From positions 1 through 35,350 of the forward strand of contig JANMAL010000157.1 of assembly GCA_031359775.1 (NCBI GenBank): a stretch of 35,350 nucleotides of DNA, given 5' to 3'. Positions 1-35,350 of this stretch are shown here, piece by piece. The DNA is from Blastocatellia bacterium. GTDB lineage: Bacteria > Acidobacteriota > Blastocatellia > RBC074. The translations under genes were made by a program, and so were the position numbers. The notes under the pieces are model-generated. The model was not told where the DNA came from and did no database searches. It saw only the letters and a program-made list of their open reading frames with translations. Each line of letters opens with the position of its first letter. Within the stretch, counting starts at the first letter, position 1.

Positions 1-1
1 T

Positions 2-1264
2 AGCATCGGTGGCGGTAGTAGTGGGGCCTTGACGATTCGCCCTGGTCGCCCGGTCATATCTGATTTGCTGCGTGAAGGCCAGGAAGTGCTCGTCCAAATT
101 GCCAAAGAACCGATTGGGCAAAAAGGCGCGCGCATCACTTCCCACATCGTGCTGCCCGGTCGTTATGTCGTTTATATGCCGACGGTGGATCACATCGGCG
201 TGTCGCGCAAAATCGGCACCGACGAAGAGCGCCAGCGCCTCAAACGCACGCTAAATCAATTGCGCGCTGAAAATAACATTCCCGGCGGCTTCATTGTCCG
301 CACTGCCGCCGCAAGCCGTACGACTGAAGAATTGCGCGATGACGTGCAATATCTGGGACGCACCTGGTTAGAAATGCGCCGCCGCTCGGATCGCTCCAAA
401 GCGCCTTCGGTTGTGCATCGTGATCTTGATTTGGTGCAACGCATCCTACGCGATCAGCTCTCCTCGGATTTCTCAGCGATTCGCGTGGACAATGAATTTG
501 AATACGAGCGCATCGTGGATTTCGTCAATCGTTTTGCGCCCAAACTGATTCATCGCGTCAAACTCTACACGAAAGAAAATTCGATTCTTGACGAATATGG
601 CGTGCAGGTCGAAATAGACAAGGCTGTCAAACCGCGCGTCTGGTTGCGGTCAGGCGGTTACATCGTCATCAACCAAACCGAAGCGCTGGTCGCGATTGAC
701 GTGAACACCGGCAAATTCGTTGGACGCTCGAATCGGTTGGAGGACACAATTGTCAAAACCAACCTCGAAGCCGCAAAAGAAATCGCGCGCCAAATCCGAC
801 TGCGAGATTTGGGCGGCATTATCATCCTCGACTTCATTGATATGGAGGAGCGCCGCAATCGCGCCCGCGTGATGCAGGCGCTGGAAATCGAATTGCGCAG
901 TGATAAGTCGCCGTCAAAAATCCTTCAGTTCAATGATTTCGGACTCGTCGCCATCACCCGCAAACGCGTTAAGCAATCGCTCGAACGTACGCTGTGTACG
1001 CCGTGCGCGTATTGCGGCGGCGGCGGAATGGTCAAAAGCCCGCAAACCATCTGCTATGAATTGCTGGCCGAAACGCGCCGCGTCGCCAAGCACGAAGATC
1101 AACCGGGCGAAGTCATTCTGCGTGTTAACCCGGAAGTGGCTAAAGCTTTGCGCACCACCGAACGCGAAATCTTCGTGGATATCGAATCACACTTCACCGG
1201 AGTCGTGACGATCAAGAGCGATCCTGCCATTCATCAGGAGCACTTTGATATTGCTTTGGTGTAA
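2..1264 (+). CDS. rng: Ribonuclease G/E family (Rne/Rng), 5'-truncated by the window edge
   Basis: The frame is open from position 2, and the TTG at 29 is only the ORF-caller start. The translation shows an RNase E/G catalytic core (…IVINQTEALVAIDVNTGKF…, …GGIIILDFIDM…) and a C-terminal Zn-link-like CTPCAYCGGGG motif. The N-terminal S1 domain is missing, so the gene continues upstream of the window. Confidence 0.85.
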   Translation, partial: SIGGGSSGALTIRPGRPVISDLLREGQEVLVQIAKEPIGQKGARITSHIVLPGRYVVYMPTVDHIGVSRKIGTDEERQRLKRTLNQLRAENNIPGGFIVRTAAASRTTEELRDDVQYLGRTWLEMRRRSDRSKAPSVVHRDLDLVQRILRDQLSSDFSAIRVDNEFEYERIVDFVNRFAPKLIHRVKLYTKENSILDEYGVQVEIDKAVKPRVWLRSGGYIVINQTEALVAIDVNTGKFVGRSNRLEDTIVKTNLEAAKEIARQIRLRDLGGIIILDFIDMEERRNRARVMQALEIELRSDKSPSKILQFNDFGLVAITRKRVKQSLERTLCTPCAYCGGGGMVKSPQTICYELLAETRRVAKHEDQPGEVILRVNPEVAKALRTTEREIFVDIESHFTGVVTIKSDPAIHQEHFDIALV

Positions 1265-1279
1265 GGGCTGTGAAAATAA

Positions 1280-1337
1280 CAGAGGCAGTGGTCACGGCAT
1301 AGCGGGCGCAATGACCACTGCCTCTGTGCTTTTCTTG
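1280..1337 (+). terminator. Rho-independent terminator candidate downstream of rng
   Basis: A perfect 15-bp inverted repeat, CAGAGGCAGTGGTCA (1280-1294) / TGACCACTGCCTCTG (1312-1326), is followed by the T-rich tail TGCTTTTCTTG. It starts 16 nt after the rng stop codon. Confidence 0.7.
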
Positions 1338-1614
1338 TCGCTTTGCAAGGGCTGCTAAGCACCTGTAAAAACTGATTGTCTGCTCCCGGTAACTTCGGTA
1401 AGATGCCGCTAGCGCTTGGTTGCCCAGCGCCTGACTGCCCCGCAAAACAAGCCCCCACAAACTCCTTCTGATTTTCCTGCCCTTATAAATGATAGCGCTC
1501 ACGCTCTCCTGAAGTTGCCATGATTGATAAGGTTAAGTGCTTCGATGGGTTCGTGTAAGATTAACCATAATAGGATCGGCTGAAATTGGTGGTTAGTCTT
1601 CGGGAGTAAGATTT

Positions 1615-4600
1615 ATGCAGCAAAGAATGTTCCGACGCCTCACCTTAAGCCTGGTTGCCGGTGGCTTGGGTTTTTTGATCAACTCATTTCCGCTCCCGGT
1701 GTTTGGGTCTGTAAAGATTACCTTCGGCAGTATTTGCGGCTTAATGATCGCGCTGACCTATGGGCCTTGGTACGGACTGCTAGCCACAATCATTGCTGCC
1801 ACCAAACTCGTGCTGCTGTGGGGGTCACCCTATGAGTTATTGCTGCTCAGCCTTGAAGCCATTACTGTTGGCTGGTTGGTACGACGGCGCTTTTCTCCCT
1901 TCACCGCTGATTTAGTTTTTTGGGCTGGGGCCGGAATTCCGCTGGCCAGTCTGATCGTGTTTGTCTTCCTTGGATTACCGGTGCAGAGCAATGTGGCCTT
2001 TGTGATCAAAGCCCCTTTCAATGGCTTTCTCAATTTGTTAGTGGCGGAATTGCTGCTGACCATGATTCCCACCCGCAGAATTTTTGGTGAGGTCATTGCT
2101 GGAACCGAGAGCGAACCGCCATTACGCTCACAAATTTGGAAAGGATTTGTCCTGCTGACCACCATTCCATTGATGGTGCTGACGATTTTGATCGGGCAGC
2201 GGGAATCCCGCCAACAGGAAGCCGAGGCCGCGCATCGCTTGCAGGAAGCTGCGCGCGCGATTGCGCGTAACATTGACGATTACCTGGAGAAGCACGAAAA
2301 GGCGATAGTGCTGTTAGCGACAACGATGCAGGAAACGTCGCGCTATGACACGGTCACGCTCAATCGCTTACTGGCCCAGCATCATGCCCGCTACGGCGGT
2401 TTTATCACGATGCTGGCCACGGATGCCGGGGCCGAAATTTTGGGTCGCAGTCCAATACATCGCCTGGATGGACAACCCATTCCGGCGCACAGCGTCAGTG
2501 ATCGCGAATATTTCATGCGACCTAAAGCAACCGGTCAGCCATTTCTTTCGGACGTCTTTTTAGGGCGCGGGTTTGGCAGTGACCCAATTGTTGCGCTCAG
2601 TTCCCCGGTCATCCGTGACGGACAATTTCAGGGCATTGTCGAAGGGTCACTAAACCTCCAGACCTTTCGTGAATTTGGGCAATCGTATGCGGCGCTGCGC
2701 GAGGCCAGCATCATTGTATTGGATCAGCAGCAACGTGTGATCTATGCCGGGCAGGGTTACCAGCCACTGCAATCTTTACGCACCTCACCATTGATAAAGG
2801 CTGCTGAAAATGCTTCAGCCAAAGATTCTTTTTCTCACCTTTCAGATAATCAGGAATGGTTGGCCGGTCGCGCTTTTACGCCGCGCGCGAAGTGGCAGGT
2901 GATCGTACAGCAGCCCATGATGCAGGTGCGCAGTCGCACCCAGGAGTATTACCTGACGATGCTGGTATGGGTGTTAGGAGCCTTGCTGCTGGCGACGGCC
3001 TTCTCGCATTACCTCGCCAAGGCTGTCACGCGTCCAGTGGAGCGATTGGTTCAGGCGGTGCGCGGCTTTGAGGCCGAAGGCACGCAGGTGATAACGCAAG
3101 AATTCATCAGAGGAAATCACCAATCACCAGCGGAAATCACTGCTTTAGTCAACGATTTTAGCGCTTTGGAAGTGCGGCTGAAACAATCTTATTCCGATTT
3201 GCGCGCTTCGCTCAGCGAACGTGATTTACTGAATCAACAGTTACGCCAACTGCTGACGGACCTGGATCAAAAGGTACAGGAACGCACCGCCGAACTGGCC
3301 AGCGCGAAACTTCGTGCGGAAGAAGCGAACCAAGCCAAAGGTTTGTTTCTGGCGCATATGAGTCACGAAATTCGCACCCCCATGAACGGTGTGATCGGGA
3401 TGACGGAAGTCTTGCTGGACACACCGCTCAATCAATCCCAGCGCGGCTATGCCGAAACCATTCAGGAAAGCGCTGATCTTTTGCTGACCGTCATCAATGA
3501 CATTCTGGATTTTTCCAAGATCGAATCCGGCAAGCTGGACTTAGAAGTAATTGATTTCGATTTGCACAAGCTCAGCAAACAATCGGTTGCCCAATTTATG
3601 GAGGCGGCCAGTCGCAAACAGCTAACACTTACTTCCTTCATTGGTGACGATGTGCCTGCGGCGTTGCGTGGTGACCCCAATCGCCTGCGTCAGGTGCTCA
3701 CCAATTTGCTGAGCAATGCGCTGAAATTTACGCAGGTTGGCGCAGTCACTTTGCACATCACGAAGCAAACCGAAACCGCCTCGCAGGTGCAATTACGCTT
3801 TAGCGTCCGCGACACAGGCATTGGCCTTTCATCCGAAGCCCGGCAACGTCTCTTTCAATCCTTTACGCAGGCCGATAATTCGATTACGCGCAAATATGGC
3901 GGCACGGGCCTTGGCCTGGCAATCTCCAAACAACTGATCGAATTGATGGAAGGCACGATTCAGGTGGAAAGCGAGCTAGGCCAGGGAACAGAGTTCTGGT
4001 TTACGCTATCGCTGGCAAAGCAGGTCAGTAATGTAGAGGCTGTTATGCCACCACATAATCACTTCACAAATCAACTGCAACAGCGTCTGACAACCTCGCT
4101 GCACATTCTTGTGGCCGAGGATAACGAGGTCAATCAAAGGGTTGCGCGTTCCTTGTTGGAAGCACAGGGACATACCGTGGAAATGGTTTCCAATGGCTAT
4201 GAAGCCGTCGCCGCGCTGGCACGTATGACCTATGATGTAGTGCTGATGGATTGCCAAATGCCTGAGATGGATGGCTTCACCGCCACGCAGGAAATTCGAC
4301 GGCAGGAGGGAGCCGCGCGCCGCACTCCCATCATCGCGCTTACGGCGCATGCGATGCCAAGCGAGCGCGAACGTTGCCTTGCTGCTGGCATGGATGATTT
4401 CCTTTCCAAACCTTACCGACCCGCCGATTTAAAAGCTGTGTTGCTGCGGTTGCTGGCGAACGCTCACTCTCAACCTGACTTCGTACAAAGTATTGATTCG
4501 CCAATAAAAGCGCGCGCCGCGTGGAGGCAGAGTGTGATTGAGCGGCTGGAAGTTATCGAAAGCTTCTGCGATCCGGTTACAATCAATTGTTTGATAGACC

Positions 4601-4875
4601 TTTTCGCGGAAGACTCAGCCCGTTATTTGTCTGATCTGCGCCTGGCGCTGGCACAGGCAGATGCGGACCAACTCCGTCGCAAGGCGCACATTCTAAAAGG
4701 CTCCAGCGGTAATTTGGGAGCTATCAATATCGCGTGCATCTGCGAGCAGATCGAACTGACAGCGGCGGATAATTCAATGACCGAGATGAGCGCACTGATC
4801 GGGGAATTGGACTGTCAACTGCGCGCCGTGCAAAACCTGCTGGAGGGGATACGAACTGAGAAAAAAGCGGCGTAA
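1615..4875 (+). CDS. Hybrid sensor histidine kinase (multi-TM N-domain, Cache-like, HAMP, HisKA/HATPase_c, REC, HPt)
   Basis: The 1086-aa ORF begins with about 6 hydrophobic helices. A Cache-like periplasmic segment follows (…[21 protein letters not shown]…[20 protein letters not shown]…), then a second TM plus HAMP. The H-box is [12 protein letters not shown] (His codon 3364-3366). G-boxes are DTGIGL and GGTGLGLAI. The receiver is [10 protein letters not shown]…[13 protein letters not shown] (Asp codon 4249-4251). The C-terminal HPt is [12 protein letters not shown] (His codon 4687-4689). Confidence 0.95.
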
Positions 4876-4972
4876 TCCCTGTGCGCAAGCGAGTCGGCGG
4901 GGCTGTGAAGGAGCTTTGGGACAGCGGTGCCATCTTGCCTAATAAGTACTCAAGCTAATTAAAACAGACTTT

Positions 4973-5050
4973 GACAGGATTACAGGGTGAGGAAAAACCT
5001 TCAATAAATATGAGGGTTTCGTAAATCTTGTTCATCTTGTAAATCCTGTC
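4973..5050. repeat. Imperfect inverted repeat in the convergent intergenic region; possible bidirectional terminator
   Basis: GACAGGATTACA (4973-4984) pairs with TGTAAATCCTGTC (5038-5050) with one bulge. It encloses an AT-rich segment of about 53 nt that has further internal complementarity. It lies between the convergent kinase and mobA genes. Confidence 0.4.
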
Positions 5051-5077
5051 TAGACCGGATTGATTTTGCCCACCTAT

Positions 5078-5680
5078 TTACCTTTTCACTGGCAGATCGG
5101 TCGGCGCGTTGATGTTGTGAAGTAAATGCTCTGCCGCCGCAAGCTCTGCATACTCATCAAACCGTACACGCCGCGTATTAACGCGTTCTTGTAACAATTG
5201 TACTTTCAATTCATGCGCGGCGAGCAGCGCGGAAACCTGTGGCAAACAGGCTTGCGCATAAATGGCTGCCAACATTTGCGGACGTCCGTCAGCATCCAGC
5301 GGAACGGTCAAAGCACTGCCAGCGGAAACGTGCATGGCTTGCAGCAATCGCAAAAACTCCGTCGTCACAAACGGCAAATCGCAAGCGAGTATCAAGACCG
5401 CTTCGTTTTTGCCACACTGCCGTAACGCCGTTTCAATCCCGCCCAATGGCCCGCGATAATCGTGCAAATCTTTGAGCAATTCCGCCTCCCACTGCAACGC
5501 CAATTGCGCATACCGCGCAAGGTTGGGATTCGCCGGATGAACCACAATTGCCAAGCGATCCGCAACGGGTTGCGCCGCCGTCAGCACGTGTTCGATCATC
5601 GGACGACCATTGATGGAAACCCACGCTTTGTCTGCGCCCATGCGGGAACTGCGCCCACCCGCTTGAATCGCTGCAATCAT
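5078..5680 (-). CDS. mobA: Molybdenum cofactor guanylyltransferase (MobA-like NTP transferase)
   Basis: The 200-aa ORF has the N-terminal motif AGGRSSRMGADKA, plus GPLGGIETAL and ILACDLPF motifs typical of MobA. On the minus strand, GGAG lies about 8 nt upstream of the ATG. Confidence 0.85.
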   Translation of the reverse strand: MIAAIQAGGRSSRMGADKAWVSINGRPMIEHVLTAAQPVADRLAIVVHPANPNLARYAQLALQWEAELLKDLHDYRGPLGGIETALRQCGKNEAVLILACDLPFVTTEFLRLLQAMHVSAGSALTVPLDADGRPQMLAAIYAQACLPQVSALLAAHELKVQLLQERVNTRRVRFDEYAELAAAEHLLHNINAPTDLPVKR

Positions 5681-5771
5681 TTCGGAACTCCGGGAAAGGA
5701 TGTGTTATATTTCTAATCGTTCAAAAGTTGATCATTCTAAATCATACAATTTCCAACTAAGAGGTACTTTC

Positions 5772-7610
5772 ATGATGTTGAAACGCTTGATTTTATTGCT
5801 TCTGCTCACTGTTGTAAGTTTTGCTACGTTCGCACAAAAGGCAAAATCCAGCAATCCGCAAGCCCAGGAGTTTTACCCGCTCGCGCAAATTCGCAAAGGC
5901 CAACGTGCCACCGCCTACACCGTCTTTGAAGGCAATGAACCCAAGGCGTTTGAGTTGGAAATCCTCGGCGTGCTGGAAGGCTTCAACAGCCCGAAGCAAA
6001 CCGCGATTATCGTCAAGCTGCTCGGCGCTGACACCGACCGCACGGGCGTGTTTGCCGGGATGAGCGGCAGCCCCGTATATATTGACGGCAAGCTGGTGGG
6101 CGCGATTGCCTTCGCGTATCAATTCTCGAAAGAAGCGATTGGTGGCATCACGCCGATTCAGGATATGGTGGACATCTTCGCGCAAAAACAAAGCATTGAA
6201 AGCAAGCCTTCACAGCCGCGCCCGATTTCATTTTCGGAACTTTCCTTCAACGAAACTTCGCGCGAATTTGCCGCCTTCGTCAATCCGCCGCAAGCCCCAA
6301 TGACCAATGTTTCCGGCGTCAATGCGCCTGTCCTGAAGCCGATTGCTACGCCGCTGGCCATCACAGGTGTTGCGCCCGAAGTCATCGAACGGTTCGCGCC
6401 GCAATTCCAGGCAATGGGCTTGCTGCCGGTGGCCGGAGCCGCAGGCGCTGCGCCGATCACGGAACTGAGCAAAGCCAATGGCGACACGCTCAAACCCGGC
6501 TCGACGATTGTTGTGCCGCTGGTGCGCGGTGACCTTTCGTTAGCCGCCGCTGGCACCGTCACGCATCGCGACGGCAATAAAATCTACGCGTTCGGGCATC
6601 CATTCCTCTCTGTTGGCGTCACCGAATGGCCGATGAATGAGGGCGAAGTCGTGATCGTTGTACCCAGCATGGCCAACTCCTTCAAGCTCGCGAAACCTAC
6701 CGCGATGGTTGGCACGATGCGCGGTGATCGCTCGACCGGAATTTACGGCGAACTTGGTACTGCGCCGACGATGATTCCGGTGGAAATCAATTTGAAAACC
6801 AGTCGCGGCGAAAGCAAAAACTACAAATTTGAAATTGTGAATGATCGCTTCCTCACGCCCTTGCTAATGCAAATCACAACGCTCTCAACCTTGACGGGCA
6901 GCGAACGACAGATCGGCGATGCGACCTTACAGTTGCAATCGCGCATCAAGCTCAAAGGCCAGGAAGAAATCAAATTGGAAAATCGCGTTTCATCCGGCAA
7001 CGCCGCAATGGCGCTGACCTTTGCCGCAACGCAGCCAATCAACGCCATTATCAACAGCGGATTCAATGACCTGCGCGTCGAAAAAATCACGCTCGACATC
7101 GTGTCGAGTGACGTGCGCAGCCTCGGCAAGCTCGAAAAACTTTGGGTAGACCGCACCGAAGTCAAACGCGGCGACAAGCTGATGCTGCACGCCTTTGCGC
7201 GCACCGAAGGCGGCGGCGAATATGTCGAACGCATCGAAGTCGAAATCCCCGCCGACGCGCCCCTCGGCCAACTGCAAGTAATGGTCGGTGACGGCGCTGC
7301 CATCCAGGCAGCGGAACCGCGCACCGGCTTTACGCCCAAGACCCTTGACCAACTCGTGCGCGAACTGAATCGCTTGCGCAAAGCGGATCGCTTGTACGTG
7401 CGCCTCTCGCGTTCCGACAACGGAGCCGTCATCAACAACGAAGAGATGCCAAGCCTGCCGCCGTCCGTATTGGCAACGCTCGGTTCGGAGCGGACAACTG
7501 GCGGCTACACCGTGACGCGGTCGGTGACAGTGTTTGAGAAGGAATTAGCGCCCGCGGAGTTTGTGTTGTCGGGATCGAAATCGCTGACGGTGAACGTGGT
7601 GGAGAAGTAA
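5772..7610 (+). CDS. Exported SpoIVB-like peptidase S55 family protein
   Basis: I prefer the ATG at 5772 because AAGAGG lies 8-13 nt upstream and a signal peptide follows (MMLKRLILLLLLTVVSFATFAQ). There is a Ser motif GMSGSPVYIDGKLVGAI (6057-6074 and onward). There is also a His motif GTVTHRDGNKIYAFGHPF (His codon 6597-6599). Both resemble B. subtilis SpoIVB. Confidence 0.8.
   Translation: MMLKRLILLLLLTVVSFATFAQKAKSSNPQAQEFYPLAQIRKGQRATAYTVFEGNEPKAFELEILGVLEGFNSPKQTAIIVKLLGADTDRTGVFAGMSGSPVYIDGKLVGAIAFAYQFSKEAIGGITPIQDMVDIFAQKQSIESKPSQPRPISFSELSFNETSREFAAFVNPPQAPMTNVSGVNAPVLKPIATPLAITGVAPEVIERFAPQFQAMGLLPVAGAAGAAPITELSKANGDTLKPGSTIVVPLVRGDLSLAAAGTVTHRDGNKIYAFGHPFLSVGVTEWPMNEGEVVIVVPSMANSFKLAKPTAMVGTMRGDRSTGIYGELGTAPTMIPVEINLKTSRGESKNYKFEIVNDRFLTPLLMQITTLSTLTGSERQIGDATLQLQSRIKLKGQEEIKLENRVSSGNAAMALTFAATQPINAIINSGFNDLRVEKITLDIVSSDVRSLGKLEKLWVDRTEVKRGDKLMLHAFARTEGGGEYVERIEVEIPADAPLGQLQVMVGDGAAIQAAEPRTGFTPKTLDQLVRELNRLRKADRLYVRLSRSDNGAVINNEEMPSLPPSVLATLGSERTTGGYTVTRSVTVFEKELAPAEFVLSGSKSLTVNVVEK
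7532..7607 (+). repeat. Direct repeat copy 1: functional 3' end of the S55 peptidase gene
   Basis: This 76-nt segment encodes FEKELAPAEFVLSGSKSLTVNVVEK. It recurs at 8287-8362 with about 61/76 identical nucleotides by hand alignment. Confidence 0.8.
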
Positions 7611-7622
7611 GAAGGAGAAGTT

Positions 7623-7859
7623 ATGTTAACGATTAAAGCTACCTACGATGGGTCTTCATTCAAACCATTGCCCACTGAAGTTTTGCCAGAAGTCGAACAC
7701 GAAATTCCTGTTGCTATCGTGTTTCTTGAAGAGGCAACTTGGCCAGTGGATGAGGCAGTGCAACGTGAGGCCGCACGCAAGCTGCGCGAGATTCGTGAAC
7801 GAATGTTGCCGTTAGATATGAGCATCAACGACATGGTGGAGGAAGGTCGTGACCGCTAA
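7623..7859 (+). CDS. Putative type II antitoxin (DUF104/AF2212-like N-terminus), partner of VapC
   Basis: The 78-aa ORF starts 12 nt after the peptidase stop, with GAAGGAG upstream. The N-terminus MLTIKATYDGSSFKPLP…IPVAIVFLEE resembles small antitoxins paired with PIN toxins. It overlaps the downstream PIN gene by 11 nt. Confidence 0.6.
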   Translation: MLTIKATYDGSSFKPLPTEVLPEVEHEIPVAIVFLEEATWPVDEAVQREAARKLREIRERMLPLDMSINDMVEEGRDR

Positions 7860-8283
7860 ACGTTTGGTTTTGGACGCTTGCGTGGCTTTGAAATGGACGC
7901 TCCGTGACGAGACTGAGATCGCTGAAGCTGACGCCTTGCTGCAAGACCTGCTCTCTGGGAAAATTATTTTATTGACGCCAACTTTATTCGACTATGAAGT
8001 CACCAACACACTAAAAATCGCTGTTATGCGAGCAAGATTAACTGAGGCCGACGCGATTACTGCATTGCAGCAATATAAAAACTTCAACATTCAGAGATAC
8101 GATTTTTTTCCGCTTCAGTCGCTCACATTTCAGCTTGCGAATCAGCATAAACGATCTGTTTACGACGCCACTTATCTGGCCTTAGCCCAATCGCAAGGGA
8201 TTGATTTGATTACGGGCGACAAGCGTTTATTCAATGCTGTAAATCTCCCGTTGAGTTGGGTGAAGTGGATTGGCGATTATTAA
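7849..8283 (+). CDS. vapC: PIN-domain toxin, VapC family
   Basis: The 144-aa ORF has a GTG start overlapping the antitoxin. The PIN acidic residues appear in the expected order: LVLDACV, DYEVTN, VYDATYLALA, ITGDKRL. Confidence 0.85.
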   Translation: MTAKRLVLDACVALKWTLRDETEIAEADALLQDLLSGKIILLTPTLFDYEVTNTLKIAVMRARLTEADAITALQQYKNFNIQRYDFFPLQSLTFQLANQHKRSVYDATYLALAQSQGIDLITGDKRLFNAVNLPLSWVKWIGDY

Positions 8284-8286
8284 CCC

Positions 8287-8362
8287 GTTTGAGAAAGAAT
8301 TGGCTCTGGCTGAGTTTGTGTTTTCAGGATCGAAGTCGCTCACAGTGAATATCGCGGAGAAG
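8287..8362 (+). repeat. Direct repeat copy 2: orphaned, diverged relic of the peptidase gene 3' end
   Basis: It translates as FEKELALAEFVFSGSKSLTVNIAEK, matching copy 1 at 21/25 aa. It starts 4 nt after the vapC stop and has no upstream coding context. This frame then reads CSNDYW and stops. Confidence 0.8.
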
Positions 8363-8369
8363 TGCAGCA

Positions 8370-8915
8370 ATGACTATTGGTAAAATTACAATGATTCTTT
8401 TCGCGTTGGTAACCGTCCCGTTGCTGTGTTCGGCGGACGCCCCTCAAACGCAGCCATTCAAAATCATCGTAATCAATAAAACCAATAGTATTGCTAATGG
8501 CCAAACTCGGCAGATAACGTTCCGCCGTATAAATCAACCATTCCTGGCATTGACACATCGTCTAATGCCCGCTGCTTTACAGATTATCTGTGCGCTTCCC
8601 GTGCAACATAGCTGCTACTCTTTCAAACGAAACCAGCATCGAGTGGACTTTGTTTGCCAAGCCATATTACAGCAGGTGAGTGATGCGCTACGTGAATCTC
8701 CTGATATGAAGGTTGTAATTTACGGGTATCGTGCTGAGAACGAAAAGCAAGGCTTAGATTCTTTACGCGCCACATCTGTCCGTCGGCATCTGATGAATAA
8801 CGCATCACGCCCCAAATTGAAATCACAGCAAGTCGTTATTCGAGCAAATGGAATTTCAATGGACGGAAGACAGGTGAAGATGTTTCTAGTTCCTATGGAT
8901 GTAGATTTGCCCTAA
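8370..8915 (+). CDS. Hypothetical exported protein (weak OmpA-C-like C-terminus)
   Basis: The 181-aa ORF lies in a lower-GC stretch and has a hydrophobic N-terminus (MILFALVTVPLLCSADA). The C-terminal segment …DMKVVIYGYRAENEKQGLDSLRATSVRRHL… only loosely resembles OmpA-like domains. No family is confidently recognised. Confidence 0.4.
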   Translation: MTIGKITMILFALVTVPLLCSADAPQTQPFKIIVINKTNSIANGQTRQITFRRINQPFLALTHRLMPAALQIICALPVQHSCYSFKRNQHRVDFVCQAILQQVSDALRESPDMKVVIYGYRAENEKQGLDSLRATSVRRHLMNNASRPKLKSQQVVIRANGISMDGRQVKMFLVPMDVDLP

Positions 8916-8968
8916 TGTAGCTCTCTATTTCAATCGCCTTGAGTCCACGAAAGAACAATCAACCAACA

Positions 8969-11149
8969 ATGCACAAAACAATCACTGCACTTTTCTCCTT
9001 TTTCCTCCTCTCCCTTTTCATCGTCACAGCCTTTGCGGGTGGCCCCGTTTTCTGGCGCATCAGCACGCGTGCCGACATTGAAAAAGGTGATGCGAATGGC
9101 GTCTCCATTGCCGACAACGGCGCGTTGACGCTTGCGCCTGCGTTCACGGAAGTCTATGACACGAAGCAGGCGTATGTGTGGGCTGCCGTCGCCGATAACG
9201 CGGGTAACGTCTATCTCGGCACGGGACACGAAGGGCGCGTCTTTAAAGTGGATGCGGCGGGCAAAGGTTCGCTGCTTTACAAAACCAGCGAACTTGATGT
9301 GATGGCGCTGGCGGTGGATGCGAGCGGTAATGTGTATGCGGGGACTGCGCCCGATGGCAAAGTTTACAAGATCAACGCGCGCGGTGAGGCGACCGTGTTT
9401 TTTGAGCCGAAGACGAAATACATTTGGGCGCTGGCGTTCGATGGGCAAGGGCGTCTGTTGATCGGCACGGGCGACAAAGGTGTCATCTATCGCGTGACGC
9501 CCGATGGCAAAGGCTCCGCGCTGATCCGCACTTCACAGGCGAACATCACTTCGCTGAAAGTCGAAGCCAACGGCAATATTATTGCGGGTACTGACCCCGG
9601 CGGTTTGGTGCTGCGCATTTCGCCCGAAGGCAAAGCGTTCACGTTGTTTGATTCCGCGCAAAAAGAAATCCGTGAAATCGCCCTCGGCAGAGATGGCAGC
9701 ATCTACGCGCTGGCGTTGTCGGAATCGGCGGGCGGCGGTGCGGGCAATGCTGCAACGTCTTCCTCCGCGCCCAGTGCGCCGATGGTCATCAGTGCGGATG
9801 AAGGCGTGACGGTGACGATCAGCGACATTCAGGTTTTGGATTCCGGCTCGTCATCCGGTGCTGCAACAACTGCGGCAAGCTCTGGCACACAAGCCAAAAG
9901 CGCGCTCTATCGCATTGATGCCAATGGTGTGACCGATGTGGTGTGGAGTTCCAATGACGTCACAGCGTTCACGGCAAATGTGGATGACAATGGACGCGCA
10001 CTGATTGGCACGGGACAAAAGGGGCGGATTTACAGCGCACTGCTGCATGGCAAACCATCGTTGCAAATTCAATCTACCGAAGGCCAAAGCTCGCGCCTCG
10101 TCAGAACAAATGCCGGACAGCTTTATGTTGCATCGTCAAATCTCGGCAAGCTTTTCAAACTTGGCAGCAGCACAGTGGCGACGGGTTCCTATACATCATC
10201 GGTGCGCGATGCCAGCACCGTAGCGACGTGGGGCCGCGCGGCCTTTGTGGGCGAAGGCGACATCGAAATGCAAACCCGCAGTGGCAACACCGCGAATCCT
10301 GATTCGACGTGGAGCGATTGGTCTGCCGGAATTAAAACTGCCGATGGCGGTGCAATTGCTAGCCCGCGTGCGCGTTACCTGCAATGGCGCGCGACGCTCA
10401 AAGGTGCGAACACGAAACTGCGTGAAGTCACGGTGTCCTATCTGCCGCGCAACCTCGCGCCACAACTTACGTCGCTCACGCTGCAACCCGCTGGCGTAGC
10501 GATGCAGCCGTTGCCCCAACAACCTGCTGATCCCACTATCGAACAATCGGGCCTTGATCCCGCGACATTTGGACTATCCACGAACTTGCCGCCGCGCAAG
10601 TTCTATCAAAAAGGCGCAATCTCGTTGCAATGGACAGGCGAAGACCGCAACGGCGACAAGCTGGAATATGCGGTCTATTACCGCGCCGCGAATAGCAATG
10701 ATTACTACCCGCTGAAAACAGGCATCACCGAAAACTATTACACGGTGGATGCGAACGGATTGCCCGATGGGCGTTATGTTTTTAAAGTTGTGGTCAGTGA
10801 TGCGCCTGCGAATCCCGGTGCAATGGCGCTCACCGATGAAGAAGAAACTGAGCCGATTGAAGTGGATAACTCCGCGCCGCTGGTGACGGCTGGCGCGCCG
10901 CAGATTTCCGGCAACAACGCCGAGGTTACGTTTCAAACCGAAGACAAAACATCCATCATTCGCCGCGCTGAATATCAATTGGATGGCGGCGAATGGAAGC
11001 CTGTATTTCCGACCGACGGTATTGCCGATGCGCGCCGCGAAGAGTTCAAGGTCGTGGTTACCTTGCCGGATCGCAAGCCACATGTGATTGCCCTGCGCGT
11101 CTTCGATGCGAACGCTAATGTCGGCAGCACGCAAGTGGGTATTAAATGA
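8969..11149 (+). CDS. Exported beta-propeller repeat protein with C-terminal Ig/FN3-like domains
   Basis: I prefer the ATG at 8969, which gives a signal peptide (MHKTITALFSFFLLSLFIVTAFA). Blade motifs recur about every 40 aa: NVYLGTGHEGRVFKVDAAGK, NVYAGTAPDGKVYKINARGE, RLLIGTGDKGVIYRVTPDGK, NIIAGTDPGGLVLRISPEGK. The C-terminus has beta-sandwich-like segments (KLEYAVYYRAANSNDYYPL…GRYVFKVVVSD). Confidence 0.8.
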   Translation: MHKTITALFSFFLLSLFIVTAFAGGPVFWRISTRADIEKGDANGVSIADNGALTLAPAFTEVYDTKQAYVWAAVADNAGNVYLGTGHEGRVFKVDAAGKGSLLYKTSELDVMALAVDASGNVYAGTAPDGKVYKINARGEATVFFEPKTKYIWALAFDGQGRLLIGTGDKGVIYRVTPDGKGSALIRTSQANITSLKVEANGNIIAGTDPGGLVLRISPEGKAFTLFDSAQKEIREIALGRDGSIYALALSESAGGGAGNAATSSSAPSAPMVISADEGVTVTISDIQVLDSGSSSGAATTAASSGTQAKSALYRIDANGVTDVVWSSNDVTAFTANVDDNGRALIGTGQKGRIYSALLHGKPSLQIQSTEGQSSRLVRTNAGQLYVASSNLGKLFKLGSSTVATGSYTSSVRDASTVATWGRAAFVGEGDIEMQTRSGNTANPDSTWSDWSAGIKTADGGAIASPRARYLQWRATLKGANTKLREVTVSYLPRNLAPQLTSLTLQPAGVAMQPLPQQPADPTIEQSGLDPATFGLSTNLPPRKFYQKGAISLQWTGEDRNGDKLEYAVYYRAANSNDYYPLKTGITENYYTVDANGLPDGRYVFKVVVSDAPANPGAMALTDEEETEPIEVDNSAPLVTAGAPQISGNNAEVTFQTEDKTSIIRRAEYQLDGGEWKPVFPTDGIADARREEFKVVVTLPDRKPHVIALRVFDANANVGSTQVGIK

Positions 11150-11186
11150 ACATCGTGTAAAATACTCGGCAAAATGCGGAGGACGT

Positions 11187-11846
11187 ATGACAACTTATAA
11201 GTTTACTGAACTTTCAGACAGCATTTTGCGGAAACTCGTTAGACTGCGTGCGCGCGCAATAGAAACGGAAAAATGGGATCAGATGCGGATGCCATTAACG
11301 GTACATGAGCAGCAACAGGTTGAGGCGATCAATTCAACGCTGGAGAATAAACAGGTTGTGCGAATGAATGAGGCGACCATCTGGGCGCGCGCCATTTATC
11401 CTTTGCTGGTGTTGGCGGAAAAGCCAGGACTACAAGCTTGGTCAGAAGTGGCGATGGCAGCGACCTATCCCAGCTTTTCATTGGAAGGCATTGTTGACGG
11501 TGTACTTGCACGGGAAGAGTTGGGAACCATCGCCTCTCCCTATTTGATTATTACCGAAACGAAAAGAGGCGTTGAAGCGAAAGACCCGACATACCAAATG
11601 CTGGGCGAAATGCTGGCCGCCGCCTGGATCAATTATCAGAATGATCACCAACCAAAACAATTAATTTATGGTTGCTACACAGTTGCTGATACCTAGACAT
11701 TTGCCGAAGGACTGGTTGAAGAATTCGACGCTGAGCATCCGCATTTTACGGTTGAATTGTCGAGCGAGTACAAAGAGAAAACCGAGACCGAAATCATCCT
11801 GCAAATTCTCAAATCCATCGTCGCAAAATTCACGAACAATCAATAA
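11187..11846 (+). pseudogene. HsdR_N-like PD-(D/E)xK nuclease-fold gene interrupted by an in-frame TAG (11694-11696)
   Basis: The ATG at 11187 has GGAGGA 4-9 nt upstream. The motifs NEATIWARAIYPLL…, IVDGVLA and LIITETKRG…YQMLGEML fit the D…ExK…Q pattern of type I restriction HsdR N-terminal-like domains. After the TAG the same frame stays open for 49 more sensible codons (TFAEGLVEEFDAEHPHFTVELSSEYKEKTETEIILQILKSIVAKFTNNQ) up to the TAA at 11844-11846. Confidence 0.6.
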
Positions 11847-11982
11847 TCACCGCGATCTCCTCGCCTGAAAGACGTAACTACGCCGTTACGCCTGCCTTTC
11901 TCCTTTGCAATGCTGCAGCAGTGGCTGTAGTTTCTCCGCTTATCGTGACCAATCTCTAAAACTGAAATGAGGCTGAAGTGCT

Positions 11983-12867
11983 ATGCATCTGAAATTCATC
12001 AACCTGTTTGTTTTCCTCTTCGTCCTGACAAGTGCTGTCAGTGCGCAAAAAGTGATTCGGCTCTATCCGGGCGCGGCTCCCGGTTCTGAAACCTGGAAGC
12101 AGCCGGAGAAAGAATACTTCTCGAAAATCTGGAACACGCAGGTCGTGACCAATGTCGTGAACCCAACCCTGACGGCCTTCCTGCCCGATGCCGCGACCGC
12201 GAATGGCACGGCGGTTATCATTGCGCCGGGCGGTGGCTTTCACGCGCTGTCCATCAACAGCGAAGGCGTGGACGTAGCCAAGTGGCTGAACACGAAAGGC
12301 GTCGCGGCCTTCGTCCTGCGCTATCGGTTGGTGCAAACCGGCGCAGATGGCGTGCAGGAAGTGATGGCGAAAATGGGCGGCAGTCGTGTCAACATGGATG
12401 CGAACAATGTGGACGTTGTCCCGCTCGCCGTGGCTGACGCCTTCGCGGCGCTCAGCTATGTGCGCACCAATGCAAAAGAATTCGGCATCGCGCCCAATCG
12501 TATTGGTTTTATGGGTTTTTCGGCGGGTGGCACGGTCACGGCTTCGGTTGCATTTCAATACTCCGCCGCCACGCGCCCGGATTTTGTCGCGCCGATTTAC
12601 GCCTATATGGGGGCCGTGAAACCCGCCGAAGTCCCACAAGACGCGCCGCCCATGTTTCTGGTGGTTGCCACGGACGATCAATTGGGCTTAGCGCCGGACA
12701 GCATCAATTTGTACAGCAAATGGATTGCCGCCAAAAAATCAGCGGAGCTGCACAGCTACGCCAAAGGCGGGCACGGCTTTGGCATGCGCAAACAAAATCT
12801 GCCCACCGACCAGTGGATTGATCGTTTCGGCGATTGGTTACAACTGCAAGGATGGCTGAAAAAATAA
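11983..12867 (+). CDS. Exported alpha/beta hydrolase (esterase/lipase-type)
   Basis: The 294-aa ORF has a signal peptide (MHLKFINLFVFLFVLTSAVSAQ). It has an oxyanion-region IIAPGGGFH, a nucleophile elbow GFMGFSAGG, and C-terminal D and H motifs (VVATDDQ, GGHGF). Confidence 0.85.
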   Translation: MHLKFINLFVFLFVLTSAVSAQKVIRLYPGAAPGSETWKQPEKEYFSKIWNTQVVTNVVNPTLTAFLPDAATANGTAVIIAPGGGFHALSINSEGVDVAKWLNTKGVAAFVLRYRLVQTGADGVQEVMAKMGGSRVNMDANNVDVVPLAVADAFAALSYVRTNAKEFGIAPNRIGFMGFSAGGTVTASVAFQYSAATRPDFVAPIYAYMGAVKPAEVPQDAPPMFLVVATDDQLGLAPDSINLYSKWIAAKKSAELHSYAKGGHGFGMRKQNLPTDQWIDRFGDWLQLQGWLKK

Positions 12868-12977
12868 AGTCAAATAATCTCTAGAATCAGGGTCAGGCGC
12901 GCTTCTGTTTGTAAAATAATGAGCGCCAAGCCAAACGTTTTGTTAACAAACTGTAATGCCGTTTTGCGTGAGTTGGC

Positions 12978-13006
12978 TTGACAATATTGCCGCGAATTCG
13001 CATACT
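12978..13006 (+). promoter_or_regulatory. Sigma-70-like promoter candidate in the long intergenic region
   Basis: TTGACA (12978-12983) is followed by a 17-nt spacer and then CATACT (13001-13006). A 12-bp perfect palindrome, TTTGTTAACAAA, lies just upstream at 12939-12950. This is pattern matching only, and the transcript it would drive is unknown. Confidence 0.25.
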
Positions 13007-13420
13007 GCGCAACCTCACCAGAGATACATCGCAATCGCCGAAATGCTTAAAATACTTATACCTTGAGCAGCGTATCTTTGGACGAGGCGACGGCTGATCC
13101 TAAACACATTCAGTAATAAATCCCCTTACTGACAGCGAAACAATAACAATCTTGGGCTAAATTATAGCAGCGCTGGCAATCGGTCACGCGCAACCAGAAT
13201 TACTGATTCACCAGACAAAAACGTGGCGCGCGCTAGACGCGCATCTGCTGCACGCTCTAAAGTCGCTGTAAGAGATCCACGAAGATAAAACGGCTCGGTG
13301 TCGGAATGGGCTAAGGCACTCATAGATCACGACTTTGACGAAGATCATAAAATGGCAACCAACGGCCTCACGATTACGGTTGCCACGCTTGCTGAGTTAG
13401 AAATAAAGCTGGGCTGAAAC

Positions 13421-13442
13421 AGAGAAATAGGTATTTCTCTGC
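13421..13442. promoter_or_regulatory. 22-bp perfect palindrome upstream of the TonB-dependent receptor gene; operator or hairpin candidate
   Basis: The sequence is CAGAGAAATA-GG-TATTTCTCTG, about 150 nt upstream of the receptor start. A small hairpin ACGGGG-TTCC-CCCCGT follows at 13454-13469. Confidence 0.3.
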
Positions 13443-13593
13443 GCATGTTTTTACGGGGTTCCCCCCGTTCTTGTCCGCAAACATTGTGCCTGACAATAGC
13501 TTCTCTTTGGGAGCTTCTGTGACCGTGGATGTTATGGCAATCTGTGTCGCGACAAGTATCCAATCATTTCAAACCAAACTGGAGATGCTTTTT

Positions 13594-16500
13594 ATGCGTA
13601 TGAAACTGTTCTTCCTTTTTGCGCTGCTCGCTGTGCTTAGCACCGGAACGGGAATAGCGCAAACCACCAGCGGCTCGATTGCCGGTAATGTGGTTGACGC
13701 GCAACAGGCCGCAGTGGCCAATGCGACAGTCACGATCACAGATGAGGCGAGAGGATTTACTCAAACCGTGAATGCGGACAGCAACGGACGCTTTGTCTTC
13801 CCGGCCTTATCCCCAAGCACCTATAAATTAGCCATTGAGGCCAAAGGCTTCAAGAAATCAGAACGCACCAGCATTTTACTGGTGGCGAATGACAAGCTGA
13901 CGCTTGGCGATGTAACGCTGGAAGTCGGCGGCGCGAATGAAACCGTGACAATTACGGCGGAAGCCACGCTCGTCCAAGCCGAAAGCGCCGAACGCTCCTA
14001 CGGTATTCAGGGCAAAGCTGTAGACAACATTGCGGTTAACGGACGTTCCTTCGTGGCGCTTGCTTCGATGGCTCCCGGCCTCATCACAAACACCAATAAC
14101 GGCGTAGCTGGTGACATCACTAACATTAGCGCCAATGGCCTCCGCACAAGCGCCAACAATCTCCAGATTGACGGTGTGTCAACAGTGGATACGGGCAACA
14201 ACGGTCAGATGGTTGCCGTTACCCTCGACGCGATTGCCGAGTTCAAGGTATTGACCTCGAACTATCAGGCCGAATACGGTCGCTCAGCGGGTGCGCAGAT
14301 CAGCGCCGTGACGCGTAGTGGAACCAAAGATTTTCACGGTACTTTCTACGCCTTCCGCCGTCATGACGGCATGAATGCGAATACCTGGATCAACAATCAC
14401 ACGCCCAGTCGCGATGCGGCAAATAACCTTCGCCCCTTCACGCCGAAACCGAAGCTCGATCAGCGCGACATCGGCTACACCATCGGTGGGCCGGTCTGGA
14501 TTCCGAAGCTCTTTAACGAAAACAAGGACAAGGCCTTCTTTTTCTTCAGTCAGGAGCATCAGAAGCGCCTCATTCCCCCCGCCGGTCCAACGCGCGTGAC
14601 CGTGCCGACGGCGCTGGAGCGCACGGGCGATTTCTCAAAGAGTGTGGACAGTTCGAACAATCCGTTCCCCTATATTCGCGACTACACGACGAATTTGCCT
14701 TGCAGCGCCTCCGACACCAGCGGTTGCTTCAAAGACGGTGGCGTGCTCGGCAAGATTCCGGCAAGCCGCCTCTATGGCCTCGGCCTCAACATCCTGAAGA
14801 TATACCCACAGCCGAATACCACGGGTACGGGCTTCAACTACATTACAGAAGCGCCGACAAGCCAGCCGCAGCGGCAAGACCTTTATCGCGGCGACTACAA
14901 TATCAACAATGCCTGGCATGCGTCGGGCAAGTACCTCTATTACAAGAACAGCCCGATCCAGCCTTACGGCTCGTTCGTGCTTGGCACCAACCTGCCGGAC
15001 TATGCGACCATCTTCCCGAACAATCGCTATCAGGTGACGGGATCGGTGACGGGATCGCTCTCGCCGACGATGATTCTTGAAGCGACCTTTGGCCAGAGCC
15101 ATAACTTCATTGACATCCTGCCGAACAACCCGAAATTCAACAAAACGGATCTCGGCCTGACCGGCATTCCGGTGCTCTACCCCGGCGCGATTCAGCTTAA
15201 CCTGCCGCCGCAGTTCAGCTTCGGTGGACGCATCGCAAACGGCCCGAATGTCGGGTCGAACAACGCGCCGTTCCACAATTTCAACACGACGCGCGACTGG
15301 TCGGTAAGTCTTTCGAAGATCGTCCGTCAGCATAACTTCAAGGTCGGTGGGTTCTGGCAAAACAGCTTCAAGCCACAAAGCAGCTTCGCCAATAACAACG
15401 GCGTTTACAACTTCAGCAACGACACCAACAATCCGCTTGATTCCGGCTTTGGCTTCGCCAACGCGGCACTGGGCATTTACAACACCTTCACGCAGGCGTC
15501 GGGCTACTACACGGGTAAGTACCGCTACAACAACGTCGAGTGGTTCGCGCAGGACAACTGGAAGGTCACGAGCCGCCTGACGCTCGACTACGGCATCCGA
15601 TTCTATTGGATTCAGCCGCAGTATGACGAAGACTTGCAGACGTCCAACTTCCTGCCGGAACGCTACAACGCATCGAATGCTTCAATTCTTTATCGCCCGG
15701 TTTGTCTGAACAACGCAGCTTCGTGCAGCGGTACGAACCGCCGCGCAGTTGACCCTCGTCTGCTGCAAACCTCGGGCTTCACTGCAAGTACAACAAACAC
15801 AATTGATGGCGCCTACATTGGGCGGCTCGTGCCAAGCGTAGGTTCCATCACGAACGGCGTGGTGCAAGCCGGTGCTGGCATTGAGCCGGGCCTCTACCGC
15901 AATCGCGGTATTCACTTCGCTCCACGCTTTGGATTTGCCTATGACGTTTCAGGCAAGCAGTCGCTGGTTATCCGCGGCGGCGGCGGCATGTTCTATGACC
16001 GTCCGCAGGGCAATACCGTGTTTGACCTTGTACAGAATCCGCCAGTGACCGTCCAACCGACGCTCTTCTACGGTCGTGTGCAAGACGTGGGCACAGGCCT
16101 TGTGCTACTCGCACCCCCTAACCTGGTCGCGATTGATCGTGTCGGTAAGATTCCGACAACTTACGCCTTCAACCTCGGCGTGCAGTACAAACTGCCATTC
16201 GAGTCGGTGCTGGACGTCTCCTATGTCGGCACGGTTGGCTCGCACCTATTGCAACGACGCAGTCTGAATGCACCTAACTATGGAGCTGCGTATCTATCAC
16301 AAAATCAAGACCCGACCTCGACCGCAAATGCGGCAATTGCGGGTAACCGCGCTTTGCCGTTAGACTTCCTGCGTCCGTATTCGGGCTTTGGTCAGATTCA
16401 GTACATTGAGCCAGCCTCCAGCTCGAACTATCACTCCCTGCAAACCTCGCTTAACCGCCGCTTCTCGAAAGGGCTGCTGCTGGGTGCGACCTACACTTGG

Positions 16501-17220
16501 AGCAAGGCGTTGGGTACGCAATCCGCTGACCTGCCGGGCATTACCGGGTTCGGCGCTCCGAATAACCTTGACCAGCGGCGGGCCAATTATGGCATTCAGG
16601 ACTTTGACCGTCGGCACAACTTCAACCTCAACTGGGTTTATGAAATTCCCAAGTTGACGCAGAATCGCGCCCTCGGCTATGCCCTGAATGACTGGCAGTT
16701 GTCAGGCATCTACCGCTATTTGAGCGGTCAGCCTTACAGCGTTGGCTTCTCGATCCCTGGCATTTCAGCCTACACGATCACCGGGACGCAGAACGTCGAA
16801 GGCGGACGTATCGTCATCCTGAAAAATCCGGGCAGCGGCAGCAGCAGCGACCCCTACCGTCAGTTTGATGTGTCCGCGTTCACGATTCCGAACACGGGGA
16901 GTACCAGTTATGAGTCAGGGCGCAATTATCTGAACCGCGCGCCGGTCAATAGCTGGGATCTCTCACTGTCCAAGCGTTTCAAATTCTTGGAAACAGCGGA
17001 AGTAGAACTGCGCTTTGACGCTTTCAATGCGCTCAATCATACCCAGTTCGACGCCGTAAATACGACGCTCAACGTGGTTGGCTTTGAAACGTCCACCGGG
17101 AAGATCAATTCGAACCCGGCAAACCTTGCGTCGGAAACGGGCAATCTTACTGGCTTCGGAGCGGTTACTTCGGTACGCCCGCCACGTAACCTCCAACTCT
17201 CTGCGCGCTTCCGGTTTTAA
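13594..17220 (+). CDS. TonB-dependent outer-membrane receptor with N-terminal carboxypeptidase-regulatory-like domain
   Basis: I prefer the ATG at 13594 because GGAG lies 9 nt upstream and a signal peptide follows (MRMKLFFLFALLAVLSTGTGIAQ). The CarboxypepD_reg-like segment is GSIAGNVVDAQQAAVANATVTITDE…NGRFVFPALSPSTYKLAIEAKGFKK. A plug-like region follows (…ISANGLRTSANNLQIDGVS…), then a long beta-barrel ending in …RNLQLSARFRF (terminal aromatic). Confidence 0.9.
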   Translation: MRMKLFFLFALLAVLSTGTGIAQTTSGSIAGNVVDAQQAAVANATVTITDEARGFTQTVNADSNGRFVFPALSPSTYKLAIEAKGFKKSERTSILLVANDKLTLGDVTLEVGGANETVTITAEATLVQAESAERSYGIQGKAVDNIAVNGRSFVALASMAPGLITNTNNGVAGDITNISANGLRTSANNLQIDGVSTVDTGNNGQMVAVTLDAIAEFKVLTSNYQAEYGRSAGAQISAVTRSGTKDFHGTFYAFRRHDGMNANTWINNHTPSRDAANNLRPFTPKPKLDQRDIGYTIGGPVWIPKLFNENKDKAFFFFSQEHQKRLIPPAGPTRVTVPTALERTGDFSKSVDSSNNPFPYIRDYTTNLPCSASDTSGCFKDGGVLGKIPASRLYGLGLNILKIYPQPNTTGTGFNYITEAPTSQPQRQDLYRGDYNINNAWHASGKYLYYKNSPIQPYGSFVLGTNLPDYATIFPNNRYQVTGSVTGSLSPTMILEATFGQSHNFIDILPNNPKFNKTDLGLTGIPVLYPGAIQLNLPPQFSFGGRIANGPNVGSNNAPFHNFNTTRDWSVSLSKIVRQHNFKVGGFWQNSFKPQSSFANNNGVYNFSNDTNNPLDSGFGFANAALGIYNTFTQASGYYTGKYRYNNVEWFAQDNWKVTSRLTLDYGIRFYWIQPQYDEDLQTSNFLPERYNASNASILYRPVCLNNAASCSGTNRRAVDPRLLQTSGFTASTTNTIDGAYIGRLVPSVGSITNGVVQAGAGIEPGLYRNRGIHFAPRFGFAYDVSGKQSLVIRGGGGMFYDRPQGNTVFDLVQNPPVTVQPTLFYGRVQDVGTGLVLLAPPNLVAIDRVGKIPTTYAFNLGVQYKLPFESVLDVSYVGTVGSHLLQRRSLNAPNYGAAYLSQNQDPTSTANAAIAGNRALPLDFLRPYSGFGQIQYIEPASSSNYHSLQTSLNRRFSKGLLLGATYTWSKALGTQSADLPGITGFGAPNNLDQRRANYGIQDFDRRHNFNLNWVYEIPKLTQNRALGYALNDWQLSGIYRYLSGQPYSVGFSIPGISAYTITGTQNVEGGRIVILKNPGSGSSSDPYRQFDVSAFTIPNTGSTSYESGRNYLNRAPVNSWDLSLSKRFKFLETAEVELRFDAFNALNHTQFDAVNTTLNVVGFETSTGKINSNPANLASETGNLTGFGAVTSVRPPRNLQLSARFRF

Positions 17221-17237
17221 CCTGGATGTGCCTTTTC

Positions 17238-17358
17238 CCCGGCGTTGCGTTGTAACCTGCAAGCAGCGCCGGGCGTCTTAGCAATTTAATCCTTGCAGCA
17301 CTGCCGTCTGATTTGGGAAAGTTTTTGACTTTTCCCTGTCCAGGCGGCAGTGCTGCAA
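17238..17358 (+). terminator. Two tandem stem-loops downstream of the receptor gene (terminator candidates)
   Basis: Hairpin 1 pairs CCCGGCGTTGC (17238-17248) with GCAGCGCCGGG (17263-17273) with 1 mismatch. Hairpin 2 is a perfect 14-bp stem, TTGCAGCACTGCCG (17293-17306) / CGGCAGTGCTGCAA (17345-17358), with an inner GGGAAAG…CTTTTCCC helix. Neither has a strong U-tract. Confidence 0.5.
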
Positions 17359-17421
17359 GAAATTACCCCGCAGTTCAGACCGCTTACTTTCAATTTTAGT
17401 TACTATCCTGGAGGAACAACC

Positions 17422-17877
17422 ATGAATCGAAACGTCTGGAAACTGGTCGTGATTTTGGTGATCGCCACCTTTACGATCACCCTGTATGCACAGCAGCAAG
17501 GCGGCCCGCCCCAAGGTGGTCCCCCGCAAGGTGGTGGCGGCTTTAAGAACCTGAAGGTGTTGCCGAAAGATATGGCGCGGCCACAATTAATGGGCATTAT
17601 GCAAAACTGGACGCGCGCGCTCGGCGTCACCTGCAACCATTGCCATGTGGACGACAAGTCTGCCGATGACAAACCAGAAAAAGATGTGGCCCGCGCAATG
17701 GTCAAGATGATGATGAACCTGCGGCAAAACGCGGCGGAATTTCTGCCGGACAATCGCATTGCAAAGGTCAGTTGCTGGACGTGTCATCGCGGCAACGCCA
17801 AGATCGAATTGCCCGCGCCGCCGACGCCTCCGGCAGGACAAGGCGCTCCGCCAGCGCCCAAGCCGCCACAGAAATAG
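17422..17877 (+). CDS. Exported c-type cytochrome, photosynthetic-reaction-centre cytochrome c subunit-like family
   Basis: The ATG at 17422 has GGAGGA 8-13 nt upstream and is followed by a signal/anchor helix. There are two haem motifs, CNHCH and CWTCH. The context KNLKVLPKDM…LGVTCNHCH…ARAMVKMMMNL…VSCWTCHRG is typical of this family. The protein also has a low-complexity GGPPQGGPPQGGGG segment and a Pro-rich tail. Confidence 0.8.
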   Translation: MNRNVWKLVVILVIATFTITLYAQQQGGPPQGGPPQGGGGFKNLKVLPKDMARPQLMGIMQNWTRALGVTCNHCHVDDKSADDKPEKDVARAMVKMMMNLRQNAAEFLPDNRIAKVSCWTCHRGNAKIELPAPPTPPAGQGAPPAPKPPQK

Positions 17878-17997
17878 CAGGTTACACTATCGTGGCTGGG
17901 GGCAAAGACTCTGATTGGCATGCCTCCAGCTGCTTCTCACAAGGTGATGAAGGGGCGTAGAATGTCTGTCGAGAACTTAACCAAGTGAGGTGAACTT

Positions 17998-18456
17998 ATG
18001 TTAGCCGAAATTGAAGAACTCATTGTTGCGCCAGAAGAGGAACCAGACATGCCGTCGTTCAATCACAGCTACATTTGTGCGGAGATTCTGGAGCAGCTTT
18101 ACGCCAACAAAACCATCAAGGCGTTGCCCGAATTAACGTTGGAGATTGGCAAAGGCCTCACGCCCGACATCAGCATCTATCCCAAAGAAAAAGTCACGCC
18201 CAACTTTTTGAAGGACTACGCCCGGTATCCTGACATGCCGCTGCTGGCCATCGAGATTATTTCCGCCACCCAAAATATTCAGGATTTGCTGGAAAAAGCG
18301 GACGTTTTAATCTCTCATGGAATCAAAACTGTCTGGACGATTGAGCCGTTTACCAACACGATTTTCGTCACGACTCAGGGCGGGGTCAAAAAATTTCCTA
18401 GTCAGGCAATCGAAAGTGACGGCATCAGCGTGGACTTTGCCAAAATCTTTGGCTGA
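17998..18456 (+). CDS. Uma2 family (DUF820) PD-(D/E)xK endonuclease
   Basis: The 152-aa ORF has …NHSYICAEILEQL…, LTPDISIY and LLAIEIISATQN motifs matching the Uma2 D…ExxS core. It lies in a lower-GC stretch. Confidence 0.85.
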   Translation: MLAEIEELIVAPEEEPDMPSFNHSYICAEILEQLYANKTIKALPELTLEIGKGLTPDISIYPKEKVTPNFLKDYARYPDMPLLAIEIISATQNIQDLLEKADVLISHGIKTVWTIEPFTNTIFVTTQGGVKKFPSQAIESDGISVDFAKIFG

Positions 18457-18488
18457 TGCCGAGGGCTACTCTAAGTGAGTCAGGAAGA

Positions 18489-18560
18489 GATGACGAAACA
18501 AACAGCAACTGCTTTGCCTGAATTTTCCCCGTCTGTTTCGTCATCTTTCTACCACTTTTC
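18489..18560 (+). terminator. Stem-loop plus T-rich tail downstream of the Uma2 gene
   Basis: A perfect 12-bp stem, GATGACGAAACA (18489-18500) / TGTTTCGTCATC (18534-18545), is followed by TTTCTACCACTTTTCG. The 33-nt loop is large for a canonical terminator. Confidence 0.45.
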
Positions 18561-18587
18561 GCGATTCAAGTTTGCACGGAGAAACCT

Positions 18588-20897
18588 ATGCACAAAAGGC
18601 GTTTGCAATTCGGTTGTTTGTTGTTCGCAATCGGACTTGCCACGTTCTTCCTTAGTTCTCAGCGGCAACCCGCACAAGCGGTTGGTGCCGATATTTCCGC
18701 CCAGCAGGCGTTGCTCGAAGAATACTGTGTTGGTTGTCACAACCAGAAAGCCAAAACGGCAGACATTTCCGTCGAAGGGCTGGATTTCATTAACGTCAGC
18801 AAAGACGCGGCGGTCTGGGAAAAAGTATTGCGCAAGGTTCGCACTGGGCAAATGCCGCCCGCTGGTATGCCGCATCCGAAAGCCCCGGATGTCACCGCAT
18901 TTGTGAACTGGTTGGAAGGCGCACTCGACAAAGCTGCGGCGGCAAATCCGAATCCGGGTCGGCCTGCCGCGCATCGTTTGAATCGCGCGGAATACAGCAA
19001 TGCGATACGGGATTTGCTCGCTGTTGACATCAAGCCGGGTCTGGCCTTGCCCATAGATGATTCGGGACACGGCTTCGACAATATCGGCGAAGTGTTGACG
19101 CTCTCGCCCGCGCTGCTCGAAAAATATATGTCCGCCGCACGGCGCATCAGTCGTTTGGCTATTGGCGATCCCACGATCAAGCCGACCGAAGAACGCTTCA
19201 CGCCACCGCGTCTTGGGCGCGGTGAGCGCGTCAGCGATGACCTGCCGTTTTATTCGCGTGGGGGTCTCTCATTTCAATATTACTTCCCGCACGATGCGGA
19301 ATACCTGTTGCGTGTCAAAACGCCGGGCGAAACTTCCCGCTTCTATGATCTGCGCCTGCCCATCAAAGCGGGTTTGCGTACTGTGGGCGTGACGTTCCCG
19401 CGCGAAGGTGCGAAAGCGGAACCACCCGTCCCGACGGGCCGCCGTGGTGGCGGCGGCGGGCCGATGGGGCCGGTCGCCAACGTCCCAATGGATTTGCGCC
19501 TGGATGGCGCGCGCGTCAAACGCTTTGAAGTGCCGGAAACAACGGGCATTGAAGTGTTCATCGTCAATGGGCCATTTAATACAACGGGACGCGGCGAGAC
19601 GCCGAGCCGCAGCAAGGTTTTCGTGTGCCGTCCGGCGCAGGCGAATGAAGAAACGCCATGTGCCAAAAAGATTTTGACGACACTGGCGCGCCGCGCTTTT
19701 CGCCGTCCGGTGACGAGTGCGGACATTATGCCGCTGCTCGCGTTTTATACCGAAGGGCGCAAGACAGGCGATTTCGAGAGCGGCATTCAAAGCGCTCTGG
19801 AAGCACTGCTGGTTTCGCCCGACTTTCTGTTTCGCATCGAACGTGATCCTCGCACCACAACACGCGTTTATCCGCTGAGTGATTTCGAATTGGCCACGCG
19901 GCTCTCATTCTTTTTATGGAGCAGCATTCCCGATGACGAATTGTTGATGCTGGCGGAGCAAGGGAAGTTGAAAGATGCTGCCGTCTTGCAACGACAAGTG
20001 CAACGGATGCTGGACGATCCGAAATCACAGGCCTTTGTGAACAATTTCGGCGGGCAATGGTTGCACCTGCGTAATCTGGAAACGACGACGCCCGATCCCG
20101 AATTGTTCCCCACTTTTGATGAAGGATTGCGAAGAGCGTTTCGGCGCGAGACCGAGTTGTTTTTTGAAAGCGTCGTGCGCGAAAACCGCAGCGTGTTTGA
20201 TTTGCTGGATGCGAATTACACCTTCCTGAATCAGCGGCTGGCGGAGCATTACGGCGTGCCGGGTGTGTATGGTTCGCAATTCCGCCGCGTTGCGCTTAAT
20301 GACGCGAATCGCGGCGGCTTACTGGGGCAGGGAAGCATCTTAACTGTAACTTCATATCCCAATCGCACGTCAGTAGTGCAGCGCGGCAAATGGATTCTGG
20401 AAAACCTGTTGGGTGCGCCGCCGCCGCCGCCCCCGCCCGACATTCCCGACTTAAAGCCGCATGGCAAGGATGGCCGGTTATTGAGTATGCGCGAGCAGAT
20501 GGAACAGCACCGGGCCAATCCAATTTGCGCTTCGTGCCACGCGCGGATGGACCCGATTGGTTTTGCGCTGGAAAACTATGACGGCATCGGGCGTTGGCGC
20601 ACGAAAGACGCGGGACTTTTGATTGATGCGTCGGGCAAGTTGCCGAACGGCACCAAATTCACGGGGCCGGGCGAATTGAAAAAGATTTTGTTGACCGGGC
20701 ATCGGGATGAATTCGTTGCGACGGTCACGGAAAAACTGTTAACGTATGCGCTGGGACGCGGGCTGGAATCTTATGATCTGCCCACCGTCCGCAATGTCAT
20801 GCGGGCCACCGCACCCGACAACTATCGCTTAGCAACGCTGATAAGCGCGATTGTCAAAAGCACACCTTTTCAAATGAGGAGCAAACCAAACGTATGA
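18588..20897 (+). CDS. DUF1592/DUF1595/DUF1587/DUF1588/DUF1585-type multidomain protein with N-terminal CxxCH haem motif
   Basis: The 769-aa ORF has a signal peptide and an N-terminal CVGCHNQKAKTA. Segments typical of this family include …FFLWSSIPDDELL…, …FGGQWLHLRNL…, …GLLGQGSILTVTSYPNRTSVVQRGKWILENLLG… and …ANPICASCHARMDPIGFALENYD…. Confidence 0.85.
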   Translation: MHKRRLQFGCLLFAIGLATFFLSSQRQPAQAVGADISAQQALLEEYCVGCHNQKAKTADISVEGLDFINVSKDAAVWEKVLRKVRTGQMPPAGMPHPKAPDVTAFVNWLEGALDKAAAANPNPGRPAAHRLNRAEYSNAIRDLLAVDIKPGLALPIDDSGHGFDNIGEVLTLSPALLEKYMSAARRISRLAIGDPTIKPTEERFTPPRLGRGERVSDDLPFYSRGGLSFQYYFPHDAEYLLRVKTPGETSRFYDLRLPIKAGLRTVGVTFPREGAKAEPPVPTGRRGGGGGPMGPVANVPMDLRLDGARVKRFEVPETTGIEVFIVNGPFNTTGRGETPSRSKVFVCRPAQANEETPCAKKILTTLARRAFRRPVTSADIMPLLAFYTEGRKTGDFESGIQSALEALLVSPDFLFRIERDPRTTTRVYPLSDFELATRLSFFLWSSIPDDELLMLAEQGKLKDAAVLQRQVQRMLDDPKSQAFVNNFGGQWLHLRNLETTTPDPELFPTFDEGLRRAFRRETELFFESVVRENRSVFDLLDANYTFLNQRLAEHYGVPGVYGSQFRRVALNDANRGGLLGQGSILTVTSYPNRTSVVQRGKWILENLLGAPPPPPPPDIPDLKPHGKDGRLLSMREQMEQHRANPICASCHARMDPIGFALENYDGIGRWRTKDAGLLIDASGKLPNGTKFTGPGELKKILLTGHRDEFVATVTEKLLTYALGRGLESYDLPTVRNVMRATAPDNYRLATLISAIVKSTPFQMRSKPNV

Positions 20898-22249
20898 TCG
20901 TGACCAGAAAATCTCTTCCGCGCCGTACCTTCTTACGCGGCATGGGCGTGGCCTTAGCTTTACCGATGCTGGATGCTATGACGCCTGCCTTGACGCCTGC
21001 GGCCAAACCGGTTGTTCGTTTGGGCTTCGTCTATGTACCCAACGGCGTGATTATGGACAAATGGACGCCGCTGGCAGAGGGCGCGAACTTTGAATTCAAA
21101 TCCACGCTGAAGTCGTTGGAGCCATTTCGCGAACGCTTGCTGGTACTCAGTGGCTTGGCGCAAGTGCAGGGACGCGCGCTCGGCGATGGCGCGGGCGATC
21201 ACGCACGCGCGGGGGCGACATTCCTGACAGGCGTGCATCCGAAGAAATCTGAGATCACTTTGCGCGCGGGCATTTCTGCGGATCAAATCGCGGCGCAGGA
21301 ACTCAGCAAATACACGCAATTCGGCTCGCTCGAACTCGGAATTGAATCAAATCAACTGGCCGGGAATTGTGACAGCGGTTATAGCTGCGCTTACACGAAC
21401 ACGATGGCGTGGCGCAGCGACACGACGCCGCTGCCGGTCGAAAACAATCCGCGCGCCATTTTCGAGCGGATGTTTGGCGATGGCGACAGCACCGATGCCG
21501 CCGCACGGATGGAGCAGTTCAAACGACAGCGCAGCCTGCTGGATTACGTCAATGGCAACCTCAAACGCCTGAGCACCACGCTGGGGCCGCAGGATCGCGT
21601 CAAGCTCAACGAATACACCGATGCGATTCGCGACATCGAACGGCGCATTCAAAAAGCTGAACAGCAAAATGCCACGATGAAAATGCCGGTGATGGAACGT
21701 CCAACTGCCGTGCCGGAAGAGTTTGAAGCGCATGTCAAGATGGTGATGGACTTGCAGGTGCTCGCCTACCAAACGGATCTGACACGCGTGATTACGCTGA
21801 TGATGGCGCGCGAGGGCAGCAATCGCCCCTACCGCAATATCGGCATTTCCGATGGGCATCACAACCTGACGCATCACCAGAATGATCCCGACAAAATTGC
21901 CAAAGTGACGAAGATCAATGAAGTGCAAGTGAAGATGTTTGCCTATTTGCTGGAACGCATGAAAGCGACGCCGGATGTGAATGGCAATTTGCTCGACAAC
22001 TCGCTGCTGATGTACGGCAGTAGCATCAGCGACGGCAATCTGCATACACATCACGACTTGCCCATCGTCCTGGCAGGCGGCGCAGCCGGTCAGGTCAAAG
22101 GCAATCGGCACGTGATGTATCCGAAAGAAACGCCGCTCAATAACCTGCTGCTGAGCATGTTGGAAACGGCAGGCGTCGGCGTCGAGAAATTCGGCGATGG
22201 CACGGGCAAACTGGATTTAGAGAAGCCCGTACAACTTTCCAAAAACTAA
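20894..22249 (+). CDS. DUF1552 domain protein with twin-arginine signal
   Basis: Its start overlaps the upstream stop in ATGA (20894-20897). The TAT-like N-terminus is SLPRRTFLRGMGVALALPML. Segments typical of DUF1552 include …SLELG…GNCDSGYSCAY…, …DLTRVITLMMAREGSNR…, …HHNLTHH… and …LLMYGSSISDGNLHTHHDLP…. Confidence 0.85.
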   Translation: MIVTRKSLPRRTFLRGMGVALALPMLDAMTPALTPAAKPVVRLGFVYVPNGVIMDKWTPLAEGANFEFKSTLKSLEPFRERLLVLSGLAQVQGRALGDGAGDHARAGATFLTGVHPKKSEITLRAGISADQIAAQELSKYTQFGSLELGIESNQLAGNCDSGYSCAYTNTMAWRSDTTPLPVENNPRAIFERMFGDGDSTDAAARMEQFKRQRSLLDYVNGNLKRLSTTLGPQDRVKLNEYTDAIRDIERRIQKAEQQNATMKMPVMERPTAVPEEFEAHVKMVMDLQVLAYQTDLTRVITLMMAREGSNRPYRNIGISDGHHNLTHHQNDPDKIAKVTKINEVQVKMFAYLLERMKATPDVNGNLLDNSLLMYGSSISDGNLHTHHDLPIVLAGGAAGQVKGNRHVMYPKETPLNNLLLSMLETAGVGVEKFGDGTGKLDLEKPVQLSKN

Positions 22250-22261
22250 ACCTGAACAATA

Positions 22262-22297
22262 TTCGGCAGGTTGTCTGGTCTGCCGAAGCTTTATTCC
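22262..22297 (+). terminator. Rho-independent terminator candidate after the DUF1552 gene
   Basis: An 8-bp stem, TTCGGCAG (22262-22269) / CTGCCGAA (22280-22287), has a 10-nt loop and is followed by GCTTTATTCC. Confidence 0.55.
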
Positions 22298-22343
22298 TAA
22301 ACCCGTGCGGCAGGCCTCTGTCGTACACCCAAAGGAGTCCCCG

Positions 22344-22892
22344 ATGAATCGTTATGCAACGTTTCTGCTCGTCGCTGTTTTGACTGTCACGGCCTTTGCC
22401 CAAACCGGCACGCAGCAACCCGCTGCGCCCGCCGCCGCAAACCCAAACCCGCTCAGCAGTGAAGCCAAACAAATGTACACCGGCGTTAAGAACAACCTGA
22501 TTAAGATGGCTGAAAAGATGCCCGAAGAACATTATGCGTTCAAGGCAACCGCCGATGTCCGCACCTTTGGACAATTGATCGGACACGTGGCCGATTCGCA
22601 GGCGCGCACCTGCTCGGCAGTCAATGGCGAACCGAAGAATTTAAATGCGGCAGCCAAGACATCAAAAGCGGAACTGGTCGCCGCTTTGAAAGAATCATTC
22701 TCGCTGTGTGACAAATCCTTTGATTCGCTTACTGATGCCAAGGCTGGCGAAATGATTACGATGGGACAACGGCAAAGCACCCGCCTCGGCGCATTGGTTA
22801 GAACGGTGTCGCACTCGAACGAGGAGTACGGTTATATGGCCGTTTATATGCGCCTGAAAGGCGTTGTGCCACCATCGAGCGAAGGACGCTAA
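22344..22892 (+). CDS. Exported DinB-family (DinB_2-like) protein
   Basis: The ATG at 22344 has AAGGAG 7-12 nt upstream and is followed by a signal peptide (MNRYATFLLVAVLTVTAFAQ). His-containing helices are …FGQLIGHVADSQ… and …VSHSNEEYGYMAVYMRLKG…, as in DinB four-helix-bundle metalloproteins. Confidence 0.75.
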   Translation: MNRYATFLLVAVLTVTAFAQTGTQQPAAPAAANPNPLSSEAKQMYTGVKNNLIKMAEKMPEEHYAFKATADVRTFGQLIGHVADSQARTCSAVNGEPKNLNAAAKTSKAELVAALKESFSLCDKSFDSLTDAKAGEMITMGQRQSTRLGALVRTVSHSNEEYGYMAVYMRLKGVVPPSSEGR

Positions 22893-22897
22893 TACCT

Positions 22898-24241
22898 ATG
22901 AAGTTGCGAACTCTCCTGTCGGCTTTGATCGCGCTTGGCCTGCTGGCGCCACCTTGTCTGGCAAATGGCCTGGCTTTGCTGGAAGCTGTCAAGCGCCGCG
23001 ATCACAAGGCGCTCACCACACTTCTGAAAGCCAAAGCTGACGTTAATGTTGCGCAACCGGATGGCGCGACGCCCTTGGCCTGGGCCATTTATCTGGACGA
23101 TCAAAAAGCGGCAGAGCTGTTGTTGGCTGCCGGTGCCAAGGTCAACACCGCAGATGAGTACGGAGAAACGCCGCTCACCCTGGCCTGTAATAACGGCAAT
23201 GCGGCACTCGTCAGTAAGTTGATCGGCGCGGGCGCAGAAGTAAATGCGGCGCGCTGGGATGGCACGACGGCGTTGATGCTGGCGGCGAATTCCGGCAATG
23301 TCGAAGCTGTCAAAACATTGCTTGCGCATGGTGCGCAAGTCAACGTCGCCGAAACGCGCAAGGGCCAGACGCCGCTGATGTGGGCTGCGTCAGAAGGACA
23401 TTCTGAAGTGGTGCGCGTGCTGATTGCCGCAGGTGCGGATGCCAAGGTTGTTTCCAAAACGGGCTACACGTCGTTGCTTTTCACTGTGGTCAAGAACGAT
23501 GAGAAATCCGTGCAACATTTGTTGGCGGCGGGAGCGGATCCCAACACCAAAATGCCCGATGGCACGCCTGCCCTGAGTGCCGCTGCCGTCTTTCGCAGCG
23601 TCGCTGCTGCCAGCGCTTTAGTAGATGGCGGCGCAGATGTCAAAGCGGCGGATCAGCGCGGCAACACGCCTTTGCACGGCGCAGCACAGCTTGGCGACGT
23701 GGAACTCGTCAAGAAATTACTGGCCAAAGGTGCTGACCCGAATGCGCGCAATGGAAAAGCCTTGGCACGCGCGCCGCAAGGTTTTTTCCGTCCACCAGCC
23801 GGTGAAGTCTCGCCGCTCCACATCGCCGCCCGCACCAACCAATTGGAAATCGTGAAATTGCTGCTGGCTGCCAAAGCGGATCCCAAACTGAAAGGCGAAG
23901 ACGGCACGACGTTGTTGATGCAGGCCGTCGCCAGCACCAACGTCGAACTGGTCAAATATATTTTTGCATTGGACTCAGAAGTGCAGGCCGTGACGGAAAG
24001 CAAAGGCACGGTCATGCATTCGGCTGTCACCGGCGTTGGTTCGAATGCGGAGCAACAAAGAGAGGTTTGCAAGGTGATCCGGTTTTTGGCGGAAAAAGGC
24101 GCGCCGCTGGATGAGCGGAATGCTACAGGCCGGACGCCCATTGATGTGGCTGACTTTCTTCCGCTGGATCAAGCCGTAGATTTGTTGACCGAACTGATTA
24201 TTAAGTCTGGTGCTAAACCAAAGACCCCAACGAAGCGTTAA
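22898..24241 (+). CDS. Exported ankyrin-repeat protein (about 10-12 ANK repeats)
   Basis: The 447-aa ORF has a signal peptide and reiterated 33-aa motifs (G.TPL..A…G….V..LL..GA.VN), for example DGATPLAWAIYLDDQKAAELLLAAGAKVN and YGETPLTLACNNGNAALVSKLIGAGAEVN. Confidence 0.9.
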   Translation: MKLRTLLSALIALGLLAPPCLANGLALLEAVKRRDHKALTTLLKAKADVNVAQPDGATPLAWAIYLDDQKAAELLLAAGAKVNTADEYGETPLTLACNNGNAALVSKLIGAGAEVNAARWDGTTALMLAANSGNVEAVKTLLAHGAQVNVAETRKGQTPLMWAASEGHSEVVRVLIAAGADAKVVSKTGYTSLLFTVVKNDEKSVQHLLAAGADPNTKMPDGTPALSAAAVFRSVAAASALVDGGADVKAADQRGNTPLHGAAQLGDVELVKKLLAKGADPNARNGKALARAPQGFFRPPAGEVSPLHIAARTNQLEIVKLLLAAKADPKLKGEDGTTLLMQAVASTNVELVKYIFALDSEVQAVTESKGTVMHSAVTGVGSNAEQQREVCKVIRFLAEKGAPLDERNATGRTPIDVADFLPLDQAVDLLTELIIKSGAKPKTPTKR

Positions 24242-24334
24242 TTTTATTTTCCATTGCTCAATTGGTGTTGTCCGGTGGGCCGCTCAAACATGACCATTGG
24301 AAGATAAGTCAGGTCTCTCTTCAGGAAAAAACCA

Positions 24335-25279
24335 ATGAAAAATCTACTTACCATAACGTTGTTATGCGCTGCCTTTGTGTTGCCTGCTCAGGCTGCTGCG
24401 CCCATTCGCGTGATGTTATTGGATGGCGAGAGCGGAGGCTCGTATCACAAATGGCAGCTTGTCACGCCGGTACTGAAAAAACAGCTTGAGGAAACCGGCC
24501 TGTTTCAAGTGGACGTCGTGACCGCGCCGCCTGCGAATGGCGATTTCAGTGGCTTCAAACCTCAGTTCAGCAAGTATCAGGTCATCGTCATGAACTATGA
24601 CGCGCCGGATGAACGCTGGTCGGCGGAATTGAAATCCTCCTTTGAGCAATATGTCAAAAACGGCGGCGGACTGGTTACAGTGCATGCGGCGGACAATGCG
24701 TTTGGCAAGTGGAAGGAATTCAACGAAATGATCGGCATCGGCGGCTGGCGCGGGCGCAATGAAAATTCCGGCCCGTATTGGTTTATGAAAGAGGGCAAGT
24801 TAATGCCTGACACTTCGCCCGGCAACGCGGGCAGCCACGGCGCGCGCCAGCCCTATCAAATGACGGTGCAGGAGTCGAATCACCCGATTACCAAAGGTCT
24901 GCCGAAAGTCTGGATGCATCAGGGCGATGAATTGTATGCGCGCTTGCGCGGCCCCGGCAAAAATATGACTGTCCTTGCTACGGCGTATGCCGATCCCGAA
25001 AACAAAGGGACAGGCCGCGATGAGCCAATGTTGATGACGTTGAGTTACGGTAAGGGCAGAGTCTTTCACACTGCGCTCGGCCACGACGTTGTTGCGCTCA
25101 GTTGCGTCGGCTTTGCCGCAACGTTGCAGCGCGGCACCGAATGGGCGGCAACGGGCAAGGTGACGCAAAAAGTTCCGATGAATTTCCCGACCGCAAATTC
25201 AGTGAGTTATCGTGCGGATATTGCCGCAATGGACCCGAATTACAAGCGCGGCTTGAACGGGTTGGATGCTGCAAGGTAA
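24335..25279 (+). CDS. Exported ThuA-like (trehalose-utilisation protein A family) domain protein
   Basis: The 314-aa ORF has a signal peptide. Segments characteristic of ThuA domains are IRVMLLDGESGG…HKW, YQVIVMNYD…W, YVKNGGGLVTVHAADNAF..W and GRVFHTALGHD. Confidence 0.8.
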   Translation: MKNLLTITLLCAAFVLPAQAAAPIRVMLLDGESGGSYHKWQLVTPVLKKQLEETGLFQVDVVTAPPANGDFSGFKPQFSKYQVIVMNYDAPDERWSAELKSSFEQYVKNGGGLVTVHAADNAFGKWKEFNEMIGIGGWRGRNENSGPYWFMKEGKLMPDTSPGNAGSHGARQPYQMTVQESNHPITKGLPKVWMHQGDELYARLRGPGKNMTVLATAYADPENKGTGRDEPMLMTLSYGKGRVFHTALGHDVVALSCVGFAATLQRGTEWAATGKVTQKVPMNFPTANSVSYRADIAAMDPNYKRGLNGLDAAR

Positions 25280-25403
25280 GCATCTTTAAGCATCTTAGGG
25301 ATCGCTACAAACCGCTAAAACAAAAGGTAGAACAAAAATTCCATTTGTTCCGGTTCTCCCTCCACGACCTGGCCTGAAGACCAACAGACGTTTGTTGTAC
25401 CTT

Positions 25404-25466
25404 TTCAGAGCAGGATGAAAGAGAAACCAGCTTGTGCATCCTGTTCTGAAACCTCTGTGTTTTCTA
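25404..25466 (+). terminator. Stem-loop plus T-rich tail downstream of the ThuA-like gene
   Basis: TTCAGAGCAGGATG (25404-25417) pairs with CATCCTGTTCTGAA (25437-25450) at 13/14 positions and is followed by ACCTCTGTGTTTTCTATG. Confidence 0.5.
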
Positions 25467-25535
25467 TGCTTCATTGCTTTGGCGGGTTTATTCAATTTCT
25501 GATTTCCAATCCTTAAATATTGGTGGGAAGCGCTC

Positions 25536-26375
25536 ATGTCTTATCAAACCAAACTTCGTAGTTTTGTGGTGCTGGCGATGGTCGCACTGTTATTGAGTCT
25601 GTCTGTGCAGCAGCCGAGTGCGCAGGAACCGGCGGGCGGCGGTGGGCGGCGCGGCGGCAATCTGCGCGAGTTTCTCGGTCTTGGCCCGGCGCCCGATGCG
25701 GAAGCCGCGAAAAAGGGCGAGCCGCTCTATAACCAATCCTGCGTGGGCTGTCACGGCAAAGAGGGGCGCGGTGCTCAGGCTCCCAGCCTGATTCGCTCTG
25801 CCTTGGTTTTGCATGATGAGAAAGGCGAGAAGCTGGCTCCCATTGTCAAAGAAGGGCGCGGAACCATGCCGGGCTTTCCGAACTTATCGAAGGACGACGT
25901 GTACAACCTTTCGCAATACCTTCATTTGCAAGTGGAACTGACCGCGAATCGCGGCACCTATGGAGCCACCTACGCGGCGCAGCGCAATCAGGCCACCGGC
26001 AATGCCAAAAAAGGTGAAGAGTTTTTTCAGAGCAATTGCACAAGCTGTCATGCCGCGACGGGGGACCTTGCCAAGATTGGCGCGAAGTTCCCACAGATTG
26101 CCGCGCTGAAGAATCGCTTTCTCTGGCCTGCAACGCCCGGCCCCGCCAAAGCAACTGTGACGACGGCGGCGGGCAAAACCATCGCCGGAACCGTCAAGAC
26201 CAACAACGATTTTGAAATTTCGCTGCTGGATGCCGACGGCAAGTATCACTACTGGCCGCGCCCGCAAGTGAAAGTTGAGATCGAAGACAAGCTGACCGGG
26301 CATCGCGCTTTGTTGCCGAAATATTCGGACGCTGACATCAATAATCTCGCAGCCTATCTGGTGACACTGAAATGA
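25536..26375 (+). CDS. Exported dihaem c-type cytochrome
   Basis: The 279-aa ORF has a signal peptide and two haem motifs, CVGCHGKEGRG and CTSCHAATGD. The first domain has the distal-Met context GTMPGF. The stop overlaps the PQQ dehydrogenase start (ATGA, 26372-26375). Confidence 0.85.
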   Translation: MSYQTKLRSFVVLAMVALLLSLSVQQPSAQEPAGGGGRRGGNLREFLGLGPAPDAEAAKKGEPLYNQSCVGCHGKEGRGAQAPSLIRSALVLHDEKGEKLAPIVKEGRGTMPGFPNLSKDDVYNLSQYLHLQVELTANRGTYGATYAAQRNQATGNAKKGEEFFQSNCTSCHAATGDLAKIGAKFPQIAALKNRFLWPATPGPAKATVTTAAGKTIAGTVKTNNDFEISLLDADGKYHYWPRPQVKVEIEDKLTGHRALLPKYSDADINNLAAYLVTLK

Positions 26376-28000
26376 AACGAATCCAACTTTTACTTGCACT
26401 TGTATTGCTTACCAGTTCGCTTTGCGCGCAAGGACTCGATCCCAAAGCGCTCACGCTCTTCAAGCAGCCTGCCGATTCCTGGCCGACGTACAACGGCGAT
26501 TATTCGGGGCGGCGCTACAGCGAATTGAAGCAAATTAACAAGGACAACCTTGACCTGCTCAAGATCGAATGGATGTATCGCATTCGCGGCATCGGGCCAC
26601 AGCGCGGCGTCGGAGATCCGGTCATCAAATCCACACCACTGCTCGTGAATGGCATTCTGTACTTCACGATTCCCGATCACATTTTTGCCATCAATGCGCG
26701 CACCGGCGAACAGCTTTGGCAATACGATTTTGAAGACAAGGGCGGGCATCTGGTCGGGCAGCGCGGCGTTGGGATGTATGGCGACTGGCTCTACTTTGAA
26801 AGCCCCGACGGCTGGTTCATTTCGCTCAACGCCAAAGACGGCAAGGAGCGCTGGCGCAAAAAGATTGCGGACGAGAAGCAGCAATACTTCACGACAATGG
26901 CTCCGCTGATTGTCAAAAATCACATCATCATTGGCGTGGGCGGCGATGCGATGGACGTACGCGGTTATCTGGAATCGCGCGATCCCAAAACCGGCGAATT
27001 GCAATGGCGCTGGTACACGACGCCCGAAAAAATGGGTGACCCCGGTTCTGAAACGTGGCCGAATCTGGAGGCGATGCATCACGGCGGCGGCATGACGTGG
27101 ATGCCCGGCACCTATGATCCCGATTTGAATTTGATTTATTGGGGGACAGGCAACGCGAACCCTGTGTTTGCAGGCCAAAGCCGTAAGGGCGCGAATTTAT
27201 GGACGGCCTGCATTGTGGCGCTGAATCCTGATACCGGAAAATTGGCCTGGTATTTTCAGCCTTCGCCGCACGACACCCACGATTGGGACAACGTCGAAAC
27301 GCCTGTCCTCTTTGACGCCGTCATCAATGGGCAGCCGCGTAAATTGTTGGGGCAAGCTGCGCGCGCCGGATGGTTCTTCGTACTGGATCGCACGAACGGC
27401 AAGAACCTGGTTTCCAAACCCTTCACCGGCACGGGCAATTGGGCTTTAGGCGTGGATACCAAAGGCCAGCCGATCCCGAACCCCGCAAAAGAACCAACCG
27501 TAGACGGCTCAATGATTGATATGCCCGCGATGGGCGCGACCAATTGGCCGCCGCCCAGTTACAGCCCACAGACCGAATTGTTCTACTTCAACGGCACACA
27601 AGGTTACGGGTTAGCATATCTGTATGACACGTCCGACAAACCGCAAGGTTACGGCGGCGGCAGCGGCGGCAACTTCGATGCAAGTTCGGCGTTATTTGCG
27701 ATGGACATTCGGACAGGCGCAGTGAAGTGGAAGCACGAACATCGCGGCGGTGGCCCCGGCGGCGGCAGCATGAGCGGCGGCATTTTGACCACCGCAGGCC
27801 GCTTATTATTCACGGGCGATTCCGGCGAACTGGTCGCGTTTGATCCCGCTGGCGGCAAACCGCTCTGGCATCAACGCCTGACCAGCAGCGTCAGCAACGG
27901 GCCTTCGACCTGGGAGTTGGACGGCAAGCAATATCTGATCGTCGGCGCAGGCGATACGCTCTACGCGCTGACTGTCGCAGGCAAGAAAATTACAGAATGA
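26372..28000 (+). CDS. Exported PQQ-dependent dehydrogenase (quinoprotein alcohol/sugar dehydrogenase superfamily, divergent)
   Basis: The 542-aa ORF has a signal peptide and the N-terminal hallmark WPTYNGDYSGRRYSEL.QIN. Eight-blade W-motif repeats include …INARTGEQLWQYD…, …LNAKDGKERWRK…, …DPKTGELQWRW…, …NPDTGKLAWYF… and …DIRTGAVKWKHE…. Other segments are GTGNANP and HDWDNVE (D-W-D at 27281-27289). Confidence 0.9.
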   Translation: MKRIQLLLALVLLTSSLCAQGLDPKALTLFKQPADSWPTYNGDYSGRRYSELKQINKDNLDLLKIEWMYRIRGIGPQRGVGDPVIKSTPLLVNGILYFTIPDHIFAINARTGEQLWQYDFEDKGGHLVGQRGVGMYGDWLYFESPDGWFISLNAKDGKERWRKKIADEKQQYFTTMAPLIVKNHIIIGVGGDAMDVRGYLESRDPKTGELQWRWYTTPEKMGDPGSETWPNLEAMHHGGGMTWMPGTYDPDLNLIYWGTGNANPVFAGQSRKGANLWTACIVALNPDTGKLAWYFQPSPHDTHDWDNVETPVLFDAVINGQPRKLLGQAARAGWFFVLDRTNGKNLVSKPFTGTGNWALGVDTKGQPIPNPAKEPTVDGSMIDMPAMGATNWPPPSYSPQTELFYFNGTQGYGLAYLYDTSDKPQGYGGGSGGNFDASSALFAMDIRTGAVKWKHEHRGGGPGGGSMSGGILTTAGRLLFTGDSGELVAFDPAGGKPLWHQRLTSSVSNGPSTWELDGKQYLIVGAGDTLYALTVAGKKITE

Positions 28001-28072
28001 GCATTGACCGCCGAGTAAAAACTGGTGGCTTTGCTGAAGCTGGAACGTCAATATTTTTGGTTAGGAGAATCA

Positions 28073-29158
28073 ATGAAGGAACTCACGCGCAGAGATTTTG
28101 TGAAGAATGCTTCGGCGCTACTGGCGACAGGAACGATGGGCCATTCGCTGTTGGCTCACGCACCCGCCGCGCCCATGTCAAAAATGGGCATCGCTTCGAC
28201 TTCGTTTATGGGCGCACAAATCCCCGGCAGCCCCGCACAACCGGGAGCCGCGCAGCCTCCGATGCGTGCGCAGGGGCGCGATGCATATGAGTTTTTAGAA
28301 AAATGTCATGCGCTGGGAGCAGGCGGAATTCAAACCTCGATCAATGGCGACCTGAAAAAGTTGCGCGCGCGGGCCGATGAATTGGGGATGTATCTGGAAG
28401 GCATGGTTTCGATTCCGCGTAACGGTGATATGGCGGCGCTGGAAAAAGGTTTGGCCGATTGCAAAGCGGCGGGCATCACGGTTGTCCGCTCGGCAATGCT
28501 CGGTGGACGACGCTATGAAACGTTTGCGACGCTGGCGGATTGGAAAAAATGGGTGGATCAAAGCCACGCCGCCTTAACGGCAGCCATGCCGATCATCGAA
28601 AAACACAAGGTCGTCGTCGCGCTCGAAAATCACAAAGACTGGACGCTGGAAGATTTTCTGCGGTTGCTTAGAACTTATCAGAGCGAATATCTGCAAGTCT
28701 GTCTGGATTTCGGCAATAACATTTCCATGCTGGATGACCCGTACGAAGTGATCGAAGGGCTTGCACAGTACGCGAAATCCACGCACATCAAAGACATGGG
28801 CGTACAACCTTACGCGGACGGCTTTTTATTATCCGAAGTCCCGCTCGGCACCGGGCTGCTTGATCTGCCCCGCATTGTAGCGACGATCAAAAAGGCGAAC
28901 CCGAATACAAAATTCTCCCTCGAAATGATTACGCGTGATCCGTTAAAAGTGCCGTGCCTGACGAAAAAATATTGGGAAGTGTTCCCCGACCGCAATGGCA
29001 GATATTTGGCGCAAACCGTCAAGCTGGTGCACGAAAAATCCAGCCGCAATCCATTGCCCGCGATTGCTCAACTGAACGTCGCAGAACGCCTCAAGTTTGA
29101 AGAAGACAACATCAAAGCTTGTATGCGCTATGTGGATGAGAAGCAGTTGCTGGCCTAA
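28073..29158 (+). CDS. TAT-exported xylose-isomerase-like TIM-barrel protein (sugar phosphate isomerase/epimerase family)
   Basis: The ATG at 28073 has AGGAG 6-10 nt upstream. The twin-arginine N-terminus is MKELTRRDFVKNASALLATG. Segments VVVALENHKDW, CLDFGN and STHIKD are typical of AP_endonuc_2/xylose-isomerase-like metal-site strands. Confidence 0.85.
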   Translation: MKELTRRDFVKNASALLATGTMGHSLLAHAPAAPMSKMGIASTSFMGAQIPGSPAQPGAAQPPMRAQGRDAYEFLEKCHALGAGGIQTSINGDLKKLRARADELGMYLEGMVSIPRNGDMAALEKGLADCKAAGITVVRSAMLGGRRYETFATLADWKKWVDQSHAALTAAMPIIEKHKVVVALENHKDWTLEDFLRLLRTYQSEYLQVCLDFGNNISMLDDPYEVIEGLAQYAKSTHIKDMGVQPYADGFLLSEVPLGTGLLDLPRIVATIKKANPNTKFSLEMITRDPLKVPCLTKKYWEVFPDRNGRYLAQTVKLVHEKSSRNPLPAIAQLNVAERLKFEEDNIKACMRYVDEKQLLA

Positions 29159-29224
29159 CACAGCATCCGGTTCGTGCCGCGCTCGATTTTTCAGTTCCAA
29201 GCTCTGAAACAAAAGGAAACCCCC

Positions 29225-30526
29225 ATGAAAAGTGATTTGACGCGCCAACTTGGCACGCTGTCAATGGTTGCCGTTTTACTGTTGAGCGCCTCACTGCCGC
29301 AGCCCATCACTGCGCAAACGTTGCCCAAAGCCAAGCCGGAAGAGGTGGGGCTTTCGACCGAGCGGTTGCAGCGCATCAACGAAGTCATCCAACGCTACAT
29401 TGACAGCAAGCAGATTTCGGGCGCGGTCACATTGGTCGCGCGCAAAGGCCGCATCGCGCATTACGAAGCGCACGGGCAAATGGACATTGAAGCGAAAAAG
29501 CCAATTCGCAAAGACGCCCTCTTTCGCATGGCATCATCCACGAAACCTGTTGCCAGCGTGGCGATCATGATGTTGTTGGAAGAAGGCAAAGTCCGCTTAA
29601 GCGATCCCGTTTCCAAATTCATCCCGGAATTCAAAAATCCCAAAGTTGCCGTGTTGAAATCAGCAATGCCGCCGCCTGCCACGCCGGGACAAACGCCGCT
29701 CGCGCCCGACATCTACACGATCCCGGCGACGCGTGAAATCACGGTGCGCGACCTGTTGACGCACACTTCGGGCCTCGGCAGTGGCGGCAGCGCGGCGGGA
29801 GAAATGGCAAAGGTCATGCAGGCACGCAAGCCCACCGATACGCTCAGTGATTTCGTGCCGCAGTTGGGGGCCGTGCCGCTGGATTTTCAACCCGGCACGC
29901 AATTTCGTTACAGCGGTTTGGCGGGGATAGATGTGCTGTCGCGCATCGTCGAAATTGCTTCGGGGCTGACGTTCGATCAATTTTTGCAGCAGCGCGTGTT
30001 CGATCCGCTCGGTATGAAAGACACGTTCTTTGCGCTGCCCGAAGATCGCCAACCGCGCCTGATGACGCTGTATCGGCGCGCGGGCAACAATCTGGAAAAA
30101 CATCCGAATCAAGAGATGTTGATGAACCGCACGTACTTTTCCGGCGCAGCCGGATTGGTCAGCACGGCGGAAGATTATTTTCACTTCGCACAAATGCTGG
30201 CGAATGGCGGACAACTGAACGGCAAACGTTTGCTCTCGCCGCGCACCGTTGAATTGATGTCGTCTAATCACACGGGCGAGATGTTTCCGGGACAACTCGG
30301 ACGCCCGCCCGGCATGGGCTTTGGCTTCGCCGTTGAAGTCGTGGTGGATGCGATCAAAGCGGATTCACGCCGCTCTGTCGGCAGCTTTGGTTGGGACGGC
30401 GCATTCGGCACGCATTTCTGGATAGACCCGAAAGAAAAGATCGTCGCCGTGCTGATGATCCAAACCGCGAATCGTGACCTGCATCGGGATTTTGAGAATG
30501 CCGTGATGCAGGCGATTGTGGAGTAA
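29225..30526 (+). CDS. Exported serine hydrolase, beta-lactamase/penicillin-binding (class C-like) family
   Basis: The ATG at 29225 is followed by a signal peptide. The SxxK motif appears in FRMASSTKP. Other family segments are LLTHTSGL, a YSG (YxN-type) region and a C-terminal W.DP…V.VLM.Q segment. Confidence 0.85.
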   Translation: MKSDLTRQLGTLSMVAVLLLSASLPQPITAQTLPKAKPEEVGLSTERLQRINEVIQRYIDSKQISGAVTLVARKGRIAHYEAHGQMDIEAKKPIRKDALFRMASSTKPVASVAIMMLLEEGKVRLSDPVSKFIPEFKNPKVAVLKSAMPPPATPGQTPLAPDIYTIPATREITVRDLLTHTSGLGSGGSAAGEMAKVMQARKPTDTLSDFVPQLGAVPLDFQPGTQFRYSGLAGIDVLSRIVEIASGLTFDQFLQQRVFDPLGMKDTFFALPEDRQPRLMTLYRRAGNNLEKHPNQEMLMNRTYFSGAAGLVSTAEDYFHFAQMLANGGQLNGKRLLSPRTVELMSSNHTGEMFPGQLGRPPGMGFGFAVEVVVDAIKADSRRSVGSFGWDGAFGTHFWIDPKEKIVAVLMIQTANRDLHRDFENAVMQAIVE

Positions 30527-30529
30527 ATT

Positions 30530-30613
30530 GCAGTACGAGGAGCGTGAGCGACCTGAGCCTCAATCAAGCGTACTCTGACCGAAGCTCAGGTCGCTCACGC
30601 TCGCGCGTACTGC
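30530..30613. repeat. Large imperfect inverted repeat (about 29-nt arms) between the serine hydrolase and esterase genes
   Basis: GCAGTACG-AGG-AGCGTGAGCGACCTGAGC (30530-30558) pairs with GCTCAGGTCGCTCACGCT-CGCG-CGTACTGC (30584-30613). That gives 18-bp and 8-bp helices separated by an internal loop, with a 25-nt apical loop. It starts 4 nt after the stop codon and has no U-tract. Confidence 0.6.
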
Positions 30614-30647
30614 AACCGCTCACGCGGCAAAACGCTGAGATAACAAA

Positions 30648-31781
30648 ATGAAAACCAACAAATTTCTTCTCTTTGCTGCGCTGCTCAGCGCCGCTTCAAT
30701 TTTCGCGCAAACACCGCCGCCTGATGGCCTTGTCTCGCCGGAAGTGCATCCCGATGGCAAAGTTATATTTCGCATTCGCGCGGCCAAAGCAAGTGAAGTC
30801 ACGCTCTTTGGCGATTGGATGCCGGTCGGATCAAAACATCCCATGACGAAAGATGCGGAAGGCGTTTGGAGCGCAAGCGTCGGCGGGATTGAACCGACAA
30901 TCCATTTGTATTCCTTCACAGTGGACGGCGTGACGATGGCTGATCCCGTGAATCCCCGCATCAAGCTGCGGCAACGCACTTCGGCCAGTCTGGTTGAGAT
31001 TCCTGCCAAAGGCGCGCTGTGGGAAGTTCGTGATGTGCCGCACGGCAGCGTAGACGTGAACTGGCTGCGCACGCCTGTTATCAATGGCGAGACACGTCAG
31101 GTTTTGGTTTATACGCCGCCCGGCTACGAAAAGAATCCGAAGCAGCGTTACCCGGTGCTGTACCTGTTGCACGGCAGCGGCGACACGGCGGAAAGCTGGA
31201 CGCAGGTCGGCGCGACAAATCTGATTCTTGATAATTTAATCGCGGAAAAGAAAGCTAGGCCGATGATTATCGTGATGCCGCTCGGCCACGCCGTTCCGTT
31301 TGGTTCGCCGCGCGAAGTGCAAGCGAAGAATGTGCCGCTGATGGAAGAATACATGATCAAAGACCTGCTGCCTTGGGCGGAAGCGAAATATCGCATTGCG
31401 CCGGGTCGCCAGCATCGCGCGCTGGCCGGGCTTTCGATGGGCGGCGGGCAGACATTCAATATTGGCTTTGCGCACTTGGATTTGTTCAGCGCGCTTGGCG
31501 TATTCAGTTCTGCGACGGGGCCGGATTTCGCTGAGAAATTCAAAACGGTGCTGGCTGATGCCAAAGGTACGAACGCGAAATTGAATGTGTTCTGGTATGC
31601 AAACGGCGACAAAGATCCGGTGTTTGTGCGGGCGCAAGAGACAGCCGCATTGCTGAACAAACATCAGATTCGCCACACGTTTCGCGTGCTTGCAAACGGC
31701 TTGCATACGTGGCCGGTGTGGCGCGTTTGCCTCAGCGAATTTGCGCCGTTGCTGTTCCAGGGTAATAAAGCCGGAGCGTAA
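30648..31781 (+). CDS. Exported esterase-family protein (PF00756-like 'putative esterase') with N-terminal E-set/CBM48-like domain
   Basis: The 377-aa ORF has a signal peptide and an N-terminal beta-sandwich segment (…GKVIFRIRAAKASEVTLFGDWM…). The catalytic domain has YPVLYLLHGSGDTAESW and the nucleophile context [10 protein letters not shown]. Confidence 0.85.
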   Translation: MKTNKFLLFAALLSAASIFAQTPPPDGLVSPEVHPDGKVIFRIRAAKASEVTLFGDWMPVGSKHPMTKDAEGVWSASVGGIEPTIHLYSFTVDGVTMADPVNPRIKLRQRTSASLVEIPAKGALWEVRDVPHGSVDVNWLRTPVINGETRQVLVYTPPGYEKNPKQRYPVLYLLHGSGDTAESWTQVGATNLILDNLIAEKKARPMIIVMPLGHAVPFGSPREVQAKNVPLMEEYMIKDLLPWAEAKYRIAPGRQHRALAGLSMGGGQTFNIGFAHLDLFSALGVFSSATGPDFAEKFKTVLADAKGTNAKLNVFWYANGDKDPVFVRAQETAALLNKHQIRHTFRVLANGLHTWPVWRVCLSEFAPLLFQGNKAGA

Positions 31782-31784
31782 CCG

Positions 31785-32672
31785 ATGAACAACTACCCGC
31801 GCCGCACCTTTCTGCTTGGTTCCCTGGGACTGGCAGCAGCAACCCTCGCTCAGGCGCAAACTGCACCGCTTACGGCTGGGCAAGTGATTGAGCGGATCAA
31901 GGCGCAGGTTGGCATTCCGTGGCGTGCGCAAACCGTAGACAACATCATTGCGGGTACGGCGGAAACACCGGTCAAAGGCATCGCGACGACAATGATGGCA
32001 ACGCTGGATGTTGTGAAACGCGCTGCTGCCAGCGGCAAGAACCTGATCATCACGCACGAATCCACGTTCTTCTCGCATCAGGATCGCACTGACCAGATTC
32101 AGCAAGACGCAACGTACAAATACAAGCTCGACTTCCTCAACAAAAACAATATGGTCGTGTTCCATTTTCACGATCATTGGCACGGGCTGAAGCCTGTTGA
32201 CGGCGTTGCTACGGGAATGATTCGGGAATTGGGTTGGGAGAAGAACAACGATCCGCAGAATTTTCGTCAGTTTACGTTTCCTGGCATCCCGCTCGCCAAG
32301 CTGGCGCAAGAGATGCAGACGAAACTGAAGATTCGCACAATGCGCGTGGTAGGCGATCCAAATTTGTCGGTCAGGCGTGTGATGGCAAGCTGGGGCAATT
32401 GCAGCCTGATGCCCGGCATTCCGTTTCTCTCACGACCGGAAGTGGATGTGCTGGCGATTGGCGAAACGCACGAATGGGAACTGGTCGAATACGCGCAAGA
32501 CATGATTGCTGCGGGCCAAAAGAAGGCGCTGATCGTGCTGGGTCACGTCGTGTCAGAACAAGCGGGAATGAAGTACTGCGCTGAATGGTTGAAGGGGTTT
32601 GTGAATGAAGTTCCGATTGAATTTATCGCCGCTGCCGAACCATTCTGGCGACCTGATAATCCCGTGCGCTAA
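31785..32672 (+). CDS. Exported NIF3-like (YbgI/DUF34-type dinuclear-metal-centre family) protein
   Basis: It starts 4 nt after the upstream stop. The N-terminus [25 protein letters not shown] looks like a TAT/Sec signal. By eye it aligns to E. coli YbgI as follows: [34 protein letters not shown] with [34 protein letters not shown]; [10 protein letters not shown] with VQRVAWCTGG; [12 protein letters not shown]…[18 protein letters not shown] with DAFITGEVSEQT…AGHHATERGGIRALSEWL. Confidence 0.6.
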
Positions 32673-32747
32673 CCCTTTACGACCAATCGGTAACTTAACA
32701 ATTAGAAAGACTGCAAAAAGTACAATGGAATGAAAGAGAGTGTTTGT

Positions 32748-33920
32748 ATGAAACTGCGAAATTTATGTGTTGCCACGATTTTACTGGGGCTGCTTGCCAC
32801 CACCCTTGCCTTTGCGCAAACACCGCCGCGCCAGCCCACGCCGAATGACACGTTGAAGTCACCGGAAGTGCTTTCCGACGGGCGCATCGTCTTTCGCATC
32901 TACGCGCCGAAAGCCAGCGAAGTCACGCTCGGCGGCGATTGGATTTCGCAAGGCTTAGGCACGGGCGGCAATCTGAGCAAGGACGCGCAAGGCGTTTGGT
33001 CAATGACGGTCGGGCCGTTGCCTGCTGATTTCTACAGCTACTCGCTGACAGTGGACGGCGTGCGCACGCTTGATCCGAAAAACGCGCTGATCAAACAGGG
33101 CACGGCCAGCGTAGACAATATGGTCTTTGTGCCGGGCGCAGCCGCCGACTATCAAGACACCAAAGCCGTCCCGCACGGCGAGCTTCGCAAGGTCTGGTAC
33201 AAATCCACGACGATGAACGAAGAGCGGCGCTTGCACATTTACTTCCCGCCCGGCTATGACAACGGCAAAGCGAAATATCCGGTCTTTTACCTGTTGCACG
33301 GCGGCGGCGATGAAGATTCCGGTTGGAGCACGATTGGCCGTGCGGGTTTCATTCTCGACAATTTGATCGCGGCGGGCAAAGCGAAGCCGATGCTGGTCGT
33401 TATGCCGAACGGCAGCTTGCCGCGCCCGCCCGTCATTCCCGGCGTTCCGCAAGACCCCGTCGCACAAATCGCTTTTCAAGACAGGTTCGCCAGTGAACTG
33501 CTCAAGGACATTGTGCCGTTTGTCGAGAAGACCTATCGCGCCATGCCGGGCAGCGCCAATCGCGCGATTGGCGGGCTTTCAATGGGCGGCGGACAGACGA
33601 CGCGCATCGTCACGACGAACCCGGATGCCTTTGCTTATGTTGCCGTCTGGAGCGCGGGCGTGAATCCGCAAGTCGGCGCGGATTTCCTCAAACGCAATGA
33701 AGCCTTTCTGAGCAGCGCGGACAAGGTGAACAAGCAAATCAAACTTTTCTCGCTCAGTTGTGGCGAGAAAGATACGCTGGCGTTTGCGGGCTCACAAAAC
33801 CTGGATGAGATTCTGAAGAAGCACAACATCAAACACGAAACGGCGATCACCAGCGGCGCGCATACGTGGATCAATTGGCGTCGTTATTTGAATGATTACG
33901 CGCAGAAGTTGTTTCGTTAG
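32748..33920 (+). CDS. Exported esterase-family protein, paralogue of 30648-31781
   Basis: I prefer the ATG at 32748, which gives a signal peptide ([24 protein letters not shown]). The architecture is the same as the upstream esterase: [38 protein letters not shown] and [10 protein letters not shown]. Confidence 0.85.
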
Positions 33921-33921
33921 C

Positions 33922-34593
33922 GCGCCAGCCGCAGCGGAGCTTTCGGCAGTTCCCATACTGGCGCTTGGCGTGCTGCTTTTCAGTGTTGGGATGCGGATTG
34001 CGACGACCGCTGCGCTGGATTCGCTGCGCATCACCTGGCCCTTTGTGGTATTCGCAACGCATCTGTGACTGGATGGATTTGCATTGGGCCTGCTGCTGGC
34101 GTGGTTTTACGCGTTTCGCCCCACTGTGCTGGAACGATTCGCCCGCAGGCGCGTGCTGCTGTTGGTCGTGGCTTTTGTCTTGCTGGCATTCGCTGCTCTT
34201 TTGCCTGCAAAACTGCTGATGTCATACACGGTGGGGACGGCTATTTTTTCAATGGCGTATGCCTGTGTTTTGCTGGTCGTGCTTTATGCGCCGCTGAAAA
34301 TTGGGAAGTGGGCAGCAGTGTTTCATTCCTGGCCGCTGCGGGCGATCATTTTTGTGGGAGCGTACAGCTACACCATTTATCTGTGGCACATTACGCCCGC
34401 GCGTTTGTGGGTGGCGCAAAACCTTTTGGTTTCCCTTGCGGATACGCCGCGGTGGATAATCCTGACCCTCCTGCACGTGAGCAGTTCCATTTTGCTGGGC
34501 TGGCTGGCCAGCCGTCTGATCGAGCTTCCAATGTTGCGCGTGCGGGATCGGCTTTTTCCGGCCAAGGCACGAGCGCTGGTCGAGGAGGTTTAG
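33922..34593 (+). pseudogene. Acyltransferase-3 (OafA-like membrane O-acyltransferase) remnant: N-terminally truncated, with an in-frame TGA at 34066-34068
   Basis: The frame reads …LSAVPILALGVLLFSVGMRIATTAALDSLRITWPFVVFATHL*LDGFALGLLLAWFYAF…FVGAYSYTIYLWH…LLGWLASRLIELP…. The TH.(R).D….G.LLA and SY.IYL.H motifs are typical of the C-terminal half of acyltransferase family 3. CGA to TGA would explain the stop. The remnant begins directly after the esterase stop codon, so the N-terminal half is absent. Confidence 0.7.
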
Positions 34594-34595
34594 GT

Positions 34596-34922
34596 ACGCT
34601 CGTGAGCACAATGTTGACCTGTACGCAAATATTTTATCGCCGCATTTCATATCAGCGACGTGCCGTACTTTTTTTGTCAATCCCAAACACCTGGATCGTC
34701 CGTGGGAAGCGGTGGATCGCAAACTGGCAGACACGGCATCAAGCTAATTGGGTGAACTTTGCGAAGACGGGCAATCCGAATGGCAACGGCTTGCCCAACT
34801 GGCCTGCGTTTGATGCGGCGCAACAATTCACGATGGAACTCCGCGAAAAGATGGGTGTGCGCCCTGTCGCAGAAAAAGACAAGCTGGCGTTCTTTACGCA
34901 GTATTTTGCCAGGCAGCGATAA
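34596..34922 (+). pseudogene. Carboxylesterase type B (PnbA-like) C-terminal remnant with frameshifts
   Basis: Three frames each carry consecutive pieces of the family's C-terminus. Frame 1 reads AAFHISDVPYFF (catalytic His context, His codon 34648-34650). After a T7 run (34669-34675), frame 2 reads FVNPKHLDRPWEAVDRKLADTASS and stops at 34745. Frame 0 then reads NWVNFAKTGNPNGNGLPNWPAFDAAQQFTMEL…. Only about 110 of roughly 500 residues are present. Confidence 0.65.
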
Positions 34923-34956
34923 ATACAATTTTCACGCTATAATAAAATCAATCAAC

Positions 34957-35350
34957 ATGAAAAACGTAATCGCACTATTACTTCTATTTAGCTTCACTTT
35001 TGTCTTCGTCTCCTGTGGGAATCCTCCACCACAACAAGTCTTCGGCATTGCTGTGCTGAACAGCAACCTGCTCTTTGGCTTTGCCGGGTCGGGCCTGCAG
35101 CGGGAATTGGCCAGCCCTTCGGTAAAGCTGATAGATGAAAAAACGCGTGCCACTGCTCCGATGAAAAGGGCGGAAGTAGTCAAAACAAAATTGGAAGCCA
35201 TCGAAACCAATTATGGAAAAGTGAAGGCGCTGAGCAGCAATGAAGAGACGAAAGAACTATTGCCTGCATCGGTTGCCCTCTATGAATTTGTCATTCCGGT
35301 TTATAAAAATGAATATACCCAATTGGCAGGCTTGTATGATGAAGGTGCGC
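34957..35350 (+). CDS. Putative lipoprotein (hypothetical), 3'-truncated by the window edge
   Basis: The ATG at 34957 opens a frame that stays open to the last base, which I checked codon by codon. This ORF is absent from the supplied track because it has no stop codon. The N-terminus MKNVIALLLLFSFTFVFVSCGN carries a lipobox-like VFVSC. The stretch is of lower GC. Confidence 0.6.
   Translation, partial: MKNVIALLLLFSFTFVFVSCGNPPPQQVFGIAVLNSNLLFGFAGSGLQRELASPSVKLIDEKTRATAPMKRAEVVKTKLEAIETNYGKVKALSSNEETKELLPASVALYEFVIPVYKNEYTQLAGLYDEGA

What the first reader, a model, noticed from the sequence alone, without database searches (positions are those of the whole stretch)
7532..8362. vapBC cassette bracketed by a diverged 76-nt duplication of the S55 peptidase gene's 3' end
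Seen in sequence: the last 25 sense codons of the peptidase gene (7532-7607, FEKELAPAEFVLSGSKSLTVNVVEK) recur at 8287-8362. The second copy starts 4 nt after the vapC stop and reads FEKELALAEFVFSGSKSLTVNIAEK. By hand alignment the copies match at about 61/76 nt and 21/25 aa. Most differences are silent or conservative, meaning the second copy diverged while still coding somewhere. The second copy has no upstream reading frame. Between the copies lie only the antitoxin and PIN toxin, and GC content drops there.

Inference: the TA module was acquired at the 3' end of this gene together with a foreign, homologous replacement tail. This is the same logic as islands that integrate into and restore the 3' ends of tRNA or protein genes. 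Alternatively it arrived by homologous recombination with a relative that already carried vapBC here. The ancestral tail was left orphaned. No integrase or transposase is present.
Basis: partly seen in the sequence, partly recalled or inferred. Interest (0 to 1): 0.6.

Follow-up and report, generated by a model that had tools for sequence, protein, structure and literature searches.

The report
Orphan gene tail beside toxin-antitoxin cassette
A soil acidobacterium carries a decaying spare copy of the last 25 codons of a peptidase gene just after a VapBC toxin-antitoxin pair; it is an old recombination scar at a site where small gene cassettes are swapped among relatives, a footprint already known for other "addiction" genes.

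Summary
Window 7532-7608 and 8287-8363 align without gaps at 62/77 nt and 21/25 aa, far above background. Two independent per-run assemblies carry the same structure.

Copy 1 is the working gene end, identical in protein to seven orthologues. Copy 2 is non-coding: it has four private amino-acid changes, no stop codon and no upstream frame.

This is not a recent acquisition. The same joint (last codon of vapC fused to peptidase position -79) occurs in at least six Blastocatellia lineages. vapBC co-diverges with the peptidase gene. The cassette downstream of copy 2 differs between lineages: OmpA-like, a membrane-protein pair, or PemIK. One relative (G005) has the clean "empty" form.

No integrase lies on this contig. 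Most likely this is a scar of host recombination that placed two alternative cassette arrangements in series. Copy 2 was later refreshed from working tails in other lineages, but here it is decaying.

Similar tail duplications flank other small cargo in this genome. Published parallels are "insertion with long target duplication" of restriction-modification genes and e14 in icd. This scan has already reported the same footprint on other DNA.

Verdict: a new member of a known kind, of moderate interest.

The parts
5772..7610 (+). S55 (SpoIVB-like) secreted peptidase gene, the host gene whose 3' end is duplicated
   Evidence: Pfam PF05580, E=2.9e-09. Single-copy orthologue in 39 of 41 relatives. 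Synteny mobA-like, peptidase, [variable region], beta-propeller is conserved across the family.
7533..7610 (+). Copy 1 (c1): the working last 25 codons plus the TAA stop
   Evidence: Amino-acid sequence identical to orthologues in G003-G008-type loci L003-L008. It differs from sister genome G001 at 9/75 nt (pS 0.45), against pS 0.15 for the rest of the gene.
7611..7622 (+). 12-nt spacer with a GAAGGAG ribosome-binding site for vapB
   Evidence: Read directly from the sequence. No sigma-70-like promoter or terminator was found in 7300-9100.
7623..7859 (+). vapB-like antitoxin gene (78 aa)
   Evidence: Overlaps vapC by 11 nt. Only a weak AF2212-like match, E=0.11, below the cut-off. pN/pS about 0.12 against G001-type.
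7849..8283 (+). vapC PIN-domain toxin gene (144 aa; D9, E50, D106, D124)
   Evidence: Pfam PF01850, E=2.3e-11. pS 0.20 and pN 0.036 against G001-type; pS 0.43 and pN 0.066 against L082.
8278..8287 (+). Recombination joint: the last vapC codon(s) fused to peptidase position about -79
   Evidence: The same joint, TATCAAC(C/T)(C/G/T)(G/A)TTTGAG, occurs in G000, G001-type, L082, L083, L085/L087 and G006. In clade B, vapC ends ...TATCAATAA and is followed directly by the propeller gene.
8288..8365 (+). Copy 2 (c2): orphan, non-coding duplicate of the last 25 codons; the stop is replaced by TGC
   Evidence: 60/75 nt and 21/25 aa to c1. It has four private amino-acid changes. It differs from the clade-A consensus tail at 9 nt plus the stop, the most decayed of the c2 copies seen.
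8370..8915 (+). Distal cassette: low-GC OmpA-like ORF (181 aa) linked to c2
   Evidence: Weak OmpA match, E=1.6e-05, below the cut-off. Homologues were found only directly downstream of c2 in G001-type (L081) and L082. In L082 its ATG overlaps the c2 stop (TGATG).
8969..11149 (+). Conserved beta-propeller gene, the right border of the variable site
   Evidence: tblastn 75-95% identity in all relatives. In other genera it lies 75-180 nt after the peptidase stop.

Best explanation
Copy 2 is a non-coding scar of host-mediated recombination at a cassette hotspot between the peptidase and beta-propeller genes. No dedicated recombinase is involved.

Origin (inferred). In an ancestor of this clade of Blastocatellia, two alternative versions of the locus were joined in series. 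In one version vapBC directly follows the peptidase gene. In the other, a different cassette directly follows it. The join was a single illegitimate joint: the last codon of vapC fused to position about -79 of the peptidase gene. The rest of the exchange ran through homology in the flanking conserved genes.

Two routes give the same product, and I cannot separate them (about 50:50):
- (a) Campbell-type single crossover. A circularised [tail + vapBC] fragment crosses into the tail of a genome that has peptidase-cassette. Here c1 + vapBC is the incoming piece.
- (b) Homology-facilitated illegitimate recombination anchored in the propeller gene. This brings in [79 nt of tail + cassette] behind a resident vapBC. 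Here c2 + cassette is the incoming piece.

Later history (inferred from shown patterns). c2 stayed linked to the downstream cassette and kept a gene-like sequence in several lineages. The likely reason is repeated overwriting from working tails, either by exchange of the distal cassette with relatives (c2 and the propeller gene serving as homology arms) or by gene conversion.

Recombination between c1 and c2 would delete vapBC cleanly. The toxin-antitoxin pair should penalise that loss. In the window's genome the two copies have drifted to 81% identity, exchange has stopped, and c2 is decaying.

Shown: the repeat, the shared joint, vertical co-divergence of vapBC, the varying distal cassettes, and the filled/empty pair. 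Inferred: the recombination route and the stabilising role of the TA pair.
For: - Repeat significance and orphan status.
- Independent assemblies carry the structure.
- The site is variable. The empty site is 75-180 nt in other genera and 149 nt in G011. Different TA cassettes occupy it in the genus: vapBC, DUF433/DUF5615, another PIN pair, PemIK.
- The same vapC|tail joint is found in G000, G001-type (L081), L082, L083/L084, L085/L087 and, as a remnant, G006.
- vapBC nucleotide identities mirror those of the peptidase body: G000-G001 94/95, G000-L083 87/83, L083-L085 88/87. vapBC is under purifying selection.
- Three unrelated cassettes follow c2.
- L085 c2 is 3/75 nt from the working tail of G005. 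G005 has the same membrane-protein pair directly after its peptidase gene and no vapBC. Peptidase body identity is 87% and propeller 92%.
- c2 copies differ from the clade consensus by only 2, 4, 6 and 9 nt, mostly at synonymous-type positions. Third-position diversity in the gene is 0.335.
- No tyrosine recombinase lies on C719 or on the other contigs with tail duplications.
- Tail duplications flank other small cargo in the genus. At the DUF1501 locus there are 154 nt in G000 and 144 nt around another PIN pair in G004. C513 has 70 nt. C419 has about 45 nt around a BrnT toxin gene.
- Experimental precedent: in E. coli, DNA with one-sided homology mostly integrates by single crossover of a recircularised molecule, duplicating 109-950 bp of the homologous gene end. 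HFIR gives insertion plus deletion (PMC3240628).
- Published pattern: 'insertion with long target duplication' without mobility genes (PMC2853133).
Against: - No donor or circular intermediate was seen.
- Microhomology at the joint cannot be established, because 3-4 filler bases vary between lineages.
- In all four well-resolved cases the joint lies within about 10-30 nt of the end of the last proximal cargo gene. That is tighter than random breakpoints predict and is only partly explained by selection.
- No Ku homologue was found, so end-joining circularisation has no obvious enzyme.
- Natural competence of these uncultured bacteria is unknown.
- c2 being closer to the clade consensus than to its own c1 could also reflect an unknown functional constraint.
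- A trans-acting recombinase encoded elsewhere cannot be excluded. Six or seven tyrosine recombinase genes exist in the genome.
Confidence: 0.68

Rival explanations
1. Site-specific integration of a mini-island, as with e14 or phage 21 in icd. A recombinase, now lost or acting in trans, inserted a vapBC element into an att site in the peptidase 3' end. The element carried its own replacement tail and displaced the native tail to the far side.
For: The topology is identical to icd / e14 / icdC (PMC13626634). The homology ends at the stop codon. A filled/empty pair has precise borders (L085 against G005). The same joint precedes three different downstream contexts.
Against: No integrase or other recombinase lies in the 0.75-kb insert, the 35-kb contig, or the other contigs with tail duplications. 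The longest exact match between the copies is 11 nt, so there is no identical core. vapBC co-diverges with the host gene rather than behaving as a recently mobile unit. vapBC sits at the same site without any repeat in G012 and G003. The vapBC DNA occurs nowhere else in 14 genus genomes.
Confidence: 0.1
2. Copy 2 is retained because it works. It would carry expression signals for the downstream cassette (a promoter, an operator bound by VapB, or a short coupling ORF) that normally lie inside the peptidase 3' end. This does not exclude a recombinational origin.
For: In 'empty' relatives the downstream cassettes start 0-30 nt after, or overlapping, the peptidase stop: TAATG in G010/G002 and TGATG at c2 in L082. 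c2 persists in at least five lineages and changes less than neutral expectation. Only 12 nt separate the peptidase stop from vapB, so vapBC control sequences must overlap c1.
Against: No sigma-70-like promoter or terminator was detected and there is no Rfam match. c2 is mostly deleted in G006 and probably in L088. It carries internal deletions in L082 and is decaying in G000. The substitutions in c2 follow a codon-synonymous pattern, which fits a copy from a working gene better than a DNA motif.
Confidence: 0.15
3. Copy 2 is the last remnant of a tandemly duplicated second peptidase gene that has otherwise been deleted.
For: None beyond the similarity itself.
Against: The peptidase is single-copy in the relatives searched, apart from genes split across contigs. 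The c2 left border is the same (-79) in six lineages and abuts vapC directly. No similarity extends upstream of c2 (paralogy score 22).
Confidence: 0.03
4. Assembly artefact: a chimeric join of two strain variants in a fragmented MAG.
For: The genome is a MAG of 1138 contigs with 6.9% contamination.
Against: Two independent per-run assemblies reproduce the whole structure. Related lineages from other studies and assemblers carry the same joint, on contigs of 94, 187 and 558 kb.
Confidence: 0.01

Closest known systems
Insertion with long target duplication of restriction-modification gene complexes (Nobusato et al. 2000; Furuta et al. 2010, PMC2853133)
   Same: A small 'addiction' gene unit lies between direct repeats longer than 30 bp. 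The repeats correspond to a single-copy sequence in relatives. They often overlap a gene's 3' end. No transposase or integrase is in the insert, and the insert is often lower in GC.
   Different: The cargo here is a type II toxin-antitoxin pair, not an R-M system. The repeat is old and diverged (81%). It is shared by several species-level lineages and is linked to a changing second cassette.
e14 and lambdoid phage 21 integrated in the 3' end of icd, leaving the icdC pseudogene (Hill et al. 1989; PMC13626634)
   Same: The gene keeps a working tail next to the insert. A diverged C-terminal fragment sits on the far side. Differences are mostly synonymous. Recombination between the two copies restores a chimeric working gene.
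   Different: e14 is a 15-kb prophage with its own integrase and a defined att core. Here the insert is 0.75 kb with no recombinase and no identical core.
Single-crossover (Campbell-type) integration and homology-facilitated illegitimate recombination (PMC3240628)
   Same: DNA with homology on one side enters the chromosome through host recombination. Single crossover of a recircularised molecule duplicates 109-950 bp of the homologous gene end. HFIR gives insertion plus a small deletion at a non-homologous joint.
   Different: Those are laboratory events in E. coli and in competent species. Here the process is only inferred from comparative sequence, in uncultured Blastocatellia.
VapBC type II toxin-antitoxin modules
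   Same: A PIN-domain toxin with the four acidic residues. A small upstream overlapping antitoxin gene. Both are under purifying selection.
   Different: The antitoxin matches no curated family above threshold (AF2212-like, E=0.11). Activity is untested.

Membership tests
VapBC type II toxin-antitoxin | Toxin with a PIN domain and conserved acidic active-site residues | tested here: met
   PF01850, E=2.3e-11, 44.8 bits against a cut-off of 23.6. D9, E50, D106 and D124 were read from the translation.
VapBC type II toxin-antitoxin | Small antitoxin gene immediately upstream, overlapping or abutting the toxin gene | tested here: met
   A 78-aa ORF at 7623-7859 overlaps vapC by 11 nt. The pair is conserved in at least 8 lineages. 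The family assignment of the antitoxin is weak.
VapBC type II toxin-antitoxin | The toxin arrests growth and the antitoxin neutralises it | not testable with these tools
   Needs expression assays.
Integrase-mediated island in a gene 3' end (e14/icd type) | Site-specific recombinase encoded by the element | tested here: not met
   Only vapB and vapC lie between the copies. No PF00589 match on contig C719.
Integrase-mediated island in a gene 3' end (e14/icd type) | Identical core (att) sequence at both ends | tested here: not met
   The longest exact match is 11 nt, and overall identity is 62/77. In L083 the copies are 75/77 identical, so an original core cannot be excluded.
Integrase-mediated island in a gene 3' end (e14/icd type) | A replacement gene tail next to the insert and an orphan tail on the far side | tested here: met
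Insertion with long target duplication (Nobusato/Furuta) | Direct repeat longer than 30 bp flanking the insert, single copy in genomes without the insert | tested here: met
   The repeat is 77 nt. G005, G010, G002 and G011 have one tail only.
Insertion with long target duplication (Nobusato/Furuta) | No mobility genes in or beside the insert; insert shorter than 20 kb | tested here: met
   The insert is 0.75 kb and holds vapBC only.
Insertion with long target duplication (Nobusato/Furuta) | Cargo is a restriction-modification complex | tested here: not met
   The cargo is a toxin-antitoxin pair. It is the same logic with a different addiction module.
Homology-facilitated illegitimate recombination | 3-10 bp microhomology at the illegitimate joint and a deletion on the recipient side | tested here: inconclusive
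   The joint has 3-4 variable filler bases and at most 1-2 nt shared with the peptidase sequence. The vapC stop and the spacer to the propeller gene are missing relative to clade B.

The most novel reading that the evidence does not exclude
Orphan gene tails may act as portable homology arms. Each cassette that abuts a conserved gene's stop codon can be stacked behind, or swapped with, another cassette by host recombination alone. This would build integron-like arrays (gene tail, cassette, orphan tail, cassette) without any integrase. Toxin-antitoxin cargo would be over-represented because it penalises the reverse, deleting, recombination between the two tails. Selection against that deletion would also speed up sequence divergence of both copies. 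That could explain the excess synonymous change in copy 1 here (pS 0.45 against 0.15 gene-wide).
Probability: 0.25. Interest if true: 0.6.

Novelty: new member of a known kind. Interest (0 to 1): 0.35.

Why it matters
How small toxin-antitoxin and defence cassettes that lack any mobility gene enter and move between chromosomes is still poorly documented. This locus gives an unusually complete comparative series:
- empty site;
- vapBC alone;
- vapBC plus an orphan tail plus three different second cassettes;
- truncated remnants;
- a clean filled/empty pair.

The series shows that the 3' end of a conserved gene can serve as a recombination junction over long periods. It extends the 'long target duplication' footprint, described for restriction-modification genes, to TA modules in Acidobacteriota. 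It adds to the cases this scan has already found in CPR bacteria and DPANN archaea. It does not reveal a new kind of element.

Tried and rejected
- Metagenome scans found nothing useful. A scan with the peptidase C-terminus gave no relatives. A degenerate DNA pattern for the tail gave one chance match, L040.
- No donor of the G004 cargo was found in 61 family genomes.
- No Ku homologue was found, so I dropped NHEJ-based circularisation as a specific claim.
- I first counted the perfect 30-nt tail repeat in G004 as an independent second event. Its downstream context matches L085, and a vapB remnant lies upstream. It is therefore more likely a truncated derivative of the same ancestral c2.
- I tested whether the tail is unusually conserved at synonymous sites, as a recombination hotspot signature. 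It is not: third-position diversity is 0.335 against a mean of 0.374, 6th lowest of 22 windows.
This was corrected.
- A promoter/terminator scan and an Rfam scan of 7300-9100 were empty.
- The Microcystis MaOC1 TA module flanked by 152-bp repeats (PMC7935541) is intergenic rather than a gene-tail duplication, so it is only a loose parallel.
- A literature search on HFIR plus duplication returned mostly irrelevant papers.
Full report
**1. Observation**

The last 25 sense codons of the S55 peptidase gene recur after vapC. The working copy (c1) is at 7533-7607, with stop codon TAA at 7608-7610. The second copy (c2) is at 8288-8362, 4 nt after the vapC stop.

The best local alignment is ungapped, 7532-7608 against 8287-8363, at 62/77 nt. 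Its score is 79. The maximum for copy 1 against 454 other stretches of the window on either strand is 25. In frame the match is 60/75 nt and 21/25 aa.

c2 has no upstream frame, and TGC stands in place of the stop. Between the copies lie only two genes:
- a 78-aa antitoxin-like ORF at 7623-7859;
- a PIN-domain VapC gene at 7849-8283 (PF01850, E=2.3e-11).

GC falls from about 0.62 to 0.42-0.52. The low-GC stretch continues to about 8960, through an OmpA-like ORF at 8370-8915.

Two independent per-run assemblies (Logan contigs of SRR20217206 and SRR20217216) contain the whole arrangement at 99.6% and 99.9% identity. The structure is therefore real.

**2. Which copy is the working one**

c1 is identical in protein to the tails of seven same-genus orthologues.

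c2 carries four private amino-acid changes (P>L, L>F, V>I, V>A) and has lost its stop. Nei-Gojobori counts give:
- pN/pS of 0.13 between c1 and c2.
- 4.5 non-synonymous differences between c2 and the nearest working tail (G010). Pairs of working tails show 0-1.

c2 is therefore an orphan that is now decaying.

**3. The locus in relatives**

The organisms are uncultured Blastocatellia (Acidobacteriota) MAGs. The order mobA-like, peptidase, beta-propeller is conserved across the family. In other genera the peptidase and propeller genes are 75-180 nt apart. No relative has a second peptidase gene.

Within the genus, the gap holds different small cassettes:

| Content of the gap | Genomes |
|---|---|
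| vapBC | G000, G001, G006, G012, G003 |
| DUF433/DUF5615 | G010, G002, G008 |
| A different PIN pair with a chimeric antitoxin | G004 |
| A membrane-protein pair | G005 |
| Nothing (149 nt) | G011 |

G008 keeps the last ~20 nt of vapC, and G004 keeps the C-terminal part of vapB. vapBC is therefore old at this site.

**4. The joint is shared and old**

Contigs found through VapC, VapB and OmpA-like homologues add further lineages. The same joint occurs in all of the following: the last vapC codon, then 3-4 variable bases, then peptidase position about -79.

| Lineage | c2 state | What follows c2 |
|---|---|---|
| G000 | decayed, stop lost | OmpA-like ORF |
| G001-type (L081) | stop kept; reads FERELAPAEFVLSGWKSLTVNVVEK* | OmpA-like ORF |
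| L082 | 12-nt and 1-nt deletions; stop TGA overlaps the ATG of the next gene | OmpA-like ORF |
| L083/L084 | 75/77 identical to its own c1 | PemI-like + PemK pair |
| L085/L087 | 72/79 identical to its own c1 | 123-aa + 114-aa membrane-protein pair |
| G006 | ~14-18 nt remnant | (rest deleted) |

In clade B (G012, G003), vapC ends ...TATCAATAA and is followed directly by the propeller gene, with no tail copy.

vapBC nucleotide identities track those of the peptidase body:

| Pair | vapBC | Peptidase body |
|---|---|---|
| G000-G001 | 94% | 95% |
| G000-L083 | 87% | 83% |
| L083-L085 | 88% | 87% |

vapBC is under purifying selection, with pN/pS of about 0.12-0.18. vapBC has therefore been inherited together with the peptidase gene since before these lineages split (peptidase pS about 0.45). 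It is not a recent arrival in this genome.

**5. Behaviour of c2**

c2 stays with the downstream cassette. L085 c2 is 3/75 nt from the working tail of G005. G005 carries the same membrane-protein pair directly after its peptidase gene and has no vapBC. The two loci are also each other's closest relatives in the peptidase body (87%) and the propeller gene (92%). They form a clean filled/empty pair.

Counted from the clade-A consensus tail, the c2 copies have changed at 2 (L083), 4 (L085), 6 (G001-type) and 9 positions plus the stop (G000). The changes are mostly synonymous-type. With third-position diversity of 0.335 in the gene, a neutrally evolving relic as old as the joint should be much more diverged.

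c2 must therefore have been refreshed from working tails. This could happen by gene conversion. It could also happen by exchange of the distal cassette with relatives whose cassette abuts the peptidase stop, with c2 and the propeller gene acting as homology arms. In G000 neither process is visible any more: c1 and c2 share no derived changes, and c2 is the most decayed copy.

c1 of G000 differs from c1 of G001 at 9/75 nt (pS 0.45), against pS 0.15 for the rest of the gene. This points to a recombination import or accelerated change in the tail.

The tail is not a general outlier in synonymous diversity.

**6. Mechanism**

No tyrosine recombinase lies on this contig or on the other contigs with tail duplications. 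The copies share no identical core. The vapBC DNA occurs nowhere else in the genus. A dedicated integrating element is therefore unlikely, at about 0.1.

Two host-recombination routes yield the observed product:
- **(a) Single crossover.** A circularised [tail + vapBC] fragment crosses into the tail of a peptidase-cassette genome. In E. coli this was the main outcome for DNA with one-sided homology. It duplicated 109-950 bp of the homologous gene end (56 of 60 clones; PMC3240628).
- **(b) Homology-facilitated illegitimate recombination.** The exchange is anchored in the propeller gene. It brings [79 nt of tail + cassette] behind a resident vapBC, with a small deletion of the vapC stop and spacer.

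Route (b) is more parsimonious. vapBC without c2 exists in clade B, and vapBC is vertically inherited in clade A. Route (a) explains the reversible filled/empty pair and has the experimental precedent. I cannot separate them.

Recombination between c1 and c2 would delete vapBC precisely. A toxin-antitoxin pair should penalise that loss. This would explain, by inference, why such cargo is often seen inside this footprint.

One feature is unexplained. In all well-resolved cases, the joint lies within about 10-30 nt of the end of the last proximal cargo gene.

**7. Generality**

A genome-wide scan of G000 found further isolated duplications of gene tails that end at the stop codon:

| Contig | Host gene | Repeat | Cargo between the copies |
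|---|---|---|---|
| C844 | DUF1501 gene | 154 nt, 139/154 | REP-like element plus a 199-aa ORF |
| C513 | 394-aa gene | 70 nt, 68/70 | 427-aa ORF |
| C419 | phosphatase-like gene | about 45 nt | BrnT toxin gene (PF04365, E=3.5e-22) |

At the DUF1501 locus, G004 has a 144-nt tail copy behind a DUF2281-PIN pair. G002 and G005 have the 199-aa ORF directly after the gene, with no second tail detected in G002.

Tail-downstream hits are not more numerous overall than control classes (36 against 23-43), because most hits are paralogues. I therefore make no claim of enrichment.

**8. Comparison with what is known**

The footprint matches 'insertion with long target duplication' described for restriction-modification gene complexes. 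There, repeats of 46-420 bp often overlap gene 3' ends, no mobility genes are present, and the mechanism is unknown (PMC2853133).

Topologically it matches e14 in icd with the icdC pseudogene (PMC13626634).

Earlier notes of this scan describe the same footprint around TA cassettes in other genomes. Examples are tails of gyrB and alaS, of a radical SAM gene and of giant genes, in CPR bacteria, Omnitrophota and DPANN archaea. Those notes gave me the Nobusato/Furuta lead, which I checked in the paper. My reading of two arrangements stacked in series was reached from the data above and agrees with several of those notes.

**9. Verdict**

The orphan tail, the absence of an integrase and recombination with relatives all hold. 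The idea of a recent acquisition of the TA module with a foreign tail does not hold as stated.

This is a new member of a known kind. Its value is the unusually rich comparative series at one locus. Interest: 0.35.

Noticed in passing
G000 contig C844 (locus L041) 8076-8200: A ~100-nt palindromic REP/MITE-like element lies right after the DUF1501 stop codon. It matches on both strands at dozens of places in every genome of the genus.
   Followed up: no
L041 (G000:C844) 7926-8079 and 8812-8965: A second gene-tail duplication in the same genome. The last 154 nt of a DUF1501 gene (139/154 identical, stop kept) flank a REP element and a 199-aa ORF with no family match and a D...ExK-like motif. G004 has a 144-nt tail copy behind a DUF2281-PIN pair at the same locus.
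   Followed up: partly
G000 contigs C513 (72-141 / 1562-1631), C419 (about +657 after the gene at 25-855), C999: Further tail duplications. C513 has 70 nt (68/70) around a 427-aa ORF. C419 has about 45 nt around a BrnT toxin gene in a low-GC (0.45) insert. C999 has a 166-nt diverged C-terminal fragment of a CHAT-like gene 1.2 kb downstream.
   Followed up: partly
window 7533-7607 compared with G001 (L002/L068): The working tail differs from that of the sister genome at 9/75 nt (pS 0.45). The rest of the gene shows pS 0.15. This is a local excess of synonymous change or a small recombination import.
   Followed up: partly
L004/L005 (G010, G002) just after the peptidase stop; L082 around position 450: Downstream cassette genes start on the peptidase stop codon. 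The pattern is TAATG for DUF433 in G010/G002 and TGATG for the OmpA-like gene at c2 in L082. This suggests translational coupling of cassettes to the peptidase gene.
   Followed up: no
L003 (G006), between the peptidase and propeller genes: G006 vapBC is only 64-66% identical to every other allele, although its flanks are 85-90% identical. Only its last ~110 nt resemble the clade-A type (81-83%). vapC is split into two ORFs. It looks like an allele replacement followed by decay.
   Followed up: partly
L006/L073 (G004), first ORF after the peptidase stop: An 81-aa chimeric antitoxin-like ORF. Its N-terminal part resembles the C-terminus of the PemI-like antitoxin seen in L083. Its C-terminal part resembles VapB residues 46-78. 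It is followed by an unrelated PIN toxin with a downstream antitoxin.
   Followed up: no
window 8370-8915: A low-GC OmpA-like ORF with a signal-peptide-like start. Across 5.8 billion proteins, only one 64%-identical relative turned up, apart from a 99%-identical protein on a 1910-nt contig (the length of L079). A further homologue was seen by DNA in L081. All sit directly downstream of the orphan tail.
   Followed up: partly
L011/L076 (G003), between the peptidase stop and vapB: A 223-aa ORF in a 0.39-GC stretch is inserted between the peptidase gene and vapBC. This is another layer of cassette stacking on the proximal side.
   Followed up: no

Follow-up and report, generated by a model that had tools for sequence, protein, structure and literature searches.

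The genes described here lie in a window of 35,350 nucleotides, the whole stretch of DNA analysed; their host is a soil acidobacterium, of one lineage within Blastocatellia. The first-pass annotation had described four exported, co-directional genes. An ORF check of the window confirmed all four on the plus strand, and a Pfam profile search placed the ThuA, cytochrome, PQQ and AP_endonuc_2 domains in the expected proteins. The locus comprises the following features:

24335..25279, + strand: exported ThuA-like protein, 314 aa, Sec-type signal (Pfam PF06283, E 4.7e-32)
25403..25451, + strand: stem-loop within the 256-bp ThuA-cytochrome gap, with 15-nt arms and a 19-nt loop
25536..26375, + strand: exported dihaem c-type cytochrome, 279 aa (Pfam Cytochrome_CBB3 and Cytochrom_C)
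26372..26375, + strand: ATGA overlap of the cytochrome stop and the quinoprotein start, read from the sequence
26372..28000, + strand: exported 8-bladed quinoprotein-type dehydrogenase, 542 aa (TIGR04528; Pfam PQQ, E 2e-74)
28073..29158, + strand: TAT-exported xylose-isomerase-like TIM barrel, 361 aa (AP_endonuc_2, E 2.1e-16)

Export signals were read straight from all four translations, with cleavage sites placed by eye: MKNLLTITLLCAAFVLPAQA before AA in the ThuA-like protein, a signal ending in LLLSLSVQQPSAQ before E in the cytochrome and MKRIQLLLALVLLTSSLCAQ before G in the quinoprotein. The TIM barrel, with the signal TRRDFVKNASALLATG, carries the twin-arginine motif TRRDF, in line with the export route proposed for it, and its match to the TAT profile TIGR01409, at 16.8 bits, barely passes the cutoff of 16.7. 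Its ORF opens at GTG 28025 but, since AGGAGA precedes ATG 28073, the latter is most likely the start. The plus strand carries every gene between 18588 and 34922, and most of the products are exported, so the co-directionality of the four genes says little alone. Esterases with CBM48 (Pfam) follow downstream, a carbohydrate setting. The position of the cytochrome-quinoprotein pair between two keto-sugar-type enzymes suggests a respiration-linked route of sugar or glycoside oxidation.

A conserved cytochrome-quinoprotein pair

The cytochrome contains a Cytochrome_CBB3 domain (residues 57-129) and a Cytochrom_C domain (157-279), with two CxxCH motifs at C69-H73 and C168-H172; exactly two such motifs are found in 44 of the 45 aligned homologues. 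A weak resemblance to TIGR02603 (44.7 bits, cutoff 68) is seen in the second domain. A coupling of enzyme and electron acceptor had been proposed from the ATGA overlap, and it is well borne out in related loci: in 79 of 80, the gene immediately before the quinoprotein is a dihaem cytochrome c, and the 4-nt stop/start overlap is common to 62 of 69 pairs. The conserved unit is the cytochrome c together with the quinoprotein, the former being a dedicated partner.

The quinoprotein is a full member of NCBIfam TIGR04528, 'acido-empty-quinoprotein group A' (789.3 bits, cutoff 650), with no difference in membership, and its database homologues bear the same name. This family is curated and catalogued, its function, cofactor and partner being putative; no paper retrieved by the literature search uses the family name or describes its cytochrome pairing and neighbourhood pattern. 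For the methanol/ethanol family TIGR03075, its score of 411.9 does not reach the curated cutoff of 480. Among solved structures, the nearest to it by sequence is that of the lanthanide enzyme PedH (6ZCV, E 2.8e-76), and its AF2 model aligns with PedH at a TM of 0.77-0.78 and ~30% identity. PedH, quinohaemoprotein alcohol dehydrogenases and XoxF rank best among relatives of solved structure, and those in the PDB also include PQQ enzymes for sorbose and deoxynivalenol (DON), a precedent for the proposed route. The closest characterised relatives are ethanol/methanol and not sugar dehydrogenases, which counts against a sugar-oxidation route.

Active-site columns were compared in a set of 86 homologues whose identities reach down to ~50%, using the alignment of the quinoprotein with PedH and the PedH ligand list in PMC11845868. 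D304 and D306, an Asp-x-Asp motif aligned with PedH Asp323 and Asp325, are invariant (86/86), and N261, aligned with PedH Asn281, is kept in 84. R131 and W243 (86 each), N391 and W392 (85 each) and R331 (84) are similarly conserved, the Arg and Trp residues being those that touch PQQ in relatives. These columns show an active site under selection, in favour of the proposed route. On the other hand, the vicinal Cys-Cys ring, general in methanol/ethanol-type PQQ dehydrogenases and present in PedH in the alignment, is missing, with Gly-His at this place in the window. The metal-binding Glu199 of PedH is replaced by Ala, Ser or Asp in the homologues (Ala in the window), at a site flanked by the invariant D192 and D195 (Asp-x-x-Asp motif). 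The absence of both elements also weighs against sugar oxidation by a PQQ enzyme. The initial designation as a PQQ dehydrogenase overlooked the curated TIGR04528 membership and the loss of these two hallmark residues of PQQ alcohol dehydrogenases.

The word 'empty' in the curated name implies doubt over PQQ occupancy and goes back to the absence of pqq genes from the first acidobacterial genomes to be studied. The window annotation contains no pqq biosynthesis genes, as had been noted, and no PQQ-import genes, a further point against the proposed route. The propeller could hold no PQQ, and would then be an apo-protein whose role is not redox, or carry another cofactor or metal site, in which case the name 'PQQ dehydrogenase' would be misleading; the family name, the missing pqq genes, the lost Cys-Cys and the replaced Glu199 fit such a protein. 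We consider this unlikely, since the catalytic Asp, the Asn/Asp metal ligands and the Arg and Trp residues are near-invariant, and the invariant pairing with a c-type cytochrome, coupled to it in translation, implies redox turnover. Furthermore, many bacteria obtain PQQ by scavenging instead of synthesis (PMC12124388), and a different, six-bladed PQQ protein of an uncultivated acidobacterium has been shown to bind PQQ and La (bioRxiv 10.64898/2026.07.10.737718). PQQ and either a lanthanide or calcium are the presumed cofactors.

The nature of the best solved relatives and the invariant Asp-x-Asp motif would also suit a stand-alone periplasmic alcohol, aldehyde or diol dehydrogenase, probably lanthanide-dependent and self-sufficient with its own cytochrome, which was inserted in an existing keto-sugar cluster of ThuA, Gfo/Idh/MocA (GFO) and TIM-barrel genes and shares no pathway with them. 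Such an enzyme would be likened to PedH/ExaF with cytochrome c550 or XoxF with XoxG; however, the Cys-Cys ring of the aligned methanol/ethanol-type relatives is absent and the score for their family stays below its cutoff.

Association of the pair with TIM-barrel and ThuA-like genes

Among the 141 immediate neighbours of the pair, no other family is nearly as common as AP_endonuc_2 (22 members). The density of TIM-barrel genes is 2.3 per 10 kb up to 500 bp from the pair and 0.05-0.13 per 10 kb beyond, a ~30-fold enrichment which supports the suggested link between the two. These neighbours belong to three subfamilies and stand in several orientations across quinoprotein subclades, and at least 12 TIM-bearing loci have no other type of oxidoreductase nearby. 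TAT-exported TIM barrels lie within 500 bp of the pair in about a quarter of the 80 loci, and orthologues of the window's own adjoin it in 9-10; no TIM barrel is near about 75% of pairs, which counts against a common pathway. The partner of the window's TIM subfamily is a TAT Gfo/Idh/MocA oxidoreductase in 25 of 34 loci, a GMC oxidoreductase in 5 and the cytochrome-quinoprotein pair in only 1. Residues E185, D212, H238 and E284 of the TIM barrel are invariant. In a Foldseek search with the AF2 model (pLDDT 77.8), all matches were TIM barrels of generic keto-sugar type, 13-18% identical; the protein is assignable to no particular reaction, again to the detriment of the proposed route.

The ThuA-like protein matches PDB 4E5V, a 'putative ThuA-like protein' (E 8.8e-91), and its orthologues across Acidobacteriota are at least 73% identical. 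ThuA orthologues with 70-78% mutual identity flank pairs in two gene orders, and the quinoproteins of these pairs fall into three subclades sharing no more than 43-50% identity; this upholds the proposed link of ThuA to the pair. In L165, L173 and a JGI contig the order is cytochrome-quinoprotein-ThuA, and their quinoproteins share only 43-50% identity among themselves and with the window protein. The neighbours in L173 are arabinofuranosidase, enolase-superfamily and esterase genes, also a carbohydrate setting. The pair adjoins a ThuA orthologue in 7 of 13 sampled contexts, a small sample weighted towards relatives of the window, which lessens its value for the pathway. Starting from the quinoprotein, a ThuA match is present in only 2 of 80 loci, L001 and a weak one (25% identity) in L061, which likewise speaks against the pathway. 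ThuA is a facultative accessory of the pair.

The ThuA-cytochrome gap is the largest within the plus-strand array. A terminator-like hairpin had been placed there at 25404-25466; the hairpin is real (arms 93% complementary, dG -26.3 kcal/mol, z -3.65), but its limits are 25403-25451, no clean T-run follows it and the terminator scan of the window, which found 14 sites versus 14.6 expected by chance, did not call it. Rfam gave no match for the stem-loop. At the same position, L167 and L081 carry different, longer palindromes and L001 none. The hairpin may be a transcript boundary or stabiliser and, with the long gap, may set ThuA transcriptionally apart from the other three genes, contrary to what a joint pathway would favour.

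The order ThuA-cytochrome-quinoprotein-TIM is shared by the window, L001 and L167, and this exact four-gene set is confined to one Blastocatellia lineage. With ThuA and the TIM barrel in so few quinoprotein loci, the four genes are not one fixed module, and a conserved four-gene set is not supported. In close relatives, the slot between ThuA and the TIM barrel holds a TAT Gfo/Idh/MocA gene (ThuA-GFO-TIM in L084), the pair, both (ThuA-GFO-cytochrome-quinoprotein-TIM in L081) or neither (ThuA-TIM in L166). The idea that a PQQ enzyme takes the place of the ThuB-type partner is supported indirectly by this shared slot, but the presence of both in L081 means that simple replacement is not the sole reading, a point against our interpretation.

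That the four genes are unrelated members of a long array of secreted proteins, with only the cytochrome-quinoprotein adjacency being meaningful, would agree with the uniform strand and export of this region and with the gene content from DinB to the esterases, which differs among close relatives. We regard this as very improbable in view of the TIM enrichment and of the independent arrangements with ThuA at three quinoprotein subclades. The stand-alone alcohol dehydrogenase finds more room here: most pairs have no TIM or ThuA neighbour, a TAT GFO is the normal partner of the TIM subfamily, ThuA remains grouped with the TIM barrel in L084 and L166, where the pair is absent, and a GFO gene remains beside the pair in L081. 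Against it stand the enrichment at the pair of three TIM subfamilies, often with no other oxidoreductase type nearby, and the adjacency of ThuA orthologues to divergent subclades. Overall, this possibility seems to us real but rather doubtful.

We give about an even chance to the pair being a respiration-linked alternative to the Gfo/Idh/MocA oxidoreductase, with the keto product of the pair passed to the TIM barrel. The core would be a two-gene periplasmic redox unit of the Sec-exported quinoprotein and its translationally coupled dihaem cytochrome c, standing in for the NAD-bound TAT Gfo/Idh/MocA (ThuB-like) enzyme of close relatives. The dehydrogenase would oxidise a substrate hydroxyl, probably of a carbohydrate, at its PQQ/metal-plan site, and electrons could pass directly to the dihaem cytochrome and on to the aerobic respiratory chain. 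The resulting periplasmic keto-sugar, keto-glycoside or keto-polyol would then undergo elimination, hydration or isomerisation by the metal-dependent TIM barrel, presumably in this order, with ThuA as an accessory. Such steps would resemble those of a known glycoside pathway of the oxidise-then-eliminate type. The earlier idea of a periplasmic oxidise-then-rearrange system thus finds partial support: it keeps the pair coupling and the TIM and ThuA links, and loses the four-gene module.

Comparison with known systems

Among lanthanide PQQ dehydrogenases (PedH/ExaF and XoxF-XoxG; PDB 6ZCV/6ZCW, 4MAE and 6DAM), the PedH/XoxF type shares with the window an 8-bladed propeller, a periplasmic location, an adjoining c-type cytochrome gene, and the Asn, the catalytic Asp and the additional lanthanide-type Asp. 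It differs by the Cys-Cys, the Glu and the TIGR03075 score discussed above, and its cytochrome is a monohaem cL/c550, whereas that of the window is dihaem with a second domain like the PVC-type haem-binding domain. The conserved stop/start overlap distinguishes the window family, whose substrate is putative.

In the AL1-3/BT1-3 systems of Alistipes and Bacteroides, the 3-keto-glucoside lyase is a secreted TIM barrel of the 'sugar phosphate isomerase' kind, acting with a TAT GFO 3-oxidase (bioRxiv 10.1101/2024.03.25.586180). Periplasmic oxidation followed by an exported metal-dependent TIM barrel is the common plan, and the window's TIM subfamily usually stands beside a TAT Gfo/Idh/MocA gene, as AL1 with AL3. 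The window, in contrast, has no Gfo/Idh/MocA (ThuB-like) gene and no DUF1080 among its annotated ORFs, and electrons would leave through quinoprotein and cytochrome instead of a tightly bound, recycled NAD. Its TIM barrel is related to known keto-sugar enzymes only in a generic, structural way.

With the ThuA/ThuB 3-keto-disaccharide system of Sinorhizobium and Agrobacterium, the window shares a ThuA-family protein, which here is exported and of the 4E5V-like subgroup, and lacks a thuEFGK-type transporter as well as ThuB; in L081 and L084, ThuA lies directly beside a ThuB-like Gfo/Idh/MocA gene. Finally, glucoside 3-dehydrogenase of the LacABC type, a GMC flavoprotein with a TAT small subunit and cytochrome c, has another cofactor and fold, and the window holds no GMC gene. 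Nevertheless, it likewise performs periplasmic, cytochrome c-linked sugar oxidation, to 3-keto products, and GMC and small-subunit genes adjoin the pair and the TIM barrel in L014, L023, L024, L028 and L035.

The cytochrome-quinoprotein pair

The four co-directional open reading frames claimed by the first-pass annotation are all present as described. They are listed here with a hairpin situated between the first two:

24335-25279, plus strand, ThuA-family protein
25403-25451, plus strand, hairpin with 15-nt arms (dG -26.3 kcal/mol, z -3.65)
25536-26375, plus strand, dihaem cytochrome c
26372-28000, plus strand, quinoprotein
28073-29158, plus strand, xylose-isomerase-like TIM barrel, from its most likely start

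Pfam profiles assign the proteins to ThuA (E 4.7e-32), Cytochrome_CBB3 and Cytochrom_C, PQQ (E 2e-74) and AP_endonuc_2 (E 2.1e-16), respectively, and the cytochrome carries two CxxCH motifs. The claimed overlap of the cytochrome stop with the dehydrogenase start is seen in the sequence as ATGA at 26372-26375. The export signals could also be recognized: the N-termini of ThuA, the cytochrome and the quinoprotein read as Sec-type and that of the TIM barrel as twin-arginine (TRRDF), the latter with a borderline match to TIGR01409. For the TIM barrel, ATG 28073, preceded by an AGGAGA Shine-Dalgarno sequence, is the most likely start, rather than GTG 28025. Since every gene between 18588 and 34922 lies on the plus strand and the majority code for exported proteins, the co-directionality of the four genes is weak evidence for a module. 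The terminator scan did not call the hairpin, which is devoid of a clean T-run; simple promoter and terminator scans gave sites no more numerous than in shuffled sequence, and no Rfam family matched at E ≤ 1 over 24100-29300. Palindromes of unrelated sequence are found at this site, immediately before the cytochrome gene, in two related loci, L167 (6989-7069) and L081 (3295-3399), with arms of about 33 nt compared with 15 nt in the window, and the corresponding gap of another locus, L001, is just 34 bp long. A repeated element was considered and rejected: the window arms and the two palindromes are each single-copy in all fetched DNA.

The quinoprotein belongs to a large family, with at least 596 confirmed matching stretches in a scan of one representative genome per species, often in several copies per locus. 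We analyzed the best 80 of these matches, whose quinoproteins are 52-93% identical to that of the window. When the loci were searched by tblastn for the window proteins, the dihaem cytochrome was found directly upstream of the quinoprotein in 79 of the 80, and the sole remaining locus is interrupted there by a contig end. A 4-nt stop/start overlap is present in 62 of 69 cytochrome-quinoprotein pairs, and 44 of 45 aligned cytochromes have exactly two CxxCH motifs. Clustering of all flanking open reading frames revealed no universal neighbour besides the cytochrome. Thus, the constant position of the cytochrome, the overlap and the paired haem motifs identify the cytochrome-quinoprotein pair as the functional core.

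The pair is often duplicated locally, for instance in L009 (6278-16476), L064 (1379-6701), L047 (4195-7394), L011 and L056, with up to four quinoprotein genes in about 10 kb in L009, which suggests paralogue diversification. In L083 (5-1774), an N-terminal cytochrome c domain and a PQQ propeller are fused in a single 589-aa protein; about 4 kb, including IS-element transposase genes, separate its gene from a TIM orthologue. Five loci (L009, L038, L039, L041 and L075) come from contigs titled Solirubrobacteraceae, Caulobacter, Nevskia, Betaproteobacteria or Heliobacteriaceae; their gene content is typically acidobacterial and the contigs are probably mis-binned.

Family and active site of the quinoprotein

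The quinoprotein matches the NCBIfam model TIGR04528, 'acido-empty-quinoprotein group A', with 789.3 bits (cutoff 650) over positions 2-492 of 493, and scores 411.9 bits, under the cutoff of 480.05, with TIGR03075, the methanol/ethanol family that includes PedH, ExaA, XoxF and MxaF. Among its database homologues with 72-90% identity, found in Blastocatellia, Bryobacteraceae and other Acidobacteriota, many bear the group A name. A literature search for the name acido-empty-quinoprotein returned nothing; the family is already catalogued and its description is absent from the searchable literature. Among solved structures, the lanthanide-dependent ethanol dehydrogenase PedH is the top match by sequence (E 2.8e-76). 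The AF2 model (pLDDT 66, pTM 0.75) has an eight-bladed β-propeller fold, with TM scores of 0.74-0.78 against PedH, ADH-IIB and XoxF; the superposition with PedH alone gives 0.77-0.78 at about 30% identity.

The metal ligands of PedH are Glu199, Asn281, Asp323 and Asp325 (review, PMC11845868), and in the sequence alignment they correspond to A193, N261, D304 and D306 of the window protein. Conservation was counted over 86 family members, with identities down to about 52%. D304 and D306, which lie in the window motif HDTHDWD, are invariant (86/86), and the lanthanide-type Asp-x-Asp is retained, D306 being aligned with PedH Asp325. N261 is found in 84 of the 86 homologues and, together with R131, W243, R331, N391 and W392, is near-invariant. 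The column of the Glu ligand is occupied by Ala, Ser or Asp across the family. It is flanked by D192 and D195, kept in 82 of 86 members, which could substitute for the ligand; the active-site loops of the AF2 model, with pLDDT below 50, are too uncertain to judge whether either residue does so. The vicinal Cys-Cys of PedH is replaced as well: its 'PCCDV' aligns with 'GGHLV' of the window, the two columns (G125 and H/I126) being Gly-His in the window clade and Gly-Ile in most other members, with no Cys in any of the 86 homologues. This pattern of conservation argues for a constrained, not decaying, active site that would represent a variant of the classical one. The reading as an 'empty propeller' is less likely, since the active site is conserved and the cytochrome partner is obligate.

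Neighbourhoods of the TIM barrel and ThuA

Among 141 immediate neighbours of the pair searched with Pfam, AP_endonuc_2 proteins are the most frequent (22), followed by MacB-type permeases (6), and ThuA occurs twice. HMMs of the three TIM subfamilies occurring there detect 20 TIM genes within 500 bp of the pair, a density of 2.3 per 10 kb compared with 0.05-0.13 per 10 kb at distances of 0.5-10 kb. These genes lie upstream or downstream, on both strands and beside several quinoprotein subclades, and almost all encode twin-arginine signals. At least 12 loci with both the pair and a TIM gene have no Gfo/Idh/MocA oxidoreductase (GFO, ThuB-like) or GMC flavoprotein oxidoreductase gene nearby. The association is therefore real yet facultative, involving about a quarter of the loci. 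In five loci (L014, L023, L024, L028 and L035), GMC genes and small TAT-subunit genes of the glucoside 3-dehydrogenase type adjoin the pair, and in four of them the GMC gene adjoins the TIM barrel too; the dihaem cytochrome of these loci may be shared by two or more dehydrogenases.

The reverse view was obtained from a metagenome scan with the window's own TIM subfamily, retaining the 34 loci that had 1.5 kb or more of sequence on either side. The neighbour is a TAT GFO in 25 of them, a GMC enzyme in five, the pair in one and none of these in three. Hence, this subfamily adjoins oxidoreductases of three unrelated cofactor types. Its residues E185, D212, H238 and E284 are invariant and can be read as a putative metal-site quartet. 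A single-sequence PDB search with the TIM barrel gave one marginal match and a profile search returned uncharacterised or distant entries alone; AF2 modelling followed by Foldseek pointed to keto-sugar TIM barrels of a generic kind, AtHYD, YcjR and DgpB/C among them, with 13-18% identity. The label '3-oxoisoapionate decarboxylase', borne by TIM homologues at JGI, is an automatic name and was not adopted.

ThuA of the window scores 112 bits with PF06283 (cutoff 33), is close to the structural-genomics protein 4E5V (E 8.8e-91), and belongs to an orthologue group with at least 73% identity across acidobacterial classes. We sampled 13 contexts of this gene, and the orders in which it precedes a TIM barrel are the following:

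Gene orders from ThuA to the TIM barrel (cyt, cytochrome; PQQ, quinoprotein gene)
L166, Blastocatellia relative: DinB-ThuA-TIM
L084, Blastocatellia relative: ThuA-GFO-TIM
L081, Blastocatellia relative: ThuA-GFO-cyt-PQQ-TIM
window, L001 and L167: ThuA-cyt-PQQ-TIM

Therefore, a TAT GFO, the pair, both or neither can stand between ThuA and the TIM barrel. A tblastn search with the L081 and L084 GFO proteins gave no match to a gene or remnant in the whole window, including the 256-bp gap between ThuA and the cytochrome. The order cyt-PQQ-ThuA is found separately in a Bryobacteraceae genome (L165), a JGI contig and L173, whose quinoproteins are 43-50% identical to one another and to that of the window, while their ThuAs are still 70-78% identical. 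L173 is surrounded by genes for an arabinofuranosidase, enolase-superfamily proteins and esterases. The remaining sampled ThuA genes stand alone. Counted from the ThuA side, the pair is its neighbour in 7 of 13 contexts; counted from the quinoprotein side, ThuA is present in 2 of 80 loci, one of these matches being weak (25% identity). Seen from its own side, then, ThuA recurs beside the pair without being obligatory; seen from the quinoprotein side, it is rare. A literature search for a link between ThuA and cytochromes found nothing relevant.

These counts led us to reject a literal conserved four-gene operon, given the rarity of ThuA at quinoprotein loci and the preference of the TIM barrel for GFO as a partner. 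The set of four genes is a mosaic specific to one lineage, assembled around the two-gene core, which is conserved. Collectively, the observations of the first-pass annotation are borne out, and its proposal of a self-contained periplasmic pathway that oxidises and then rearranges a sugar holds in part, for the pair and its facultative TIM and ThuA links; the module of four genes does not stand.

Several other genes surround the cluster. Directly upstream of ThuA lies a gene for an exported 447-aa protein (22898-24241, plus strand), made nearly entirely of ankyrin repeats behind an N-terminal signal peptide; L084 has this gene too. At 18588-22249 (plus strand), two genes overlap by 4 nt: one codes for a DUF1592/DUF1588-type protein that carries a cytochrome c motif near its N-terminus, the other for a DUF1552 (HXXSHH) protein. 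L166 and L167 are otherwise syntenic but lack these two genes as well as the ankyrin gene and the Uma2 gene (17998-18456), all of which therefore look like lineage-specific insertions. Further upstream, a TonB-dependent-type outer-membrane protein (13471-17220, plus strand; CarboxypepD_reg, OMP_b-brl_4 and Plug) is followed by a CytoC_RC-like small cytochrome (17350-17877, plus strand). In L166 (3-4277), both are found in synteny with the ThuA region, and 12 loci have a member of this receptor family no more than 10 kb from the pair. Downstream, a Nif3-like (DUF34) protein with an apparent twin-arginine signal (31785-32672, plus strand) is located between two CBM48-bearing esterases, and the block is syntenic in the Blastocatellia relatives L001, L081, L082 and L166. 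Export is unusual for a Nif3-family protein.

Proposed function and comparison with known pathways

In the best reading of these neighbourhoods, the pair would carry out an oxidation coupled to the respiratory chain, and the TIM barrel would process the resulting keto product. The main rival, a PedH-like alcohol dehydrogenase inserted into a ThuA-GFO-TIM cluster, is credible: the majority of pairs have no TIM or ThuA neighbour, the nearest characterised relatives act on simple alcohols, and L081 has a GFO gene and the pair together. On the preferred reading, the window would encode a periplasmic dehydrogenase of the quinoprotein/cytochrome type that is combined with enzymes for keto-sugar processing. 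A broader proposal, which we consider rather doubtful, counts the TIGR04528 quinoprotein with its dihaem cytochrome as a third class of periplasmic dehydrogenases for secondary alcohols of glycosides or sugars, one coupled to respiration, beside the NAD-bound GFO and FAD-dependent GMC enzymes. This class would be swappable with both before keto-sugar TIM-barrel lyases or isomerases and ThuA, and its undescribed metal site, with Asp-x-x-Asp for Glu and no Cys-Cys, would probably bind a lanthanide.

Three features seem novel: a translationally coupled dihaem cytochrome as the invariant partner; the Cys-less active site combining Asp-x-x-Asp in place of Glu with the lanthanide Asp; and the neighbourhood logic, comprising TIM enrichment, ThuA adjacency across subclades and a shared oxidoreductase position. 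The family thereby gains a fixed partner, a distinctive active-site signature and a candidate substrate class of sugars, glycosides or polyols, whose oxidation products would feed TIM-barrel enzymes. If this is true, the newly recognised glycan pathways of the oxidise-then-eliminate type would gain a route through a quinoprotein that feeds the respiratory chain, lanthanide or PQQ biochemistry would include a further variant of the metal site, and the finding would bear on the use of scavenged PQQ by soil bacteria that may not make it. [quoted passage not shown]

An adjacent c-type cytochrome gene is a feature that the window and related loci share with MxaF-MxaG, XoxF-XoxG and ExaA-ExaB, although the cytochrome here is dihaem, not monohaem. 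ThuAB and the GMC-type LacABC have been described as cytochrome c-linked 3-ketoglycoside dehydrogenases (PMC8121099). Compared with the ThuA/ThuB system for 3-keto-disaccharides, the window has the ThuA-family protein but lacks an adjacent ThuB-type GFO, which is present in L081 and L084. In Alistipes and Bacteroides, a periplasmic TAT Gfo/Idh/MocA enzyme oxidises glycosides at C3, and the secreted TIM barrel called 'sugar phosphate isomerase' is really a 3-keto-β-glucoside 1,2-lyase (bioRxiv 10.1101/2024.03.25.586180). The TAT-exported Gfo/Idh/MocA 3-oxidase and the DUF1080 lyase/hydratase of this AL/BT 1-3 pathway were not found in the window. An orthologue of its AL1/BT1 lyase would be an exported, metal-dependent TIM barrel; that of the window has the fold and the invariant E/D/H/E residues, and its similarity to known keto-sugar enzymes is generic (13-18% identity). 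By analogy, this oxidise-then-eliminate pathway would be a close functional template for the window cluster.

Follow-up and report, generated by a model that had tools for sequence, protein, structure and literature searches.

The best sequence match of known structure to the protein considered here is PedH, the lanthanide PQQ alcohol dehydrogenase of Pseudomonas putida KT2440 (6ZCV/6ZCW), which carries a ring made by two adjacent cysteines (Cys-Cys) and the metal ligand Glu199. XoxF methanol dehydrogenases (4MAE, 6DAM, 6OC5 and 7O6Z) retain both the Glu and the Cys-Cys pair, and their partner is a monohaem cytochrome of the cL type. Type II quinohaemoprotein alcohol dehydrogenases (ADHs; 1KV9, 1KB0 and 1YIQ) combine a Ca-type D-x-T motif with the Cys-Cys pair and the Glu. 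To our knowledge, every solved PQQ dehydrogenase holds its metal bidentately through this Glu. In the cases tested so far, an Asp two residues after the catalytic Asp (the +2 position) has always gone together with lanthanide dependence, whereas enzymes that use Ca carry Ala, Ser or Thr at that position; XoxF1 and ExaF need the +2 Asp to coordinate the lanthanide, and the canonical lanthanide ligand set consists of Glu, Asn, Asp and Asp, with Asn276 as the Asn ligand in XoxF1 (10.1101/2020.02.25.964783).

Here, we analysed a window of 35,350 nt, the whole stretch of DNA under study, in which one open reading frame (26372..28000, + strand) encodes a quinoprotein of 542 aa. An earlier note had described it as a divergent PQQ dehydrogenase with a lanthanide-type Asp-x-Asp (D-x-D) signature but no vicinal Cys-Cys pair, and had proposed a rare-earth-dependent enzyme from outside the characterised groups. 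The gene and its neighbours are as follows.

24335..25279, + strand: exported ThuA-like protein, an occasional neighbour (Pfam ThuA)
25536..26375, + strand: secreted dihaem cytochrome c, 279 aa (Pfam Cytochrome_CBB3 and Cytochrom_C)
26372..26375, + strand: ATGA overlap of the cytochrome c stop codon (TGA) with the quinoprotein start codon (ATG), read directly from the sequence and suggesting translational coupling
26372..28000, + strand: quinoprotein-like protein, predicted eight-bladed propeller, 542 aa, NCBIfam TIGR04528 'acido-empty-quinoprotein group A' (TIGR04528 profile, Pfam PQQ, PDB match, AF2/Foldseek)
26372..26428, + strand: Sec-type signal peptide, residues 1-19, MKRIQLLLALVLLTSSLCA, including C18 (read from the translation, with the probable cleavage site placed by eye)
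28025..29158, + strand: xylose-isomerase-like TIM-barrel protein (Pfam AP_endonuc_2)

Family membership, fold and phylogenetic position

The quinoprotein is an ordinary member of TIGR04528, a catalogued, uncharacterised family of PQQ-type dehydrogenases from soil acidobacteria. An HMM search matched it to model positions 2-492 of 493 with 789.3 bits (E 1.4e-237), against a curated whole-protein cut-off of 650 bits, and a genome-wide profile search returned the same membership. Its score for the methanol/ethanol family TIGR03075 (type I ADHs) was 411.9 bits, under the cut-off of 480; with respect to that family, it has the fold, the catalytic Asp, the ligand Asn and the Trp and Arg residues, but falls short in the score, the Cys-Cys pair and the Glu. 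Both NCBI and JGI annotation give the TIGR04528 name to its close relatives, and hundreds of proteins with 72-93% identity, in MAGs of Blastocatellia, Bryobacteraceae and Terriglobia, are named as members of the family. The nearest relatives come from Blastocatellia (93% identity), Bryobacteraceae, Terriglobia and Vicinamibacterales MAGs, in keeping with an acidobacterial origin. The family was present in nine of 151 sampled genomes of the host's phylum, and at least 596 loci of this type were counted among species-representative genomes, some of which hold several copies. One cultured carrier is Paludibaculum fermentans, whose homologue (locus L107) shares 55% identity. A full-text literature search on the family name (TIGR04528 or 'acido-empty-quinoprotein') gave no paper.

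The best PDB match of the quinoprotein is PedH (6ZCV, phmmer E 3e-76), at about 31% identity. An AF2 model based on a 48-sequence family alignment (pTM 0.81, pLDDT 73.5) has the eight-bladed propeller fold of PQQ dehydrogenases, and Foldseek aligned it with 30 PQQ dehydrogenase chains from PedH, quinohaemoprotein ADHs, XoxF and MxaF with TM values of 0.74-0.79. PedH reached 0.77, and the type II quinohaemoprotein ADHs gave the highest query-normalised values (0.78-0.79). The pLDDT falls below 50 at residues 193-195, 237-240, 262-277 and 301-308, which are the active-site loops, so the model lends no geometric support to the ligand roles discussed below, including those of D192 and D195.

In a midpoint-rooted FastTree phylogeny, the quinoprotein was placed in a clade of 21 sequences with an SH-like support of 1.0 and a stem of 0.42. 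All references (PedH, XoxF1, XoxF2, XoxF5, MxaF and the quinohaemoprotein ADHs, with ExaA and ExaF not among them) fall in the other clade with a support of 0.93, where XoxF groups with MxaF. The earlier placement outside the characterised lanthanide groups thus agrees with this tree as regards the PedH and XoxF references. The notion of a divergent one-off does not: the score and the named relatives make the protein a typical member of a curated family, with which it shares the HDWD motif, the lack of Cys-Cys, the G-D-x-x-D loop and the acidobacterial origin, and no sequence feature sets it apart from the other members.

The dihaem cytochrome c encoded upstream

The cytochrome c carries two haem motifs, CVGCH (25740-25754) and CTSCH (26037-26051), with a small beta domain C-terminal of them. 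A homologue lies directly upstream of the quinoprotein gene and on the same strand in 14 of 14 and 78 of 80 family loci (92/94 in all), and clustering found one accompanying the quinoprotein in 80 of 81 loci. Within the quinoprotein's own clade, one protein (P0127) is a natural fusion of cytochrome c and propeller; the cytochrome c of the window is 34% identical (E 2e-41) to its N-terminal module, and three paralogues in the host genome (L002-L004) also have an N-terminal module homologous to this cytochrome. The conserved pairing and the fusion show that the dihaem cytochrome c is the partner of the quinoprotein, and make it the probable dedicated electron acceptor. The two genes would then form a self-contained oxidation module, which we consider fairly probable as part of the overall explanation given below.

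Type II quinohaemoprotein ADHs likewise have a PQQ propeller wired to their own c-type haem. However, their haem domain is single and fused at the C-terminus, whereas the cytochrome here is dihaem and has its own gene upstream or, in relatives, is joined to the N-terminus. Next to PedH, no dihaem cytochrome c of this kind is encoded.

The other two neighbours were considered as parts of a conserved unit and rejected because they stand beside only a minority of the loci. A ThuA-like protein with 63-69% identity adjoins the quinoprotein gene in two of 14 other loci, with a weak match in a third, and in two of 80 loci (3-kb flanks); the TIM-barrel neighbour was found in 0 of 14, nine of 80 and 10 of 81 loci. 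By eye, the N-terminus of the TIM-barrel protein (TRRDFVK) resembles a twin-arginine export signal.

Active-site residues and the shortened loop

Residue correspondence was taken from three independent alignments: phmmer against the PDB, MAFFT with nine references of solved structure, and profile-profile hhalign, in which the quinoprotein and PedH were paired with a probability of 100% (E 3e-138). Conservation was counted over 81 TIGR04528 family sequences with 52-93% identity.

26738..26767, + strand: loop K123-G132 (KGGHLVGQRG) in place of the canonical Cys-Cys loop, four residues shorter (in hhalign, the PCCD segment of canonical enzymes falls into a gap)
26945..26956, + strand: D192-A193-M194-D195, replacing the canonical G-E-x-G metal-ligand loop, with A193 as the Glu counterpart (phmmer, MAFFT, hhalign)
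27098..27100, + strand: W243, matching the Trp that the references have in their GGG(T)xW block (W in all nine by MAFFT; kept in 81/81)
27152..27154, + strand: N261 in GTGN, counterpart of the metal-ligand Asn (phmmer, MAFFT; kept in 80/81)
27281..27289, + strand: D304-W305-D306, counterparts of the catalytic Asp and the +2 Asp, lanthanide-type signature (three alignments; kept in 81/81)
27362..27364, + strand: R331, matching the Arg/Lys that the (D)RNG block contributes to the active site (MAFFT; kept in 80/81)
27542..27544, + strand: N391 in GATNW, counterpart of the Asn/Asp in the G-x-x-N/D block of the references (MAFFT; kept in 81/81)

Seven of these positions, R131, W243, N261, D304, D306, R331 and N391, align with matching residues of the nine solved enzymes, D192 and D195 being the exceptions. 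R131 is the counterpart of the PQQ-binding Arg before Gly and is kept in 81 of 81 family sequences, and the counterpart of W243 in the references is the Trp that stacks on PQQ. D304 and D306 align on D323 and D325 of PedH and on the D-Y-D of XoxF by all three methods. The earlier assignment of D-W-D to the catalytic and +2 positions, which had been made by eye, was therefore borne out by the alignments, and its coordinates agree with ours.

The quinoprotein has exactly two cysteines, C18 in the signal peptide (TSSLCAQGL) and C280 (LWTACIVAL). The earlier observation of two non-adjacent cysteines was thus correct, with the small amendment that the second one is residue 280, and so was the claim that the vicinal pair is absent, there being no Cys-Cys in the whole protein and a loop shorter by four residues. 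The Cys-Cys of the references aligns on G125-H126 by phmmer or within the four-residue deletion by hhalign, without a Cys at the site by either method. A His is found at position 126 or 127 in 76 of the 81 family sequences.

The earlier note had further stated that the usual ligand Glu is replaced in GGDAMDVRG. The Glu (E199 in PedH) indeed aligns with A193 in all three alignments, a position that is variable in the family (D28, A25, S23 and H4 among the 81 sequences), but the Glu is not simply lost, as the near-invariant Asp192-x-x-Asp195 fills the loop, with each Asp kept in 80 of 81 sequences. The XoxF1 of strain AP8 has an Asp directly before its ligand Glu, at the position of D192 (PMC8546591). 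The conservation of D192 and D195 suggests that they might stand in for the Glu.

Among 121 close homologues, HDWD was found in all and Cys-Cys in none; together with the invariance of D304 and D306 in the family, this indicates that the features are not due to chance. In comparison with PedH, the quinoprotein shares the eight-bladed fold of the model, the catalytic and +2 Asp, the Asn ligand and the Arg and Trp that contact PQQ, whereas it belongs to a separate clade and has neither the Cys-Cys ring nor the ligand Glu. XoxF likewise resembles the quinoprotein in its fold, its D-x-D motif, its Asn ligand and its Trp and Arg residues, but differs in retaining the Glu and the Cys-Cys pair.

Metal, PQQ supply and proposed function

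The explanation that we favour, and regard as probable though far from certain, is that the quinoprotein is a periplasmic eight-bladed dehydrogenase acting together with the dihaem cytochrome c of the overlapping gene. Both proteins would be exported, and the propeller would take up PQQ scavenged by the cell, because the genome lacks pqqB, pqqC and pqqE. The metal ion might be held by Asn261, Asp304 and Asp306, and probably also by Asp192 and/or Asp195 in place of the Glu. Asp304 would serve as the catalytic base when a substrate of the alcohol type (perhaps a sugar or a polyol) is oxidised, and the electrons of PQQH2 would pass directly to the partner cytochrome, without a canonical Cys-Cys disulfide ring, and on to the respiratory chain.

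Although the D-x-D motif and the lack of a Cys-Cys pair are both genuine, they are family-wide and frequent among relatives rather than specific to this gene, so neither tells which metal is used. Of the 84 nearest relatives, counted as full-length representatives, 74 carry D-x-D. Published surveys place it in 14 of 17 PQQ-dehydrogenase families, and most computationally annotated glucose-dehydrogenase reference sequences have it as well (PMC11996626). The motif is thus a weak discriminator of the metal, and taking it as a predictor of lanthanide dependence, as the earlier note did, claims more than sequence can decide. These frequencies would suit the same module of PQQ dehydrogenase and cytochrome c working with Ca2+ or another divalent ion, D-x-D being ancestral in the radiation and no lanthanide marker. 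So would the incomplete lanthanide set, from which the Glu is missing, and the fact that lanthanide-uptake genes were not identified in the 35,350-nt window. Against a divalent ion stands the literature record of the +2 Asp cited above, which our nine references follow in the MAFFT alignment (Asp with lanthanide, another residue with Ca). D192 and D195 add two more near-invariant carboxylates that suit a 3+ ion. We judge a Ca2+ or other divalent enzyme to be unlikely, albeit a serious contender. The carboxylate-rich set of D-x-D and D-x-x-D would suit a trivalent lanthanide better than Ca2+, but lanthanide dependence is a prediction.

The family name implies that its curators doubted whether TIGR04528 proteins hold PQQ, which counts against our favoured explanation. 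We read 'empty' as referring to hosts without PQQ biosynthesis, which fits the host genome but is not general. In the host MAG, which is 98.6% complete, profile searches gave no match for pqqC, at best 55 bits for pqqE (cut-off 381) and at best 25 bits for pqqB (cut-off 245). The same pqqC search was positive in nine of 151 genomes of the phylum and so works there. The best match to a PqqU-like importer in the host genome reached 68 bits and covered only the TonB-receptor plug domain, a generic hit.

A truly empty quinoprotein, with another redox cofactor or with the cytochrome partner alone, would agree with these gaps, with the loss of two active-site hallmarks (the Cys-Cys ring and the ligand Glu) and with the TIGR03075 score under the cut-off. 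It would hardly explain, however, why the counterparts of the PQQ-contacting Arg, Trp, Asn, Arg and Asn and of the catalytic Asp are near-invariant at 52-93% identity. Moreover, four other genes of the same pqq-less genome exceed the TIGR03075 cut-off of 480, including L001, a PQQ alcohol dehydrogenase that is canonical throughout and has the Cys-Cys pair, the Glu, the Asn and D-x-D, so that the missing biosynthesis says nothing specific about the quinoprotein; on the strength of L001, we rejected the idea that missing pqq genes mean a cofactor-less protein. Four of the nine sampled genomes bearing the family encode pqqC, with the host among the other five. An empty protein thus appears improbable. 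PQQ must be available to an organism that encodes L001, and the simplest reading is that the host scavenges it, a behaviour that is well documented (PMC12124388). A non-catalytic propeller descended from a quinoprotein and acting as a scaffold or binding protein like BamB is a very remote prospect, since the weak sequence matches and partial Foldseek matches to BamB (TM 0.47-0.50, compared with 0.74-0.79 for dehydrogenases) are set against near-invariant catalytic and cofactor residues and against an obligate cytochrome c partnership and a natural fusion that point to redox chemistry.

The favoured explanation, a PQQ dehydrogenase paired with its dihaem cytochrome c, can be extended to the entire family. 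TIGR04528 might represent a distinct and abundant group of lanthanide/PQQ enzymes in soil whose active site has been rebuilt so that Asp-x-x-Asp replaces the Glu and the disulfide ring is absent, with electrons passing directly to an obligate dihaem cytochrome c (its second haem perhaps His/His-ligated), with scavenged PQQ, and with sugars or polyols oxidised rather than methanol or ethanol. We put this extension forward tentatively, as a possibility that we doubt somewhat more than we believe it.

The quinoprotein of this window adds nothing beyond the family annotation and the recent surveys of the D-x-D motif; the wider meaning lies with the family. TIGR04528 is common in Acidobacteriota, which rank among the most abundant bacteria of soil. 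If PQQ and lanthanide binding hold true, the family would provide the first metal site without the canonical Glu and an electron path without the Cys-Cys ring thought to be necessary for transfer to cytochrome c, and a large share of soil bacteria would be tied to the environmental supply of PQQ and rare earths.

The quinoprotein and its family

The gene and the codons of its Asp-Trp-Asp motif lie in the window as follows.

26372-28000, + strand: quinoprotein open reading frame, 542 aa
27281-27289: codons of D304-W-D306

Translation and alignments bore out the earlier note's reading of the sequence, namely the D-W-D motif, only two cysteines (C18, within a Sec-type signal peptide, and C280, within LWTACIVAL), no Cys-Cys pair, and a replaced metal-ligand Glu. 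Its placement of D-W-D at the catalytic-Asp and +2 positions also stood, because phmmer, MAFFT, and profile-profile alignments agree on the columns. The best PDB match is Pseudomonas putida PedH (6ZCV; E 3e-76, phmmer against the PDB), an alcohol dehydrogenase that depends on lanthanides; phmmer aligned its D323 and D325 with D304 and D306, its Cys-Cys pair with G125-H126, and its E199 with A193. Identical columns were obtained by MAFFT with nine solved enzymes, whose sequences were reconstructed from HMMER alignments and verified for length, and by profile-profile alignment of 81 sequences of family TIGR04528 with 25 canonical sequences (probability 100%, E 3e-138). In the latter, the canonical P-C-C-D segment lies opposite a four-residue gap in the family, so the disulfide loop is deleted rather than substituted.

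With 789 bits on TIGR04528 ("acido-empty-quinoprotein group A"; cut-off 650), the protein is a further member of this already known family. It departs from the classical type I family in three features: its score on TIGR03075, the general methanol/ethanol family, is 412 bits, below the cut-off of 480, and it lacks both the Cys-Cys ring and the Glu ligand. Thousands of relatives came out of a word-indexed search covering 5.8 billion proteins; the best 120 are 72-90% identical, and many, from MAGs of Blastocatellia, Bryobacteraceae, and further Acidobacteriota, bear the name of TIGR04528. HDWD occurs in 121/121 and CC in 0/121 of these relatives and the query. The idea of a divergent oddity therefore has to be abandoned, since its defining features are signatures of the whole family rather than peculiarities of this gene.

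A scan of species-representative genomes gave at least 596 family loci, the best 80 of which are nearly all from Acidobacteriota. Among the matches listed, the closest relative is from a Blastocatellia MAG (93% identity), and the one cultured carrier is Paludibaculum fermentans (55% identity). The assemblies of loci L047, L076, L077, L079, and L113 are labelled Solirubrobacteraceae, Caulobacter sp., Nevskia soli, Betaproteobacteria, or Heliobacteriaceae; each of these is a MAG or a "genome mining" bin, so that mis-binning and horizontal transfer are equally likely.

A FastTree phylogeny of 108 sequences combined the nine solved enzymes with the query, five paralogues from its own genome, 14 family genes drawn from eight further genomes of the phylum, and 79 of the 84 full-length representatives (exhaustive search, 50% clustering). 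The query falls within a clade of 21 (SH-like support 1.0, stem 0.42), and all nine solved enzymes group in a different clade (support 0.93). The suggested position beyond the characterised groups XoxF and ExaF is borne out by this tree, where PedH is the sole ExaA/ExaF-type sequence. An AlphaFold2 model from a 48-sequence alignment had a pTM of 0.81 and a mean pLDDT of 73.5, with pLDDT below 50 in loops 193-195, 237-240, 262-277, and 301-308. Foldseek against the PDB gave TM-scores of 0.74-0.79 to PedH, type II quinohaemoprotein alcohol dehydrogenases, XoxF, and MxaF, and far lower ones to BamB (0.47-0.50).

Active site and metal

Conservation of query positions, counted over 81 family sequences (52-93% identity)
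R131: 81/81
W243: 81/81
N261: 80/81
D301, D304, D306: 81/81 each
R331: 80/81
N391: 81/81
D192, D195: 80/81 each
Position 193 (Glu-equivalent): variable, D28, A25, S23, H4
His at 126 or 127: 76/81

In the MAFFT alignment, R131, W243, N261, D304, R331, and N391 match the corresponding residues of the nine solved enzymes. By analogy to methanol dehydrogenase, we take this set to include the PQQ-contacting Arg, the stacking Trp, the Ca/Ln-ligand Asn, the catalytic base, and the second Arg. Loss of the cofactor is hard to reconcile with an active site so strictly kept.

With D192 and D195 retained around a variable position 193, the family signature G-D-x-x-D replaces G-G-E-x-G. The lanthanide ligands of XoxF1 are Glu192, Asn276, Asp318, and Asp320 (10.1101/2020.02.25.964783). 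In XoxF1 of strain AP8, an Asp directly precedes the ligand Glu, and backbone amides of the Glu loop bind the PQQ 7-carboxylate (PMC8546591), which places D192 at the cofactor-metal site. D195 lies two residues past the column of the Glu, whose orientation it should share, and these additional carboxylates would favour a trivalent ion. The shortened loop that formerly held Cys-Cys (H126-L127, window 26747-26752) has His at either of two adjacent positions (GGHL or GGIH), and this His may take over a role above the cofactor.

Lanthanide coordination in XoxF1 and ExaF cannot do without the +2 Asp, whose place is taken by Ala, Ser, or Thr in Ca enzymes (10.1101/2020.02.25.964783), and the solved reference enzymes obey this rule in the MAFFT alignment. 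D-x-D occurs in 74 of the 84 nearest full-length representatives (P0122-P0271), only 39 of which have Cys-Cys, and in 14 of 17 PQQ-dehydrogenase families, most such enzymes being predicted to be lanthanide-dependent (PMC11996626; bioRxiv 10.64898/2026.07.10.737718). The motif is real but, being so widespread, a poor discriminator; we give lanthanide dependence of this enzyme roughly an even chance. Among the representatives, those without Cys-Cys tend to have Asp in place of Glu at the metal-ligand column: where Cys-Cys is present, 31 have Glu and 6 Asp, and where it is absent, 10 have Glu and 26 Asp. As the sequences are related, the counts are descriptive only.

The partner cytochrome c and its neighbourhood

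25536-26375: secreted dihaem cytochrome c (CVGCH, CTSCH), directly upstream of the quinoprotein
24335-25279: exported ThuA-like gene, beside the module
28025-29158: TIM-barrel gene

The cytochrome stop and quinoprotein start overlap as ATGA. The gene directly upstream, on the same strand, is a cytochrome c homologue in 14/14 family loci from eight other genomes, in 78/80 loci of the genome scan (the best 80 of at least 596), and in 80/81 when neighbours were clustered. No other conserved neighbour was found in the family loci compared. P0127, from the same clade as the query, is a natural fusion that shares, over its N-terminal 276 residues, 34% identity with the cytochrome of the window (E 2e-41), and in own-genome paralogues on contigs C464, C673, and C247 this module forms an N-terminal domain. 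Together these comparisons argue strongly that the propeller is a redox enzyme passing electrons to the upstream cytochrome. For efficient transfer to their cytochrome, canonical enzymes reportedly depend on the disulfide ring (Mennenga et al. 2009, as cited in PMC8546591); TIGR04528 enzymes, as predicted here, must transfer electrons without it.

Fused paralogues have an MP motif after the second haem (SLMPKDY, SIMPANY), at whose Met the partner cytochromes have Leu. Partner residues 254-260 (TGHRALL, window 26295-26315) include a His three before Leu-Leu, kept in at least 90% of 74 partners, and the second haem may thus be His/His-ligated. In some genomes (L102; L029 and L031), either the cytochrome-quinoprotein pair occurs twice or another quinoprotein paralogue is present within a few kb, which indicates tandem duplication of the module.

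A ThuA-like gene (63-69% identity) also adjoins the module at two further loci, which belong to a different subclade, and the TIM-barrel gene recurs in about one-eighth of family loci; these neighbours hint weakly at sugars or polyols as substrate. A large TonB-receptor-like outer-membrane protein (CarboxypepD_reg and OMP_b-brl_4; window 13471-17220) is encoded 9 kb upstream of the module. Such proteins occur within a few kb in 5/15 loci (L023, L025, L028, L029, L036), possibly by chance, since their genes are very common in the phylum.

PQQ supply

The window belongs to a 6.38-Mb MAG of 1138 contigs (completeness 98.6%, contamination 6.9%). This genome gave no match to pqqC, a valid search because the gene was detected in 9/151 genomes of the phylum, and top matches of only 55 bits for pqqE (cut-off 381) and 25 bits for pqqB (cut-off 245). 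Four of its proteins exceed the TIGR03075 cut-off. At least five further PQQ alcohol dehydrogenase paralogues are encoded, all with D-W-D. L001 (contig C386), one of the four above that cut-off, is canonical: it has Cys-Cys, Glu, Asn, and D-x-D, lacks a haem domain, and scores 397 bits against PedH; L002 (C464), L003 (C673), and L004 (C247) have an N-terminal dihaem cytochrome c domain and retain Glu without Cys-Cys; L007 (C666) has an N-terminal monohaem domain. As a canonical enzyme is present and the searches gave no convincing pqq gene, the organism clearly uses PQQ that it does not itself produce. Scavenging of PQQ is documented in many Gram-negative bacteria (PMC12124388); no clear match to the PqqU importer was found in this genome. 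Among nine genomes whose TIGR04528 gene exceeds the cut-off, pqqC is present in four and absent from five, so "empty" is no general property of TIGR04528.

In its predicted mode of action the enzyme most resembles a lanthanide-type PQQ alcohol dehydrogenase coupled to a cytochrome of its own, and the interest attaches to TIGR04528 as a family rather than to this particular gene.
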